Part shown: one piece after another, positions 1 to 32,000 of the stretch
How the letters are laid out: the number at the start of each line of letters is the position of its first letter
How positions within the stretch are numbered: position 1 is the stretch's first letter
Source of the DNA: Syntrophobacteraceae bacterium
GTDB taxonomy: Bacteria > Desulfobacterota > Syntrophobacteria > Syntrophobacterales > Syntrophobacteraceae
Direction of reading: 5' to 3'
Length of the DNA stretch: 32,000 bases
Assembly: GCA_031292215.1 (NCBI GenBank)
Contig: JARLHO010000148.1
Span: 1-32,000 of the forward strand
The notes under the pieces: model-generated
What the model saw: the letters and a program-made list of their open reading frames with translations, nothing else
Told to the model about the DNA's origin: nothing
Database searches by the model: none
Translations under genes and position numbers: made by a program

Positions 1-1
1 G

Positions 2-103
2 GCGGGAAAGGCTAAAAAGGTCGCTCTCACGGCCTGCATGAGAAAGCTCCTTACTATTCTCAATGCCATGGTGAGAGATGACTCGCTTTGGTGCGCAAAA
101 TAA
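2..103 (+). mobile_element. IS110-family transposase, last 33 codons only (the gene starts left of the window)
   Basis: Frame 2 is open from the window edge and reads AGKAKKVALTACMRKLLTILNAMVRDDSLWCAK, with stop TAA at 101-103. The ...RKLLxILNAM(L/V)RD... tail is how IS110/IS1111-type transposases end (recognised from memory, no search run). Confidence 0.6.
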
Positions 104-273
104 CATTATGACCTCTTGATTTTTAAGACAGTTGCTACAAATGCAGCTTATCGAAAGAGGGAGTAATGAATTCGATCGGTATGAATCATCTTGAACGCAA
201 CTTGGTATCAGGTGATCGAGGTGGCTTTTGGACACCCCAAGACCCGGGCCGCCGCCAAACATACACATCAGGG

Positions 274-299
274 ATTCCCGGCGAGGTTTCGCCGGGAAT
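274..299. other. Perfect 11-bp stem / 4-nt loop hairpin between the IS fragment and queH
   Basis: attcccggcga-ggtt-tcgccgggaat, ending 23 nt upstream of the queH ATG. No U-run follows. It could be an IS-end structure or an insulating hairpin. Confidence 0.4.
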
Positions 300-321
300 A
301 AAAGGAAACCGATAGCTCGAC

Positions 322-867
322 ATGGCGCGAATCCTCCTTCATATGTGCTGCGGTCCCTGTTCGATCTTCCCGCTCTCGGCGCTGCGCGCGGAAAACCTGG
401 CCGTACACGGATTTTTCTACAATCCGCACATCCAGCCTTACCAGGAATTTGAAAAAAGGCTTCAAACCCTGCGCTCCTTTGCGGAAAGCCAAGAGCTGCC
501 GCTTATCGTAAGGACCGACTACGACCCGGAGACCTTCTTTCGGCAAGTGGCCTTTCGCGAAGCCAACCGCTGCGTTTACTGCTATTCTCTAAGGCTTGAG
601 GCCGCGGCCCGCCTGGCAAAGAAAAGCCGCTTCGACGCCTTCACCACGACGCTTCTCTACAGTAAGCGCCAGAAGCACGACCTCATCGTATCCATTGCCG
701 AACAGGCTGCTAGCAAACACGGAATCGATTTCCTCTACAGGGACTTCAGGGCCGGATGGCGCGAGGGGCAGCTCGGGGCCCAAAAGCTCGGCATGTACCG
801 ACAACAGTATTGCGGCTGTATTTACTCCGAGATGGAAAGGTTTTCCAATGATCGAAGAACTCGATGA
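322..867 (+). CDS. queH: Epoxyqueuosine reductase QueH (DUF208 family)
   Basis: 181 aa. N-terminal LLHMCCGPC, internal CVYCY and C-terminal YCGCIYS Cys clusters, and overall length, match the QueH/DUF208 pattern. Confidence 0.85.
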   Translation: MARILLHMCCGPCSIFPLSALRAENLAVHGFFYNPHIQPYQEFEKRLQTLRSFAESQELPLIVRTDYDPETFFRQVAFREANRCVYCYSLRLEAAARLAKKSRFDAFTTTLLYSKRQKHDLIVSIAEQAASKHGIDFLYRDFRAGWREGQLGAQKLGMYRQQYCGCIYSEMERFSNDRRTR

Positions 868-1321
868 TGGCCACATCCAGGTGGATGAAAACGGAGACTG
901 GTTTTATAACGGAGCAAGGTTATTCCGGCCGGAAATACTGGAAGCCCTCTACGAAAAGCTCGAACTCTTGCCCTCGGGCGAGTACGTGCTCTCAGACTTT
1001 AATGGACGCTGGCCCATTGAGGTCGCCGACACGGCCTTCGTAGTATCCCGGGTCGATCGTGAACGGGACGAGGCCGGGGGCGAGCGGATAAGGATCGGGC
1101 TAAAAAATATTTCGCGCTACGAGTTCCTCGACCCCGCCACACTCAGGACCGGAAAGGACAATGTTCTTTACTGCCGCGCGGCCGGGGGGCGCTTCCCTGC
1201 CAGGTTTTCCCGCCCGGCCTACTATCAGCTCGCCGAGTTCATCGGCGAGGACGAATCGGGGCAAGGCTTCTTTATCGAGCTGGGCGGGAAAAGATACCCC
1301 ATTAAAGTCAGCGAACAGTGA
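848..1321 (+). CDS. DUF1285 domain protein
   Basis: The internal ATG at 848 gives MIEELDDGHIQVDENGDWFYNGARLFRPEILEALYEKL..., the DGxWxYxGxxIxR... opening typical of DUF1285. The ORF upstream of 848 (596-847) is Ser/Arg/Pro-rich and overlaps queH. The 20-nt overlap with the queH end suggests co-translation. Confidence 0.7.
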   Translation: MIEELDDGHIQVDENGDWFYNGARLFRPEILEALYEKLELLPSGEYVLSDFNGRWPIEVADTAFVVSRVDRERDEAGGERIRIGLKNISRYEFLDPATLRTGKDNVLYCRAAGGRFPARFSRPAYYQLAEFIGEDESGQGFFIELGGKRYPIKVSEQ

Positions 1322-1392
1322 AGAGTGAACGGTGAACAGAAAAACACCAGGTTCACCACCAGCCATTCACTCCTCACTTTTCACTGTCACTC
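1315..1392. repeat. GTGAA/TTCAC heptad-rich inverted repeat (copy 1); probable bidirectional terminator between convergent genes
   Basis: The left arm acagtgaagagtgaacggtgaacag (AGTGAAN heptads) pairs imperfectly (8+5+5 bp) with the right arm attcactcctcacttttcactgtcactc (NTTCACT x4). There is also an inner perfect 7-bp hairpin, ggtgaac(1331-1337)/gttcacc(1351-1357). It lies between the stop at 1321 (+) and the stop at 1387 (-). Confidence 0.55.
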
Positions 1393-2826
1393 GGAAATCG
1401 CAGTAACCGTATTGCCTCCCGCCTTCTTTGACTTGTACATGGCCTTGTCGGCCCGATTAAAGACACTCTCGATGGTTTGATCGGCCTCAACGATTTGGGT
1501 CACCCCGATGCTTATGGTCAGGCTGATTTCCTGCTTATGGTAAACGAAGCGGGTATTCTGGATCATCTTGCGCAGTCTATCGGCCACAGTGGCCGCGCTC
1601 TCCTGGCAGGTGGCCGGAAAAATCATCAAAAATTCGTCCCCTCCCCACCGTCCGATAAGATCGGTTTCACGCAGCATGGGTTTGATTCGCCGTACGATCT
1701 CCTTGAGGCACCTGTCGCCCGCCCAATGGCCGTGCTGATCGTTTATGGACTTGAATCGATCCAGATCGAATACGAGCAGCGAAAAAAACTGGTTGTACCT
1801 CTGGAAGCGGTACATTTCGTTTTTTAGCCGCTCCTTTAAAGCCCGCCGGTTGGCCACACCGGTAAGAGAGTCGATGAGCACCTCTTTTTCGAGCGCCTTG
1901 CGCTTTTCATGGACCTGGTCGACCTCTTTTTTCATCCGGGAAAGGTTTTGATTAAGAGACTCCATCTCCTCATTTAGCCTCTCCTGGTAGAGGACCTCCG
2001 AGCGGCGTTTTTCCTCGAGGGCGCTACGTATCGATGCCAGTCTCAAAAGCACGAGGTCTCTAAACTCGGCAAGCGTGGTGCTGAGCTGCGCCGATTTTTT
2101 CATGTCTTCCACTTGGATTTCCACAATACTGTTGAACTTATTATCTTCGCTCTGGCTCTGCCCTGTCTGGTTCATCGTATCCAGATATTGCCGCTCGAGT
2201 TCGAGAAGACCGACCCCCATCTCCGTTATGAACTCGGTGACCAGGGTGCGCTCCTCGTCTATCGCCTGATTGTAGAGCTCGACGAGCATGATGATATCGT
2301 TTTTTAGCTTTACGATCTCTTCGATCCGGGTGCATTTCTCGATTCTTCCCCGCAGAAGGGCCACTCGCCCGGCATATTCTTCTCCGAAATCATGGTCGAA
2401 TTCGCCGACCAGGCGAAGAAAGATTGACTGGAGTTCATTGATGACGGCGTTGGCAACCGTAGGACCGTTTTCTTGAGAGCGGTTTGGGGCGGCGCCGGGC
2501 GCCTGCCCGGCCGCGCCATCGAGATCGTCGCTCGCCATTATGGCGTCTCGCAGCGCCATGAGGCTCTTTTCTATCTCCTCGGCGGCGGATTCGTTTTGCG
2601 CCGTTTTTTTGAAATCGAGAAGCCTCTGGTTTACCACCCGGTTGTCATTTTTGGCCAAGGCGCAAAGGGCGGTGATCGATCGCCTCAAAAGATCGCGCAT
2701 CCTCATTGCCTCTTCATGGTCTTCAACCGCGCTTTTGAAGCCCTTCCCGTTGACTTTCCCAGCCGGCTTCGGCGCATTTTTTGCGATCGCGTTTTCTTTC
2801 CGCCCGCCCACTTCTAGCTCACTCAT
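1387..2826 (-). CDS. Diguanylate cyclase (GGDEF) with a long coiled-coil N-terminal region
   Basis: The C-terminal domain has LTGVANRR..., FDLDRFKSIND, and RETD-LIGRW-GGDEF (an intact GGDEF with an RxxD I-site five residues upstream). The N-terminal ~300 aa is helical and charged with no TM segment. The start was chosen at ATG 2826 (MSELEV) because it sits 2 nt after the upstream gene's TAG. The longer ORF to 2883 has no SD. Confidence 0.85.
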   Translation of the reverse strand: MSELEVGGRKENAIAKNAPKPAGKVNGKGFKSAVEDHEEAMRMRDLLRRSITALCALAKNDNRVVNQRLLDFKKTAQNESAAEEIEKSLMALRDAIMASDDLDGAAGQAPGAAPNRSQENGPTVANAVINELQSIFLRLVGEFDHDFGEEYAGRVALLRGRIEKCTRIEEIVKLKNDIIMLVELYNQAIDEERTLVTEFITEMGVGLLELERQYLDTMNQTGQSQSEDNKFNSIVEIQVEDMKKSAQLSTTLAEFRDLVLLRLASIRSALEEKRRSEVLYQERLNEEMESLNQNLSRMKKEVDQVHEKRKALEKEVLIDSLTGVANRRALKERLKNEMYRFQRYNQFFSLLVFDLDRFKSINDQHGHWAGDRCLKEIVRRIKPMLRETDLIGRWGGDEFLMIFPATCQESAATVADRLRKMIQNTRFVYHKQEISLTISIGVTQIVEADQTIESVFNRADKAMYKSKKAGGNTVTAISE

Positions 2827-2828
2827 GG

Positions 2829-3050
2829 CTATAGAACCCTTTCTGTTTTTGCCTTGCCGCCCGCTTCCCCTCGCCCGCCGCATCCATTGCGTTTAGGGGT
2901 GAAAAGCTGGCATTGGACACCGGAGGCAGCATAGATTTCCAGGTGCGGAAGTCTGGACGACTTGATGCCCCACGCGGCGCAGCCGTAAGGCGCTCCTTTG
3001 ATCCAGGTGATCAAATAGTGGGTGCATCGGGTGCAATCGACTTTGTCCAC
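2829..3050 (-). CDS. Small conserved Cys-containing protein of unknown function, translationally coupled to the GGDEF gene
   Basis: The core is VDKVDCTRCTHYLITWIKGAPYGCAAWGIKSSRLPHLEIYAASGVQCQLFTPK. GTG 3050 is preceded by caGGAGGgtttt (a strong SD with 5-nt spacer). The ORF stays open to TTG 3128 / ATG 3101, which have no SD, so the start is uncertain. I recall similar ~75-100 aa CxxC...GCxAxGxKS...P...SGxxCxxF proteins in other bacteria but cannot name the family with certainty. Confidence 0.5.
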   Translation of the reverse strand: MDKVDCTRCTHYLITWIKGAPYGCAAWGIKSSRLPHLEIYAASGVQCQLFTPKRNGCGGRGEAGGKAKTERVL

Positions 3051-3319
3051 AAAACCCTCCTGCTTATACAAACCGACTGGAGAAAGTCGGGCCGCGTTCA
3101 TGACCGCTAAAGGTTGATTCCCGGTCAACCGACCTGTCGATAATTTGGCTAAAATTGCAGTCGCACTTCAAGCATGATCAATTTCCATGCCAATCCCGGC
3201 AATCTTGAGTTTCCGGAGGATGCCCCGCGAACTTTCTTTGTTCAGGTGGGAAATTTTTTCCCTCCGGAACGGGCAAACAGGAAAAAAAGATTCGAGTTGA
3301 TTTTTAGCGCCTTTTTTCT

Positions 3320-3346
3320 TAAGTATTTTATTTCAAATTCCGATTC
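3320..3346 (+). promoter_or_regulatory. Possible sigma-28 (FliA) promoter for the flgM operon
   Basis: TAAG-N15-TCCGATTC compared with the consensus TAAA-N15-GCCGATAA. It ends 22 nt before the ATG at 3368, with SD AGGAGG at 3353-3358. flgM operons are classically FliA-dependent. The match is partial. Confidence 0.3.
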
Positions 3347-3367
3347 CATGTCAGGAGGTAATGAGGC

Positions 3368-3643
3368 ATGGTCATCACAGGCTATCAAGTGCAGAGTGTA
3401 TTGCGCACGTATACTCGTGAGCTGAAGAAGTCTAAGCTTCTAGCTCAAGAGAACGGCGAGTCGGGCAGTTCGGAGAGCGGTGCGACAAAAGTCGCAATCT
3501 CCAGCGAAGGCAAGCGCAAGCTCATCATGGACCGTCTGACCAGCCAGATTTTAGCGAACATGTGCCCCAAACAGGATAATGAAGCCGGTCCGGCAGGAAG
3601 CCAATCAGCCAGTAGCAACGGACCGGTGGCCGAAGGAAAGTGA
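3368..3643 (+). CDS. FlgM-associated small protein (DVU0524-like)
   Basis: 91 aa, MVITGYQVQSVLRTYTRELKK... followed by a low-complexity tail. AGGAGG lies 9 nt upstream, and the stop overlaps the flgM start (GTGA at 3640-3643). The family name is from memory. Confidence 0.55.
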   Translation: MVITGYQVQSVLRTYTRELKKSKLLAQENGESGSSESGATKVAISSEGKRKLIMDRLTSQILANMCPKQDNEAGPAGSQSASSNGPVAEGK

Positions 3644-3936
3644 AAAAAATTATGAAAATACCGCCATATGTAGCCAGCGCCGTTGGGAGTTCAAGTGCGG
3701 TGGACCCGAAGTCGGGGGCTACCGAAAAGGCTGCGACTGGAAGCGGTGCTAATTCCTCGGACCGGGTCCAGCTTTCGCAAAACTATCAGAGCCTTGCCAA
3801 TGTGCAAAAGTCGCTCTCAGGAAGCGATGCAATCCGAACCGATAAGGTTCAACAGATACAAAGCCAATTGGCAAGCGGAACCTACCAGGTAGATTCCGGG
3901 GCGATAGCGGAAAAAATGATGGGCGAGGTAATGTAG
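3640..3936 (+). CDS. flgM: Anti-sigma-28 factor FlgM
   Basis: 98 aa. The N-terminus is disordered and Ser/Ala/Gly-rich. The C-terminal IRTDKVQQIQSQLASGTYQVDSGAIAEKMM matches the FlgM signature (R.dKV..ik..i..G.Y.vd...iA.km). The start could be GTG 3640 or ATG 3652. Confidence 0.75.
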   Translation: MKKIMKIPPYVASAVGSSSAVDPKSGATEKAATGSGANSSDRVQLSQNYQSLANVQKSLSGSDAIRTDKVQQIQSQLASGTYQVDSGAIAEKMMGEVM

Positions 3937-3963
3937 CAGGACATTTTATTGACATAGTACGCA

Positions 3964-4012
3964 AAGGCCCGGCGTGATTGTTTTGACACTTGCCCGGGCC
4001 TTACCTTTTTTT
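3964..4012 (+). terminator. Rho-independent terminator after flgM
   Basis: A 9-bp stem, aaggcccgg (3964-3972) / ccgggcctt (3994-4002), followed by acc + T7 (4006-4012). Confidence 0.6.
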
Positions 4013-4138
4013 CGCCATTTCACGCGATCTCGATTTCGATGCAAAACCAAGCGACCTGGCGCCTGCCTCGAAATTCGACCGTTCGAGCCGGGATGTCCGC
4101 AACTTCGCAAATTGAGTCGCCGGGATACTGCCCGTAAA

Positions 4139-4987
4139 TCAGAAAGCCGCCTGCCAGGACTGGGCTATGATTCTGCTCTTCTTGGCCCCGATCATTTCCT
4201 CGGTTAAATTCCAATTCGATAGAAAGGCTTTCTCGAGAATCATATGAGGAACGTCAATAGTTTTATCCGGGCAGATAGTGACACAGTGCATGCAACCGAT
4301 GCAAGTTTGGGGGTCCGATAAACCGGTGGCGGCGTCAAAGGCCCCGGCAGGACATGCCGTTTCGCAATCGAGGCACATACTGCATCCGTTTGTCGAGCGC
4401 AAAGGATTTGTCCAATGCCTTTCTTTTGCTTTAGGCGCACTCTCCAGTTCGGCCAGAACCTGGGGATAGCCAAAAGGCTTCTGCAACTGAAGGACCGGAT
4501 TATCCCGTGAAAAACGCTCGATCGCAAGCGCTGCGAATTCCCGCGCAATGCGAAAGTCTTCTTCATCGGGTCGATCGGACAATACCTTCCATCCTCCGAC
4601 ATTGAACGAATGGCGTCCAAGGAATTCGGCTGTTAGGTGAAGCCGGAAATCAGCCTGTTTTAGGAGCATCGAAGTGTGGAAATGAGCATATCCGGTGGTT
4701 CTTCCGCCGTAGGTGAAAAATGTGGCGCATTTTTTCCCCTGGCCGTTTAGCGTGGGCAGCCATTCGTTTATGACACTGGGCGCGAAATTGGAAAATACAG
4801 GAAACCCGAAGATGACGGCCTCGAAGCCGTCAAAGGAAAGCGGCTTTCGGCGGTCCTCAAGCGTCGTTACGTTTAACGGCTGCGCGGCGCACCCGCGCTG
4901 GAGCAGTTCGTCTTGAATAGTCTGGATATAGGAATGGGTGACATTTGTGGCGGAAAAGTAGACAAGAGCTACTCTTGGATCAGCCAT
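4139..4987 (-). CDS. Flavodoxin-like domain fused to a 2x[4Fe-4S] ferredoxin domain
   Basis: 282 aa. The N-terminus VALVYFSATNVTHSY... is flavodoxin-like. The C-terminus has CSMCLDCETACP and CIGCMHCVTICP (two CxxCxxCxxxCP clusters). AGGAG lies 7 nt upstream of the ATG. Confidence 0.8.
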   Translation of the reverse strand: MADPRVALVYFSATNVTHSYIQTIQDELLQRGCAAQPLNVTTLEDRRKPLSFDGFEAVIFGFPVFSNFAPSVINEWLPTLNGQGKKCATFFTYGGRTTGYAHFHTSMLLKQADFRLHLTAEFLGRHSFNVGGWKVLSDRPDEEDFRIAREFAALAIERFSRDNPVLQLQKPFGYPQVLAELESAPKAKERHWTNPLRSTNGCSMCLDCETACPAGAFDAATGLSDPQTCIGCMHCVTICPDKTIDVPHMILEKAFLSNWNLTEEMIGAKKSRIIAQSWQAAF

Positions 4988-5095
4988 GATTGATCTCCTA
5001 TCCTTGCTCTAAGGTTTTTGATCGAAATCCTCCCCCTTCGTCCCGGACACCTAAACCATCCAGTGCGTAGAGCTTACCGCCATTCTTACCCCTAA

Positions 5096-5184
5096 GCAAG
5101 ACTCGCAGGAAGAGGCCAGGCTCGATCGCCCCCTTTTTTTGCAAAGGGGGGCGATCGAGCCTGGCCCCTTTTGCGAGTCATTGC
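5096..5184. repeat. Long GC-rich palindrome (member of a dispersed 'ggggggcgatcg' repeat family)
   Basis: A perfect 20-bp stem, ggccaggctcgatcgccccc (5114-5133) / gggggcgatcgagcctggcc (5147-5166), with loop tttttttgcaaag. Outer arms gactcgca (5100-5107) / tgcgagtc (5172-5179). It lies downstream of the 5243 stop (minus strand), so it may also terminate that gene. Confidence 0.7.
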
Positions 5185-5242
5185 AAAATCAACTTCCGTC
5201 CGCTCTTCTATATCGCCATAAAGGCGATTGAGTCCGGCCCCA

Positions 5243-6343
5243 TCACGACCCGGGTTTCCGGATGGAAACTATTCTTGCTGCGCAAACATCCGCGCCGTCG
5301 ATCCGCAGGTCCGGCGCCCTGCGCTCCATGGCCAGGATCTGAGCGATAGAGGGCGCCCAGTTGCCGGCCCGGAAATTCTTTGAATCGATAAATACCGAGG
5401 TAAGTTCCCTATTAATGGTCTCTACGAGCACATCGTATTCGGATAACTGGCCGCGTTCCGTATAGATGATGGGTGTGCCCTGGGCAAGGCAATCCGAAAC
5501 GATCCCGTAGCCCGGCTTGGTCAGCACCGCATCGGATGCCCCGACGACATCGGCAAACGATACCGGCGCCCCATCCAAACAGATTGCGCCCGCAACGTCA
5601 AATTTCATCGGGCTTTTGTAGAGCAAAACAATTCCGTCCATATTTTCGAGGTTGCCTACCGCGCTTTCCTTGAGATCAAGGCTTACGAAGGAAACCAGGA
5701 TGACCTTATCGGTAGAGGTAAGTCCCAGAATCGAACGTACCAGGGAGCGGGATTTTTTGGCCTTCCGCGCGACCAGGGGAACATCCTCCACCCTGGGACA
5801 GGCCGAACAATCTCCATGCATCGGGAGTCGGAGAAAAAGCGAGCATTTTTGATAGCCGCGCCGAATGGTGGAGATTATGGGGGCCCAGCGAGGGTCTTTG
5901 GCCGCATAGACATCGTATATCCAATCCCACGTAAAGTTGCCGATTCCAATCGAGGGTATCCCGCACCTGTATGCCGCCTCGAACGGAAGCCACGCGATAT
6001 CGGAAATCACAACCTTGATACCCTCGCGCCGGATGAACTCGACTTCGCGAGCTATGATCTGTTCAGACTCCGCGTTCAGGCGGGATAAAAGATCCAGGGA
6101 TTTTTCCAGGTCGAACCTGATGGAATCGTGTTGATAAAGCCCCACGTCGAGTCGCAGGCGTCTGATGCGGGGAAGGCTTCCGAGGTTTTGCTCAACTAGC
6201 GCATCGGGTATATCCGATACGATTATCGGCTCGATACCCGGCGCCAAATCGGCCAGGACCCGCAGGACCTCCAAGGAGCGCACCGCGTGGCCGAACCCGT
6301 GCGGGGTGATATAGTAGGCTATCGCCGACTTTTCTTTCTTCAC
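5243..6343 (-). CDS. GT-B-fold glycosyltransferase-like protein (YYITPHGFGHAVR type)
   Basis: 366 aa from GTG 6343, which is preceded by AGGAG + 6 nt. The N-terminal AYYITPHGFGHAVRS loop and C-terminal TKPGYG(I/T)xSD resemble MurG/GT28-like enzymes and the N-terminal GT domain of plant arabinokinase (from memory). The extra 19 codons of the tracked ORF (to 6400) are just the translated GTGAA repeat. Confidence 0.65.
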   Translation of the reverse strand: MKKEKSAIAYYITPHGFGHAVRSLEVLRVLADLAPGIEPIIVSDIPDALVEQNLGSLPRIRRLRLDVGLYQHDSIRFDLEKSLDLLSRLNAESEQIIAREVEFIRREGIKVVISDIAWLPFEAAYRCGIPSIGIGNFTWDWIYDVYAAKDPRWAPIISTIRRGYQKCSLFLRLPMHGDCSACPRVEDVPLVARKAKKSRSLVRSILGLTSTDKVILVSFVSLDLKESAVGNLENMDGIVLLYKSPMKFDVAGAICLDGAPVSFADVVGASDAVLTKPGYGIVSDCLAQGTPIIYTERGQLSEYDVLVETINRELTSVFIDSKNFRAGNWAPSIAQILAMERRAPDLRIDGADVCAARIVSIRKPGS

Positions 6344-6359
6344 TCGTTGCTCCTGGTTT

Positions 6360-6423
6360 GTGAATAGTGAGTAGTGAATAGTGAATAGAAAAAGCTCCAC
6401 TCACCCACTCACCGCTTCACTGC
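6360..6423. repeat. GTGAA/TCAC heptad-rich inverted repeat (copy 2)
   Basis: The left arm is gtgaat-agtgagt-agtgaat-agtgaat-ag (four AGTGAAT-type heptads), followed by aaaaag, then the right arm ctccactcacccactcaccgcttcactgc. It shares the '...gtgaa(c/t)AGAAAAA...' junction with copy 1 at 1315-1392. The right arm overlaps the last codons and stop of mksB. Confidence 0.55.
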
Positions 6424-9400
6424 TCTTTTCCTCCTCCAGCCTCCCGGTAAACCGCCTTCCCCGCACGACGACCTCTTCGGCGCCACTGTCATCGATCCCT
6501 CGCACCAGCCGGTAGGCGGTCCCGCGTCTTGCCCGGTCCGCCGAAGGCGCGGCCACCAGCAGTTGCAGATCCATTCGCTCGCAGAACTCCCCCAGGGTGT
6601 CGAAGGACTTGGGGCTAAGGCGCGCGGCCTCGTCGAGAAAAAGAAAGCGCATGCTCCCCACCTCCCGCTTACCTCTAAAGAGCACTGCCTGGTGCTCCCA
6701 GGCATCGAGTATGACCATGAGAACGGCCGCCCCCACCCCGATGGATTCCCCGGTTGACAGGGTGCTCGAAGATGCCCTTATCCACTTATCCGATCCAAAT
6801 CTTCGGACCTCGGCGCTCATGCGCACGTACTCACGGTAGTCAAGGAGCTGGTCTCCCCGGATCTGACCGCCCCCGACCTGCCGGTAGAGCTCGGACATGG
6901 CTTCCTCTAAAGAGATGTGGGAATTGAAGAGCTCCTTTTGCACCTGCAAGCCGCTTAGCAGTCTTTGCATGCTCTCCACCCGGTCGAGGTAGATGCGAAT
7001 CCCCGCTATGGTCCCAAAACTCACCGCCTCGAGCCTGCGGTTAAGCTGATGGACCTGCCGTTCTTCCGTGCGTATGCGGTTGCGGATACTGTTGGCCACA
7101 GAATCGGAGCGCTGCCTCAATTGCCGCTGCTGGTCGTCTAGCTTTTCTCTTAGCCTCAGGAGATAGCCGCCGATCTGCTTTACGGCGATTTCCGGATCAT
7201 CTGCCTGGGCGATGTCTCGCGGGGTGCTCCTTTCCAGGAATTGGCAAGTCAGAAGCCAGGCCTCCAGGATTAAGAACCCGCGCCGCAAGTCGCTATCCCT
7301 GGTTTCAAAGAGCTTTTCGAGTTCCTGCCGCAGTTCCGCCGCCTCGGGGATCGTCTTCAGGATATTTTTCAGCTCCCCCTGGCGCCTGGAGGCATCCTCG
7401 AAGGCCTGCGCCGCAGTTTTGTTCTCATAAAAAGATAGCACCGAAGGCTCCATCAGCCGGTCCAAAAGCCCTGCGCGCCTTATCCCGCGTTGCAGGCTCA
7501 TCCAGGCCCGAAAGTGTGGCAAAAGATCTTTTAGACACTTTTTCCTCTTGCCGCGAGCCTCGAACACCCGGTTGGAACCTGTTTCCATGTCCTTTTCGGC
7601 CCGGATCAGGTCGTTTCCAACTCCCCGCTCGGCCTTTTGAGCGGCCTTTAACTCCGCCGCCGACGCTTCCCTGAAATTTTCAGCCTCCTCCAGGCTTTGG
7701 CTGCTCCCGTCCTGTCCGGTGCTCTCCAGATCGATTTTGAGGTTTTCAAGCTTTTCGAAAAGCCCCTTGGCCTTTGCATCAAAGGAGTTAAACTCTTCGC
7801 GGCCGCCCCTGTAGTCGAGGTCCGCCTGGCCCAGGACCCGCCTTGCGTCCTCAAGGTCGGAATCGAGCACCCTTTTTTGATTTTTCAATTCCTCGAAAAC
7901 GGACTGATGTTCACCCAGAACTTTTTCCTGGTCACCCAATTTGAGGTGTGGCAACCGGTCGATCAGCGTGACCAGCAGTTCCCGCCCCCTGGACCAGTAT
8001 TCCAGGACGCTCTCGGCCTTGGAGAGCTCCTCTTTTAGCTCGGCTAAAGCCTCGGGGGCCGGTGGAGGATTTTCGAGCTCATACATGCCGCCCCGCACGC
8101 GATCCATTGCCGCTCGAATCGATTCCATGCAGGTCCTGGCGGTTTCGGCGCCCTTTAGCCGGGTCTTTAGTTCCCGTGATTTTTCAAGCCAGTCCTGCTC
8201 ATCGAGCAGATCGGCGTCGGGAAGTATGGGAGCGAGCTCCTTTGCGAGCTCGCCCTGCCTCCGGGTAAGCGTGGCTATCTCCTCCACACGCTTTTTTGCC
8301 GGAAGGGACAAGGAATCTATTTCTCCCAACCGCTCCCGCAGCCGGGCGATTGCTTCGGCGGGATCGGGCGAGCCCAGGAAGCGATAATGCCTCCTTAGCA
8401 GTCCAATTTTTTCGAGCCCTTCAAGCAACCGCGCCTCTTCGCTTCGAGCCGTTTGGGTTTCGGCCCGAAGACTTTCCGCGTAAGCCCTGAGTCTTTCGAC
8501 TTCGAGTTCCCGGGCGGCGCGGCCAACCGCCGGCCTTTCCGGGTGGCGGGAAAGTCGCCACGCGTCCCCCATTTTGACCAGCTCGGCCGCCGGATAGGGC
8601 TTACCTTCGGGGAGCCCCTTTAAGGTCCCGGCCTCAATGAGCCAGACGTGTTCGGGGCGGTCGGGCTCTCTAGAGATTATCTCGGCGGCTTGCGGGATGT
8701 CTTCGACCAGAAGGGCCCCGAGCAGCGGGCCGAGTCGGGCCTCAAGGGCCGGAGCTTCCGCCTGCGGGGTATCGTCGTAGAGTTCGGCGGCAAGAGCCCC
8801 ATCTACCAGGTCGCGAAGTCGTACCAGCGCTTCATCGAGGCGTCCGCCCCCGAATTCGAGTTCGGAGATTTTCGAAAGGGTGGCTTCCCGGTCCTTATGA
8901 AGGAGTCTCAGCTTTCCGCGAACAGTTTCCAGATCGGCCCTGGCGCTAGAATCGAGACTATCCAGCGAGGGCCCGTCGGTTATTTTTGCCAACAGTCCGG
9001 CTTCGAGTTTGCCGACGATCGCCCGGGCCTGCTTCCACTCTAAGGCCTCCGGACCCAGCCGCCCGATTTGTTGCTCCAGCAGCGCTTTTTCTTCTCTTAG
9101 CGTGGCAAGGCGCTCCTGGAGGCTTGAGCGCTCCTCGGACATCTTGGTCAACTCTTTTTGAAGGGATTCGAAAAGCGAGCGCAACCCTTGCGCGCCGGCA
9201 GCCTTTTCCCCCATGTTTTCAAAAAATGAGGCCTTCTTGCGTACCTCCTGCTGGCGTTCCCCCCTTTTTACGGCCCGCCTCAACTGCTCGGAAATGTTTG
9301 CGGCCTCCCTTACCATCATCTCCATATTCCGGAACTCGTCTTCGAGCTCTTTTGCCGTCTCCAGCCCGTTTTCCCGCGATACGCTCTTTCCCGAAGCGCT

Positions 9401-10837
9401 TCTCAGCGCCTTTATCGTTTCCTCGTAGCCCCTTATGCGCGTATCGAGGGATTCGAGCTCACGATGCACCCGGGTCTTAGTCTCAAGCGCCCTTCCCCAC
9501 GCCGCGCGGCATTCCTCCAAAAGGGCCGGCGCGCTCCGCGCGTCCACCTCGCGGCCCGGGAGCGCCTTTTGGCAATCCTCCAGGCTCTGGCGCGCGAGTT
9601 TAAACAGGGCGACATTGCGGGAAATCTGCTCCCAGGCCTTGGAAACATCGGAAAGCCCTTCGGCCGCCTGGTCTCTTTGCGCAGACAGCGCGTCCACTTT
9701 CGTCTGCAACTTTTGGTACCTTTTTTCGAGGTCTTCGACTTTTCGTTCGCTATGCCTCAGTTCCTCCTTTGCCGCATCGAAGCCACTGGAAACCTTTTCG
9801 ATTTCCAGGGCTATTTTTAACGCTTGCCTGCGCTCGCGCGCGATGTCTTCGGCCTTTGCCCGTTCCCGTTGTTTCTCTTCGAGCTCGGAAGTAAGGCGAC
9901 CATGTTTTCGTTCGAGTTCGCGCGCAACCATTTGAAGGGCGTTAAGCTCGGCCTTTCGGCCCAGGTGCTCGGCCCTGGCGCCGTCGGCAATCCGCCTGAG
10001 ATTCAGGAGCCGAAGCCGCGCGCCCTGGAAGGCCGATTCCAACATGGCAAACCCTGCCTTGAAGATACCCTCGATTACCTGGTACTTGCTCTCAGCCGAT
10101 GCTATCTCGCGCCGAGTGAGCCTGCAGGCGTCGAGGTTATCGCGCATTCTGGCCACATGGTTTCGAAGCGACTGGTCTTCGGCCAGCAGGTAGTTTCGCA
10201 GCCCCTTTTGAATCGAGCCCGACAACCCCCCGTACATGCTGGTCTGAAGCATGCGGTTAAACTTTTCGCGCTCGGCGTAGGATTCCATGCGCATGGGGGT
10301 TATCCCCAGCTCAAAGAGGCGCGCGGTGTACTGCCCGACCGAATCGCACACCTGAAAGGATGCTCCCGATTGTCCAAGGCTGCGGGAGAGTTCGAAGAGT
10401 TCGGCCACCCGTTCGCAGTCGTTTTCCCGAATTAAAAGCGCCTGTTGCAAAGACATGTCGGCGGGCAGTCCCTCAACGATAAACGGTGTGAGTTCGAGGC
10501 CGGGAGGAGTTTTTTTTCGGACCATGACGCCCGCCAGCATCCTTTGGCCGCCTTGGACGCCAAGCTCAAGGATCGTATACGCCACCCCCCTTGCCCCAAG
10601 TCGCCCGAAAAGGCCCCGGTCCCCTTCCACGGCGCCCCCATCGGAGACATTTCGAAACTGCAGCAACCGCTGATCGGGCAGAAGCGCCACAAAGGCCGCG
10701 ATCATGACCGTTGTCTTTCCCGCCCCGTTTTCGCCCTCTAGAGCCGTTACCGTTTCGTCCATCTCGAAGCGCTGGAAGAAAAAACCGTTCCAGTTTATCA
10801 GCACCAGGCTCTCAATTCTCGTTCTGTTGCTCTTCAT
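6401..10837 (-). CDS. mksB: MukB-like SMC ATPase MksB (condensin subunit; JetC-like)
   Basis: 1478 aa. The N-terminus RIESLVLINWNGFFFQRFEMDETVTALEGENGAGKTT is the MukB/MksB head with Walker A. The middle ~1000 aa is E/R/K/L-rich coiled coil. The C-terminus has LSTGESIGV (signature-like) and FLFLDEAARL (Walker B). It overlaps the mksE end by 26 nt. Confidence 0.85.
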   Translation of the reverse strand: MKSNRTRIESLVLINWNGFFFQRFEMDETVTALEGENGAGKTTVMIAAFVALLPDQRLLQFRNVSDGGAVEGDRGLFGRLGARGVAYTILELGVQGGQRMLAGVMVRKKTPPGLELTPFIVEGLPADMSLQQALLIRENDCERVAELFELSRSLGQSGASFQVCDSVGQYTARLFELGITPMRMESYAEREKFNRMLQTSMYGGLSGSIQKGLRNYLLAEDQSLRNHVARMRDNLDACRLTRREIASAESKYQVIEGIFKAGFAMLESAFQGARLRLLNLRRIADGARAEHLGRKAELNALQMVARELERKHGRLTSELEEKQRERAKAEDIARERRQALKIALEIEKVSSGFDAAKEELRHSERKVEDLEKRYQKLQTKVDALSAQRDQAAEGLSDVSKAWEQISRNVALFKLARQSLEDCQKALPGREVDARSAPALLEECRAAWGRALETKTRVHRELESLDTRIRGYEETIKALRSASGKSVSRENGLETAKELEDEFRNMEMMVREAANISEQLRRAVKRGERQQEVRKKASFFENMGEKAAGAQGLRSLFESLQKELTKMSEERSSLQERLATLREEKALLEQQIGRLGPEALEWKQARAIVGKLEAGLLAKITDGPSLDSLDSSARADLETVRGKLRLLHKDREATLSKISELEFGGGRLDEALVRLRDLVDGALAAELYDDTPQAEAPALEARLGPLLGALLVEDIPQAAEIISREPDRPEHVWLIEAGTLKGLPEGKPYPAAELVKMGDAWRLSRHPERPAVGRAARELEVERLRAYAESLRAETQTARSEEARLLEGLEKIGLLRRHYRFLGSPDPAEAIARLRERLGEIDSLSLPAKKRVEEIATLTRRQGELAKELAPILPDADLLDEQDWLEKSRELKTRLKGAETARTCMESIRAAMDRVRGGMYELENPPPAPEALAELKEELSKAESVLEYWSRGRELLVTLIDRLPHLKLGDQEKVLGEHQSVFEELKNQKRVLDSDLEDARRVLGQADLDYRGGREEFNSFDAKAKGLFEKLENLKIDLESTGQDGSSQSLEEAENFREASAAELKAAQKAERGVGNDLIRAEKDMETGSNRVFEARGKRKKCLKDLLPHFRAWMSLQRGIRRAGLLDRLMEPSVLSFYENKTAAQAFEDASRRQGELKNILKTIPEAAELRQELEKLFETRDSDLRRGFLILEAWLLTCQFLERSTPRDIAQADDPEIAVKQIGGYLLRLREKLDDQQRQLRQRSDSVANSIRNRIRTEERQVHQLNRRLEAVSFGTIAGIRIYLDRVESMQRLLSGLQVQKELFNSHISLEEAMSELYRQVGGGQIRGDQLLDYREYVRMSAEVRRFGSDKWIRASSSTLSTGESIGVGAAVLMVILDAWEHQAVLFRGKREVGSMRFLFLDEAARLSPKSFDTLGEFCERMDLQLLVAAPSADRARRGTAYRLVRGIDDSGAEEVVVRGRRFTGRLEEEKSSEAVSG

Positions 10838-11471
10838 CGTCTAGTTCCACTTCTCCAAGCTTTATCAGTTCTTCAAGGGCCGCCGACATCTCCCGCGCAT
10901 CCCGAACCGGTTCGGTAAATCGCGCTATCGAGCGCCCCGCAATGACACTTTCCCTTGCTCGCTCGATGGTTATAAATCCCAGGCGGGCCAGCCCGTTTAT
11001 GGCCTTATCCACGGCTTCCCGTATCTTTTTGTTGTCCATTTCCGCATCCCGCCCCCGAGTGCGGGGCGCGAGCAACTCGACGAGCCTTTGCCTTCCGAGC
11101 AGCATCTCGAGGTGGGAGAGGATTTGCTCGATTGGGATCTGCCCCCCCTTTTTGAGATAAGCCGGGTCCATGCGCAGCAGGGCAAGGACCTGGCCAACGA
11201 GCATCTCCGCCCCGCTAAGGCGCCTGCGGCCCAGCAGATCGCCCTCCGAGAGCAGATAGAAATAGCCCTCCTGCCCATTTGCCAATCGGCAGGCGTACCC
11301 TTCATAAAACACCTGCAAAAGGGGTTCGGCCTGGAGGAGAAACTCATAGGAGCGGATATCGTCCATATCGATATGAGCACCTGTTCGGAGCCGGTGATCT
11401 ATGGCTGGAAACAGGGGATCGAGGATGACCTGATCCAGGGAGGTGTAAGTCCTGTCGTTATCGGTCTGCAT
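10812..11471 (-). CDS. mksE: MksE (MukE-like, DUF4194-type) condensin subunit
   Basis: 219 aa with an acidic tail (VELDDEEQQNEN). Its position between the kleisin-like and SMC genes, and its size, fit MksE/JetB. The start ATG overlaps the mksF stop (TAATG). Confidence 0.75.
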   Translation of the reverse strand: MQTDNDRTYTSLDQVILDPLFPAIDHRLRTGAHIDMDDIRSYEFLLQAEPLLQVFYEGYACRLANGQEGYFYLLSEGDLLGRRRLSGAEMLVGQVLALLRMDPAYLKKGGQIPIEQILSHLEMLLGRQRLVELLAPRTRGRDAEMDNKKIREAVDKAINGLARLGFITIERARESVIAGRSIARFTEPVRDAREMSAALEELIKLGEVELDDEEQQNEN

Positions 11472-12781
11472 TACGGTTCCCTCTTACGCACTGTCAATGT
11501 CTGAATTTCTATTCCATTTCCCAGCGGATGCCATGATTGGTCGAGAAACGGCAGGGGGACGCCCCGTTTGATGAGCCATTCGGCAAGTTCTCCGGCAAGG
11601 GTGTACACTTCGTGGATGGTGTGGCCGGAAATGTGTTCGCTTAGAACATCGAAGAGATCGACCCGTCCGTCGCAGCGCAATTTTTCCGAGATTTTTTCCT
11701 CGATTCGCTCAAGGGGCACAAGTTTTATCCCGGCCTCTTCGACCATCTCCTCCATCGGTTTTACCTTCCGCTCGACGGCGGGAGATGGCCGGTCGTCGGA
11801 ATCGGTTCGCAAGTGAACATAGGGGGCCTGGTCACAGACGTTTAGAAACCAGAACTCCGGGCGGCCATACCCCTTTATCGCGTCCCGCAGCCTTGTCCGC
11901 ACCGCCCGGTCCGGGTCAACGGATATAACCGAGCGTATGAATTCATGAACGTTTTGATAATATTCCGACCATGTGGCGAAACGGTTTTCTCCCCATCCAC
12001 CGATCCTTTCGATCTGCCTGCGGACGTGATCGACGGCCTCAGTGGATTCGGGGCGCAAATTTTTCTCGCAGAGCTCTTCTATCTCGCCTAAAAGGGAAGA
12101 CATCCCTTCTACTTCATGCATGAGGACCTTGTGCAATTCCTGAAGCGCCTCGCTCGTGGTCACCAGGAGATCTTCGCAGGACAAAACCGCTTCGAACCAA
12201 TTTTCCTCAAGCATCGATTCGATCCCCTCACGGATTTGTTCCTGTTGGACATCCATGCCCTGCTGGCGGCGCTCGATGCCCTCGATCAGTTGGGCAACGG
12301 TCAATTTCAGCGGCCCGCTCACCTGCGATTCCCAATGGTCGTCATCCCCTCCGGCCTCGGCTGCGACTTTTATCTGGCCAAGTCCTGCCCGGATTTGAGT
12401 CATTATTATTTCAAGGCTTTTGCGGGTCAGTCCCTCCTGCTCTCCAAACCATTCGGCGATGGCGTTGCCCATGCGAGAAAGCGAATATTCTCCGCCCCGA
12501 ATTATCCCTGCGGTGTCGGTTCGCACCATCAGGCGCTGCTCGCGAAGCCTTGCGATCGCGTTTGTAGCCCGAAGAACAGACGATGCCGGATCGCTGTGGG
12601 CCACTTCGCCAACTATGCGGTAAATGTTTCGAAGCTGGTCCTCATCCAGTGTGGGATCGGGATTTATGGTCAGCCAGATATGGATGCCCGCCAGAAAGGC
12701 GGCGTCTTCCCGGTCCAGTTGGAGAGTAAAATCGAGGGACCACGTTTTCGCGATGGAATCGGCTACACTCAGATGCTTCAC
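11471..12781 (-). CDS. mksF: MksF (MukF-like kleisin, DUF3375-type) condensin subunit
   Basis: 436 aa, first gene of the F-E-B order typical of MksBEF/Wadjet operons. Helical N-terminal region plus a C-terminal winged-helix-like end. The GTG start at 12781 lacks an obvious SD, so the start is uncertain. Confidence 0.7.
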   Translation of the reverse strand: MKHLSVADSIAKTWSLDFTLQLDREDAAFLAGIHIWLTINPDPTLDEDQLRNIYRIVGEVAHSDPASSVLRATNAIARLREQRLMVRTDTAGIIRGGEYSLSRMGNAIAEWFGEQEGLTRKSLEIIMTQIRAGLGQIKVAAEAGGDDDHWESQVSGPLKLTVAQLIEGIERRQQGMDVQQEQIREGIESMLEENWFEAVLSCEDLLVTTSEALQELHKVLMHEVEGMSSLLGEIEELCEKNLRPESTEAVDHVRRQIERIGGWGENRFATWSEYYQNVHEFIRSVISVDPDRAVRTRLRDAIKGYGRPEFWFLNVCDQAPYVHLRTDSDDRPSPAVERKVKPMEEMVEEAGIKLVPLERIEEKISEKLRCDGRVDLFDVLSEHISGHTIHEVYTLAGELAEWLIKRGVPLPFLDQSWHPLGNGIEIQTLTVRKREP

Positions 12782-13120
12782 TGTATTGATAAACCTGTGC
12801 AGAGGGGATTGAAACCGAAGGGACGACCGATGCCGGGCTGTCGAGCCTTACTTCGCAAACACCGGGGGAGGGGAACAGAAAAGCGCTCACTTCCCCGGCC
12901 TCCCGTCCCCGAAAAAACTGCCGACCTTTCCGAGGTCGCACTCAATACCATGAAGCTTTACGGAAGAACAGCCCCGAGTTACATCTTGTGGAGATCTCTT
13001 AAAAAACAAGAGCGGCGAGGACTGGTGGCAAACCAACCGGAGAGGTCATGGGCCGACGGCCTCACGGTCTCACACCCCCGGGTATGTTTGAACGGAGTTT
13101 ACTCCGTGGCGTAGGAAAAG

Positions 13121-13396
13121 GGTTGAAATCCCCCCAACTCCCCTTTGCAAAACTTACAATTACCCACACATGCGCCCACCTCTCTCCTTTTGCAAAGTTG
13201 CAAATAAGGGGGGCGAGCGAGCCCAGCCGGTCCATGCGCGTCATTGCAAGCGGCTGGAGAGTAAATCCCCCCAACCCCTTGAAAAAAAGGGGGGCGATCG
13301 GGCCAAGCCCCTTCTTGGGAGTCTCCGCTAAGTGGCAAGTGGGCGCATGTGTGGGTAATTGTAAGGCAAAAAAGGGGGGGCGATCGGGCCAAGCCC
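13121..13396. repeat. Cluster of nested repeats: a 27-bp perfect inverted repeat plus 3 copies of the 'ggggggcga(t/g)cg(a/g)gcc' unit and 2 copies of 'aaatccccccaac(t)cccctt'
   Basis: The inverted repeat is cttacaattacccacacatgcgcccac (13153-13179) = reverse complement of 13339-13365, separated by 159 bp. G-rich units start at 13208, 13289 and 13374. C-rich units lie at 13126-13150 and 13263-13283. 13193-13250 aligns with 5134-5184 (ttgcaaa..ggggggcga.cgagcc..gcc...tgcg.gtcattgcaa). All ORFs through it translate to repeat-driven nonsense. Confidence 0.7.
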
Positions 13397-13564
13397 ATTT
13401 CTAAATTACTGCTCATGCGCTTAGGGCAAACAATATTTAAGCGCCCCGGGGCAAATCGTGAACCCAACCCGGTATGAAGTTTTATTTGCGGTCAAATCGG
13501 CGAACAGGTCTTGGGGAAAGATTTGAGGTCACCAGCCGCTACGGGTCGCATAATCCTTCGAGTT

Positions 13565-13586
13565 GGCGCCGCCCGAAGGCGGCGCC
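13565..13586 (-). terminator. Stable GC hairpin 29 nt downstream of the Cys-rich gene
   Basis: ggcgccgcc-cgaa-ggcggcgcc (9-bp perfect stem, tetraloop). There is no U-tract, so intrinsic-terminator status is uncertain. Confidence 0.4.
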
Positions 13587-13614
13587 CGTCCTCCCCGCAT
13601 CCACACGCCCCGCT

Positions 13615-13887
13615 TTACACTATCTTGGTTGGAGGGTCCTGGTTCCCCATGAGCACGATATCTCTGGGGTTGCAAAGCTGGCTTGGAAGCTCCGCCACCC
13701 TTCCACAACCAACGCATACGAAATTGATCTTTTCAAGTTTTGGTTTACATATATGCCTTGGGTCCGTCGCCGGCTGTCCGCAGTGCTCACACACATAGGC
13801 GCTCTCAAATTCAATGGGATCGCACAGGTGTCCACCCTTTCCGGCCGCTTTTCCACAGGTCTTGCAGACTTGCGCATTCTTCTCCAT
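13615..13887 (-). CDS. Small Cys-rich protein with three tandem V-C-x2-C-G-x8-(H/Q)-(L/I)-C-x-P modules
   Basis: 90 aa. The modules are VCKTCGKAAGKGGHLCDP, VCEHCGQPATDPRHICKP and VCVGCGRVAELPSQLCNP. GAGGAG lies 8 nt upstream of the ATG (aagaGGAGaaatatcggATG). No family name recalled. Confidence 0.6.
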   Translation of the reverse strand: MEKNAQVCKTCGKAAGKGGHLCDPIEFESAYVCEHCGQPATDPRHICKPKLEKINFVCVGCGRVAELPSQLCNPRDIVLMGNQDPPTKIV

Positions 13888-14203
13888 CCGATATTTCTCC
13901 TCTTAAAGAGATAGCCCCATATAAACCGGCATCGTTTTCAATGCGGCCGGCGTCGGTCAGTCGAAAATATTCATTGAGTCACGCATCATGTTATGCACTC
14001 CGGAAGTGTGTGTCAATCCGGCTACCGCGGGGTTAAATCGGCAAGATGAAAGTCACCCTATACGTCAAGAAATCTATTGAAAAACCCACGCGTTGTACAA
14101 GGTGTCTCATCCAAAAGATACGACCGACGGGTGAGGTTTGGCCAAGGCCGCAGCGTAAAAGGCGCTTTCCATGTCGTTCGGTCGGCTTTTTGCAGATATT
14201 ATG

Positions 14204-14232
14204 GCCAATTAACCTTTCATTCGGGGTATAAT
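14204..14232 (+). promoter_or_regulatory. Possible sigma-70 promoter of tex (perfect -10 only)
   Basis: TATAAT at 14227-14232, 52 nt upstream of the tex ATG. The -35 region (gccaat, 17-bp spacing) is poor. Confidence 0.3.
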
Positions 14233-14284
14233 GCGCCGGGCGAGGAGTCGCCCAATCTATCGGACCAGGATTTGAAAGGAAGCC

Positions 14285-16555
14285 ATGAACCAGGATCACC
14301 TCGATTCCATTTCCCGTGAAATGGGTCTTAGGCCTTATCAGGTAAGCGCTACGGCGGCTCTTCTCGAAGAGGGCGCCACCGTGCCGTTTATCGCCAGGTA
14401 CCGCAAGGAAGCAACTGGAACCCTCGACGAGACCCTCGTTGCGGCGATTCGCGACCGGCTCGCCCAGTTGGATGTGCTCGAAAAACGAAGAAGCGCCGTC
14501 CTGAAATCCTTGCGCGAACAGGAAAAGCTAACCGATCGGTTGGAAGAGCGCATACTGCGGGCTGGAACTCTTACGGAAATCGAAGACATCTACCTGCCGT
14601 TTCGCCCCAAACGCCGCACGCGAGCGTCCATAGCCAGGGAAAAAGGGCTGGAGCCACTTGCGCTCGCCCTTTTCGAACAGGACCCCGCACGGGATCCGAT
14701 AGACCTTGCCCAAAGCTTTATAAGTCCGGAAAAGGAAGTAGCCTCGGAGGAAGACGCCCTCTGCGGGGCAAGGGACATCATCGCCGAATGGGTAAATGAA
14801 AACGGGGATTCCCGTTTGAAGCTGCGTTCGCTTTTTTTCACCAAAGGAATGCTGCGCTCCCGGGTCGTTCCCGGAAAAGAAGCCGAGGGGATGCAGTATC
14901 GAGACTACTTCGACAAGGAAGAGCCGATCGCTCGCGCCCCGTCTCACAGGGTGCTGGCCGTGCGAAGGGGAGAGCAGGAAGGTTTTCTTACGGTGCGCAT
15001 CGAACCTCCCGAAATGGAGGCCGTAAACATTCTCGAGGCCATTTTCGTAAAAAATGATTCGGCCTCCTCTGCCCAGGTCCGGGCCGCGGTCCGCGACAGC
15101 TATAAACGGCTGCTTTCGCCCTCTCTTGAAACGGAGATGAAAAACGAATCCAAACTCCGCGCCGATCGTGAAGCCATCCGGGTGTTTGCCGAAAATCTGC
15201 GCCATCTTTTGATGGCGCCGCCTCTTGGCTTTAAAAAAGTGATGGCGCTGGACCCGGGATTCCGCACCGGGTGCAAACTGGTTTGCCTGGACCCGCAGGG
15301 AAAGCTCGTCCATACAGAAACGATTTACCCACACCTTGGGGCAAAGGAGTCCGAGAAGGCCGGGGCGCGCATTCGCGCACTATCGCGGGAATTTTTAACC
15401 GAGGCCATCGCCATTGGAAACGGCACTGCCGGCCGGGAAACCGAGTCGTTTATCCGAAATCTGGGCCTTCCCCAAGAGATCCAGTTGATCATGGTCGATG
15501 AAAGCGGCGCTTCGATCTACTCTGCCTCAACTGTTGCGCGCGAGGAGTTTCCCGACTTCGATCTGACCGTTCGCGGGGCCGTATCGATAGGCAGGCGGCT
15601 AATCGATCCCCTGGCCGAGTTGGTCAAAATCGATCCCAAATCCATTGGAGTGGGACAGTACCAGCATGATGTGGATCAAACCGAGTTGAAAAAGGGGTTA
15701 GACGATGTCGTCGCCAGTTGTGTCAACGCGGTGGGAGTCGAGGTCAATTCGGCCAGCCCCCAGCTCCTCTCTTATATCTCGGGCCTTGGGCCTCAGCTTG
15801 CCGCAAATATCGTGTCCCACCGGGAAAAAAACGGGCCGTTTGGCAAAAGGGCGGAGTTAAAAAAAGTTACACGCCTTGGCCCCCGGGCCTTTGAACAATC
15901 GGCTGGTTTTTTGCGCATCTCCGATGGAAAAAACCCGCTGGATGCAAGCGCTGTCCACCCGGAATCCTACCCGATCGTCGAGAAAATGGCCACAGACCTT
16001 GGCTGTTCGGTTGCCGACCTGATACGGGAAGCCTCTTTCAGGGAAAAAATCGATCCCGCGCGGTATGTAACCGAAAAGGTCGGAATTCCCACCCTTGTCG
16101 ATATCTTGTCCGAGCTCGCAAAACCGGGAAGAGACCCCCGCAAATCCTTTGAGCCCTTCTCGTTTGCCGCGGGAGTGGAAAAACTGACCGACCTTGAGCG
16201 CGGCATGAAGCTGCCGGGAATTGTGACCAACGTGACCGCCTTCGGCGCCTTTGTCGACATCGGGGTTCACCGGGACGGCCTTGTCCACTTAAGCGAACTC
16301 TGCGATAGATTCGTAAGTGAGCCCCGCGAAGTGGTAAAGGTGCATCAAAAGGTAACGGTCACCATCCTCGAGGTGGACCTGGAAAGAGGGCGCGTATCGC
16401 TTTCCATGAAATCGGGAGCTGCCGAAACGGTCATGGCCGCGCCAAAACCCGAAAAGTCGGCGCCCGCAACCGGGCCGCAGCGCGCCAATCCGGTTGCCAA
16501 GCCAAAGACAGCCTTTAACAATCCTTTCGAAAACGCCTTTAAGAAACGGGATTGA
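14285..16555 (+). CDS. tex: Tex transcription accessory protein (YqgF/RuvC-like, HhH and S1 domains)
   Basis: 756 aa. The N-terminus ...QVSATAALLEEGATVPFIARYRKEATGTLDE is the Tex hallmark. The C-terminal S1 domain is GMKLPGIVTNVTAFGAFVDIGVHRDGLVHLSEL. AAGGAAG SD. Confidence 0.9.
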   Translation: MNQDHLDSISREMGLRPYQVSATAALLEEGATVPFIARYRKEATGTLDETLVAAIRDRLAQLDVLEKRRSAVLKSLREQEKLTDRLEERILRAGTLTEIEDIYLPFRPKRRTRASIAREKGLEPLALALFEQDPARDPIDLAQSFISPEKEVASEEDALCGARDIIAEWVNENGDSRLKLRSLFFTKGMLRSRVVPGKEAEGMQYRDYFDKEEPIARAPSHRVLAVRRGEQEGFLTVRIEPPEMEAVNILEAIFVKNDSASSAQVRAAVRDSYKRLLSPSLETEMKNESKLRADREAIRVFAENLRHLLMAPPLGFKKVMALDPGFRTGCKLVCLDPQGKLVHTETIYPHLGAKESEKAGARIRALSREFLTEAIAIGNGTAGRETESFIRNLGLPQEIQLIMVDESGASIYSASTVAREEFPDFDLTVRGAVSIGRRLIDPLAELVKIDPKSIGVGQYQHDVDQTELKKGLDDVVASCVNAVGVEVNSASPQLLSYISGLGPQLAANIVSHREKNGPFGKRAELKKVTRLGPRAFEQSAGFLRISDGKNPLDASAVHPESYPIVEKMATDLGCSVADLIREASFREKIDPARYVTEKVGIPTLVDILSELAKPGRDPRKSFEPFSFAAGVEKLTDLERGMKLPGIVTNVTAFGAFVDIGVHRDGLVHLSELCDRFVSEPREVVKVHQKVTVTILEVDLERGRVSLSMKSGAAETVMAAPKPEKSAPATGPQRANPVAKPKTAFNNPFENAFKKRD

Positions 16556-16577
16556 TCCAAAGCCCGAAGACTTTGCA

Positions 16578-18182
16578 ATGTTTTTGCTTCCGGCTCGCCT
16601 GGGTCGGGGCCACTGGCACAAGGGATTACAAGTGAGAAATATTTCCAATTCGCTGGCATTCAGGCTTCTTTGCCTCCTGCTGCTTGTAAGCGCTATTATC
16701 TTCATTTCCCTTACCTGGTTCATTGTACGGGCAGAGAAACGGCGCATTTCAGGGGAAGCCATACGCACCAACGAACTACTTCTGCGTTCCATGCGCCAGA
16801 GCATGTTGCTCAATCGCCAGAAGGATGTCGGCCACACGATAGATGCCTTGGGCAGCGGACCCGGAGTTTACGGAATAAGGATTTACGACAAAAACGGAAG
16901 GATCGCTTTCAGCGCGAAAAGGCAGGAAATAGGGCAAAAGGCCAACATGAAGGCCAAAGAGTGCATTGTATGCCATAGAGACGACAAACCGCTTGAAAAT
17001 ATTCCGAAAGCCGACCGGACTCGAAGTTTTGTCTCTCCGGACGGCTACCGGATACTCGGCGCTTTTGAAGCAATTCATAATGAACCCGCCTGCTCCGCGC
17101 CCGGATGCCACCCGCCTCCGTCCAGGCGGAAAATATTGGGCATGCTAGACTCCCAGTTTAACCTCGGAGGGGCGGGCCGCAATATTTTCAGCAGCCTCAA
17201 CCTCATGATCCTGTACTCCCTGGGCGCTATTTTGCTAATCGAGCTCTTTGCGGGACTTTTCATCATTCGCAACGTAAACATGCGCCTGGCAAAGCTCGCC
17301 GAAGGACCGCGCGAGGTCAAGTTGGGCAACCTGGATTTCAGCATTCAGATCGAAGGAAACGACGAGATAGCCGATCTGGCTCATTCGTTTAACAGCATGG
17401 TGGTAAGCCTCAAACGGGCCGAAGCTGAAAACAGGCAACTATCCCGCAGGGTGGTGCACAACGCGAAAATGGCTTCGATGGGTAAGCTCGCGGCCTCGGT
17501 GGCCCATGAAATCAACAACCCTCTTAGCGGCATCCTGGCCTACAGCCGGCTTATATCCCGCAAGATAAGCGAAGGACCCATGACGGAGGAAGACAGCAAG
17601 GAAGCCATGAAGCACTTCGAGGCGTGCATCGGCGAGATCAAGCGGTGCGGAAACATCGTCAGAAACCTGCTTCAGTTTTCCCGAAATTCCGAATCGGTCT
17701 TTGAAAAAGTTGACATACACAATATTATCGACAAAAGTCTTTTAATAACCAACCACCATTTCCAGATACATAACATAGAGACGATAACGGAGATGGAGGC
17801 GCGCGATCCGACGTTTTTCGGAAATGCAAACCAAATAGAGCAGGTACTGATCGCCCTGTTCATGAACGCTGTGGAAGCCATGCCCGGGGGGGGCGCCCTT
17901 ACCGTTTCGACCAGGGACGCCGCAGACCGCAACGCGCTGCTGGTGAGCGTAGCCGATAACGGCAAAGGAATCCCGCCTGAAATCCGGTCGAACATATTCG
18001 AGCCGTTTTTCACGACCAAGCAGGGGGGACATAGCGTTGGGATGGGCCTGTCGGTCGTCTACGGCATCATGCTTGGACACCGCGGGCAAATCGAGGTCGA
18101 ATCCGAACCGGAGCGCGGCACTACCTTCCTGCTCACATTCCCTAGAGAAATAGAGCCGAGCGGCGAGAACGCGCCAATATAG
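16578..18182 (+). CDS. Sensor histidine kinase (2 TM, periplasmic domain with CXXCH and CX4CH, HAMP, HisKA, HATPase)
   Basis: H-box [14 protein letters not shown]-box [10 protein letters not shown]-boxes DNGKGIP and GMGLSVV. HAMP follows TM2. The periplasmic segment carries CIVCH (nt 16962-16976) and CSAPGCH (nt 17091-17111). The start is uncertain (ATG 16578 or GTG 16633). The tracked ORF start at 16494 overlaps tex. Confidence 0.85.
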
Positions 18183-18237
18183 GGCGGGGCCGTCGTTTCC
18201 TGCTGTGGATATTTATTTGACTGGAGATCGGGAGAAG

Positions 18238-19584
18238 ATGACAGAACAGGTATCATTGCTCATTGTCGACGATGAACCGTCGGTCCGCGATTCCCTCATG
18301 CACTGGTTTCTGCAGGAGGGCTACCGTGTGGAGACCGCCGCCGAAGCGATGGAAGCCCTGGGGAGGATGCGCGATTCAAGTTTCGACATCATTCTTTTGG
18401 ACATCAAGATGCCCGGAATGGACGGAATCGAGCTTCAACGGCGGTTGAAGGAAATAGACAGCCAACTGGCCATCGTAATCATGACCGCCTATGCGTCGGT
18501 TGACACCGCCATTCAGGCGCTCAAACAGGGCGCCTACGACTACATAACCAAGCCGGTCGACCCCGACGATCTGAGCAGACTCATCCGCAACGCCGCCGTA
18601 CAGCGCCGGCTCATGCGCGAAAATCTCACCCTGAAAGAAGAAATCCGCTCCCTTGTTTCCACCAACCAGATCGTCGGAGAAAGCCACCAGATGCTGGAGG
18701 TGCTAAAGACCATCCAAACGGTGGCGCAAAGCGACGTCACCGTGATGATCCAGGGGGCTTCCGGCACGGGCAAGGAACTTGTCGCCAGGGCAATCCACTT
18801 CAACAGCAGGCGCAAGTATTTCCCGCTGATCACCCTGAATTGCGGCGCCATGACCGATACGCTGGTTGAATCCGAGCTTTTCGGCCACGAACGTGGAGCG
18901 TTCACCGGCGCGCAGTACAGGCGCAAAGGCAAACTGGAGCTCGCCCACAAAGGCGCCCTTTTCCTCGATGAAATAGGCAACATCGGCCCGAAGACCCAGA
19001 TGGATTTGCTGCGCGTAATCGAAACCAAGCGCTTCACCCGGGTTGGGGGAAACGAGGTCGTCCAGGCGGACTTTCGCATCATCTCGGCCACCAACAAGAA
19101 CCTCGAAGACGCGGTAAAGGAAGGAACGTTTAGAGAAGACCTCTACTACCGTTTGAATGTCTTCAATATCCAGTTGCCGTCTCTAAAGGAGCGGACCTCG
19201 GACATCCCGCTGCTTGTAAATCATTTCGTGGCAAAGTTCGCGACAGCCATGAACAAACCCTTCACGGGAGTCGACGCAGGGGCGATGGAGCTTCTCAAAC
19301 AAAAGAGCTGGCCGGGCAATGTGCGGGAACTCCAAAACGCCATGGAAAGGGCGGTGGTCCTTGGGAAGCCTCCCCTTATAACCGCCCCGGACCTTGCCGG
19401 CCTCGTCGAGCAAAGCCCCCTTTCGGAGGCCGACGAGGTGCTGCCGCTGGCCCAGATCGAAAAGCGCCACATTCAATTAGCGCTGGACAAGAGCGGGGGC
19501 AACGTGTCGCTTGCCGCTCAGTTGCTCCAGGTCGACAGGGCTACTGTCTACAACAAAATCAAAAAATACGGCCTGCTGTATTGA
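18238..19584 (+). CDS. Sigma-54-dependent response regulator (NtrC/AtoC/ZraR family)
   Basis: Receiver domain (LLIVDDEP...LLDIKMPGMDG), AAA+ domain with GASGTGKE Walker A and the sigma-54 contact loop ESELFGHERGAFTGA, and a C-terminal Fis-type HTH (NVSLAAQLLQVDRATVYNKIKKYGL). Start ATG 18238 (MTEQ) follows GGGAGAAG. Confidence 0.9.
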   Translation: MTEQVSLLIVDDEPSVRDSLMHWFLQEGYRVETAAEAMEALGRMRDSSFDIILLDIKMPGMDGIELQRRLKEIDSQLAIVIMTAYASVDTAIQALKQGAYDYITKPVDPDDLSRLIRNAAVQRRLMRENLTLKEEIRSLVSTNQIVGESHQMLEVLKTIQTVAQSDVTVMIQGASGTGKELVARAIHFNSRRKYFPLITLNCGAMTDTLVESELFGHERGAFTGAQYRRKGKLELAHKGALFLDEIGNIGPKTQMDLLRVIETKRFTRVGGNEVVQADFRIISATNKNLEDAVKEGTFREDLYYRLNVFNIQLPSLKERTSDIPLLVNHFVAKFATAMNKPFTGVDAGAMELLKQKSWPGNVRELQNAMERAVVLGKPPLITAPDLAGLVEQSPLSEADEVLPLAQIEKRHIQLALDKSGGNVSLAAQLLQVDRATVYNKIKKYGLLY

Positions 19585-19594
19585 ATGGAAAATA

Positions 19595-20125
19595 ATGATA
19601 CTGCTGATCGCCATTGATTTCCGGGGTGATATCGACTATCTCCGCGACCAGATCGGGACCCGCTTTCACTCAAAAGTGGACGTTTCCATAAACGGGTTGG
19701 ACCCCAAACCTTTCCTCAATCCCGACCGCAACCAGTTCAACTCCACTTCGATCATCCAACGATTGGAAAAGGACGCGCCTTCGACGGCATCGAAGGTGCT
19801 CGCCGTTACAAGCCTGGACCTGTATATCCCTATTTTGACCTTCGTATTCGGCGAGGCGCGTTTAAACGGCCAATGCGCGGTCGTTAGCTCCTACCGCCTC
19901 GACAACAGGTCCTACGGTCTGCCCGACAACCCTTCGCTTTTGCAGGAACGCCTCCTCAAGGAATCCATCCATGAGCTTGGCCACACCTTCGGTCTCATCC
20001 ACTGCCAGAACCCCGATTGCGTGATGAAATCCTCCACATACGTCGAAGAGATCGACTTCAAGAGCAGCCGGTTTTGCCTCGCGTGCATGGACTCCTGCGC
20101 CACAGCCCTGTCCCGGCTGAAATAA
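19595..20125 (+). CDS. Archaemetzincin-type zinc metalloprotease
   Basis: 176 aa from ATG 19595. HELGHTFGLIHCQNPDCVM (HExxHxxGxxHC) plus a C-terminal CxxC (FCLAC), as in the archaemetzincin (AmzA) family. It starts 11 nt after the regulator's stop. Confidence 0.8.
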   Translation: MILLIAIDFRGDIDYLRDQIGTRFHSKVDVSINGLDPKPFLNPDRNQFNSTSIIQRLEKDAPSTASKVLAVTSLDLYIPILTFVFGEARLNGQCAVVSSYRLDNRSYGLPDNPSLLQERLLKESIHELGHTFGLIHCQNPDCVMKSSTYVEEIDFKSSRFCLACMDSCATALSRLK

Positions 20126-20202
20126 CGGGCCGGCTGGGTTGTGGATCGGAGCGAACAGGGAACTTCGCAAAAACCCTCGAACCAACTCCGGTGGCATTCT
20201 AT

Positions 20203-20317
20203 TCTAATGCAGTTTTTCTGTTAAATCAAGTCGTTAGGATTTATTCCGATCAAACCCCAATAAGTCGTCGCCTCTGCGACTCTGCGGCAGCTTTCTTAAT
20301 TAGAACAAATTTAGCGT
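20203..20317 (+). repeat. Direct repeat unit A (115 bp)
   Basis: tctaatgcagtttttctgttaaatcaagtcgttagga...gatcaaaccccaataagtcgtcgcctctgcg[actctgc]g..ctttcttaattagaacaaatttagcgt. It aligns with unit B at 20942-21136 in the same orientation. Confidence 0.75.
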
Positions 20318-20526
20318 CCCTCCCCTCCTTCTCGGAGCAAAAGAGGCTGATTCGGCGCTGATACACCGAGCCGGCCACCGATCTGAGGGGCGGCTGCCAA
20401 CACATCCCGGGGGCCGGCAGCGAAGGGGAAAGAGGTGAGACATTTACCCCCCCTGTGCTGAAAAAACAGCAAAAAAACAAAGCCCGTCTTTTATTAACCA
20501 ACCGATTTCACGTGACATATTCGATT

Positions 20527-20606
20527 CACAGCGCCCAAATAACAGCCATGGAACAGCATGGGTAACAGCAGAGTTAACAGCACAATAACAGCAGTAATTT
20601 ACAGCA
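20527..20606 (+). repeat. Array 1: seven (A)ACAGC(A) motifs at 11-14 bp phasing
   Basis: ACAGC starts at 20528, 20542, 20553, 20565, 20577, 20588 and 20601 (intervals 14, 11, 12, 12, 11, 13). A given pentamer is expected about once per kb per strand. The array ends 5 nt before the SD GGAGGAG (20611-20617). Confidence 0.8.
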
Positions 20607-20627
20607 GATAGGAGGAGACGCAAATGA

Positions 20628-20638
20628 GGGGGGGGGGG
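20628..20638 (+). repeat. G11 homopolymer immediately after an SD-preceded ATG
   Basis: ggaggagacgcaaATGa-g11-ctt, with ATG at 20624. As written the ORF stops after 18 codons (TAG 20678-20680). Confidence 0.9.
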
Positions 20639-20787
20639 CTTAAAAGCGATTCAGTATTCAGTTTTAAAAGAACGTCGTAGCGAGCAGGGGAAAAGATATT
20701 CGCGGCGGGGCGATACCCCTGGTGCATCGGAGCCCTTTGGCCCGTTAATCCGCAAGGGATATAGCACGAAACTGATTAGCTCTGCAA

Positions 20788-20862
20788 AACGGCAACGAGA
20801 AACGGAAACGAGGAGCGGCAAATGAAACGGCGACCAGAAACGGCAAAAGTCCATGCGGCAAC
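20788..20862 (+). repeat. Array 2: six (A/G)(A/G)CGG(C/A)(A/G)A motifs at 12-15 bp phasing
   Basis: aacggcaa 20788, aacggaaa 20801, agcggcaa 20814, aacggcga 20826, aacggcaa 20839, tgcggcaa 20854 (intervals 13, 13, 12, 13, 15). The consensus AACGGCA differs from array 1 (AACAGCA) by one base. The SD GAGGAG (20810-20815) and ATG 20822 are embedded in it. Confidence 0.75.
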
Positions 20863-20941
20863 TGAGCAGGGATGATGGGAAGATGATGAAACGCAAGCCA
20901 TACAAAAGATTGAGGGGGTAAGAGGGCAGAGGTTATCCTGG

Positions 20942-21136
20942 TCTAATGCAGTCCTTCTGCTTAATCCAGCAGTCAGGGACCATCTGGAAACCCCGGCCGT
21001 GGGGGCGGTGAGCACAAGCATCACCATGTCCACCAAGAAATTTCCGGATGGACAGACTATTTGGGACTGGTCCCGGTCAAAGCCCGATAAGTCGTCGCCT
21101 CTGCGGTATTCTTTCTTTTTAGAACAAATTTACCGT
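20942..21136 (+). repeat. Direct repeat unit B (195 bp; the unit A sequence plus a ~96 bp internal insertion and a 7-bp deletion)
   Basis: 20942-20979 (tctaatgcagtccttctgcttaatccagcagtcaggga) matches the A 5' part. 21076-21136 (gtcaaagcccgataagtcgtcgcctctgcggtattctttctttttagaacaaatttaccgt) matches the A 3' part. Confidence 0.75.
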
Positions 21137-21548
21137 GAAAACCAACTCAGGAACCTTTGACAGGATGGACGGCAACCATGTATAGTAGCAGGGTGGTCGT
21201 TAGGCAACGTTTTCGCGTCGCCAGGTTAAATGGGTCTCCAATCGAACCGATTTCAATTTCTATTCTCTCTTTCTGGCTTTCCTCTTCAGGACCGATTTGC
21301 GACGCCGGCGGCGTCCATTTTGCCACGCGCCGGATTGTCGCCGCGCTGTAAAGATCCATTTCTACCGATTCGGCAAGATATCTGCCGGCGTGGTGTATTC
21401 TGGTCAATGGGAATTTATCCGGCAAGGAACTAACGGCTCTTTAGCCTGGCACACTGTACATGCTGACGGAGATCTGTGGACGGAGGGCGGGAAAAGACTT
21501 CCGGTGCGGATATGGTCTCCAATAGCCCAAAAATAAGGAGATGGACCG

Positions 21549-21896
21549 ATGTTGAAAAAAGCAATGGTATGCGGGGCGATTGTATGTTTGATGGCCGGTT
21601 ATGGATACGGCAGCGCGAAGGGGGCCGATTTTGCAAAAGGTAAAACGCTCTTTACTTCCCGGTGCGTTCTTTGCCACGGCGCCGAAGGCAAAGGCAACGG
21701 GCCCGCGGCCATGACGCTCAGCCCCAAGCCGGCCGATTTCACCAGCAAGACTTTTTGGCAGACCCCCGATATTGATCGGACAATGACCGATTTTATAAAA
21801 AACGGCAAGGGGCCCATGCCGGCTTTCCCCGATCTGTCGGCCGGCGATATTCAAGACGTCGTCCAGTATATCGAGCACGCTTTCAAACCCAAATGA
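21549..21896 (+). CDS. Periplasmic monohaem class-I-type cytochrome c
   Basis: 115 aa with a signal peptide, a single CVLCH, GKGNGPAA, and the distal Met region GKGPMPAF. AAGGAG lies 8 nt upstream. Confidence 0.8.
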   Translation: MLKKAMVCGAIVCLMAGYGYGSAKGADFAKGKTLFTSRCVLCHGAEGKGNGPAAMTLSPKPADFTSKTFWQTPDIDRTMTDFIKNGKGPMPAFPDLSAGDIQDVVQYIEHAFKPK

Positions 21897-21910
21897 ACGT
21901 TTTCCGGGCT

Positions 21911-21939
21911 GGAGGCGGCCATTCCTTTTGCCCGCCTCC
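21911..21939 (+). terminator. Hairpin after the monohaem cytochrome gene (possible attenuator or partial terminator)
   Basis: ggaggcgg (21911-21918) / ccgcctcc (21932-21939) with a 13-nt loop. It is followed by a C-run rather than a U-run. Confidence 0.3.
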
Positions 21940-22092
21940 CCCCCGCTTAGCCTACCCTGAAGCCGCCTTTTGCCGGTTTTTAAGGACGCCCCCGCCCCCC
22001 CCGGGAGGAGGTGAAGAGCTCGCGCAATGCGTGCCGCGCTAAAGCCCCGAGAGTCCGGTTACGTGCAGTTTTTCCCTTGGAGGAGGAGAGAA

Positions 22093-23466
22093 ATGGGCAT
22101 CAAACGGTTTAGCAAACTCATCTTCTTATTGGCCGTGGCTGGATTTCTTGGCGTCCTGACGGCAAGGCAAGCCCGGGCGGTGCCAAGTTTTGCGCGCCAG
22201 ACGGGCCAAGCCTGTTCCACATGCCATACTATGTTTCCCGAACTGACGCCATTCGGACGCACCTTTAAATTAACGGGCTACGTATTGAATAAGGACGGCG
22301 CCTCCCATCCGAGCGCGCCACCGGTGGCGGCCATGGTCCAACTCTCTCTCACGCACACCCGGCAGGCGCAGGCGCCCGGCTCTTTGCCGGATAACGGCTG
22401 GTCTCTTCACGCGCTTAGCTCCGAAAACGATGTGGCCGGCACGCCTCAGGCGGCCAGCCTGTTCTATGGAGGCCAGATATACGGCCATTGGGGCGCGCTC
22501 ATCCAGGGAACTTACTCAAACACCGATAACCGCTCATTTTTGGACATGTCGGATATTCGCTATGCGAACTCCACCTCGTTTTGCGGCAAGAACCTCATTT
22601 ACGGATTTACTTTCAATAACAACCCGACATCCGAAGACGTCTGGAACTCGACGCCGGCGTGGAGCTATCCGTATGGCTTTTCAGACGTCGGGCCAACTCC
22701 TGTTACGCCGGTCGCGGCCCCATTGATCTTTTCTCTATCCTCCTTGGTGGGAGGCGCGGGCGCTTACGTTTACTGGAACAACTGGCTCTACGTCGAGACC
22801 GCCGTCTACCGCACGTCCCTCGACGGGATCACCGCTCCATTCGGAGCGGGAGGTCATCCGCTCGGCGCTTATACCGACGGAGGCATCCCTTATTGGCGCC
22901 TGGCGCTCACACACCAATACGGCCCTCATTCGTTTGAAATCGGCACCTACGGGTTGGCGGCAAGAGTCTATTCCAGTTACCCCAGCCCACCTGCCGACAA
23001 TTACCGGGACGTGGCCTTCGATGCGCAATATCAGTATATTTTCGGCAATCAATCCTTTTCGGCGCAGACAACCTGGGTGCATGAAGACCAGGACCTTACC
23101 GCCAGCGTCAACTCAGGAATTCCTAGCAACCTCACCAACTATCTGGACACTTTCAAGATCAACGGCAACTACTATTACCGAACGAAACATTGCGGGCAAC
23201 TCGGAGGGACGCTTTCGTATTTTTCGACAACCGGAAGCGACGACGCCTCGCTCTACAGCACTGCCGCCTCCCCGAACGGCAATCCCAACAGTCACGGCGA
23301 AATACTCGAACTGGACTACATGCCGCCCTGGCACGACTACGGACCGGGCGGATTGGGTTTCGCCAAGTTCACGCTGCAGTATGTCATCTTCAACGAGTTT
23401 AACGGCAGCAGTAGCGGAGCATCCGCCAACAACACTCTCTATCTTCTCGCCTGGTTCATGTTCTGA
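22093..23466 (+). CDS. Fused monohaem cytochrome / outer-membrane beta-barrel protein (Cyc2-like architecture)
   Basis: 457 aa from ATG 22093 (GGAGGAGGAG SD). Signal peptide ...LTARQARA. It then reads VPSFARQTGQACSTCHTMFPELTPFGRTFKLTGY (one CXXCH), followed by ~400 aa of alternating aromatic/polar strands rich in Y/G/N/S/T, ending ...LYLLAWFMF (terminal Phe, an OMP signature). Confidence 0.7.
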   Translation: MGIKRFSKLIFLLAVAGFLGVLTARQARAVPSFARQTGQACSTCHTMFPELTPFGRTFKLTGYVLNKDGASHPSAPPVAAMVQLSLTHTRQAQAPGSLPDNGWSLHALSSENDVAGTPQAASLFYGGQIYGHWGALIQGTYSNTDNRSFLDMSDIRYANSTSFCGKNLIYGFTFNNNPTSEDVWNSTPAWSYPYGFSDVGPTPVTPVAAPLIFSLSSLVGGAGAYVYWNNWLYVETAVYRTSLDGITAPFGAGGHPLGAYTDGGIPYWRLALTHQYGPHSFEIGTYGLAARVYSSYPSPPADNYRDVAFDAQYQYIFGNQSFSAQTTWVHEDQDLTASVNSGIPSNLTNYLDTFKINGNYYYRTKHCGQLGGTLSYFSTTGSDDASLYSTAASPNGNPNSHGEILELDYMPPWHDYGPGGLGFAKFTLQYVIFNEFNGSSSGASANNTLYLLAWFMF

Positions 23467-23593
23467 TGGGGCGCGGGAGGGGGACTGTTTCCTATTGGCC
23501 GGGAGGGCGGCCGGGGAGTCAAGGGGGCAACATTGGCGCAGTGACTCCGAAAAAAGAGTTGCGGGCGATAACTTTTCAAGTCAAGGCTAAGAT

Positions 23594-24331
23594 GTGAACG
23601 AGCATAAATGGATGTGGGCCGTATGTTGTACGGTTTTCCTCGTGCTAAGCGGTTCGCCGGCGCATGCCCAACAGGGGCGCATTGCTTGCATTACCTGCCA
23701 TGAAGCTTTGGGCGGATCATTGGCCAAGCCTATCACCGACTGGAGGGGCTCCATTCATTACCAGCACGGAATTACCTGCGACCGCTGCCACGGCGGCAAC
23801 GCCAAGGTAGAGGTGGGCAACGTGCTGCAACTCTCCGGCCCCCAGTTTGCGGCCATACAATCCGGGGCCATGTCGAAGGCAAACGGCTTTGTCGGCAAAC
23901 CCTCGGGCAAGCAACTGTTCGCTATGTGCGCAAAGTGCCATCCCGCTTCGGTGGGCAGGTACGCGGGCAGCGTCATGGGCATCGCCTATCTCCAAAAAAA
24001 GGGTGGGCCTTCCTGCATCGCTTGCCACCAACCCCATCGCAACGTCATCCCCGAGGTCCCCCAAGTCTGTTCGAGGTGCCATAAGGATACTACCGGATTC
24101 ACGCAGATCGACCCGATGAACGTTACGGATGCGTCCATAACCCAGCTTTCCAATATCCGCATCCAACTGGCCCGGGAGAAGACTCAGGGCGCCAGACCGT
24201 CGCTGGCCCCACGGTTTGCGGGAGAAATTGGTTCCTTCCAGGTAGGGTTGCTGGCATTCGGGGCGATCATTTTTCTTTTCCTGATCGGCTATGTGGTTTA
24301 TGCAATTTTTGAGAAGGGGGATGAAAAATGA
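23594..24331 (+). CDS. Pentahaem c-type cytochrome with a C-terminal membrane anchor
   Basis: Five CXXCH motifs: CITCH, CDRCH, CAKCH, CIACH, CSRCH. N-terminal signal, and a C-terminal TM helix VGLLAFGAIIFLFLIGYVVYAIF. The start is GTG 23594 or ATG 23612. Confidence 0.85.
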   Translation: MNEHKWMWAVCCTVFLVLSGSPAHAQQGRIACITCHEALGGSLAKPITDWRGSIHYQHGITCDRCHGGNAKVEVGNVLQLSGPQFAAIQSGAMSKANGFVGKPSGKQLFAMCAKCHPASVGRYAGSVMGIAYLQKKGGPSCIACHQPHRNVIPEVPQVCSRCHKDTTGFTQIDPMNVTDASITQLSNIRIQLAREKTQGARPSLAPRFAGEIGSFQVGLLAFGAIIFLFLIGYVVYAIFEKGDEK

Positions 24332-24591
24332 GTTTCGAGGTCCTTCGGGAAAAGAAGCCCTCCTGTTCGACGATCTCCATGGTCCTGGTCGTTTTTCTGT
24401 CGGCGCTTCTTTTCGGCATGGCGGCGGCTTTCGCCTACTTGCTGTTATCCGGGATGGGCAATGACTATCAACTCGGCGCCCTGTTGGCGCTCGAGTTCTT
24501 TGTGGCCGGCGTGCTGCTCGTTTTTTACGCGAAAAATTTTTCCTCGTTTCGAGAGGTCTCCGAGGAGCGCGATGAGGGGGTGTTATGGTAG
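24328..24591 (+). CDS. Small 2-TM membrane protein, translationally coupled on both sides
   Basis: 87 aa with two hydrophobic helices (ISMVLVVFLSALLFGMAAAFAYLLL; LGALLALEFFVAGVLLVFY). Its ATG overlaps the upstream stop (ATGA), and its end overlaps the Rieske start by 7 nt. Confidence 0.55.
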   Translation: MSFEVLREKKPSCSTISMVLVVFLSALLFGMAAAFAYLLLSGMGNDYQLGALLALEFFVAGVLLVFYAKNFSSFREVSEERDEGVLW

Positions 24592-25196
24592 AGACGAACT
24601 CCGAGGGCAAGGAGGGGAAGGTAACGCGCAGGCAATTTGCCCGAGGCTTTCTCCTGGCCGCCGTAGCAGGGGCTTTCGGCTCTCTTTTGTCGCTTCTCAA
24701 AGTGTTGTCGCCCCCGGCAAGCAAGGGCGGCGGCTATGTGGCCACCGTGGCGTTGGGGGACCTTCTGGTCTACGCCAAGGGCAGCAGGCAGGGAAGTTTG
24801 TTAAAGGCTTCGGATTTCCAGGTCGGGGACGCAGTCCTTGCTTATCCTCAGGGCAAAACCGGCAACGAGGCCAATCTCGTTCAACTCATTCGCATGAAGG
24901 AGAAGGAGTTCAAGCCGCCGACCCGCCTGGAGCTAACCGACCAGGGGTTTGTAGCCTACAGCGCCATCTGCACTCATCTCGGCTGCACGGTCTCGTGGAT
25001 GAAAAACGAAAAGGATCCCGGGGCCTCTTACACCGAATGTTTCTGTCATAACAGCATCTTCAATCCGGCGCGGGGGGCCAGGGTCATCGGAGGGCCCGCA
25101 CCGATCCCGCTGGCCCAGATCGGGGTCAAGGTATCCAAGGACGGAACCCTTGTTTTTACCAGCGGCTTTTCCGGCCCTGTCGGCCCGCAGGTTTGA
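24585..25196 (+). CDS. Rieske [2Fe-2S] subunit of a cytochrome bc-type complex
   Basis: Tat-like RRQFARGFLLAAVAGAFG, then CTHLGCTVSW and CFCHNSIF (CxHxGC...CxCH). Confidence 0.9.
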   Translation: MVETNSEGKEGKVTRRQFARGFLLAAVAGAFGSLLSLLKVLSPPASKGGGYVATVALGDLLVYAKGSRQGSLLKASDFQVGDAVLAYPQGKTGNEANLVQLIRMKEKEFKPPTRLELTDQGFVAYSAICTHLGCTVSWMKNEKDPGASYTECFCHNSIFNPARGARVIGGPAPIPLAQIGVKVSKDGTLVFTSGFSGPVGPQV

Positions 25197-25213
25197 CGTC
25201 GGAGGAAACGGCG

Positions 25214-26473
25214 ATGATTTCTAAATGGTTTGATGAACGGCTGGAGCTGAAAAAATTCAAGGAAAAATTCCTGACCAAAGCCTTTCCGACGCACCCGACG
25301 TTTCTTTTCGGAGAGATAGCGCTTTTTTCCTTTATAACGCTCGTGATCACCGGGATTTTTCTTGGCTTTCTCTACGAACCTTCGATCGATAAGGTGTCGC
25401 TTTTCGGCGCCATGGTTCCGGCCGCCTATGCGAGCGTGGTCAGGATCGACCTTTTGCCGCTGGGCATGATCATCCGGCGCATCCATCACTGGTCGGCCAT
25501 GATCATGATCGCCGCAATTGTGACCCATCTTGGGCGAATTTATTTCACATCGGCATACCGCAAGCCGCGGGAAATCAATTGGCTGATAGGCCTCGCCCTG
25601 CTCGCGGTAACCCTCGGGGCGGCCCTTACCGGCTATCTTCTGCCCTACAGCCAATTTTCGGTAACCGCCACCTCCATCGCCTACTATATTTCGAAGTCGG
25701 TCCCATGGATCGGGGGGTGGCTATCACGGCTTCTTTTCGCCGGGGAATTCCCGGCCGCAGGGACTGTCCCAAGGTTTTTCTTCCTGCACGTTATGCTGGT
25801 TCCCCTCGCGCTCCTGGGGCTGATCGGGCTGCACCTGCTGGTCCTGGTAAAGCACAAGCACACCGAACCTGCCGCCAACAGGAAACGGACAGACGCCCGG
25901 GGGGGGCGCAGGCTGATCGGGATCCCGGTCTGGCCGGAACAGAGCTTCATTAGCGTTTCACTCTTTTTTTTCCTGCTGTCCGTGGTGGTCCTTATGGCCA
26001 CCTATATCCCGTTAAACCCTATCGAAGCGTACGGCCCGCCTTCGCCGGCGACTCCGGTCATGCGGCCCGACTGGTATTTTCTCCCCATATACGGTTTTCT
26101 GAAGTTGATTCCAGGCAACCTCTCATTTTCCATCGCCGGGGGGAAATTCACCCCGGAGGCAATCGGCGGGGTCCTTTTCCCCGGCCTGCTGGCTCTGATC
26201 CTGGTTGCGATTCCGTTTCTCGACCGGGTGAGCACGCCGCGCAACTATATTGAAAATCCCCTCCACCGCCCTGTCATGACGTCTTTGGGCATTGCCGGCG
26301 GAGCATTTCTTTTCATGACGACCCTATCCGGATACATCGATGTTCTCCACATCGCCCCCTCGTCGATGGCGATATACGTCCTGGTTGTGACGGCTGCGGC
26401 CTGGGGGATCTCCTACCTGCTGCTGCGTCTTTACTGTCGAGCAGGAAAGAAAGGCGACCATGTCAAGACTTGA
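25214..26473 (+). CDS. Cytochrome b (fused b6 + subunit-IV-like, ~419 aa)
   Basis: His pairs in RRIHHWSAMIMIAAIVTHLGRIY and FFFLHVMLVPLALLGLIGLHLL. Qo-site motif PDWYFLPIYGFLK. GGAGGA lies 7 nt before ATG 25214. Confidence 0.9.
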   Translation: MISKWFDERLELKKFKEKFLTKAFPTHPTFLFGEIALFSFITLVITGIFLGFLYEPSIDKVSLFGAMVPAAYASVVRIDLLPLGMIIRRIHHWSAMIMIAAIVTHLGRIYFTSAYRKPREINWLIGLALLAVTLGAALTGYLLPYSQFSVTATSIAYYISKSVPWIGGWLSRLLFAGEFPAAGTVPRFFFLHVMLVPLALLGLIGLHLLVLVKHKHTEPAANRKRTDARGGRRLIGIPVWPEQSFISVSLFFFLLSVVVLMATYIPLNPIEAYGPPSPATPVMRPDWYFLPIYGFLKLIPGNLSFSIAGGKFTPEAIGGVLFPGLLALILVAIPFLDRVSTPRNYIENPLHRPVMTSLGIAGGAFLFMTTLSGYIDVLHIAPSSMAIYVLVVTAAAWGISYLLLRLYCRAGKKGDHVKT

Positions 26474-27215
26474 GCAGGTCCTGGGCTGCTTTATCGTGTT
26501 GTGCGGGGCGTTGCTTTTCGCTCACTCCGCCATGTCCGCCTCCAATCCGGCGCAGCGAAATTCCTGCGTCCAATGCCATTCCAAACTTCCAGCGAGCAGT
26601 TTTTACGGTGTTAAATCACACAGTTGGACAGGTTCGGTCCATCAGATGCACGGCGTAACGTGCGACAAGTGCCACGGAGGTAATCCCGCGGCCGCCCAAG
26701 AAAACCAGGCACATATCGGCATGCTTGGCTCCAGCGATCCGCACAGCACGATCTATTTCAAAAACATCCCCGCGACCTGCGGCAAATGCCACGGGGCCGA
26801 ATTCTACAAATTCACCCAGAGTGTCCATTACCAAATGCTCGAATCGACGGGCAAGGGTCCCGAATGCGTCACCTGTCACGGTTCCATGGTGACCAAGGTT
26901 TTGAGGCCCGATGACATGGTCGCCGTGTGCGCAAGGTGCCACAATGAAAGAATGGCCATTGCGCCATATGTGCCGCAGAAGGCCAAAGCGGTCCTGTTGC
27001 TGCTTGGGGAGAGCAAGGCCCTGCTGGCCGACCAGGAGCGTCTCCATCCCGCTCCGAGGAGCGCCGGGACGGCCCAGTCCCTGGACGAGGCAGGGATAGC
27101 GCTGCACAATGCCAAACTGGACTGGCACAAATTCGACCTGGACGCCATTACAAAGTACCTGCTGGAATTTTATGACACCGTCGAAAAATTGCCCCGGGCC
27201 CCTGCCAGCCATTAA
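26460..27215 (+). CDS. Pentahaem c-type cytochrome (paralogue of 23594-24331, no C-terminal anchor)
   Basis: CVQCH, CDKCH, CGKCH, CVTCH, CARCH. It shares GS(I/V)Hxx HG(I/V)TCD(R/K)CHGGN and the motif order with the first pentahaem. It overlaps the cytochrome b end by 14 nt. Confidence 0.85.
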   Translation: MSRLEQVLGCFIVLCGALLFAHSAMSASNPAQRNSCVQCHSKLPASSFYGVKSHSWTGSVHQMHGVTCDKCHGGNPAAAQENQAHIGMLGSSDPHSTIYFKNIPATCGKCHGAEFYKFTQSVHYQMLESTGKGPECVTCHGSMVTKVLRPDDMVAVCARCHNERMAIAPYVPQKAKAVLLLLGESKALLADQERLHPAPRSAGTAQSLDEAGIALHNAKLDWHKFDLDAITKYLLEFYDTVEKLPRAPASH

Positions 27216-27240
27216 TTTACCAGTTCTCCGATCCATGACT

Positions 27241-27275
27241 GGGGCGGCGTGCCTCGCGGCATTCCGCCCCTTATT
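27241..27275 (+). terminator. Probable terminator of the cytochrome cluster
   Basis: ggggcggcgtgcc-tcgc-ggcattccgcccc (7+4 bp stem with a 2-nt internal mismatch) followed by ttatt. It starts 26 nt after the stop. Confidence 0.4.
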
Positions 27276-27882
27276 CCGGCTGCCATCATCCGCCCTTACC
27301 ATCTCCCGCAGGATCGCAAACCGCTAATGCCTCCTCACTGCGTTTCATCCATCCGGCCTTCCAGCCGGATGTGGTGAACCGAAGGATTAGTGGAGCGAAG
27401 CGCAACCCATCAGCTCAATCTCGAATGCAAATTTGTTTCACACCGACGAGTAGGCTTTTGACAACAATCGATAAGATGTAAAAGTTTTGTTTTCAATCTA
27501 TCGGATATTTCCCCGAACCGACATACTTTCACGGTATTACACCGAATTTCCGGTGTGACCTAATGCCCTCCCTTTGGCGATTTGTACCGATTCTTATCCG
27601 GGATGCCGATAATCGCGCCTTCCGGGACCGCCGGACTCAGTGCGCAGAGGCCCGATTTGAAAACATTGCGGTGTCACGAAAAGGAGCGGGTGCCCCTCGC
27701 AAGCCGCAGAAACGGGAGCGTCTGCCGATGGGGAAGCGGAAAAGGGACAAGTGAACATCTTGCCTTTTGTTACCAACGTGTAATGTGAGTGCAATGATCT
27801 TGTAATGCTCCGGTCATTCCGAGGCAATGTTCCAGGCGCGAGAATGCGACACCGCAGGAGAGCTCGTTTGGAAAGTATTCAA

Positions 27883-27917
27883 GCATCCGCTCATTTCCGA
27901 CCGGATGCCTTATTTAT
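27883..27917 (+). promoter_or_regulatory. Terminator-like hairpin in the leader just upstream of the TauE-family gene's SD
   Basis: gcatccg (27883-27889) / cggatgc (27902-27908) followed by cttatttat. The SD GGAGAG and ATG 27934 follow directly. An alternative pairing ggaaa(27871-27875)/tttcc(27894-27898) overlaps the stem. Confidence 0.4.
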
Positions 27918-27933
27918 GATGGAGAGAGTCGCG

Positions 27934-28791
27934 ATGTTCCATTCAATTTGGCTTGCCTACACGGGACTGGCGTTAATAGGGTTCACCATAGGCGGCTACG
28001 GCACGTTGGTAGGCGCCGGCGGCGGTTTTTTGCTCATGCCGGTGCTGATGTTTATCTACCCGCACATGCCCCCGAGCGAACTAGCCGGTGTTTCCTTGGC
28101 CTGTATCCTCGTAAATACGCTTTCCGGAGGGATTGCCTTTGCCAAACAGGGCCGCATCGACTACAGATCCGCTCTTCTCTTTGCGATCACGATCATTCCC
28201 GGGTCACTTTTGGGTGCAATGGCCACCAAGTATGTTCCACGCGCCGATTTCGAAGGCGTTTTCGCCGTTTTTCTGATCGCTCTGTCGGCCTTCATGTTCC
28301 TGAAAAAAACCGAATCGGGCAAAATAAAACCTGCTGAACACCGGTTGAATCAAAAATCTTCCCGCTTTCGCAAACCGACCACGATGGCTGTGAACGGCAT
28401 TGTTTTCGAATACGAGTACAATAGCCTCTGGGGCATGATTATCTTCCTGTTTCTGGGCTTTATCGTGAGCTTTCTGGGCATCGGGGGCGGTGCGCTGATC
28501 GTGCCGACATTGATCTACCTGATGAATTTTCCGGTCTTTATCGCTGCGGGCACCAGCACGCTCATTATTGCCATCGTCTGCTTCACCAGCACTTCGATGC
28601 ACGTTGCGCTGGGCACCTTCGATTGGTGGTCACTGATACACATTACGGCTGTAGGCGGTGGAATGCTTTTCGGGGCGCAGATCGGGGCCCATTTGTCCTC
28701 CAAGGTCAAGGGGGAGTGGATCATTAGGGCCCTTGCCGCGGCATTGGGGGCGGCCGGAGTAAAGATGATCCTGACTGTCTTGGCTCTCTAG
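27934..28791 (+). CDS. TauE/SafE family sulfite/anion exporter-like permease
   Basis: 285 aa from ATG 27934, polytopic. GTLVGAGGGFLLMPVLMF and a second-half repeat LGIGGGALIVPTLIYLM are typical of TauE/SafE (DUF81). Confidence 0.85.
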   Translation: MFHSIWLAYTGLALIGFTIGGYGTLVGAGGGFLLMPVLMFIYPHMPPSELAGVSLACILVNTLSGGIAFAKQGRIDYRSALLFAITIIPGSLLGAMATKYVPRADFEGVFAVFLIALSAFMFLKKTESGKIKPAEHRLNQKSSRFRKPTTMAVNGIVFEYEYNSLWGMIIFLFLGFIVSFLGIGGGALIVPTLIYLMNFPVFIAAGTSTLIIAIVCFTSTSMHVALGTFDWWSLIHITAVGGGMLFGAQIGAHLSSKVKGEWIIRALAAALGAAGVKMILTVLAL

Positions 28792-28826
28792 CTGTGCGCT
28801 AAACAAAAGAAAGAGGTAGACGCCAA

Positions 28827-29624
28827 ATGGCTGTAATCACGATTTCGAGAGGCTCCTACAGCCACGGAAGGGAAGTGGCCGAGAAGGTGTGCGCGAGACT
28901 CGGTTATCATTGCGTGTCCCGGGAGATAATTCTCAAAGCTTCCGAACATTTCAACACTCCCGAAATAGAGCTTACCCGGGCGGTCCACGACGCCCCTTCC
29001 ATCCTCGAGCGTTTCACTTACGGCAAGGAAAGATACGTGGCTTATTTCCGTGAGGCTCTACTCCATCACCTCATAGAGGACAATGTCATCTATCACGGCC
29101 TTTCGGGCCAGTTTTTTGTCAAAGGGGTCTCGCATGCGCTACGAGTCAGGATCATCGCCGATATCAAGGACCGGCTGGCCTTGGAGATGCAGCACGGGGG
29201 GGGAGGATCGGAAGCCGATAATTTGAAGCTGCTCATAAAAGATGACGAACAACGCCGCCGATGGAGCCACTATCTCTACGGCATAGATACCCGGGATCCC
29301 AGCCTGTACGACCTGGTGATCCATGTCGGCAGGGTCAGCACCGATGACGCGGTGGAGATCGTCGCCGATGCCGTTTCCAAGTCATGCTTTCAAACGACTG
29401 CCGAGTCGCAAAAGGCCATGGAGCTACTATTTAAGGCTGCCCAGGTCCAGGCGGCCCTGGTGAAAGATATTCCCTCCGCCAAGGTTGAAGTCGAAAACGG
29501 CGAGATTGTCGTCTCCGACATGGGGGGGTTCATGGCGGATGACAAGAAACTAACCGCCAGGATCGAAGAGATTGTCGATGAGAAACGAGACCTCAAAGTC
29601 AAGGTGAGACTGAGGAGCCGATAA
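28827..29624 (+). CDS. Cytidylate-kinase-like family protein (degenerate P-loop)
   Basis: 265 aa. It begins MAVITISRGSYSHGREVAEKVCARLGYHCVSREI, as in the Cytidylate_kin2-type family, but GSYSHG replaces the usual GSGG P-loop. Confidence 0.65.
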   Translation: MAVITISRGSYSHGREVAEKVCARLGYHCVSREIILKASEHFNTPEIELTRAVHDAPSILERFTYGKERYVAYFREALLHHLIEDNVIYHGLSGQFFVKGVSHALRVRIIADIKDRLALEMQHGGGGSEADNLKLLIKDDEQRRRWSHYLYGIDTRDPSLYDLVIHVGRVSTDDAVEIVADAVSKSCFQTTAESQKAMELLFKAAQVQAALVKDIPSAKVEVENGEIVVSDMGGFMADDKKLTARIEEIVDEKRDLKVKVRLRSR

Positions 29625-29755
29625 TTTGTCTTATGGGTCGCGCTTTGAGACTGTATCGCAACTGGGCGCCCGGGTAGAGACAAAGGACAAAAGCGCGGGG
29701 AGCTATGCCCCCCCTCGCACCCCCACGGATTTTGGACCGTCCTTGGTAACGACCA

Positions 29756-30283
29756 TCAAGAAGGCTTCGCGGCTAATTGGAGATTGTTAAGATTTGCCCC
29801 TTCAAGCCGCAAAAGCTCGGCTTTTCTGTCCAGCCCCCCCGCGTAGCCCCTAAGAGCCCCGTTAGACGCGATAACTCTATGGCAGGGAATCAGAATGGAG
29901 ATCGGATTGCGCGCCACGGCCCCCCCCACGGCCCGGGCCGACATCGCGGTAAGCTCCAGGGACTTTGCGGTCTCTTTTGCAATTTGTCCGTAGGTTTTAA
30001 CCTGCCCCCTCGGGATTTGTAAAAGAATGTCCCACACAGCTCTTCTAAAAGCCGATCCGGGAGGCTTTAGCTCCATTTCGAACCGATCGGTCCCACCTGC
30101 GAAATAAGTTTGCAGATAACCGCGCAACGCCTCGAAAACCGCACAGGCGCCATCACTTTTCCAGTGCGCCGTCCGGGTCGGATAATGTTTTTGGCCGATA
30201 AACCACAGGCCGACCAGAGCATCCCCTTCGGCTGCGGCGGTCATGGCCCCAAGCGGGGTAGAAATGGTGCAAGTGTAGCTCAT
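29756..30283 (-). CDS. ogt: Methylated-DNA-protein-cysteine methyltransferase
   Basis: 175 aa with the active site IPCHRVI and GYAGGLDRKAELLRLEG. The ATG overlaps the upstream stop (ATGA). Confidence 0.9.
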   Translation of the reverse strand: MSYTCTISTPLGAMTAAAEGDALVGLWFIGQKHYPTRTAHWKSDGACAVFEALRGYLQTYFAGGTDRFEMELKPPGSAFRRAVWDILLQIPRGQVKTYGQIAKETAKSLELTAMSARAVGGAVARNPISILIPCHRVIASNGALRGYAGGLDRKAELLRLEGANLNNLQLAAKPS

Positions 30284-31803
30284 TGGGTGCTGGACCTCTT
30301 TTTATCGTCTTTTGATTCCTTTGCGAGGAAATTCCACAAAAGGACTGTGGCATACGAACGCCAGGGACTCCATTTTTTCGACAACTCCAGTATCTCACCG
30401 CAAGACCGCTCCGCCAACGCCTTCCTTACGCCAAAATCTGTGTGCGGGAAGGCATCCGGCCAGCCGAGCGCTCGCAAGGCAATGTAGTGGACTGTCCAGG
30501 GGCCAAATCCGCGCAGCCGGCCAAGACTATCCATCGTCTCCTCGGGATTGGCGCCGTGGGAAAGCGTGATGGCGCCGGCTGTCAAAGCTTGCGCCAGCCC
30601 AAAAATAGAGCGGGCTTTACCGCCGTTTATGCCGACCGGCCCCAGGTGGTTTTCAATGGGACCGGCAAGAGCCAGGATTCTTTCGGGGCCAAAGAACGCA
30701 TATCGGAGCTCTTCGAAAGGAGTATCCACCTTGTCCCCGAGAAGATGGGCCAGGCGCATGGAAAGTGTAGTGGCCGCCTTAACGGTTATCTGCTGGCCAA
30801 GGATCGCGCGCACCGATATCTCGAAAGGATCAAAACATCCCGGCGCCCGAATCCCCGCCACATACACACCCGGCAGGAGCTCGTCCATCCCCGCCAGTTT
30901 CTCCCGTACTTTTTCGGGATCGCAGTTGAGGTCGAAAAGAACACGTACCCTGGTCAACACCTGCGATAAAACCGGCAAAAGCGAAGTGGCAAGAGTAACA
31001 CAGAGTCCGCTCCGCTCCGGCCGGTCGGCCACCGAAATCCATCCCCGGTAAACCGTCTCGCCTTTTTTCAAGGCAACCGCGCGGCGATAGACACCCCCGC
31101 ACACGCTCTCGACTCCGGGAAGCGCGCGCGCGCAAAGAAACGAAATAATGCTCCCCCAAGCATACGGCGGTCGATAGCTCAAAGACAACGTGACGGCGTC
31201 ACAATTTTGCACGGAGCCTCCAATTTGCTTTCGCATTTTGCTCGGCGCAAGATGGTAGCGGGTCCAAAACAAGTGATTAAAACGTCTGATGCTGCCAAAA
31301 CCCGCAGCCATCGCCACATCGGTTACACTGAGCCGGGTGTCGGAAAGCAGATTTTTAGCCAGGAGCAATCGATATGTCTGAAGATAGCGAACGGGTGGAA
31401 CCCCGAATTGAGCCTGAAAGACACGGCGCAGATGGCGCTCGGAGATCCCGACCCTTGCAGCCAGATCTTTTAGGCTTCGGGAACCCATCCCGCCTTCTTC
31501 AACTTGCCAGGCGACGCTTCCTGCAAGGCGCGTCATCGCATCAACCGGGGCCAACCCCGGCGCCGGCTCGGGGCGGCAGCGCAGACATGGCCTGTACCCG
31601 GCGGCCTCGGCTGCCGCCGCGCTGACAAAAAAGGTGCAATTTTCCTCTCTTGGGACCCTCACCCGACAAATGGGGCGGCAGTATATTCCGGTAGAAGAGA
31701 CCCCGCAGAAAAAACGGCCGTCAAATCGGGCATCATGAGCCCTCATGGCTGCGTAGCACGCCTTGGGATCCAAAAACGGGCCCGAAATTTTTGTTTCTTT
31801 CAT
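30280..31803 (-). CDS. Ada-type Zn methylphosphotriester sensor + AraC HTH + AlkA-type DNA-3-methyladenine glycosylase II fusion
   Basis: The N-terminus FFCGVSSTGIYCRPICRVRVPREENCTFF...YRPCLRCRP is the Ada Cys4 site. An AraC HTH follows (LAARVGISERHLRRVFQ...). The C-terminal HhH-GPD region is LRGFGPWTVHYIALRALGWPDAFPHTDFGV. Start ATG 31803 (GGAG + 6 nt). Confidence 0.85.
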   Translation of the reverse strand: MKETKISGPFLDPKACYAAMRAHDARFDGRFFCGVSSTGIYCRPICRVRVPREENCTFFVSAAAAEAAGYRPCLRCRPEPAPGLAPVDAMTRLAGSVAWQVEEGGMGSRSLKDLAARVGISERHLRRVFQAQFGVPPVRYLQTYRLLLAKNLLSDTRLSVTDVAMAAGFGSIRRFNHLFWTRYHLAPSKMRKQIGGSVQNCDAVTLSLSYRPPYAWGSIISFLCARALPGVESVCGGVYRRAVALKKGETVYRGWISVADRPERSGLCVTLATSLLPVLSQVLTRVRVLFDLNCDPEKVREKLAGMDELLPGVYVAGIRAPGCFDPFEISVRAILGQQITVKAATTLSMRLAHLLGDKVDTPFEELRYAFFGPERILALAGPIENHLGPVGINGGKARSIFGLAQALTAGAITLSHGANPEETMDSLGRLRGFGPWTVHYIALRALGWPDAFPHTDFGVRKALAERSCGEILELSKKWSPWRSYATVLLWNFLAKESKDDKKRSSTQ

Positions 31804-32000
31804 TCTTATCTCCACGCTGACTTAGTAAGTATATCAACGGGCTATAGAAATACTGGTCGTTTTCGGACGGCAAAACGATTTTTATCTCGGCCGGCCACTC
31901 GCCAGTGGAATACAACCGCTGTATTGCATTAAAGATTAATGCGACGGGTTCGGCTTCGCTCCACCAAGCCCGCGCGCACCGCAGCCTGGAGCCGGTGCAG

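Follow-up and report, generated by a model that had tools for sequence, protein, structure and literature searches.

Two short-repeat arrays in a 948-nt non-coding insertion upstream of a cytochrome cluster in a Syntrophobacteraceae bacterium

Tandem binding sites of OmpR/PhoB/PhoP-type regulators keep a fixed register of 10–11 bp and lie at or near the −35 box, and the Bacillus PhoP box has the form TT(A/T/C)ACA. Cooperative DNA binders with such fixed 10–11 bp registers do not tolerate a jitter of 11–15 nt between their sites, whereas a flexible single strand does. Sponge small RNAs offer their partner proteins short motifs, which are A-R-N runs or AAnAAnAA for Hfq and GGA for CsrA, and to our knowledge almost no riboregulation has been characterised in the syntrophic Desulfobacterota. 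Among mobile elements, Tn9-like composites have directly oriented flanking copies. One such sponge is CrcZ, an RNA of 407 nt that titrates Hfq through six A-rich stretches and is driven by CbrB and RpoN (PMC4063720). On the DNA side, R1 parC consists of two sets of five contiguous, exactly 11-bp iterons that flank the par promoter, with a gap of 39 bp between the sets, and it lies next to parM and parR (PMC2241845).

The locus described here lies in a 32-kb stretch of DNA from a Syntrophobacteraceae bacterium, which was analysed as a whole and is called the window below. On its + strand the genes for Tex, a histidine kinase, a sigma-54 response regulator and a peptidase M54 are followed by a non-coding region, and 3' of this region come a 115-aa cytochrome c, a CxxCH protein without a Pfam match and then the cytochrome cluster, which continues with c7-type multihaem cytochromes, a Rieske protein and cytochrome b, and in which a 457-aa protein is encoded at 22093–23466. 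The remaining window is chromosomal housekeeping (QueH, a GGDEF protein, FlgM, a MukBEF-like condensin, Ada/AlkA and MGMT). A sequence-only reading had drawn attention to two repeat arrays in the non-coding region and had stated that the window encodes no matching regulator. This agrees with what we found among the genes of the 32-kb window, in which no winged-helix regulator, partition protein, recombinase or known RNA chaperone is encoded, nor any par, rep, int or terminase gene.

Repeat arrays and their spacing

Array 1 (20528–20605, + strand), found by repeat search and simulation, is composed of seven (T)A-ACAGC-A units with a period of 12 nt. Its ACAGC cores start at 20528, 20542, 20553, 20565, 20577, 20588 and 20601, at spacings of 14, 11, 12, 12, 11 and 13 nt (mean 12.17). 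Array 2 (20788–20861, + strand), recovered as repeat family D2 and by Tandem Repeats Finder, is composed of six AAACGG(C/A)AA-type units with a period of 13 nt; its CGG(C/A)(A/G)A cores start at 20790, 20803, 20816, 20828, 20841 and 20856, at spacings of 13, 13, 12, 13 and 15 nt (mean 13.2). Both periods, 12 and 13, are reported by Tandem Repeats Finder, and a gap of 182 bp (20606–20787) separates the arrays. The seven and six cores had been seen in these same two stretches in the sequence-only reading, and Markov simulations place them beyond chance: with the composition of the whole window at most 3–4 cores arise per 80 nt, and with the local purine-rich composition the observed core counts were reached in 0 of 2000 simulations. 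The heptamer AACRGCA occurs 24 times in the window, where 8.2 occurrences are expected, and the 32-kb window has no comparable array elsewhere. The arrays are real and far beyond chance. Other short-period repeat structures are seen in the same genome, as heptads at 1309 and 6360.

In array 1 each of the 35 core positions is invariant (ACAGC in 7 of 7 units), and the spacers vary in sequence and length. The third core position is A throughout one array and G throughout the other, so that the arrays differ systematically at this base; extended homology between the two array modules is not significant, and array 2 is nearly free of T, with only 3 within the 78 nt that span it (20785–20862). Because the cores are invariant while the spacers have diverged and are of unequal length, a sequence-specific reader of the cores is suggested. 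On this pattern the cores are under constraint, and it is reasonable to consider a multimeric binding platform. The sequence-only reading had proposed just such a platform for proteins on DNA, and the invariant cores fit the proposal, but the winged-helix reader bound once per helical turn that came with it is not supported.

The same reading had called the arrays helically phased, and this part has to be given up. At 10.5 bp per turn the phase coherence is 0.18 for array 1 and 0.12 for array 2, against 0.95 at 12 nt for array 1 and at 13 nt for array 2. With their mean spacings of more than 12 nt the cores wind around the helix, at angles of 0, 120, 137, 189, 240, 257 and 343 degrees in array 1 and of 0, 86, 171, 223, 309 and 103 degrees in array 2. 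A likeness of the array 1 hexamers to the PhoP box had also been suggested; three of the seven fit TT(A/T/C)ACA (TTCACA, TTAACA and TTTACA), and the invariant part is ACAGC, not TT, so that the likeness does not hold.

The inserted block and its relatives

Relatives of the locus are metagenome loci that were recovered through the response regulator (80–85% amino acid identity) and through the 457-aa cytochrome-cluster protein (64–81% amino acid identity). In three of them (L084, L085 and L086) the order of kinase, regulator, M54 and cytochrome cluster is kept, with a gap of 353 nt between M54 and cytochrome c. In four of those matched through the regulator (L004–L006 and L009) one gene follows it, taken by its position and length to be the M54 orthologue, and convergent genes come after it at 9–266 nt. 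The upstream regions measure 661 nt in L087 and 415 nt in L088. Exact-protein look-ups returned only short Logan contigs of the same strain with identical sequence.

The non-coding region had been described as a gene-free region of 1.4 kb. It does lack any ORF with a homologue, but it is divisible into an ordinary spacer of about 463 nt and an insertion of 948 nt. Empty-site alignment with L084 delimits the inserted non-coding block to 20192–21139 on the + strand. The block is flanked by a 12-nt duplication (repeat family D18), of which the left copy AACCAACTCCGG abuts the block at 20180–20191 and the right copy AACCAACTCAGG lies at 21140–21151, both on the + strand; the copies are identical at 11 of 12 positions and have the form AACCAACTC(C/A)GG. 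By our estimate a flanking match at these positions would occur by chance about once in 1000. When 20192–21151 is removed, the 463-nt spacer that remains is colinear with its counterpart of 353 nt between M54 and cytochrome c in L084, to which it aligns with 254 matches and a score of +19, whereas the full region scores −373, and the L084 alignment passes straight across the insertion junction. The insertion sits upstream of the promoter of the cytochrome bc cluster, at 5 bp from its −35 box.

Neither the arrays nor the terminal element of the block, called element A, were found in any of the fetched loci of the relatives by blastn and nhmmer, and the block is absent from the orthologous spacer of L084 as well as from L087 and L088. 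The block has no blastn match in plasmid and phage collections, the window has no similarity to plasmids, and no homologous sequence for the block or for element A was found in reference genomes, plasmids, phages, viral contigs or relatives. The sequence-only reading had held that its interpretation would be refuted if the region were not conserved in close relatives and the genome had no further arrays. The region is indeed absent from the relatives retrieved; as to further arrays in this genome, the 32-kb window was searched and has none. On these alignments the arrays are judged to be cargo of a lineage-specific 948-nt non-coding insertion, and a recent lineage-specific addition to the locus.

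Within the block, element A1 (20196–20317, + strand; families D1, D3 and D4, and nhmmer) forms the left terminal direct repeat and element A2 (20935–21136, + strand; repeat search, nhmmer and fold) the right one, and the 617 nt between them hold both arrays. A1 and A2 match each other in direct orientation with an nhmmer E-value of 8e-8 and an identity of 74–82%. An exact 19-mer, ATAAGTCGTCGCCTCTGCG, is common to A1 (20260–20278) and A2 (21087–21105), and these are its two exact copies in the window, where 0.01 are expected. A1 contains a hairpin followed by a T-rich tail, with a terminator-like site at 20274–20287, and A2 consists of an A1-like element and a hairpin-rich insert of 83 nt (about 20978–21060). 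The + strand of 20990–21128 folds with −50.5 kcal/mol (z = −2.8), compared with z = −1.2 for the − strand, and A2 is thus strongly structured on the + strand only. Where A1 and A2 differ, the stems are preserved by G·U pairs and, in one case, by a double substitution; on the − strand the G·U pairs would be C·A mismatches.

Element A occurs twice in the window and no more there. A scan of 185,579 reference genomes for the 19-mer gave one match, in a Clostridiales MAG, which is taken to be chance, and viral contigs gave none. Beyond element A itself no homology was found between the sequences 3' of A1 and of A2. The best end-to-end inverted match of the block is 6 nt, no better than in shuffled sequences, so terminal inverted repeats were not found. 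A reading of A1 and A2 as attL and attR was rejected, as the empty site in L084 has no A-like core.

Proposed transcription, coding potential and competing readings

The cytochrome cluster has a sigma-70-type promoter, TTGACA-18 nt-TATAGT (21157–21186, + strand; 11/12 in the promoter scan), that lies outside the insertion and has an orthologue, TTGACC-18-TATAAA, in L084. Immediately 5' of the cytochrome c SD, and also outside the insertion, the mRNA has a conserved leader hairpin, GGAGA…GGAAAAGACTTCC…TCTCC (21468–21520, + strand), which is present in L084 and L088 as well. The arrays lie 295–630 bp upstream of this promoter. It had been suggested that they may control the cytochrome cluster, which is not supported: relatives keep the cluster without the arrays, and L084, the closest syntenic relative, keeps both promoter and leader without them. 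As far as this comparison of sequences goes, the ancestral control of the cluster did not include the arrays. The picture of the locus is corrected accordingly: the cluster keeps an ordinary promoter and leader, conserved in the syntenic L084.

Inside the region the signals are weaker. A promoter-like site with an extended −10, TTAACC-16 nt-TGaCATATT (20494–20521, + strand), was read from the sequence; it has an A/T-rich stretch upstream, and at 8/12 it is below the threshold of the scan. We infer that it would start transcription at about 20528, that is, at the first ACAGC. A terminator-like site, the hairpin GTCGCCTCTGCGGT followed by ATTCTTTCTTTTT (21094–21120, + strand; fold), is a candidate 3' end of a + strand RNA. 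Fold prediction also finds a CU-rich tract, CCCTCCCCTCCTTCTC (20318–20333, + strand), that is complementary to an SD and G-run at 20609–20640; this long-range helix is predicted in the MFE fold of 20300–20700 as well as in the centroid fold, and the whole-fold z-score of −0.52 is not significant. The region has no sigma-54 promoter, in that no consensus match scores at least 9/12, and the scan gave no promoter-like site between the arrays (20606–20787).

The SD and ATG pairs that had been noticed at 20611/20624 and 20810/20822 are present, and each opens an ORF of 17 codons. The upper one (20607–20677, + strand; ORF reading) comprises the SD GGAGGAG at 20611, the ATG at 20624 and a G11 run at 20627–20637; the lower one, with the SD GAGGAG at 20810 and the ATG at 20822 inside array 2, ends at 20875. 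With G10 in place of G11 the ATG at 20624 would open a frame of 67 codons, the TGA of which overlaps the ATG at 20822 (ATGA), and the frame of the second small ORF is open to 21160 after one in-frame TGA and covers A2. Pfam gave no match for the tested ORFs of at least about 50 codons in 20126–21548, and PHROGs gave none for three reconstructed + strand ORFs. The corrected 66-aa product (G10) has no homologue among 5.8 billion proteins, and a 94-aa frame of A2 gave two marginal matches among 1.84 billion representatives, both inflated by internal repeats. The shared 19-mer is read in different frames in A1 and A2. Coding is excluded as far as these tools reach. Searches of the region for tRNA and tmRNA found none, and Rfam, applied to the whole region and to subregions at gathering thresholds and at E ≤ 10, returned nothing meaningful.

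We tentatively favour a reading in which the + strand of the block gives rise to a purine-rich, poorly structured RNA whose repeats bind a putative factor. The + strand would be transcribed from the weak extended −10 promoter or by read-through from the M54 gene, and the transcript would end at the hairpin and U-tract of A2 near 21120. The resulting RNA, of about 600 nt, would be rich in purines and poor in structure; its seven UAACAGCA and its six AAACGGCAA motifs would be exposed in single-stranded form, and A2 would make up a stable, structured domain at the 3' end. Such repeats could then offer a multivalent platform to a putative RNA-binding factor, serving either as its decoy or to recruit it. 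Here we infer transcription, the ends of the RNA, binding and any decoy function. The sequence-only reading had mentioned a protein-titrating RNA as a fallback; the evidence fits best with such a putative RNA platform, for which transcription is presumed.

Several observations are consistent with this reading. Over 20550–20935 the purine content of the + strand reaches 67%, the highest in the window (mean 0.49, sd 0.046), and the spacers and the stretch after array 2 are likewise purine-rich. In fold prediction the arrays stay mostly unpaired; compared with shuffled sequences they fold no better, or worse (z = −0.8 and +1.4). Strand bias and low structure are partly non-independent evidence, since purine-rich direct repeats alone yield both, and the single base that each array shows at its third core position is compatible with local tandem expansion as well. 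No known RNA-binding specificity corresponds to the motifs. Runs of (ARN)n with n of at least 3 are not enriched (4 observed and 3.4 expected, p = 0.43). A CsrA reading was rejected, as GGA is not the repeated core and is by eye no commoner than the purine-rich composition predicts, and a Rho rut site on the − strand was rejected because the array 1 core has no YC dinucleotides.

In our ranking this RNA platform is followed by DNA cis-sites and these by a self-propagating repeat without function. The second of these readings, a serious rival, sees the arrays as duplex DNA sites of a non-autonomous mobile or formerly episomal element, served by a partition, packaging, recombination-directionality or transposition protein that is encoded elsewhere. 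The block is insertion-like, to judge by the 12-nt duplication (11/12) at its flanks and by a relative whose empty site is colinear, non-autonomous elements typically carry cis-sites only, the invariant cores imply a sequence-specific reader, and two separated sets of short direct repeats are the classic layout, as in R1 parC (PMC2241845). Against this reading stands the spacing of 11–15 nt with means of 12.2 and 13.2, by which the cores spiral around the helix, whereas parC and OmpR/PhoB-type sites use a fixed 10–11 bp. The arrays have no promoter between them, the 32 kb carry chromosomal housekeeping genes and no par, rep, int, terminase or winged-helix gene, the block is unmatched in plasmid and phage collections, the 19-mer is absent from viral contigs, and the core base differs systematically between the arrays. 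If the arrays have no host function, they could be degenerate tandem repeats propagating in junk, where slippage between ACAGC/ACGGC microhomologies regenerates the cores. We consider this unlikely: the spacers have diverged by about 40–50% (a by-eye estimate) while 35 of 35 core positions are invariant, neutral decay would strike the cores too, so that an ad hoc bias is needed, and simple unit slippage does not produce spacers of unequal length. In its favour, the region is lineage-specific and absent from every relative retrieved, each array is pure for its own core variant as if one founder unit had expanded, some spacers are alike in pairs, the genome has the other short-period repeats at 1309 and 6360, and the nearest relative carries an unrelated AGAGCCGGGG array.

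Two readings start from protein coding. The arrays might be unstructured A-rich leaders or enhancers for the two 17-codon genes, which the G11 run could render phase-variable; both ATGs are preceded by a strong and well-spaced SD, the G11 tract directly follows the first ATG, the −1 frame ends exactly in the ATGA overlap with the second ATG, as in translational coupling, and the CU-rich tract is able to pair with the first SD. Against this, a purine-rich sequence is expected to contain SD-like GGAGG strings, array 2 runs on past its own ATG, an in-frame TGA lies downstream of the second ORF, the 66-aa product lacks homologues in 5.8 billion proteins and matches in Pfam or PHROGs, and the long frame after the second ORF has no homologue in 1.84 billion proteins, which together render such tiny genes improbable. 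A decayed gene for a repeat-containing protein, a possibility raised by the sequence-only reading itself, is barely credible; the repeat would here be one of 4 residues (12 nt). Spacings of 11, 13, 14 and 15 would break the reading frame, stops abound in the + frames, no tested frame has protein or family homology, the 19-mer common to A1 and A2 falls in a different frame in each, and decay would not have spared the cores. It draws some support from A1 and A2, whose 5' parts differ partly at synonymous positions (SNAVFLLNQVVR and SNAVLLLNPAVR), and from viral contigs, in which exact 12-nt-period AACAGC and AAACGG repeats are common, presumably as in-frame coding repeats; our scans of viral contigs for the array pattern returned mostly such exact 12-nt-period repeats, probably coding, and were uninformative.

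If the RNA platform is right, the locus would add a new recognition motif, AAC-R-GCA with a period of 12–13 nt, and a new RNA-binding partner in the syntrophic Desulfobacterota. A more far-reaching version, which we regard as a long shot, would make the block a new kind of non-autonomous mobile cassette in which A1 and A2 are directly repeated structured RNA modules that bracket and mobilise a self-contained regulatory RNA, the two arrays of which titrate a host RNA-binding factor, in effect a transposable decoy RNA that landed beside the promoter of a respiratory operon. Mobility of the block would in itself mean that regulatory non-coding DNA moves as a unit and has landed at a respiratory operon promoter.

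Comparison with known systems

With the tandem boxes of OmpR/PhoB/PhoP-type regulators the locus shares direct repeats that contain an ACA-type hexamer. It differs from them in its period of 12–13 nt and in the invariance of ACAGC, in the distance of 295–630 bp between the arrays and the sole good promoter, and in a window without a winged-helix regulator. An assignment to OmpR/PhoB/PhoP-type binding arrays was rejected, since the 10–11 bp register, the box consensus and the adjacency to a promoter are all lacking. The likeness to R1 parC is one of layout, as in both a few hundred bp hold two separate sets of 5–7 short direct repeats that all point the same way (PMC2241845). Unlike parC, the spacing here varies from 11 to 15, the 182-bp gap has no promoter, par genes are lacking and the context is chromosomal; a type II partition centromere was rejected on the variable unit length, the missing promoter between the sets, and the lack of parM/parR or parA/parB in 32 kb.

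Like CrcZ/CrcY and CsrB/RsmZ, the locus would specify a non-coding RNA of a few hundred nt, here putative, with 6–7 copies of a short single-stranded motif, and its position immediately 3' of a sigma-54 two-component operon is also that of crcZ (PMC4063720). Its motif, in contrast to those decoys, is ACAGC/ACGGC and not AAnAAnAA/(ARN)n or GGA; its repeats are tightly periodic (12–13 nt) and not scattered; and it has no Rfam match, is not conserved in relatives and lies within an insertion. A further difference from CrcZ is that there is no sigma-54 promoter in the region, so that, as far as the promoter is concerned, the analogy to CbrB–CrcZ was given up. The locus fits neither the parC nor the CrcZ family, the defining features of both being mostly absent.

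By analogy the insertion resembles a composite or non-autonomous transposable element, such as a Tn9-like composite or a MITE. It departs from such elements in having no significant terminal inverted repeats, its terminal repeats being direct, and no transposase, and searches of the window, reference genomes, viral contigs and the retrieved relatives gave no further copies. It is like them in its colinear empty site, its short flanking duplication, its terminal repeated modules and its lack of coding capacity, and the first two of these features are present here as the empty site in L084 and the flanking copies AACCAACTCCGG/AACCAACTCAGG.

Leader of the cytochrome cluster

Directly upstream of the SD and the gene for the small cytochrome c (115/116 aa) lies a leader hairpin of the form GGAGA…GGAAAAGACTTCC…TCTCC, which is conserved in three diverged genomes: the window (21468-21520), its closest syntenic relative L084 (about 7486-7520) and a further metagenome locus, L088 (about 5363-5400). 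A possible role for this hairpin is cis-regulation of the cytochrome bc cluster at the RNA level. The motif (A/G)ACCGATT(T/C), which falls in repeat families D5 and D19, is repeated across the cytochrome promoter and leader region of the window (21246, 21291, 21364 and 21545), with one additional copy just 5' of array 1 (20502), and CCGATT-like strings are also present in the leaders of L084 and L088. The cluster further encodes a CxxCH protein of 457 aa (479-codon ORF; 22027-23466), which has no Pfam family and more than 5,500 homologues. In all loci inspected its gene adjoins that of the small cytochrome c. Locus L292 (6001-9865) has a tandem duplication of this pair, and in L293 it is found near an MtrB/PioB-type porin cluster.

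Features within the non-coding insertion

The direct repeat copy A2 differs from A1, its counterpart at the other end of the insertion, by an 83-nt insert (20978-21060). Strong hairpins are predicted for this insert, including a palindrome at 21027-21054, and in the predicted structure it is paired with the conserved 19-mer core. Independent short-read (Logan) contigs of the same strain break inside the insertion, ending within array 2 (20816) and starting within the 19-mer core of A2 (21095). Such breaks could stem from further repeats in other parts of the genome or from differences between strains at these positions. A run of eleven G (20627-20637) lies directly 3' of an SD-preceded ATG and is identical in an independent Logan assembly. 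Removal of one G from the run would give a frame of 67 codons whose stop codon overlaps, as ATGA, the next ATG that has an SD; a search for homologues of its product found none.

Short repeats in the lineage and at gene ends

L084 lacks the insertion and carries a purine-rich array of its own, in which AGAGCCGGGG is repeated 10 times at a spacing of 8-18 nt (15944-16064). It is unrelated to the arrays of the window and is located upstream of an RHH/PIN toxin-antitoxin pair, with the contig end 130 nt away. Short-motif arrays may be recurrent in this lineage. At gene ends, the window also contains two hairpin-forming runs of heptad repeats (1309-1390 and 6360-6425), one consisting of 4.4 copies of CAGTGAA (GTGAA-type) and then TTCAC-type heptads, the other of four copies of GTGAATA and then CTCAC/TTCAC heptads. 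Both runs are similar to short intergenic elements repeated in tandem, which may also serve as terminators in both directions.

Follow-up and report, generated by a model that had tools for sequence, protein, structure and literature searches.

A Cyc2-type cytochrome-porin adjoining a Rieske/cytochrome b module of the menaquinol type with two pentahaem cytochromes: a candidate conduit between the cell surface and the quinone pool in a Syntrophobacteraceae bacterium

Genes and features of the locus

The window, by which we mean the whole 32,000-nt stretch of DNA that was analysed, comes from an uncultured Syntrophobacteraceae bacterium of the peat or wetland type, a member of an anaerobic lineage. 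Seven ORFs, all on the plus strand, occupy positions 21549-27215 and are referred to here as g1-g7. A check of the ORFs on the window sequence showed that the first-pass annotation had described these seven same-strand genes, with their coordinates, overlaps and motifs, correctly throughout. The genes and the features around them are as follows.

16494-18182, plus strand: HAMP histidine kinase (Pfam HAMP, HisKA and HATPase_c)
18205-19584, plus strand: sigma-54-dependent response regulator (from its translation and the Pfam calls of its orthologues)
21549-21896, plus strand: g1, periplasmic monohaem class I cytochrome c, 115 aa
21911-21939, plus strand: stem-loop just 3′ of g1, with no U tract after it
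22093-23466, plus strand: g2, fused monohaem cytochrome-porin assigned to the Cyc2 family, 457 aa
23594-24331, plus strand: g3, pentahaem cytochrome c (signal peptide; membrane anchor at the C terminus), 245 aa
24328-24591, plus strand: g4, protein with two transmembrane segments, 87 aa
24585-25196, plus strand: g5, Tat-exported, membrane-anchored Rieske [2Fe-2S] protein
25214-26473, plus strand: g6, fused cytochrome b with a PDWY Qo motif, 419 aa
26460-27215, plus strand: g7, second pentahaem cytochrome c, paralogue of g3, 251 aa
27241-27270, plus strand: GC-rich hairpin 3′ of g7 (in the fold of 27216-27330)

From g3 onwards the genes are tightly packed, with an ATGA overlap between g3 and g4 (24328-24331), a 7-nt overlap between g4 and g5 (24585-24591), a 17-nt gap between g5 and g6 (25196/25214) and a 14-nt overlap between g6 and g7 (26460-26473), so that g7 starts within the end of g6; the overlaps are as expected with translational coupling. 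The hairpin at 27241-27270 is probably the 3′ end of the transcription unit, and the next gene lies beyond a gap that exceeds 500 bases. Among the window ORFs and their Pfam matches, no terminal oxidase or reductase was found in or beside the cluster.

The stem-loop at 21911-21939, reported from the first inspection of the sequence, proved to be real (-26.9 kcal/mol; z = -4.07 against shuffled sequences) and is possibly an mRNA-stabilising or attenuating element more than a canonical terminator. In the related loci L082 and L084, a stem-loop of different sequence was seen by eye at the equivalent position. Counting against one joined conduit are this hairpin, the 127-nt gap between g2 and g3 and, in the relative L087, a strong terminator between the Cyc2 part and the g3-g7 module. 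The kinase and response regulator pair at 16494-19584, which is also found upstream in L082/L083 and L085, provides candidate regulators whose membership of the system is uncertain; a search for a -24/-12 promoter found none.

A Cyc2-type cytochrome-porin and its cytochrome c partner

What kind of protein is g2? It has no match in Pfam or NCBIfam, and its membership of the Cyc2 family was judged on the published motif criteria (PMC8406198), every one of which it agrees with: a signal peptide, A29-VPSFARQT, a single C41-STCH, P49-EL and a length of 457 aa, giving a cytochrome-domain motif of AVPSFARQT-x3-CSTCH-x3-PEL. The protein ends in Phe. By these sequence criteria, g2 is a member of the Cyc2 family, an upgrade from the earlier designation ‘Cyc2-like’. 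An alternative ATG lies upstream at 22027; the start at 22093 is favoured by the homologues and by the GGAGGAGGAGAGAA ribosome-binding site.

The body of g2 is predicted to be a 16-strand barrel of the outer-membrane type. The AF2 model, which is of moderate confidence (pLDDT 67, pTM 0.70) and leaves out the haem domain, has 16 strands, and among the matches listed in a Foldseek search of the PDB there were only beta-barrel porins and channels, including OprP (2o4v) and OprO (4rjx). The barrel fold and family suggested for this protein at the outset, which an absent barrel or an unrelated family would have contradicted, thus survive. More than 4112 homologues of g2 were found, and the motif residues are invariant across 37 aligned sequences. 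The subfamily is large and well conserved, with 38-48% identity across phyla, including the aerobic Paraburkholderia, and the MAGs in which its homologues occur are from peat, permafrost, wetland soil and ferruginous lakes.

Gene neighbourhoods identify g1 as a conserved partner of the Cyc2 gene. The protein has a signal peptide, CVLCH at residue 39 and a GPMP Met-ligand motif, and matches Pfam Cytochrome_CBB3 (3.9e-14) and Cytochrom_C (3.6e-12). A class I cytochrome c adjoins the Cyc2 homologue in 60 of 81 loci, either as a monohaem protein directly upstream, homologous to g1 (23 loci), or as a c4-like dihaem protein downstream (37 loci); with the exception of L087, every close relative with a complete locus has the g1 homologue directly upstream of the Cyc2 gene. 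A cytochrome c adjoining Cyc2 has already been interpreted as a Cyc1-like partner (PMC10715153).

The Rieske/cytochrome b module

Genes g3-g7 encode a conserved complex whose sequences place it in the menaquinol type, since its closest solved relatives, the actinobacterial QcrB and the Thermus Rieske protein, oxidise menaquinol. In g6, a b6-like N-terminal half is fused to a subunit-IV-like C-terminal half (Pfam Cytochrom_B_N_2, 8e-50; Cytochrome_B; Cytochrom_B_C), with H-x13-H (residue 91), H-x14-H (residue 192) and PDWY (residue 285); it is closest to actinobacterial QcrB among solved structures (E about 1e-58). The Rieske protein g5 has a TRRQFAR Tat motif, CTHLGC at residue 129 and CFCHNS at residue 152, matches Pfam Rieske, and is closest to the Rieske protein of the Thermus thermophilus quinol:cytochrome c reductase (3fou/1nyk, E 2e-23).

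The two pentahaem cytochromes are related to each other (hhalign of their profiles, 99.7% probability, E 6e-27), and no solved relatives of either were found by sequence. Five CxxCH motifs, exactly 10 His and a C-terminal hydrophobic segment (210-242) are present in g3, which heads the five-gene module in every case and whose five motifs are kept in 40 of 40 orthologues. The g7 protein has a signal peptide, five CxxCH motifs (kept in 48/48 orthologues), no membrane anchor and a non-haem C-terminal tail of about 80 aa. The first-pass annotation had stated that a c1/f-type subunit is missing. This holds by homology, in that no subunit matches the cytochrome c1 or cytochrome f families of Pfam and NCBIfam; yet the topology of g3, a signal peptide plus a C-terminal anchor as in cytochrome c1/f, suggests that g3 is probably the c subunit of the complex and fills that role.

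Every complete module includes a g4 protein, at 45-75% identity. The protein has two hydrophobic segments and weakly matches Pfam DUF7318 (E 6e-4) and positions 23-97 of NCBIfam bc1_QcrA_actin (E 0.013); judging from the latter, it may correspond to the additional N-terminal helices that QcrA has in Actinobacteria. The Thermus thermophilus fbcCXFB operon (Mooser et al. 2005-2006) reportedly runs c, small TM protein, Rieske, cytochrome b, the order also found in g3-g6, and g4 might alternatively be equivalent to the small FbcX subunit of Thermus. The module differs from QcrABC and the Thermus complex in that its c subunit is pentahaem, not mono- or dihaem, and in its additional pentahaem subunit, and its scores lie under the NCBIfam cut-offs (93.6 vs 275; for g6 against bc1_QcrB_actin, 302 vs 500 bits).

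Linkage of the two modules

Contigs independent of this one repeat the order of the seven genes: L082/L083 with the same flanks as here, L084 and L161 with different flanks, and L160 with a tandem c-Cyc2-c-Cyc2 ahead of the module. In L085 and L086, the module is inverted and divergent and still adjoins c/Cyc2. The arrangement is therefore more than chance, and the adjacency survives inversion, duplication and flank change in the clade of the window, in line with the original expectation that the gene order would be kept in relatives.

Neither module, however, requires the other. At least 40 metagenome contigs carry the g3-g7 module with its gene order unchanged, and most of them lack Cyc2, which is absent from 18 of the 24 contigs with more than 3 kb of upstream sequence, so the idea of a Rieske/cytochrome b module dedicated to Cyc2 has to be abandoned. 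Conversely, the Cyc2/c pair lacks a Rieske/cytochrome b neighbour in most of 81 genomes, including the relatives L002 (62% identical) and L017 (59%), and where Rieske/cytochrome b is absent, Cyc2 is often followed by a DUF2231::cytochrome c fusion, another inner-membrane redox protein. The ‘one tight cluster’ of the first-pass annotation stands insofar as all seven genes are adjacent; given the inverted arrangements and the strong inter-module terminator of L087, two modules (g1-g2 and g3-g7) fit better than one operon.

Could the two modules be independent systems? The Rieske/cytochrome b module would then be the general complex III of the lineage, and c/Cyc2 a separate iron-handling or detoxifying unit, the two having at most a periplasmic cytochrome c pool in common. 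The frequent occurrence of each module alone, the variable neighbourhoods of g3-g7, the intergenic hairpins and the L087 terminator all fit this explanation. We nevertheless consider it unlikely, because the adjacency has been kept through rearrangement in this clade and because it has come about separately in other lineages, with no fewer than three further kinds of Rieske/cytochrome b, well above random placement. In other phyla too, Cyc2 homologues lie beside non-orthologous Rieske/cytochrome b genes (about 30% identity), the examples being from Bacteroidales and Ignavibacteriaceae, from Desulfobaccales and from another lineage of Syntrophobacteraceae. The order is c, Cyc2, Rieske, cytochrome b and C-anchored pentahaem in L020 (Desulfobaccales), and Cyc2, cupredoxin, Rieske, cytochrome b and octahaem in L003/L004; in L078 (Ignavibacteriaceae) and L039 (Bacteroidales), Cyc2 and c adjoin Rieske and a cytochrome b::dihaem c fusion, which might itself be a housekeeping complex III. 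Such genes lie within about 2.5 kb of Cyc2 in 5/81 loci, against about 0.2/81 expected by chance on our own estimate, which places 1-3 such loci randomly in a 3-6 Mb genome.

Comparison with known systems

Precedents are known in the Cyc2/Cyc1/bc1 chain, the Geobacter ext cluster and the anammox multihaem Rieske/cytochrome b complexes. The Cyc2/Cyc1 (c4)/rusticyanin/PetABC bc1 chain of Acidithiobacillus ferrooxidans and neutrophilic iron oxidisers has in common with the present locus the fused monohaem outer-membrane cytochrome-porin (PMC8406198, PMC7029218, PMC10654088, PMC10715153), the cytochrome domain AxPxFAR[Q/K][T/Y]...CxxCH...PxL and an adjoining class I cytochrome c. Here, however, cyc2 is clustered with Rieske/cytochrome b, whereas rus and pet are described as separate operons in Acidithiobacillus and the components as unclustered in Leptospirillum; the complex is of the menaquinol type (PDWY; QcrB-like, Thermus-like), with two pentahaem cytochromes in place of cytochrome c1, and the cluster, in an anaerobic Syntrophobacteraceae host, has neither oxidase nor rusticyanin.

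The first-pass annotation knew of no described system of this kind. As a concept, it has a published analogue in extHIJKLMNOPQS (GSU2940-GSU2930) of Geobacter sulfurreducens, which likewise joins a porin and Rieske/cytochrome b in one conserved cluster: a phosphate-porin-like outer-membrane protein, multihaem cytochromes (one of them pentahaem), the Rieske protein ExtO, the cytochrome b ExtP and the small membrane protein ExtQ (PMC5877670, PMC2825233). The ext porin is not Cyc2, ExtI having no haem domain. ExtP is short and of the b6 type, ext has many more haems (5, 12, 10 and 2-4), and the NCBIfam scores are under the cut-offs (g6 vs ExtP, 155.8 bits against 290; g7 vs ExtM, 31 against 800). 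The ext phenotype, selenite and tellurite and not Fe(III) reduction (PMC5877670), comes from the only studied cluster of porin plus Rieske/cytochrome b and raises the question of whether a real conduit here might serve manganese, selenite, tellurite or small organic redox shuttles in place of iron. Pointing the same way are the many lineages with this subfamily for which no iron metabolism is known, and the divergence of the Cyc2 family (17-30% identity between clusters), across which function may differ. We hold this to be very unlikely, however: g2 keeps in full the motif by which Fe(II)-oxidising Cyc2 proteins are defined, three of three characterised family members act on iron (PMC8406198, PMC7029218), and NCBIfam shows no resemblance of g2 to Ext proteins.

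The anammox complexes Kuste4569-4574 and Kustd1480-1485 (PMC12954380) also have, on their Rieske/cytochrome b core, a multihaem cytochrome c anchored in the membrane in place of c1/f, and a tetrahaem type of the complex is known in other Deltaproteobacteria (PMC2825233). The present module differs from the anammox complexes in its two paralogous pentahaem subunits, its fused, not split, cytochrome b, its extra 2-TM subunit and the lack of an NAD(P) oxidoreductase subunit. MtrCAB, MtoAB and PioAB likewise tie electron transfer across the outer membrane to a quinol-oxidising/quinone-reducing inner-membrane protein, and the two-module build of MtrA is echoed by the ten c-haems of g3 and g7, two NrfB-like pentahaem units with weak DmsE-family matches. 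Here, though, one haem is fused to a predicted 16-strand barrel, the cluster has no 26-strand MtrB/PioB barrel (no Pfam match to PF11854), and at the inner membrane a Rieske/cytochrome b complex takes the place of a CymA of the NapC/NirT type.

Proposed electron path

Family membership, fold, haem counts, topology signals and the conservation of the modules and their adjacency are what our analysis provides. On these grounds we consider it fairly probable that the locus comprises two linked modules supplying every layer between the menaquinone pool and dissolved iron outside the cell, or another small redox species of this kind. The outer-membrane-to-quinone conduit proposed at the outset is thus supported, in that the tests of barrel and Cyc2 family and of gene order both fail to refute it. 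The outer-membrane component would be the Cyc2-type protein, a single c-haem domain fused to a 16-strand barrel, with g1 as a soluble periplasmic shuttle. The inner-membrane component would be a menaquinol-type complex of Tat Rieske, fused PDWY cytochrome b and small 2-TM subunit, in which the C-terminally anchored g3 would replace the c1/f subunit and the paralogous g7 would lengthen the haem chain into the periplasm. Electrons would be exchanged between the modules via g1 and g7. In the forward direction they would pass from menaquinol through Rieske/cytochrome b, where a Q cycle would be proton-motive, to g3 and g7, then g1, Cyc2 and soluble Fe(III); the chain would be reversible in principle.

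The direction of flow cannot be read from sequence, a caution of the first-pass annotation that we judge right. In the opposite direction, Cyc2 would oxidise dissolved Fe(II) and g1 would carry electrons inward; the complex would run in reverse at the cost of proton-motive force, reducing menaquinone for biosynthetic reducing power, while most electrons of the cytochrome c pool would go to a terminal reductase or oxidase whose genes lie elsewhere. Every Cyc2 protein characterised biochemically oxidises Fe(II) and the family is a standard marker of iron oxidisers (PMC8406198, PMC7029218), pathway models in the literature also have electrons running in reverse through bc1 (PMC7029218), an mtoA/mtoB/mtoD/cymA-like cluster, typical of iron oxidisers, adjoins the L085 locus, and the cupredoxin between Cyc2 and Rieske/cytochrome b in L003/L004 echoes the Cyc2-rusticyanin-bc1 chain. 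Even so, we regard uptake as rather improbable. Known iron oxidisers cluster cyc2 with the downhill branch, not with the uphill bc1 operon. With no oxidase or reductase in the cluster or its surroundings, uptake would send all flux uphill through the complex to menaquinone, which would be energetically costly, and no acceptor that would make Fe(II) oxidation pay is evident in an anaerobic Syntrophobacteraceae bacterium. In addition, Cyc2 isoforms have been implicated in Fe(III) reduction in acidithiobacilli (PMC10715153), where use of the Cyc2 chain in both directions is documented, and the habitats of the g2 homologues also favour the forward direction. If the conduit is real, we therefore consider the quinol-oxidising direction somewhat the likelier in this anaerobic lineage.

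The cluster would thus offer, at a single locus, a testable route for electrons between extracellular iron and the quinones of the membrane and, if the forward direction is true, a high-yield branch of respiration on Fe(III) that is soluble or complexed.

Results

Between positions 21549 and 27215 of the window, seven open reading frames lie contiguously on the plus strand, and their limits, overlaps and motifs were all found as the first-pass annotation had described them:

21549-21896, plus strand: g1, class I monohaem cytochrome c
22093-23466, plus strand: g2, porin of the Cyc2 type
23594-24331, plus strand: g3, pentahaem cytochrome c
24328-24591, plus strand: g4, 87-aa protein with two transmembrane segments
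24585-25196, plus strand: g5, Rieske protein
25214-26473, plus strand: g6, cytochrome b
26460-27215, plus strand: g7, second pentahaem cytochrome c

The window derives from an uncultured Syntrophobacteraceae bacterium, and the g2 product matches NCBI protein P4L43_18160, from a Syntrophobacteraceae MAG, with 100% identity. No Pfam or NCBIfam model matched it in profile searches; a sequence search returned more than 4112 homologues at E ≤ 1e-3 among 8000 candidates, and relatives are encoded in at least 596 species-level genomes. For the few homologues with a source name, that name is mostly 'hypothetical protein' and in occasional cases 'cytochrome C'. Published criteria for Cyc2 comprise a signal peptide, a single CxxCH, the motif AxPxFAR[Q/K][T/Y] just upstream (stated to be unique to Cyc2), PxL four residues after the CxxCH, at least 365 aa in total and a 16-strand barrel like that of OprP/OprO (Keffer et al. 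2021, PMC8406198). By inspection of the g2 sequence, a signal peptide is recognized as a hydrophobic segment at residues 3-27 followed by ARA-VP, and the haem region reads A29-VPSFARQT-GQA-C41STCH-TMF-P49EL, in which the upstream motif runs from A29 to T37, C41-STCH is the only CxxCH, and the downstream motif takes the form H45-TMF-P49-E-L51. Among 37 aligned homologues from several phyla, P31, F33, Q36, P49, E50 and L51 do not vary, and conservation is at least 90% at A29 and R35. The protein has 457 aa, and an AlphaFold2 model built on the 37-homologue alignment, which is of moderate confidence (pLDDT 67, pTM 0.70), has 16 strands; its haem domain is disordered, which is to be expected of a model that lacks the cofactor. 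In a Foldseek comparison of the model with the PDB, the matches listed were β-barrel porins and channels only, including AlgE, OmpF-type porins, chitoporin, OprP (2o4v; TM 0.46/0.50) and OprO (4rjx). Because its motifs, length and 16-strand model agree with the published criteria, we assign g2, by those sequence criteria, to the Cyc2 family, and the motifs, the model and the porin-fold matches bear out the initial reading of 22093-23466 as a Cyc2-type porin. Relatives that are 43% identical occur in Paraburkholderia and Trinickia, which fits the Burkholderia Cyc2 homologues mentioned by Keffer et al. (PMC8406198).

Genes g3 to g7 constitute a Rieske/cytochrome b module. Profile searches placed g1 among the class I monohaem cytochromes c and, together with motif searches, placed g3 and g7 among the multihaem c-type cytochromes with five CxxCH motifs each. 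The g3 product has a signal peptide, exactly ten His residues for its five haems and a C-terminal hydrophobic anchor; g4 encodes two hydrophobic segments. In g5, a twin-arginine signal (TRRQFAR at residue 14) precedes the cluster ligands CTHLGC at 129 and CFCHNS at 152 (Pfam Rieske, 2e-6), as expected of a Rieske/Tat protein. The g6 product is a fused cytochrome b with b6-like and subunit-IV-like halves (Pfam Cytochrom_B_N_2, 8e-50, and Cytochrom_B_C), with the haem-ligand pairs of a cytochrome b (H-x13-H at residue 91 and H-x14-H at 192) and a Qo motif, PDWY, at 285. The start of g7 overlaps the end of g6. A scan of metagenome contigs with g6 yielded 74 loci, and every contig that was long enough carries g3-g4-g5-g6-g7 in a fixed order and orientation; five CxxCH motifs are kept in every one of the 40 full-length orthologues of g3 and the 48 of g7. 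A profile-profile comparison of g3 with g7 spanned all five haem sites (99.7% probability, E 6e-27) and identifies the two as paralogues. Among the 120 matches listed for g6, homologues that are 71-87% identical come from Syntrophobacteraceae, other 'Deltaproteobacteria', Acidobacteriota and Nitrospirota MAGs, and none carries an isolate name. The g3-g7 set is thus a widespread, self-contained Rieske/cytochrome b complex.

No product gave a family match to a cytochrome c1 or f subunit in Pfam or NCBIfam, and the c-type subunits are the two pentahaem proteins. The earlier statement that a c1/f-type subunit is lacking therefore stands by homology and is amended in one respect, in that the C-anchored pentahaem cytochrome g3 probably takes the place of c1/f, with g7 as a second pentahaem subunit. 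Because it has neither c1 nor f, the complex belongs to the broader Rieske/cytochrome b class and not to bc1 or b6f proper. The nearest solved relatives of g6 are the actinobacterial QcrB proteins of menaquinol:cytochrome c reductase supercomplexes (E ~1e-58), and that of g5, over the whole soluble domain, is the Rieske protein of the Thermus thermophilus quinol:cytochrome c reductase (E 2e-23); for g3 and g7, no solved relative was found by sequence or profile, all matches having E > 0.01. Both the actinobacterial and the Thermus enzymes use menaquinol, in agreement with the PDWY motif. The order of the Thermus fbcCXFB operon, which we take to be c, small transmembrane protein, Rieske and cytochrome b, matches g3-g6. 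The g4 product weakly resembles the extra N-terminal helices of QcrA (NCBIfam, E 0.013), and this match raises the possibility that g4 and g5 represent a split QcrA; concatenated g4 and g5 aligned with PDB entries through the Rieske domain only.

How tightly are the porin and the complex linked? Cyc2 is present in only six of the 24 module-bearing contigs with more than 3 kb of upstream sequence, and most of 81 Cyc2 loci from 80 species genomes have no Rieske/cytochrome b genes within 10 kb, among them those of two relatives that are 62% and 59% identical (L002 and L017). In the window's own clade, defined by Cyc2 at least 63% and cytochrome b at least 81% identical, the seven genes recur in the same order in relatives L082/L083, which also share the upstream kinase, sigma-54 regulator and Peptidase_M54 genes and differ downstream, and in L084 and L161, where the surroundings are different. 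In L085 and L086, the module is inverted, so that the two units point away from each other on either side of one intergenic region. The adjacency is accordingly kept despite inversion and duplication. The duplicated form is seen at L160 (8455-16719), where a tandem c-Cyc2-c-Cyc2 array lies immediately upstream of the five-gene module, with genes for a PAS/sigma-54 activator and PspA further upstream.

Other lineages have Rieske/cytochrome b genes beside Cyc2 that are only about 30% identical to g5/g6 and have different c subunits. In a Desulfobaccales locus (L020), the order is c, Cyc2, Rieske, cytochrome b and a C-anchored pentahaem cytochrome; in Ignavibacteriaceae (L078) and Bacteroidales (L039), Cyc2 and c adjoin a Rieske gene and a fusion of cytochrome b to a dihaem c; and in L003/L004, Cyc2 is followed by a plastocyanin/azurin-family protein, Rieske, cytochrome b and an octahaem protein. 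The copper protein of this last arrangement (L003, 9122-9760; L004, 9128-9787), which also has a CarboxypepD_reg-like domain and stands between Cyc2 and the divergent Rieske/cytochrome b/octahaem set, is reminiscent of rusticyanin in the Acidithiobacillus chain. Altogether, Cyc2 and Rieske/cytochrome b genes lie within about 2.5 kb of each other at five of the 81 loci, compared with about 0.2 expected by random placement, an estimate of our own that assumes one to three such loci per 3-6 Mb genome.

Cyc2 has other neighbours as well. A membrane protein that fuses DUF2231 to a cytochrome c follows Cyc2 in seven of the 81 loci, as well as in L162 and L163, and is a candidate alternative inner-membrane partner of Cyc2; we found no description of it in the literature examined. 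Such genes, with DUF2231 and a C-terminal cytochrome c, stand directly downstream of Cyc2 in loci that have no module (L162, 10423-11172; L163, 7452-8201 and 10413-11162; L010, 11442-12197). A c4-like dihaem cytochrome follows Cyc2 in 37 of the 81, mostly proteobacterial. In general, Cyc2 seems to be combined with a class I cytochrome c and with an inward partner that is interchangeable. We argue that the adjacency has been selected, since it is stable in the window's clade, has independent origins elsewhere and usually gives way to another redox partner where Rieske/cytochrome b is absent. The five-gene module, for its part, has no consistent alternative partner outside the window's clade, its neighbours being variable and none common to more than four loci. 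Judged by eye from translations, it occurs there near MerR/MerT/MerP/MerA-like genes, CrcB-like ORFs and heavy-metal P-type ATPases (upstream of the module in L092, L098, L106 and L111; also L100, L107, L131 and L132), which hints that the module travels with metal-related islands. Of the single tight cluster first proposed as a conduit, the contiguity of the seven genes holds, and they comprise two modules rather than one operon; the locus is supported as a candidate conduit, and its complex is not dedicated to Cyc2.

Directly after g1, there is a stable hairpin without a U tract, and both L082 and L084 have a stem-loop, judged by eye, at this position. A gap of 127 nt separates g2 from g3, the corresponding gap in L087 contains a strong terminator, and a GC-rich hairpin lies downstream of g7. 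Because of the inverted arrangements in L085 and L086, co-transcription of the two modules is not obligatory. Directly upstream of the locus are further genes:

16494-20125: genes for a HAMP histidine kinase, a sigma-54-dependent response regulator and an archaemetzincin-like Peptidase_M54 protein (HELGHTFGLIHC)

All three are in synteny at L082/L083, and in L085 the first two are again found upstream; sigma-54-type activators also adjoin the Cyc2 loci of L160 and L081. Because of this conserved activator, a sigma-54 promoter was sought. The pattern TGGCAC-N5-TTGCW with up to two mismatches gave 11 matches in the window against 13.5 expected, none of them upstream of g1, g2 or g3, and a core-constrained -24/-12 search, run on intergenic sequence from the window and from L082, L084, L085, L086 and L087, gave none on the right strand. 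A TGGCAC at 21447 was rejected by eye as a sigma-54 site on account of its GG-N12-GC spacing. Alignment of the sequences upstream of g1 for a conserved promoter revealed only a shared ribosome-binding site and start region, and a near-consensus sigma-70-like site is located at 21157-21186.

Between the Peptidase_M54-like gene and g1, positions 20126-21548 form a 1.4-kb stretch without a credible ORF, in place of which the syntenic L082 has only 354 bp. It contains two copies of a repeat of about 120 nt (20196-20317 and 20935-21136; 74-82% identical), short tandem arrays (TAACAGCA-like, five copies at 20540-20593; AAACGG-like, five copies at 20787-20849) and an 11-G run at 20628-20638. Rfam gave no match to the whole window at the gathering threshold, nor to 20100-22100 at E ≤ 1. 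The stretch may represent inserted DNA, a regulatory array or an RNA of unknown kind. Elsewhere in the window, and unrelated to g1-g7, the minus strand carries a MukF/MukE/MukB-type condensin operon at 5243-12781 (Pfam MukB, MukE/MksE and MukF); the 385-aa ORF that comes next matches nothing in Pfam.

Among the relatives, a true MtrB_PioB gene occurs only in L085, where a decahaem-like cytochrome and a monohaem cytochrome c are encoded at positions 10600-15490 together with an MtrB_PioB porin and a cytochrome of the NapC/NirT family. The set is 1-6 kb away from the Cyc2 gene, on the other strand, and has the composition of the Mto pathway of iron oxidisers; because such a cluster stands near Cyc2, the L085 region is an extracellular-electron-transfer island.

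Discussion

All components of the locus are of known kinds. A Cyc2 and class I c pair is a described pattern (PMC10715153), Rieske/cytochrome b complexes with multihaem subunits are found in anammox bacteria (PMC12954380), and a tetrahaem-type complex has been reported for Deltaproteobacteria (PMC2825233). An analogue of the whole is the Geobacter extHIJKLMNOPQS cluster, an operon of selenite/tellurite reduction, which combines an outer-membrane porin-like protein, multihaem cytochromes, Rieske and cytochrome b (PMC5877670, PMC2825233). Matches to the Ext families fell short of their cut-offs (ExtP, 155.8 bits against 290; ExtM, 31.1 against 800), and the ExtI porin is haem-less, whereas g2 carries a haem motif and has no NCBIfam match; g2, g6 and g7 are therefore not members of these families. 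The actinobacterial QcrABC cut-offs (NF050120, NF050121) were likewise not reached: g6 scored 302 bits against 500 for QcrB, the QcrA score was 93.6 against 275, and the module lacks a QcrC-type dihaem subunit, g1 being weakly similar to one QcrC domain (35 bits against 200). MtrB/PioB-type conduits consist of a 26-strand barrel and a separate decahaem cytochrome, whereas the window has no PF11854 match and the g2 model has 16 strands. The first-pass annotation knew of no described system with a Cyc2-like porin in one cluster with a pentahaem-type Rieske/cytochrome b complex. To this, Geobacter ext has to be added as an analogue; of the linkage of cyc2 to Rieske/cytochrome b genes, no description was found in full-text literature searches (the coverage of which was not exhaustive). 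This physical linkage, recurring in several lineages, appears to be new. The same appears to be true of the five-gene module with its paralogous pentahaem pair, for which the literature searched yielded no description, and of the presence of this gene set in an anaerobic syntroph/sulfate-reducer family.

In which direction might the electrons flow? The families of g1-g7 confirm that every layer from the cell surface to menaquinone is encoded contiguously: g2 provides the haem-porin of the outer membrane and g1 a soluble class I c, g3 and g7 carry ten c-haems between them, g5 has a Rieske cluster, and g6 is a dihaem cytochrome b whose Qo site is of the menaquinol type. We infer that electrons pass along this chain, and we agree with the first-pass annotation that the direction of flow cannot be read from the sequence. 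We favour the forward direction, in which menaquinol would be oxidised by the Rieske/cytochrome b complex in a proton-motive Q cycle, and electrons would leave via g3 and g7, pass to g1 and then to Cyc2, and finally reach soluble Fe(III). First, there is no terminal oxidase or reductase in the cluster, and without one, uptake would push all electrons uphill through the complex at a cost in energy. Second, the host belongs to an anaerobic lineage, relatives of which originate from peat, permafrost, wetland soil and a ferruginous lake. Third, in known iron oxidisers, cyc2 clusters with the downhill branch and not with the uphill bc1 operon. Fourth, Cyc2 isoforms have been implicated in Fe(III) reduction by acidithiobacilli (PMC10715153). 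Three points speak for uptake and against the forward direction: every biochemically tested Cyc2 is an Fe(II) oxidase, with a haem potential of +208 mV in PV-1 (PMC8406198); an Mto-like cluster adjoins the L085 locus; and the L003/L004 arrangement echoes the Cyc2-rusticyanin-bc1 chain.

As a tentative and rather doubtful proposal within the favoured forward direction, Cyc2 may be the terminal reductase of an energy-conserving anaerobic branch that leads from menaquinol through the Q cycle, g3/g7 and a monohaem carrier to Cyc2 and on to Fe(III), either soluble or in organic complexes, in wetlands that are acidic and rich in iron. Menaquinol would be supplied, for example, by the succinate step of syntrophic propionate oxidation, and g3/g7 would act as a ten-haem wire that feeds the monohaem carrier and then Cyc2.

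Cyc2 is the most widely used genetic marker of microbial iron oxidation, and its partners in the periplasm and the inner membrane have mostly been inferred, since the genes are scattered in most cases. Here, a whole candidate route from the outer membrane to quinone is contained in about 5.7 kb, and the route is repeated in several lineages with interchangeable inner-membrane modules, either four kinds of Rieske/cytochrome b or the DUF2231-cytochrome c fusion. The locus therefore offers both a compact construct for the heterologous reconstitution of a complete Cyc2 pathway and a natural experiment on the range of inner-membrane partners open to Cyc2, and it makes the partners and the direction of Cyc2 electron transfer directly testable. 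It also allows one to ask whether Cyc2 in anaerobes is an Fe(III) reductase, in which case the abundance of cyc2 in peat, permafrost and sediment metagenomes would be read differently. If Cyc2 were indeed such a terminal reductase, its occurrence beside four unrelated kinds of Rieske/cytochrome b would mark a widespread, unrecognised dissimilatory iron reduction, and metagenomic counts of cyc2 would be misassigning iron reducers as oxidisers.

What the first reader, a model, noticed from the sequence alone, without database searches (positions are those of the whole stretch)
22093..23466. Single-haem N-terminal module fused to a putative beta-barrel (Cyc2-like) in a non-classical iron-oxidiser background
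Seen in sequence: the signal peptide ends ARQARA. Then VPSFARQTGQACSTCHTMFPELTPFGRTFKLTGY carries the only CXXCH. About 400 aa follow with amphipathic strand-like stretches (YGGQIYGHWGALIQGTYS, GAGAYVYWNNWLYVETAVYRT, FAKFTLQYVIFNEF), and the C-terminus is LAWFMF.

Established knowledge: a C-terminal aromatic residue and alternating strands are outer-membrane-protein hallmarks. Cyc2 proteins consist of one haem plus a porin.

Inference: I recall a 'FARxxGxxCxxCH' opening as typical of Cyc2-like sequences, but I cannot verify that here. The genomic context (sigma-54 regulator, FlgM partner protein, MksBEF, anaerobe-type ferredoxins) is not that of the textbook aerobic iron oxidisers. That makes the physiological role an open question.
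Basis: partly seen in the sequence, partly recalled or inferred. Interest (0 to 1): 0.7.

Follow-up and report, generated by a model that had tools for sequence, protein, structure and literature searches.

The report
Cyc2-type outer-membrane cytochrome-porin operon
The gene encodes a one-haem cytochrome fused to a 16-strand outer-membrane pore, a clear member of the known Cyc2 iron-oxidase family, and in this uncultured anaerobe it sits in an operon with a soluble cytochrome c and a Rieske/cytochrome b complex, which looks like a complete electron path between dissolved iron outside the cell and the membrane quinone pool.

Summary
Window 22093-23466 (+) encodes a 457-aa protein with a signal peptide, then AVPSFARQT-GQA-CSTCH-TMF-PEL, then a C-terminal ...LAWFMF. 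It is identical to a hypothetical protein of a Syntrophobacteraceae MAG.

It meets every published Cyc2 sequence and structure criterion I could test:
- one CXXCH
- the AXPXFAR[Q/K][T/Y] motif
- the PXL motif
- length of at least 365 aa
- a 16-strand barrel (AlphaFold pTM 0.79) that best matches OmpT, OprP and OprO.

The haem site is invariant in 63/63 aligned homologues and present once in 81/81 homologues from other genomes. The family is large (4864 clusters at 50% identity, at least 571 GTDB species) and the closest relatives are all from uncultured organisms.

The gene is the second of an apparent seven-gene operon: cytochrome c, Cyc2-like, pentahaem c, 87-aa membrane protein, Rieske, cytochrome b, pentahaem c. 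All five relatives of 64-78% identity whose contigs I inspected keep this linkage, one of them after inversion of the bc module.

Cyc2 homologues in iron reducers and sulfate reducers are already reported. I therefore file it as a new member of a known family with a noteworthy operon. The direction of electron flow is unresolved. Cluster 1/2/3 placement could not be done.

The parts
22093..23466 (+). Cyc2-family fused monohaem cytochrome c / 16-strand outer-membrane porin (457 aa plus stop)
   Evidence: ORF and translation. Shine-Dalgarno sequence before the ATG. 100% identical to an NCBI hypothetical protein, P4L43_18160, of a Syntrophobacteraceae MAG. No Pfam or NCBIfam model matches. Motifs match Keffer 2021. 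AlphaFold barrel. Foldseek hits to porins.
22093..22179 (+). Signal peptide (residues 1-29, MGIKRFSKLIFLLAVAGFLGVLTARQARA; A-R-A cleavage site)
   Evidence: Read from the sequence: basic N-region, hydrophobic core, AXA site. Modelled as helix 3-23. No SignalP tool was available, so this rests on inspection only.
22177..22245 (+). Cyc2 signature and haem c attachment site: A29-VPSFARQT-GQA-C41STCH45-TMF-P49EL51 (CXXCH at nt 22213-22227)
   Evidence: Sequence. Invariant or near-invariant columns in 63 homologues. 56 of 81 homologues carry the strict full motif, the other 25 fail it (those I read in the printed regions keep the FxRQT core with one or a few substitutions), and 81 of 81 have one CXXCH. 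Motif definition from PMC8406198.
22324..23463 (+). Beta-barrel porin domain, residues 78-457, 16 long strands, ending in the OMP-type C-terminal signal LYLLAWFMF
   Evidence: DSSP strands 78-89, 113-130, 133-142, 147-163, 166-175, 219-228, 232-241, 265-276, 279-293, 301-317, 320-334, 348-364, 368-381, 400-410, 423-436 and 448-456. Foldseek: OmpT 8e-9, OprP 2.9e-8, OprO about 1e-7. L449, L452, W454 and F457 are conserved in at least 90% of sequences.
21549..21896 (+). Periplasmic class I monohaem cytochrome c (115 aa; CVLCH, GPMPAF), the likely redox partner of the Cyc2-like protein
   Evidence: Pfam Cytochrome_CBB3 3.9e-14 and Cytochrom_C 3.6e-12. The best NCBIfam hit is cytochrome 579, but at 39 bits against a cut-off of 280. 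A homologous cytochrome c clusters with the window gene in 22 of 81 related loci, mostly immediately upstream on the same strand, and is also upstream in L087, L088, L089, L110, L112 and L113.
23594..24331 (+). Pentahaem cytochrome c with a C-terminal membrane anchor (245 aa, 5 CXXCH)
   Evidence: Five CXXCH motifs. Cytochrome_C7 and related Pfam hits. Hydrophobic C-terminal segment VGLLAFGAIIFLFLIGYVVYAIF. Paralogue of 26460-27215 (26% identity, E 3e-18). Syntenic in L087, L089, L110, L111 and L088.
24328..24591 (+). 87-aa membrane protein, overlapping both neighbours (translationally coupled)
   Evidence: ORF. Only a weak DUF7318 hit, E 6e-4, below cut-off. An 87-aa gene is at the same position in L087, L088, L089, L110 and L111.
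24585..25196 (+). Rieske [2Fe-2S] subunit (CTHLGC ... CFCHNS)
   Evidence: Pfam Rieske 2e-6. NCBIfam QcrA-type 1.6e-26, below cut-off. Sequence.
25193..26473 (+). Cytochrome b (fused b6 plus subunit IV type, 426 aa)
   Evidence: Pfam Cytochrom_B_N_2 8.8e-50, Cytochrome_B 4.1e-27 and Cytochrom_B_C 4.8e-7. NCBIfam QcrB-type 8.3e-90, below cut-off.
26460..27215 (+). Second pentahaem cytochrome c (251 aa, 5 CXXCH), probably the c-type subunit of the Rieske/cytochrome b complex
   Evidence: Five CXXCH motifs. Pfam Cytochrome_C7 5.8e-10. Overlaps the end of cytochrome b by 14 nt. This position is conserved in relatives.
21157..21186 (+). Sigma-70-like promoter candidate (TTGACA-18-TATAGT, 11 of 12), about 360 nt upstream of the cytochrome c gene
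   Evidence: Consensus scan. The number of sites in the region is no higher than in shuffles, so this is a weak lead only. No convincing sigma-54 promoter was found.
16494..19584 (+). Possible regulators: sensor histidine kinase (16494-18182) and sigma-54-dependent response regulator (18205-19584)
   Evidence: Pfam HAMP/HisKA/HATPase_c, and Response_reg/Sigma54_activat/HTH_8. The same HK, RR and M54 peptidase precede the operon in L087, and an HK-RR pair lies near it in L088. The link to the operon is inferred from synteny only.

Best explanation
The gene encodes a Cyc2-family outer-membrane protein. After signal-peptide cleavage, a small N-terminal domain carries one covalently bound haem c at C41/C44/H45. 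This domain is fused to a 16-strand porin barrel.

Both termini of such a barrel face the periplasm. The haem domain is therefore expected at the periplasmic mouth, and only small dissolved species that enter the pore can reach it. It exchanges single electrons between such a species, most likely Fe2+, and the class I cytochrome c encoded immediately upstream. That cytochrome in turn connects to the Rieske/cytochrome b/pentahaem-cytochrome complex encoded immediately downstream, and so to the menaquinone pool. The seven genes at 21549-27215 would then form one self-contained path from the cell exterior to the quinone pool.

I commit to the classical direction as slightly more likely: Fe(II) is oxidised at the pore, and electrons pass to cytochrome c and from there to any periplasmic or cytochrome-c-dependent reductase. 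Part of the flow is driven 'uphill' through the reversed Rieske/cytochrome b complex into the quinone pool. This is the scheme proposed for Leptospirillum (Cyt572, Cyt579, bc complex) and for the A. ferrooxidans petI branch.

What is shown:
- family membership by motif, fold and homology
- conserved linkage to cytochrome c and, in close relatives, to the bc module

What is inferred:
- haem incorporation
- outer-membrane location and haem-domain position
- the substrate
- the protein-protein contacts
- the direction of flow

My sub-probabilities are: Cyc2-family cytochrome-porin 0.9; functional coupling to the operon's cytochrome c and bc complex 0.65; inward direction (Fe(II) oxidation) about 0.45, against about 0.35-0.4 for outward flow.
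For: Family identity:
- The motif AVPSFARQT-xxx-CSTCH-xxx-PEL matches the Cyc2-defining consensus in PMC8406198.
- The haem site and motif are invariant in 63 homologues, and a single CXXCH is present in 81 of 81.
- The AlphaFold model has 16 strands and pTM 0.79.
- The best PDB matches are 16-strand porins including OprP and OprO, as reported for Cyc2PV-1.
- There is full-length homology to Ralstonia megaplasmid proteins (43.7% identity, E 4e-87). [quoted passage not shown]

Partner cytochrome:
- A homologous class I cytochrome c clusters with the window gene in 22 of 81 related loci, mostly directly upstream, and is upstream in six further close relatives.
- The proteobacterial relatives instead carry a dihaem c4 (Cyc1-like) gene directly downstream in 21 loci, and HiPIP-Cyc2like-cytochrome c in Caballeronia. 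These mirror known iron-oxidation gene sets.

The bc linkage:
- The same pentahaem / 87-aa / Rieske / cytochrome b / pentahaem module follows the gene in L087 (78% identity), L089 (73%, different flanks), L110 (66%, after a second cytochrome c-cyc2 pair) and L111 (64%).
- It lies inverted next to the gene in L088 (65%).
- Rieske plus cytochrome b genes also lie nearby in 4 of the 81 non-redundant loci (L001, L006, L025, L045; L007 is a duplicate of L001).
- Genes overlap by 4-14 nt from 24328 to 26473.

Direction:
- All three biochemically tested family members oxidise Fe(II), and Cyc2PV-1 has Em +208 mV.
- The partner cytochrome has the His/Met class I pattern, and its best though sub-threshold family match is Leptospirillum cytochrome 579.
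Against: - No experiment exists on this clade.
- The haem domain (residues 24-60) is modelled with pLDDT 46-61 and without haem, so its plug position is not shown.
- No terminal oxidase or nitrate/nitrite reductase is in the window, so there is no visible sink for Fe(II)-derived electrons.
- The host family is known (general knowledge) as anaerobic sulfate reducers and syntrophs. Fe(II) cannot be oxidised with sulfate.
- Pushing electrons uphill into menaquinone costs energy and has no obvious benefit for a heterotroph.
- Co-encoding Cyc2 with a quinol-oxidising complex rather than an oxidase differs from the A. ferrooxidans rus operon.
- Family members occur in Fe(III) reducers: Geobacter and Rhodoferax and an Acidiphilium cryptum JF-5 plasmid.
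- In relatives of 59% identity or less, the bc module is replaced by a DUF2231-cytochrome c fusion. The bc linkage is therefore specific to a small clade.
Confidence: 0.5

Rival explanations
1. Same hardware, opposite direction. Menaquinol is oxidised by the Rieske/cytochrome b/pentahaem complex running forward and conserving energy. Electrons pass to the soluble cytochrome c and leave the cell through the Cyc2-type haem-porin to a small dissolved oxidant such as chelated Fe(III). This would be a self-contained extracellular respiration route for an anaerobe.
For: - The operon contains a quinol-oxidising complex, a periplasmic carrier and an outer-membrane conduit, but no oxidase.
- The linkage is kept in five close relatives, once after inversion.
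- The host lineage and most close relatives are from anaerobic groups: Desulfobacterota, Thermodesulfovibrionales and Aminicenantes.
- FeGenie classes cluster 3 Cyc2 as 'possible iron reduction' and finds it in Geobacter and Rhodoferax ferrireducens.
- A homologue is on a plasmid of the Fe(III) reducer Acidiphilium cryptum JF-5.
- From general redox chemistry, a haem near +200 mV can reduce Fe(III)-citrate or Fe3+ at low pH.
- For a propionate-oxidising syntroph, a sink for menaquinol electrons would be valuable (inference).
Against: - No family member has been shown to reduce iron. All three tested ones oxidise Fe(II).
- The pore of the related phosphate porins is narrow, and Keffer et al. 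argue that only dissolved Fe2+ can reach the haem. Bulky Fe(III) chelates may not enter.
- A class I His/Met cytochrome c is typical of high-potential chains that feed oxidases.
Confidence: 0.35
2. The conduit handles a dissolved redox species other than iron, for example Mn(II) or small quinone-type shuttles. Alternatively it serves metal or oxidative-stress defence rather than energy metabolism.
For: - Cyc2 has been proposed as a Mn(II)-oxidation component in Ca. Manganitrophaceae (PMC9040806).
- Keffer et al. state that Cyc2 may have additional functions.
- P-type ATPases lie within 6 kb in 11 related loci, and universal stress proteins in 7.
Against: - There is no direct evidence for any non-iron substrate in the family.
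- The P-type ATPase and Usp neighbours are not in this window and are common genes.
- Linkage to a Rieske/cytochrome b complex points to respiratory electron flow.
Confidence: 0.1
3. It is an ordinary diffusion porin whose CXXCH is not used, so it is not a cytochrome.
For: The barrel resembles general and phosphate porins, and no Pfam or NCBIfam cytochrome model matches the protein.
Against: - The CXXCH and flanking residues are invariant across 63 and 81 homologues while the barrel diverges.
- c-type cytochrome genes are the most consistent neighbours.
- Members of the motif-defined family bind haem experimentally.
Confidence: 0.03

Closest known systems
Cyc2 fused cytochrome-porins (A. ferrooxidans Cyc2, Mariprofundus Cyc2PV-1; Keffer et al. 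2021, McAllister et al. 2020)
   Same: Signal peptide, a single CXXCH, the AXPXFAR[Q/K][T/Y] and PXL motifs at the published spacing, about 450 aa, a predicted 16-strand barrel with OprP/OprO-like fold, and an adjacent c-type cytochrome gene.
   Different: The host is an uncultured Syntrophobacteraceae MAG, not an aerobic iron oxidiser. The partner is a monohaem cytochrome c upstream rather than the dihaem Cyc1 downstream. The gene is operon-linked to a Rieske/cytochrome b complex rather than to an aa3 oxidase and rusticyanin. Direct sequence comparison with the reference proteins could not be made.
Leptospirillum Cyt572 / Cyt579 / bc complex iron-oxidation chain (Cyc2 cluster 3)
   Same: The overall logic is the same: an outer-membrane monohaem cytochrome-porin, a small soluble cytochrome c and a Rieske/cytochrome b complex. 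The SSN study reports Desulfobacterota among the nearest neighbours of the Leptospirillum bc1. The window cytochrome c has cytochrome 579 as its best NCBIfam match.
   Different: The cytochrome 579 match is far below the family cut-off (39 against 280 bits). All components here are in one operon. The bc complex carries two pentahaem cytochromes. No cbb3 oxidase is in view, and the host is not an acidophilic aerobe.
Cyc2 (cluster 3) homologues reported in Geobacter, Rhodoferax and sulfate-reducing Ca. Acidulodesulfobacterales
   Same: These are Cyc2-type genes in anaerobic iron- or sulfate-reducing Desulfobacterota with unresolved function. Relatives of the window protein include a Geobacteraceae MAG at 46% identity.
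   Different: I could not show that the window protein is orthologous to those particular genes. A search seeded with the Geobacteraceae MAG protein returned only uncultured sequences.
MtrAB / MtoAB / PioAB porin-cytochrome complexes
   Same: They are also outer-membrane electron conduits made of a porin plus c-type haem. An Mto-like cluster lies beside the cyc2-like gene in L088.
   Different: Those use a 26-strand porin and a separate decahaem cytochrome that spans the membrane. Here there is a fused single haem and 16 strands.
Phosphate porins OprP/OprO and general porins OmpT/OmpF
   Same: 16-strand barrel fold. Foldseek E 8e-9 to 1e-5, with TM-score 0.5-0.6 normalised to the target.
   Different: Only 9-13% sequence identity, and none has an N-terminal haem domain or the Cyc2 motif.

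Membership tests
Cyc2 fused cytochrome-porin family (criteria of Keffer 2021 / FeGenie) | N-terminal signal peptide | tested here: met
   Residues 1-29 have a basic N-region, a hydrophobic core and an A-R-A site, and are modelled as helix 3-23. This rests on inspection only because no SignalP tool was available.
Cyc2 fused cytochrome-porin family (criteria of Keffer 2021 / FeGenie) | Exactly one CXXCH haem c-binding motif near the N-terminus | tested here: met
   CSTCH at residues 41-45, the only one. Invariant in 63 of 63 homologues and present once in 81 of 81.
Cyc2 fused cytochrome-porin family (criteria of Keffer 2021 / FeGenie) | AXPXFAR[Q/K][T/Y] (PXFAR[Q/K][T/Y]) motif upstream of CXXCH | tested here: met
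   A29-V-P-S-F-A-R-Q-T37, with five residues between R35 and C41. Definition. The strict motif is present in 56 of 81 homologues; the other 25 fail it, and those I read in the printed regions keep the FxRQT core with one or a few substitutions.
Cyc2 fused cytochrome-porin family (criteria of Keffer 2021 / FeGenie) | PXL motif four residues downstream of CXXCH | tested here: met
   P49-E50-L51, where P49 is the fourth residue after H45. Invariant in alignment A1.
Cyc2 fused cytochrome-porin family (criteria of Keffer 2021 / FeGenie) | Length of at least 365 aa (long enough to include a porin) | tested here: met
   457 aa.
Cyc2 fused cytochrome-porin family (criteria of Keffer 2021 / FeGenie) | C-terminal beta-barrel porin of about 16 strands with structural similarity to OprP/OprO | tested here: met
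   16 long strands between residues 78 and 456, pTM 0.79. OprP 2o4v at E 2.9e-8 and OprO 4rjw/4rjx at about 1e-7 are among the top six PDB hits.
Cyc2 fused cytochrome-porin family (criteria of Keffer 2021 / FeGenie) | Sequence similarity (blastp E <= 1e-5 or FeGenie HMM above cut-off) to a reference Cyc2, and placement in cluster 1, 2 or 3 | not testable with these tools
   No reference Cyc2 sequence or FeGenie HMM was reachable. Pfam and NCBIfam have no Cyc2 model that matches, and the supplement search found none. Indirect support: E 4e-87 to Ralstonia proteins, a genus from which Keffer et al. removed 'several sequences' as highly sampled when screening their Cyc2 set.
Cyc2 fused cytochrome-porin family (criteria of Keffer 2021 / FeGenie) | Covalent haem, outer-membrane location and Fe(II) oxidase activity | not testable with these tools
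   Requires expression, a haem stain, fractionation and an Fe(II) oxidation assay.
Leptospirillum cytochrome 579 (for the upstream cytochrome c, 21549-21896) | NCBIfam NF033864 equivalog score of at least 280 bits | tested here: not met
   39.2 bits, E 6e-10. It is the best-scoring family but far below the cut-off. The protein is a class I cytochrome c, not a cytochrome 579 orthologue.
MtrB/PioB/MtoB-type porin-cytochrome complexes | 26-strand porin with a separate multihaem (decahaem) cytochrome inserted | tested here: not met
   16 strands and one fused haem. No MtrB_PioB Pfam hit.

The most novel reading that the evidence does not exclude
In an uncultured Syntrophobacteraceae clade, a Cyc2-type cytochrome-porin has been recruited into a seven-gene operon with a cytochrome c and a pentahaem-bearing Rieske/cytochrome b complex. 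The operon works as an outward, energy-conserving route: menaquinol, bc complex, cytochrome c, Cyc2, then a dissolved extracellular oxidant. The 'iron oxidase' family would then act as a terminal reductase or electron-disposal valve in anaerobic syntrophs. This would give a concrete function to the many unexplained Cyc2 homologues found in anaerobes.
Probability: 0.35. Interest if true: 0.7.

Novelty: new member of a known kind. Interest (0 to 1): 0.4.

Why it matters
Cyc2 is the most widely used marker gene for microbial iron oxidation. A large share of its homologues, especially outside cluster 1, sit in organisms that are not known iron oxidisers, and their function is explicitly called uncertain.

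This locus adds a clean example from a lineage of anaerobic syntrophs and sulfate reducers. Here the gene is physically tied to a cytochrome c and a quinol-linked Rieske/cytochrome b complex, and the linkage survives rearrangement in related genomes. That gives a compact seven-gene unit that can be expressed and tested.

Such a test could decide whether Cyc2 homologues in anaerobes take electrons from Fe(II) or deliver them to extracellular acceptors. The answer affects how metagenomic 'iron oxidation potential' is read in peat, soil and sediment surveys.

The protein itself is not a new kind of molecule.

Tried and rejected
- Pfam and NCBIfam scans of the target gave no family.
- A sequence search of PDB gave only a non-significant dihaem cytochrome hit (3u99, E 1.5). 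No family member appears to have a solved structure.
- The genome-contig scan returned only MAGs in the best 80 loci. No classical iron oxidiser was among them, so no reference Cyc2 was obtained for a tree.
- A second homology search, seeded with the Geobacteraceae MAG homologue to reach Geobacter isolates, again returned only uncultured sequences. Cluster 1/2/3 placement was abandoned.
- Searching the Keffer supplements for motif strings found nothing.
- A full-text search for the strings FARQT and similar only hit German 'Infarkt' papers and was wasted.
- The metagenome-contig scan gave 20 loci, mostly distant or short, and I did not analyse them further.
- The sigma-54 promoter consensus near the operon gave 11 matches against 13.5 expected, with none upstream of the operon. 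The idea of an obvious sigma-54 promoter was dropped.
- Rfam had no match in the window, including the long upstream spacer.
- The GC profile shows no compositional island at the operon.
- A haem-containing sensor kinase is not a conserved neighbour. Only L025 has one.
Full report
**Observation.**
Window 22093-23466 (+) is an intact ORF of 457 codons. Its ATG is preceded by GGAGGAGGAGAGAA. A longer in-frame start at 22027 exists, but homologues of exactly 457 aa align from residue 1 of the shorter form. The protein has exactly one CXXCH, C41-S-T-C-H45. It is 100% identical to an NCBI entry, 'MAG: hypothetical protein P4L43_18160 [Syntrophobacteraceae bacterium]'. The GC profile shows no compositional break at the locus.

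**What the protein is.**
No Pfam or NCBIfam model matches it, and no PDB sequence does. The literature defines the Cyc2 family by the following features (Keffer et al. 2021, PMC8406198; FeGenie, PMC7005843):
- a signal peptide
- a single CXXCH
- an AXPXFAR[Q/K][T/Y] motif upstream of it
- a PXL motif four residues downstream
- a length of at least 365 aa
- a predicted 16-strand porin resembling OprP/OprO.

The window protein reads A29-VPSFARQT37-GQA-C41STCH45-TMF-P49EL51. This is a perfect match, with FAR ending five residues before the first Cys and P49 the fourth residue after His45. In an alignment of 63 homologues (48-81% identity), P31, F33, Q36, C41, C44, H45, P49, E50 and L51 are invariant, and the C-terminal L449, L452, W454 and F457 are at least 90% conserved. 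In 81 non-redundant homologues taken from other genomes, every one has exactly one CXXCH, 56 carry the strict full motif, and 63 end in Phe. The other 25 fail the strict motif; those I read in the printed regions keep the FxRQT core with one or a few substitutions.

**Structure.**
An AlphaFold2 model built on the 63-sequence alignment has mean pLDDT 79.6 and pTM 0.79, with 16 long strands between residues 78 and 456. Foldseek against PDB gives 16-strand porins as best matches: V. cholerae OmpT at 8e-9, OprP 2o4v at 2.9e-8, and OprO 4rjw/4rjx at about 1e-7. OprP and OprO are the templates reported for Cyc2PV-1. The haem domain (residues 24-60) is modelled with low confidence (pLDDT 46-61) and without haem. 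Whether it plugs the barrel therefore cannot be read from the model.

**How big the family is and who carries it.**
A profile search of 1.84 billion cluster representatives finds 4864 clusters at E <= 1e-3 and 701 at E <= 1e-30, nearly all about 450 aa long. The best 80 loci are all MAGs from these groups:
- Desulfobacterota, including Syntrophobacteraceae, Desulfomonilia, Desulfobaccales and Geobacteraceae
- Thermodesulfovibrionales
- Aminicenantes
- Bacteroidota and Ignavibacteriales
- Acidobacteriota
- Gemmatimonadota
- Rokubacteria
- Binatia
- many Gamma-, Beta- and Alphaproteobacteria.

In the plasmid collection, full-length homologues occur on Ralstonia megaplasmids (43.7% identity, E 4e-87), on Caballeronia and Paraburkholderia replicons, and on Acidiphilium cryptum JF-5 pACRY03 (38.5%, E 4e-55). 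[quoted passage not shown] This links the window protein to that set indirectly.

I could not obtain a reference Cyc2 (PV-1, A. ferrooxidans or Cyt572) or the FeGenie HMMs, so cluster 1/2/3 placement was not done. A search seeded with the Geobacteraceae MAG homologue returned no sequence that a source attributes to a cultured isolate.

**The surroundings.**
The genes run on the + strand as follows:

| Coordinates | Product |
|---|---|
| 21549-21896 | class I monohaem cytochrome c |
| 22093-23466 | the Cyc2-like gene |
| 23594-24331 | pentahaem cytochrome c with a C-terminal membrane anchor |
| 24328-24591 | 87-aa membrane protein |
| 24585-25196 | Rieske protein |
| 25193-26473 | cytochrome b (fused b6 / subunit IV type) |
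| 26460-27215 | second, paralogous pentahaem cytochrome c |

The last five genes overlap by 4-14 nt, and no convincing terminator separates the first three.

Upstream lie a sensor kinase, a sigma-54 response regulator and an M54 peptidase. A 1.4-kb spacer follows.

**Is the linkage conserved?**
Among the 81 non-redundant loci from other genomes, a homologue of the upstream cytochrome c clusters with the window gene in 22 loci, mostly directly upstream on the same strand. These are essentially the anaerobe-type relatives of at least about 44% identity. The proteobacterial relatives instead have a dihaem c4-type cytochrome directly downstream in 21 loci, the arrangement of cyc2-cyc1 in Acidithiobacillus. 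Caballeronia has HiPIP-Cyc2like-cytochrome c. A c-type cytochrome partner is thus the recurrent feature of both groups.

The Rieske/cytochrome b module is rarer across the family: 4 of the 81 non-redundant loci (L001, L006, L025, L045; L007 duplicates L001). It is kept in all five closest relatives inspected:

| Locus | Identity | Arrangement |
|---|---|---|
| L087 | 78% | fully syntenic, including the kinase, regulator and peptidase |
| L089 | 73% | same seven genes in unrelated flanks |
| L110 | 66% | second cytochrome c-cyc2 pair, then the module |
| L111 | 64% | same module downstream |
| L088 | 65% | five-gene module inverted and divergent from cytochrome c-cyc2 |

Retention through a change of flanks, duplication and inversion is good evidence of functional coupling. 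Relatives of 59% identity or less carry a DUF2231-cytochrome c fusion downstream instead.

**Mechanism.**
The shown facts support an outer-membrane, single-haem electron conduit that talks to a periplasmic cytochrome c. In this clade it is further wired to a quinone-reactive Rieske/cytochrome b complex whose c-type subunits are pentahaem proteins. With one haem inside a 16-strand pore, only small dissolved species can be substrates, as argued for Cyc2.

The direction of flow is not determined by any data here.

For Fe(II) oxidation:
- All three biochemically tested family members oxidise Fe(II), and Cyc2PV-1 has Em +208 mV.
- The partner is a His/Met class I cytochrome whose best match, though far below cut-off, is Leptospirillum cytochrome 579.
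- The whole set mirrors the Leptospirillum chain of Cyt572, Cyt579 and a bc complex.

For the opposite direction:
- No oxidase is in the operon.
- The operon is a complete quinol-to-exterior path.
- The host lineage is anaerobic.
- Family members occur in iron reducers.

I rate inward flow at about 0.45, outward flow at 0.35-0.4, and other substrates at about 0.1.

**Comparison with what is known, and novelty.**
By every criterion I could test, the protein is a member of the Cyc2 family. The only defining test left open is direct scoring against reference sequences or HMMs.

Cyc2 homologues in non-classical hosts are well documented:
- Expressed Leptospirillum-type Cyc2 has been found in sulfate-reducing Ca. 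Acidulodesulfobacterales.
- 44 papers in the library mention both Cyc2 and Desulfobacterota.

The finding is therefore a new member of a known kind. The conserved cytochrome c / Cyc2 / pentahaem-Rieske-cytochrome b operon in a Syntrophobacteraceae-related clade is the part I did not find described. It makes the open question about these homologues experimentally approachable. Interest is moderate, at 0.4.

Noticed in passing
window 16494-18182 (+): The sensor histidine kinase has a predicted periplasmic domain between two hydrophobic segments. That domain carries CIVCH (a CXXCH) and CSAPGCH (a CX4CH), so it may be a haem-c-binding redox sensor. It is paired with the sigma-54 response regulator at 18205-19584. 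The kinase-regulator-M54 peptidase trio precedes the same operon in L087. Among kinases near other homologues, only L025 has a CXXCH.
   Followed up: partly
window 20126-21548: There is an unusually long (1.4 kb) non-coding spacer between the M54 peptidase gene and the operon. It holds two copies of a roughly 120-200-nt repeat, at 20196-20317 and 20935-21136, 74-82% identical in three blocks. The equivalent spacer in the closest relative, L087, is only 354 nt and lacks the repeat. There is no Rfam match. The nature of the repeat is unknown.
   Followed up: partly
L110 6455-10865: A second cytochrome c-cyc2-like gene pair (116 aa plus 460 aa, then 116 aa plus 461 aa, all without a Pfam model for the larger genes) lies directly upstream of the pentahaem/Rieske/cytochrome b module in a 66%-identity relative.
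   Followed up: no
L088 10600-15490: A cluster resembling mtoA-mtoB-mtoD-cymA lies 1-6 kb from the cyc2-like gene. It comprises a multihaem cytochrome, an MtrB_PioB porin, a small cytochrome c and a NapC/NirT cytochrome. Two different outer-membrane electron conduits therefore sit side by side.
   Followed up: no
L112 8423-9172, L113 5452-6201 and 8413-9162, L014 10442-11197 and others: Relatives of 59% identity or less have, instead of the bc module, a membrane protein that fuses a DUF2231 domain to a monohaem cytochrome c. It lies directly downstream of the cyc2-like gene in 11 loci. Whether this is a quinone-reactive alternative partner is unknown.
   Followed up: no
L031, L034, L037 and 18 other proteobacterial loci; L086 3942-6959: Proteobacterial homologues carry a dihaem c4-type cytochrome immediately downstream (21 loci). 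A Caballeronia plasmid has HiPIP-Cyc2like-cytochrome c. This resembles classical iron-oxidation gene sets, in organisms not known as iron oxidisers.
   Followed up: partly
L085 (Acidiphilium cryptum JF-5 plasmid pACRY03) 4968-6335; also CP084173.1: A homologue (38.5% identity) sits on a conjugative plasmid next to a transposase and a c-type cytochrome gene. A plasmid record labelled Acidithiobacillus ferrooxidans gives the same identity and E-value. The gene appears to be mobile among acidophiles.
   Followed up: partly
L009, L013, L015, L017, L022, L053, L061, L063, L077, L079, L084: P-type ATPases lie within 6 kb of the cyc2-like gene in 11 related loci, some with heavy-metal-type N-terminal motifs. 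This may be chance or may reflect a link to metal stress.
   Followed up: no
L003 3792-4223 (Thermodesulfovibrionales chromosome OY970295.1): A MamS_MamX-domain protein and a Metal_resist protein lie a few kb upstream of a cytochrome c-cyc2-like pair, after a kinase and sigma-54 regulator. The same 3.59-Mb contig length is listed for two homologues, P0066 and P0116, suggesting two paralogues on one contig.
   Followed up: no
window 5243-12781 (-) and 29756-31815 (-): These look like ordinary housekeeping genes unrelated to the finding. One is a MukF/MukE(MksE)/MukB-like condensin operon with an extra 385-aa gene that has no Pfam hit. The other is an Ada/AlkA fusion with an Ogt methyltransferase.
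   Followed up: no
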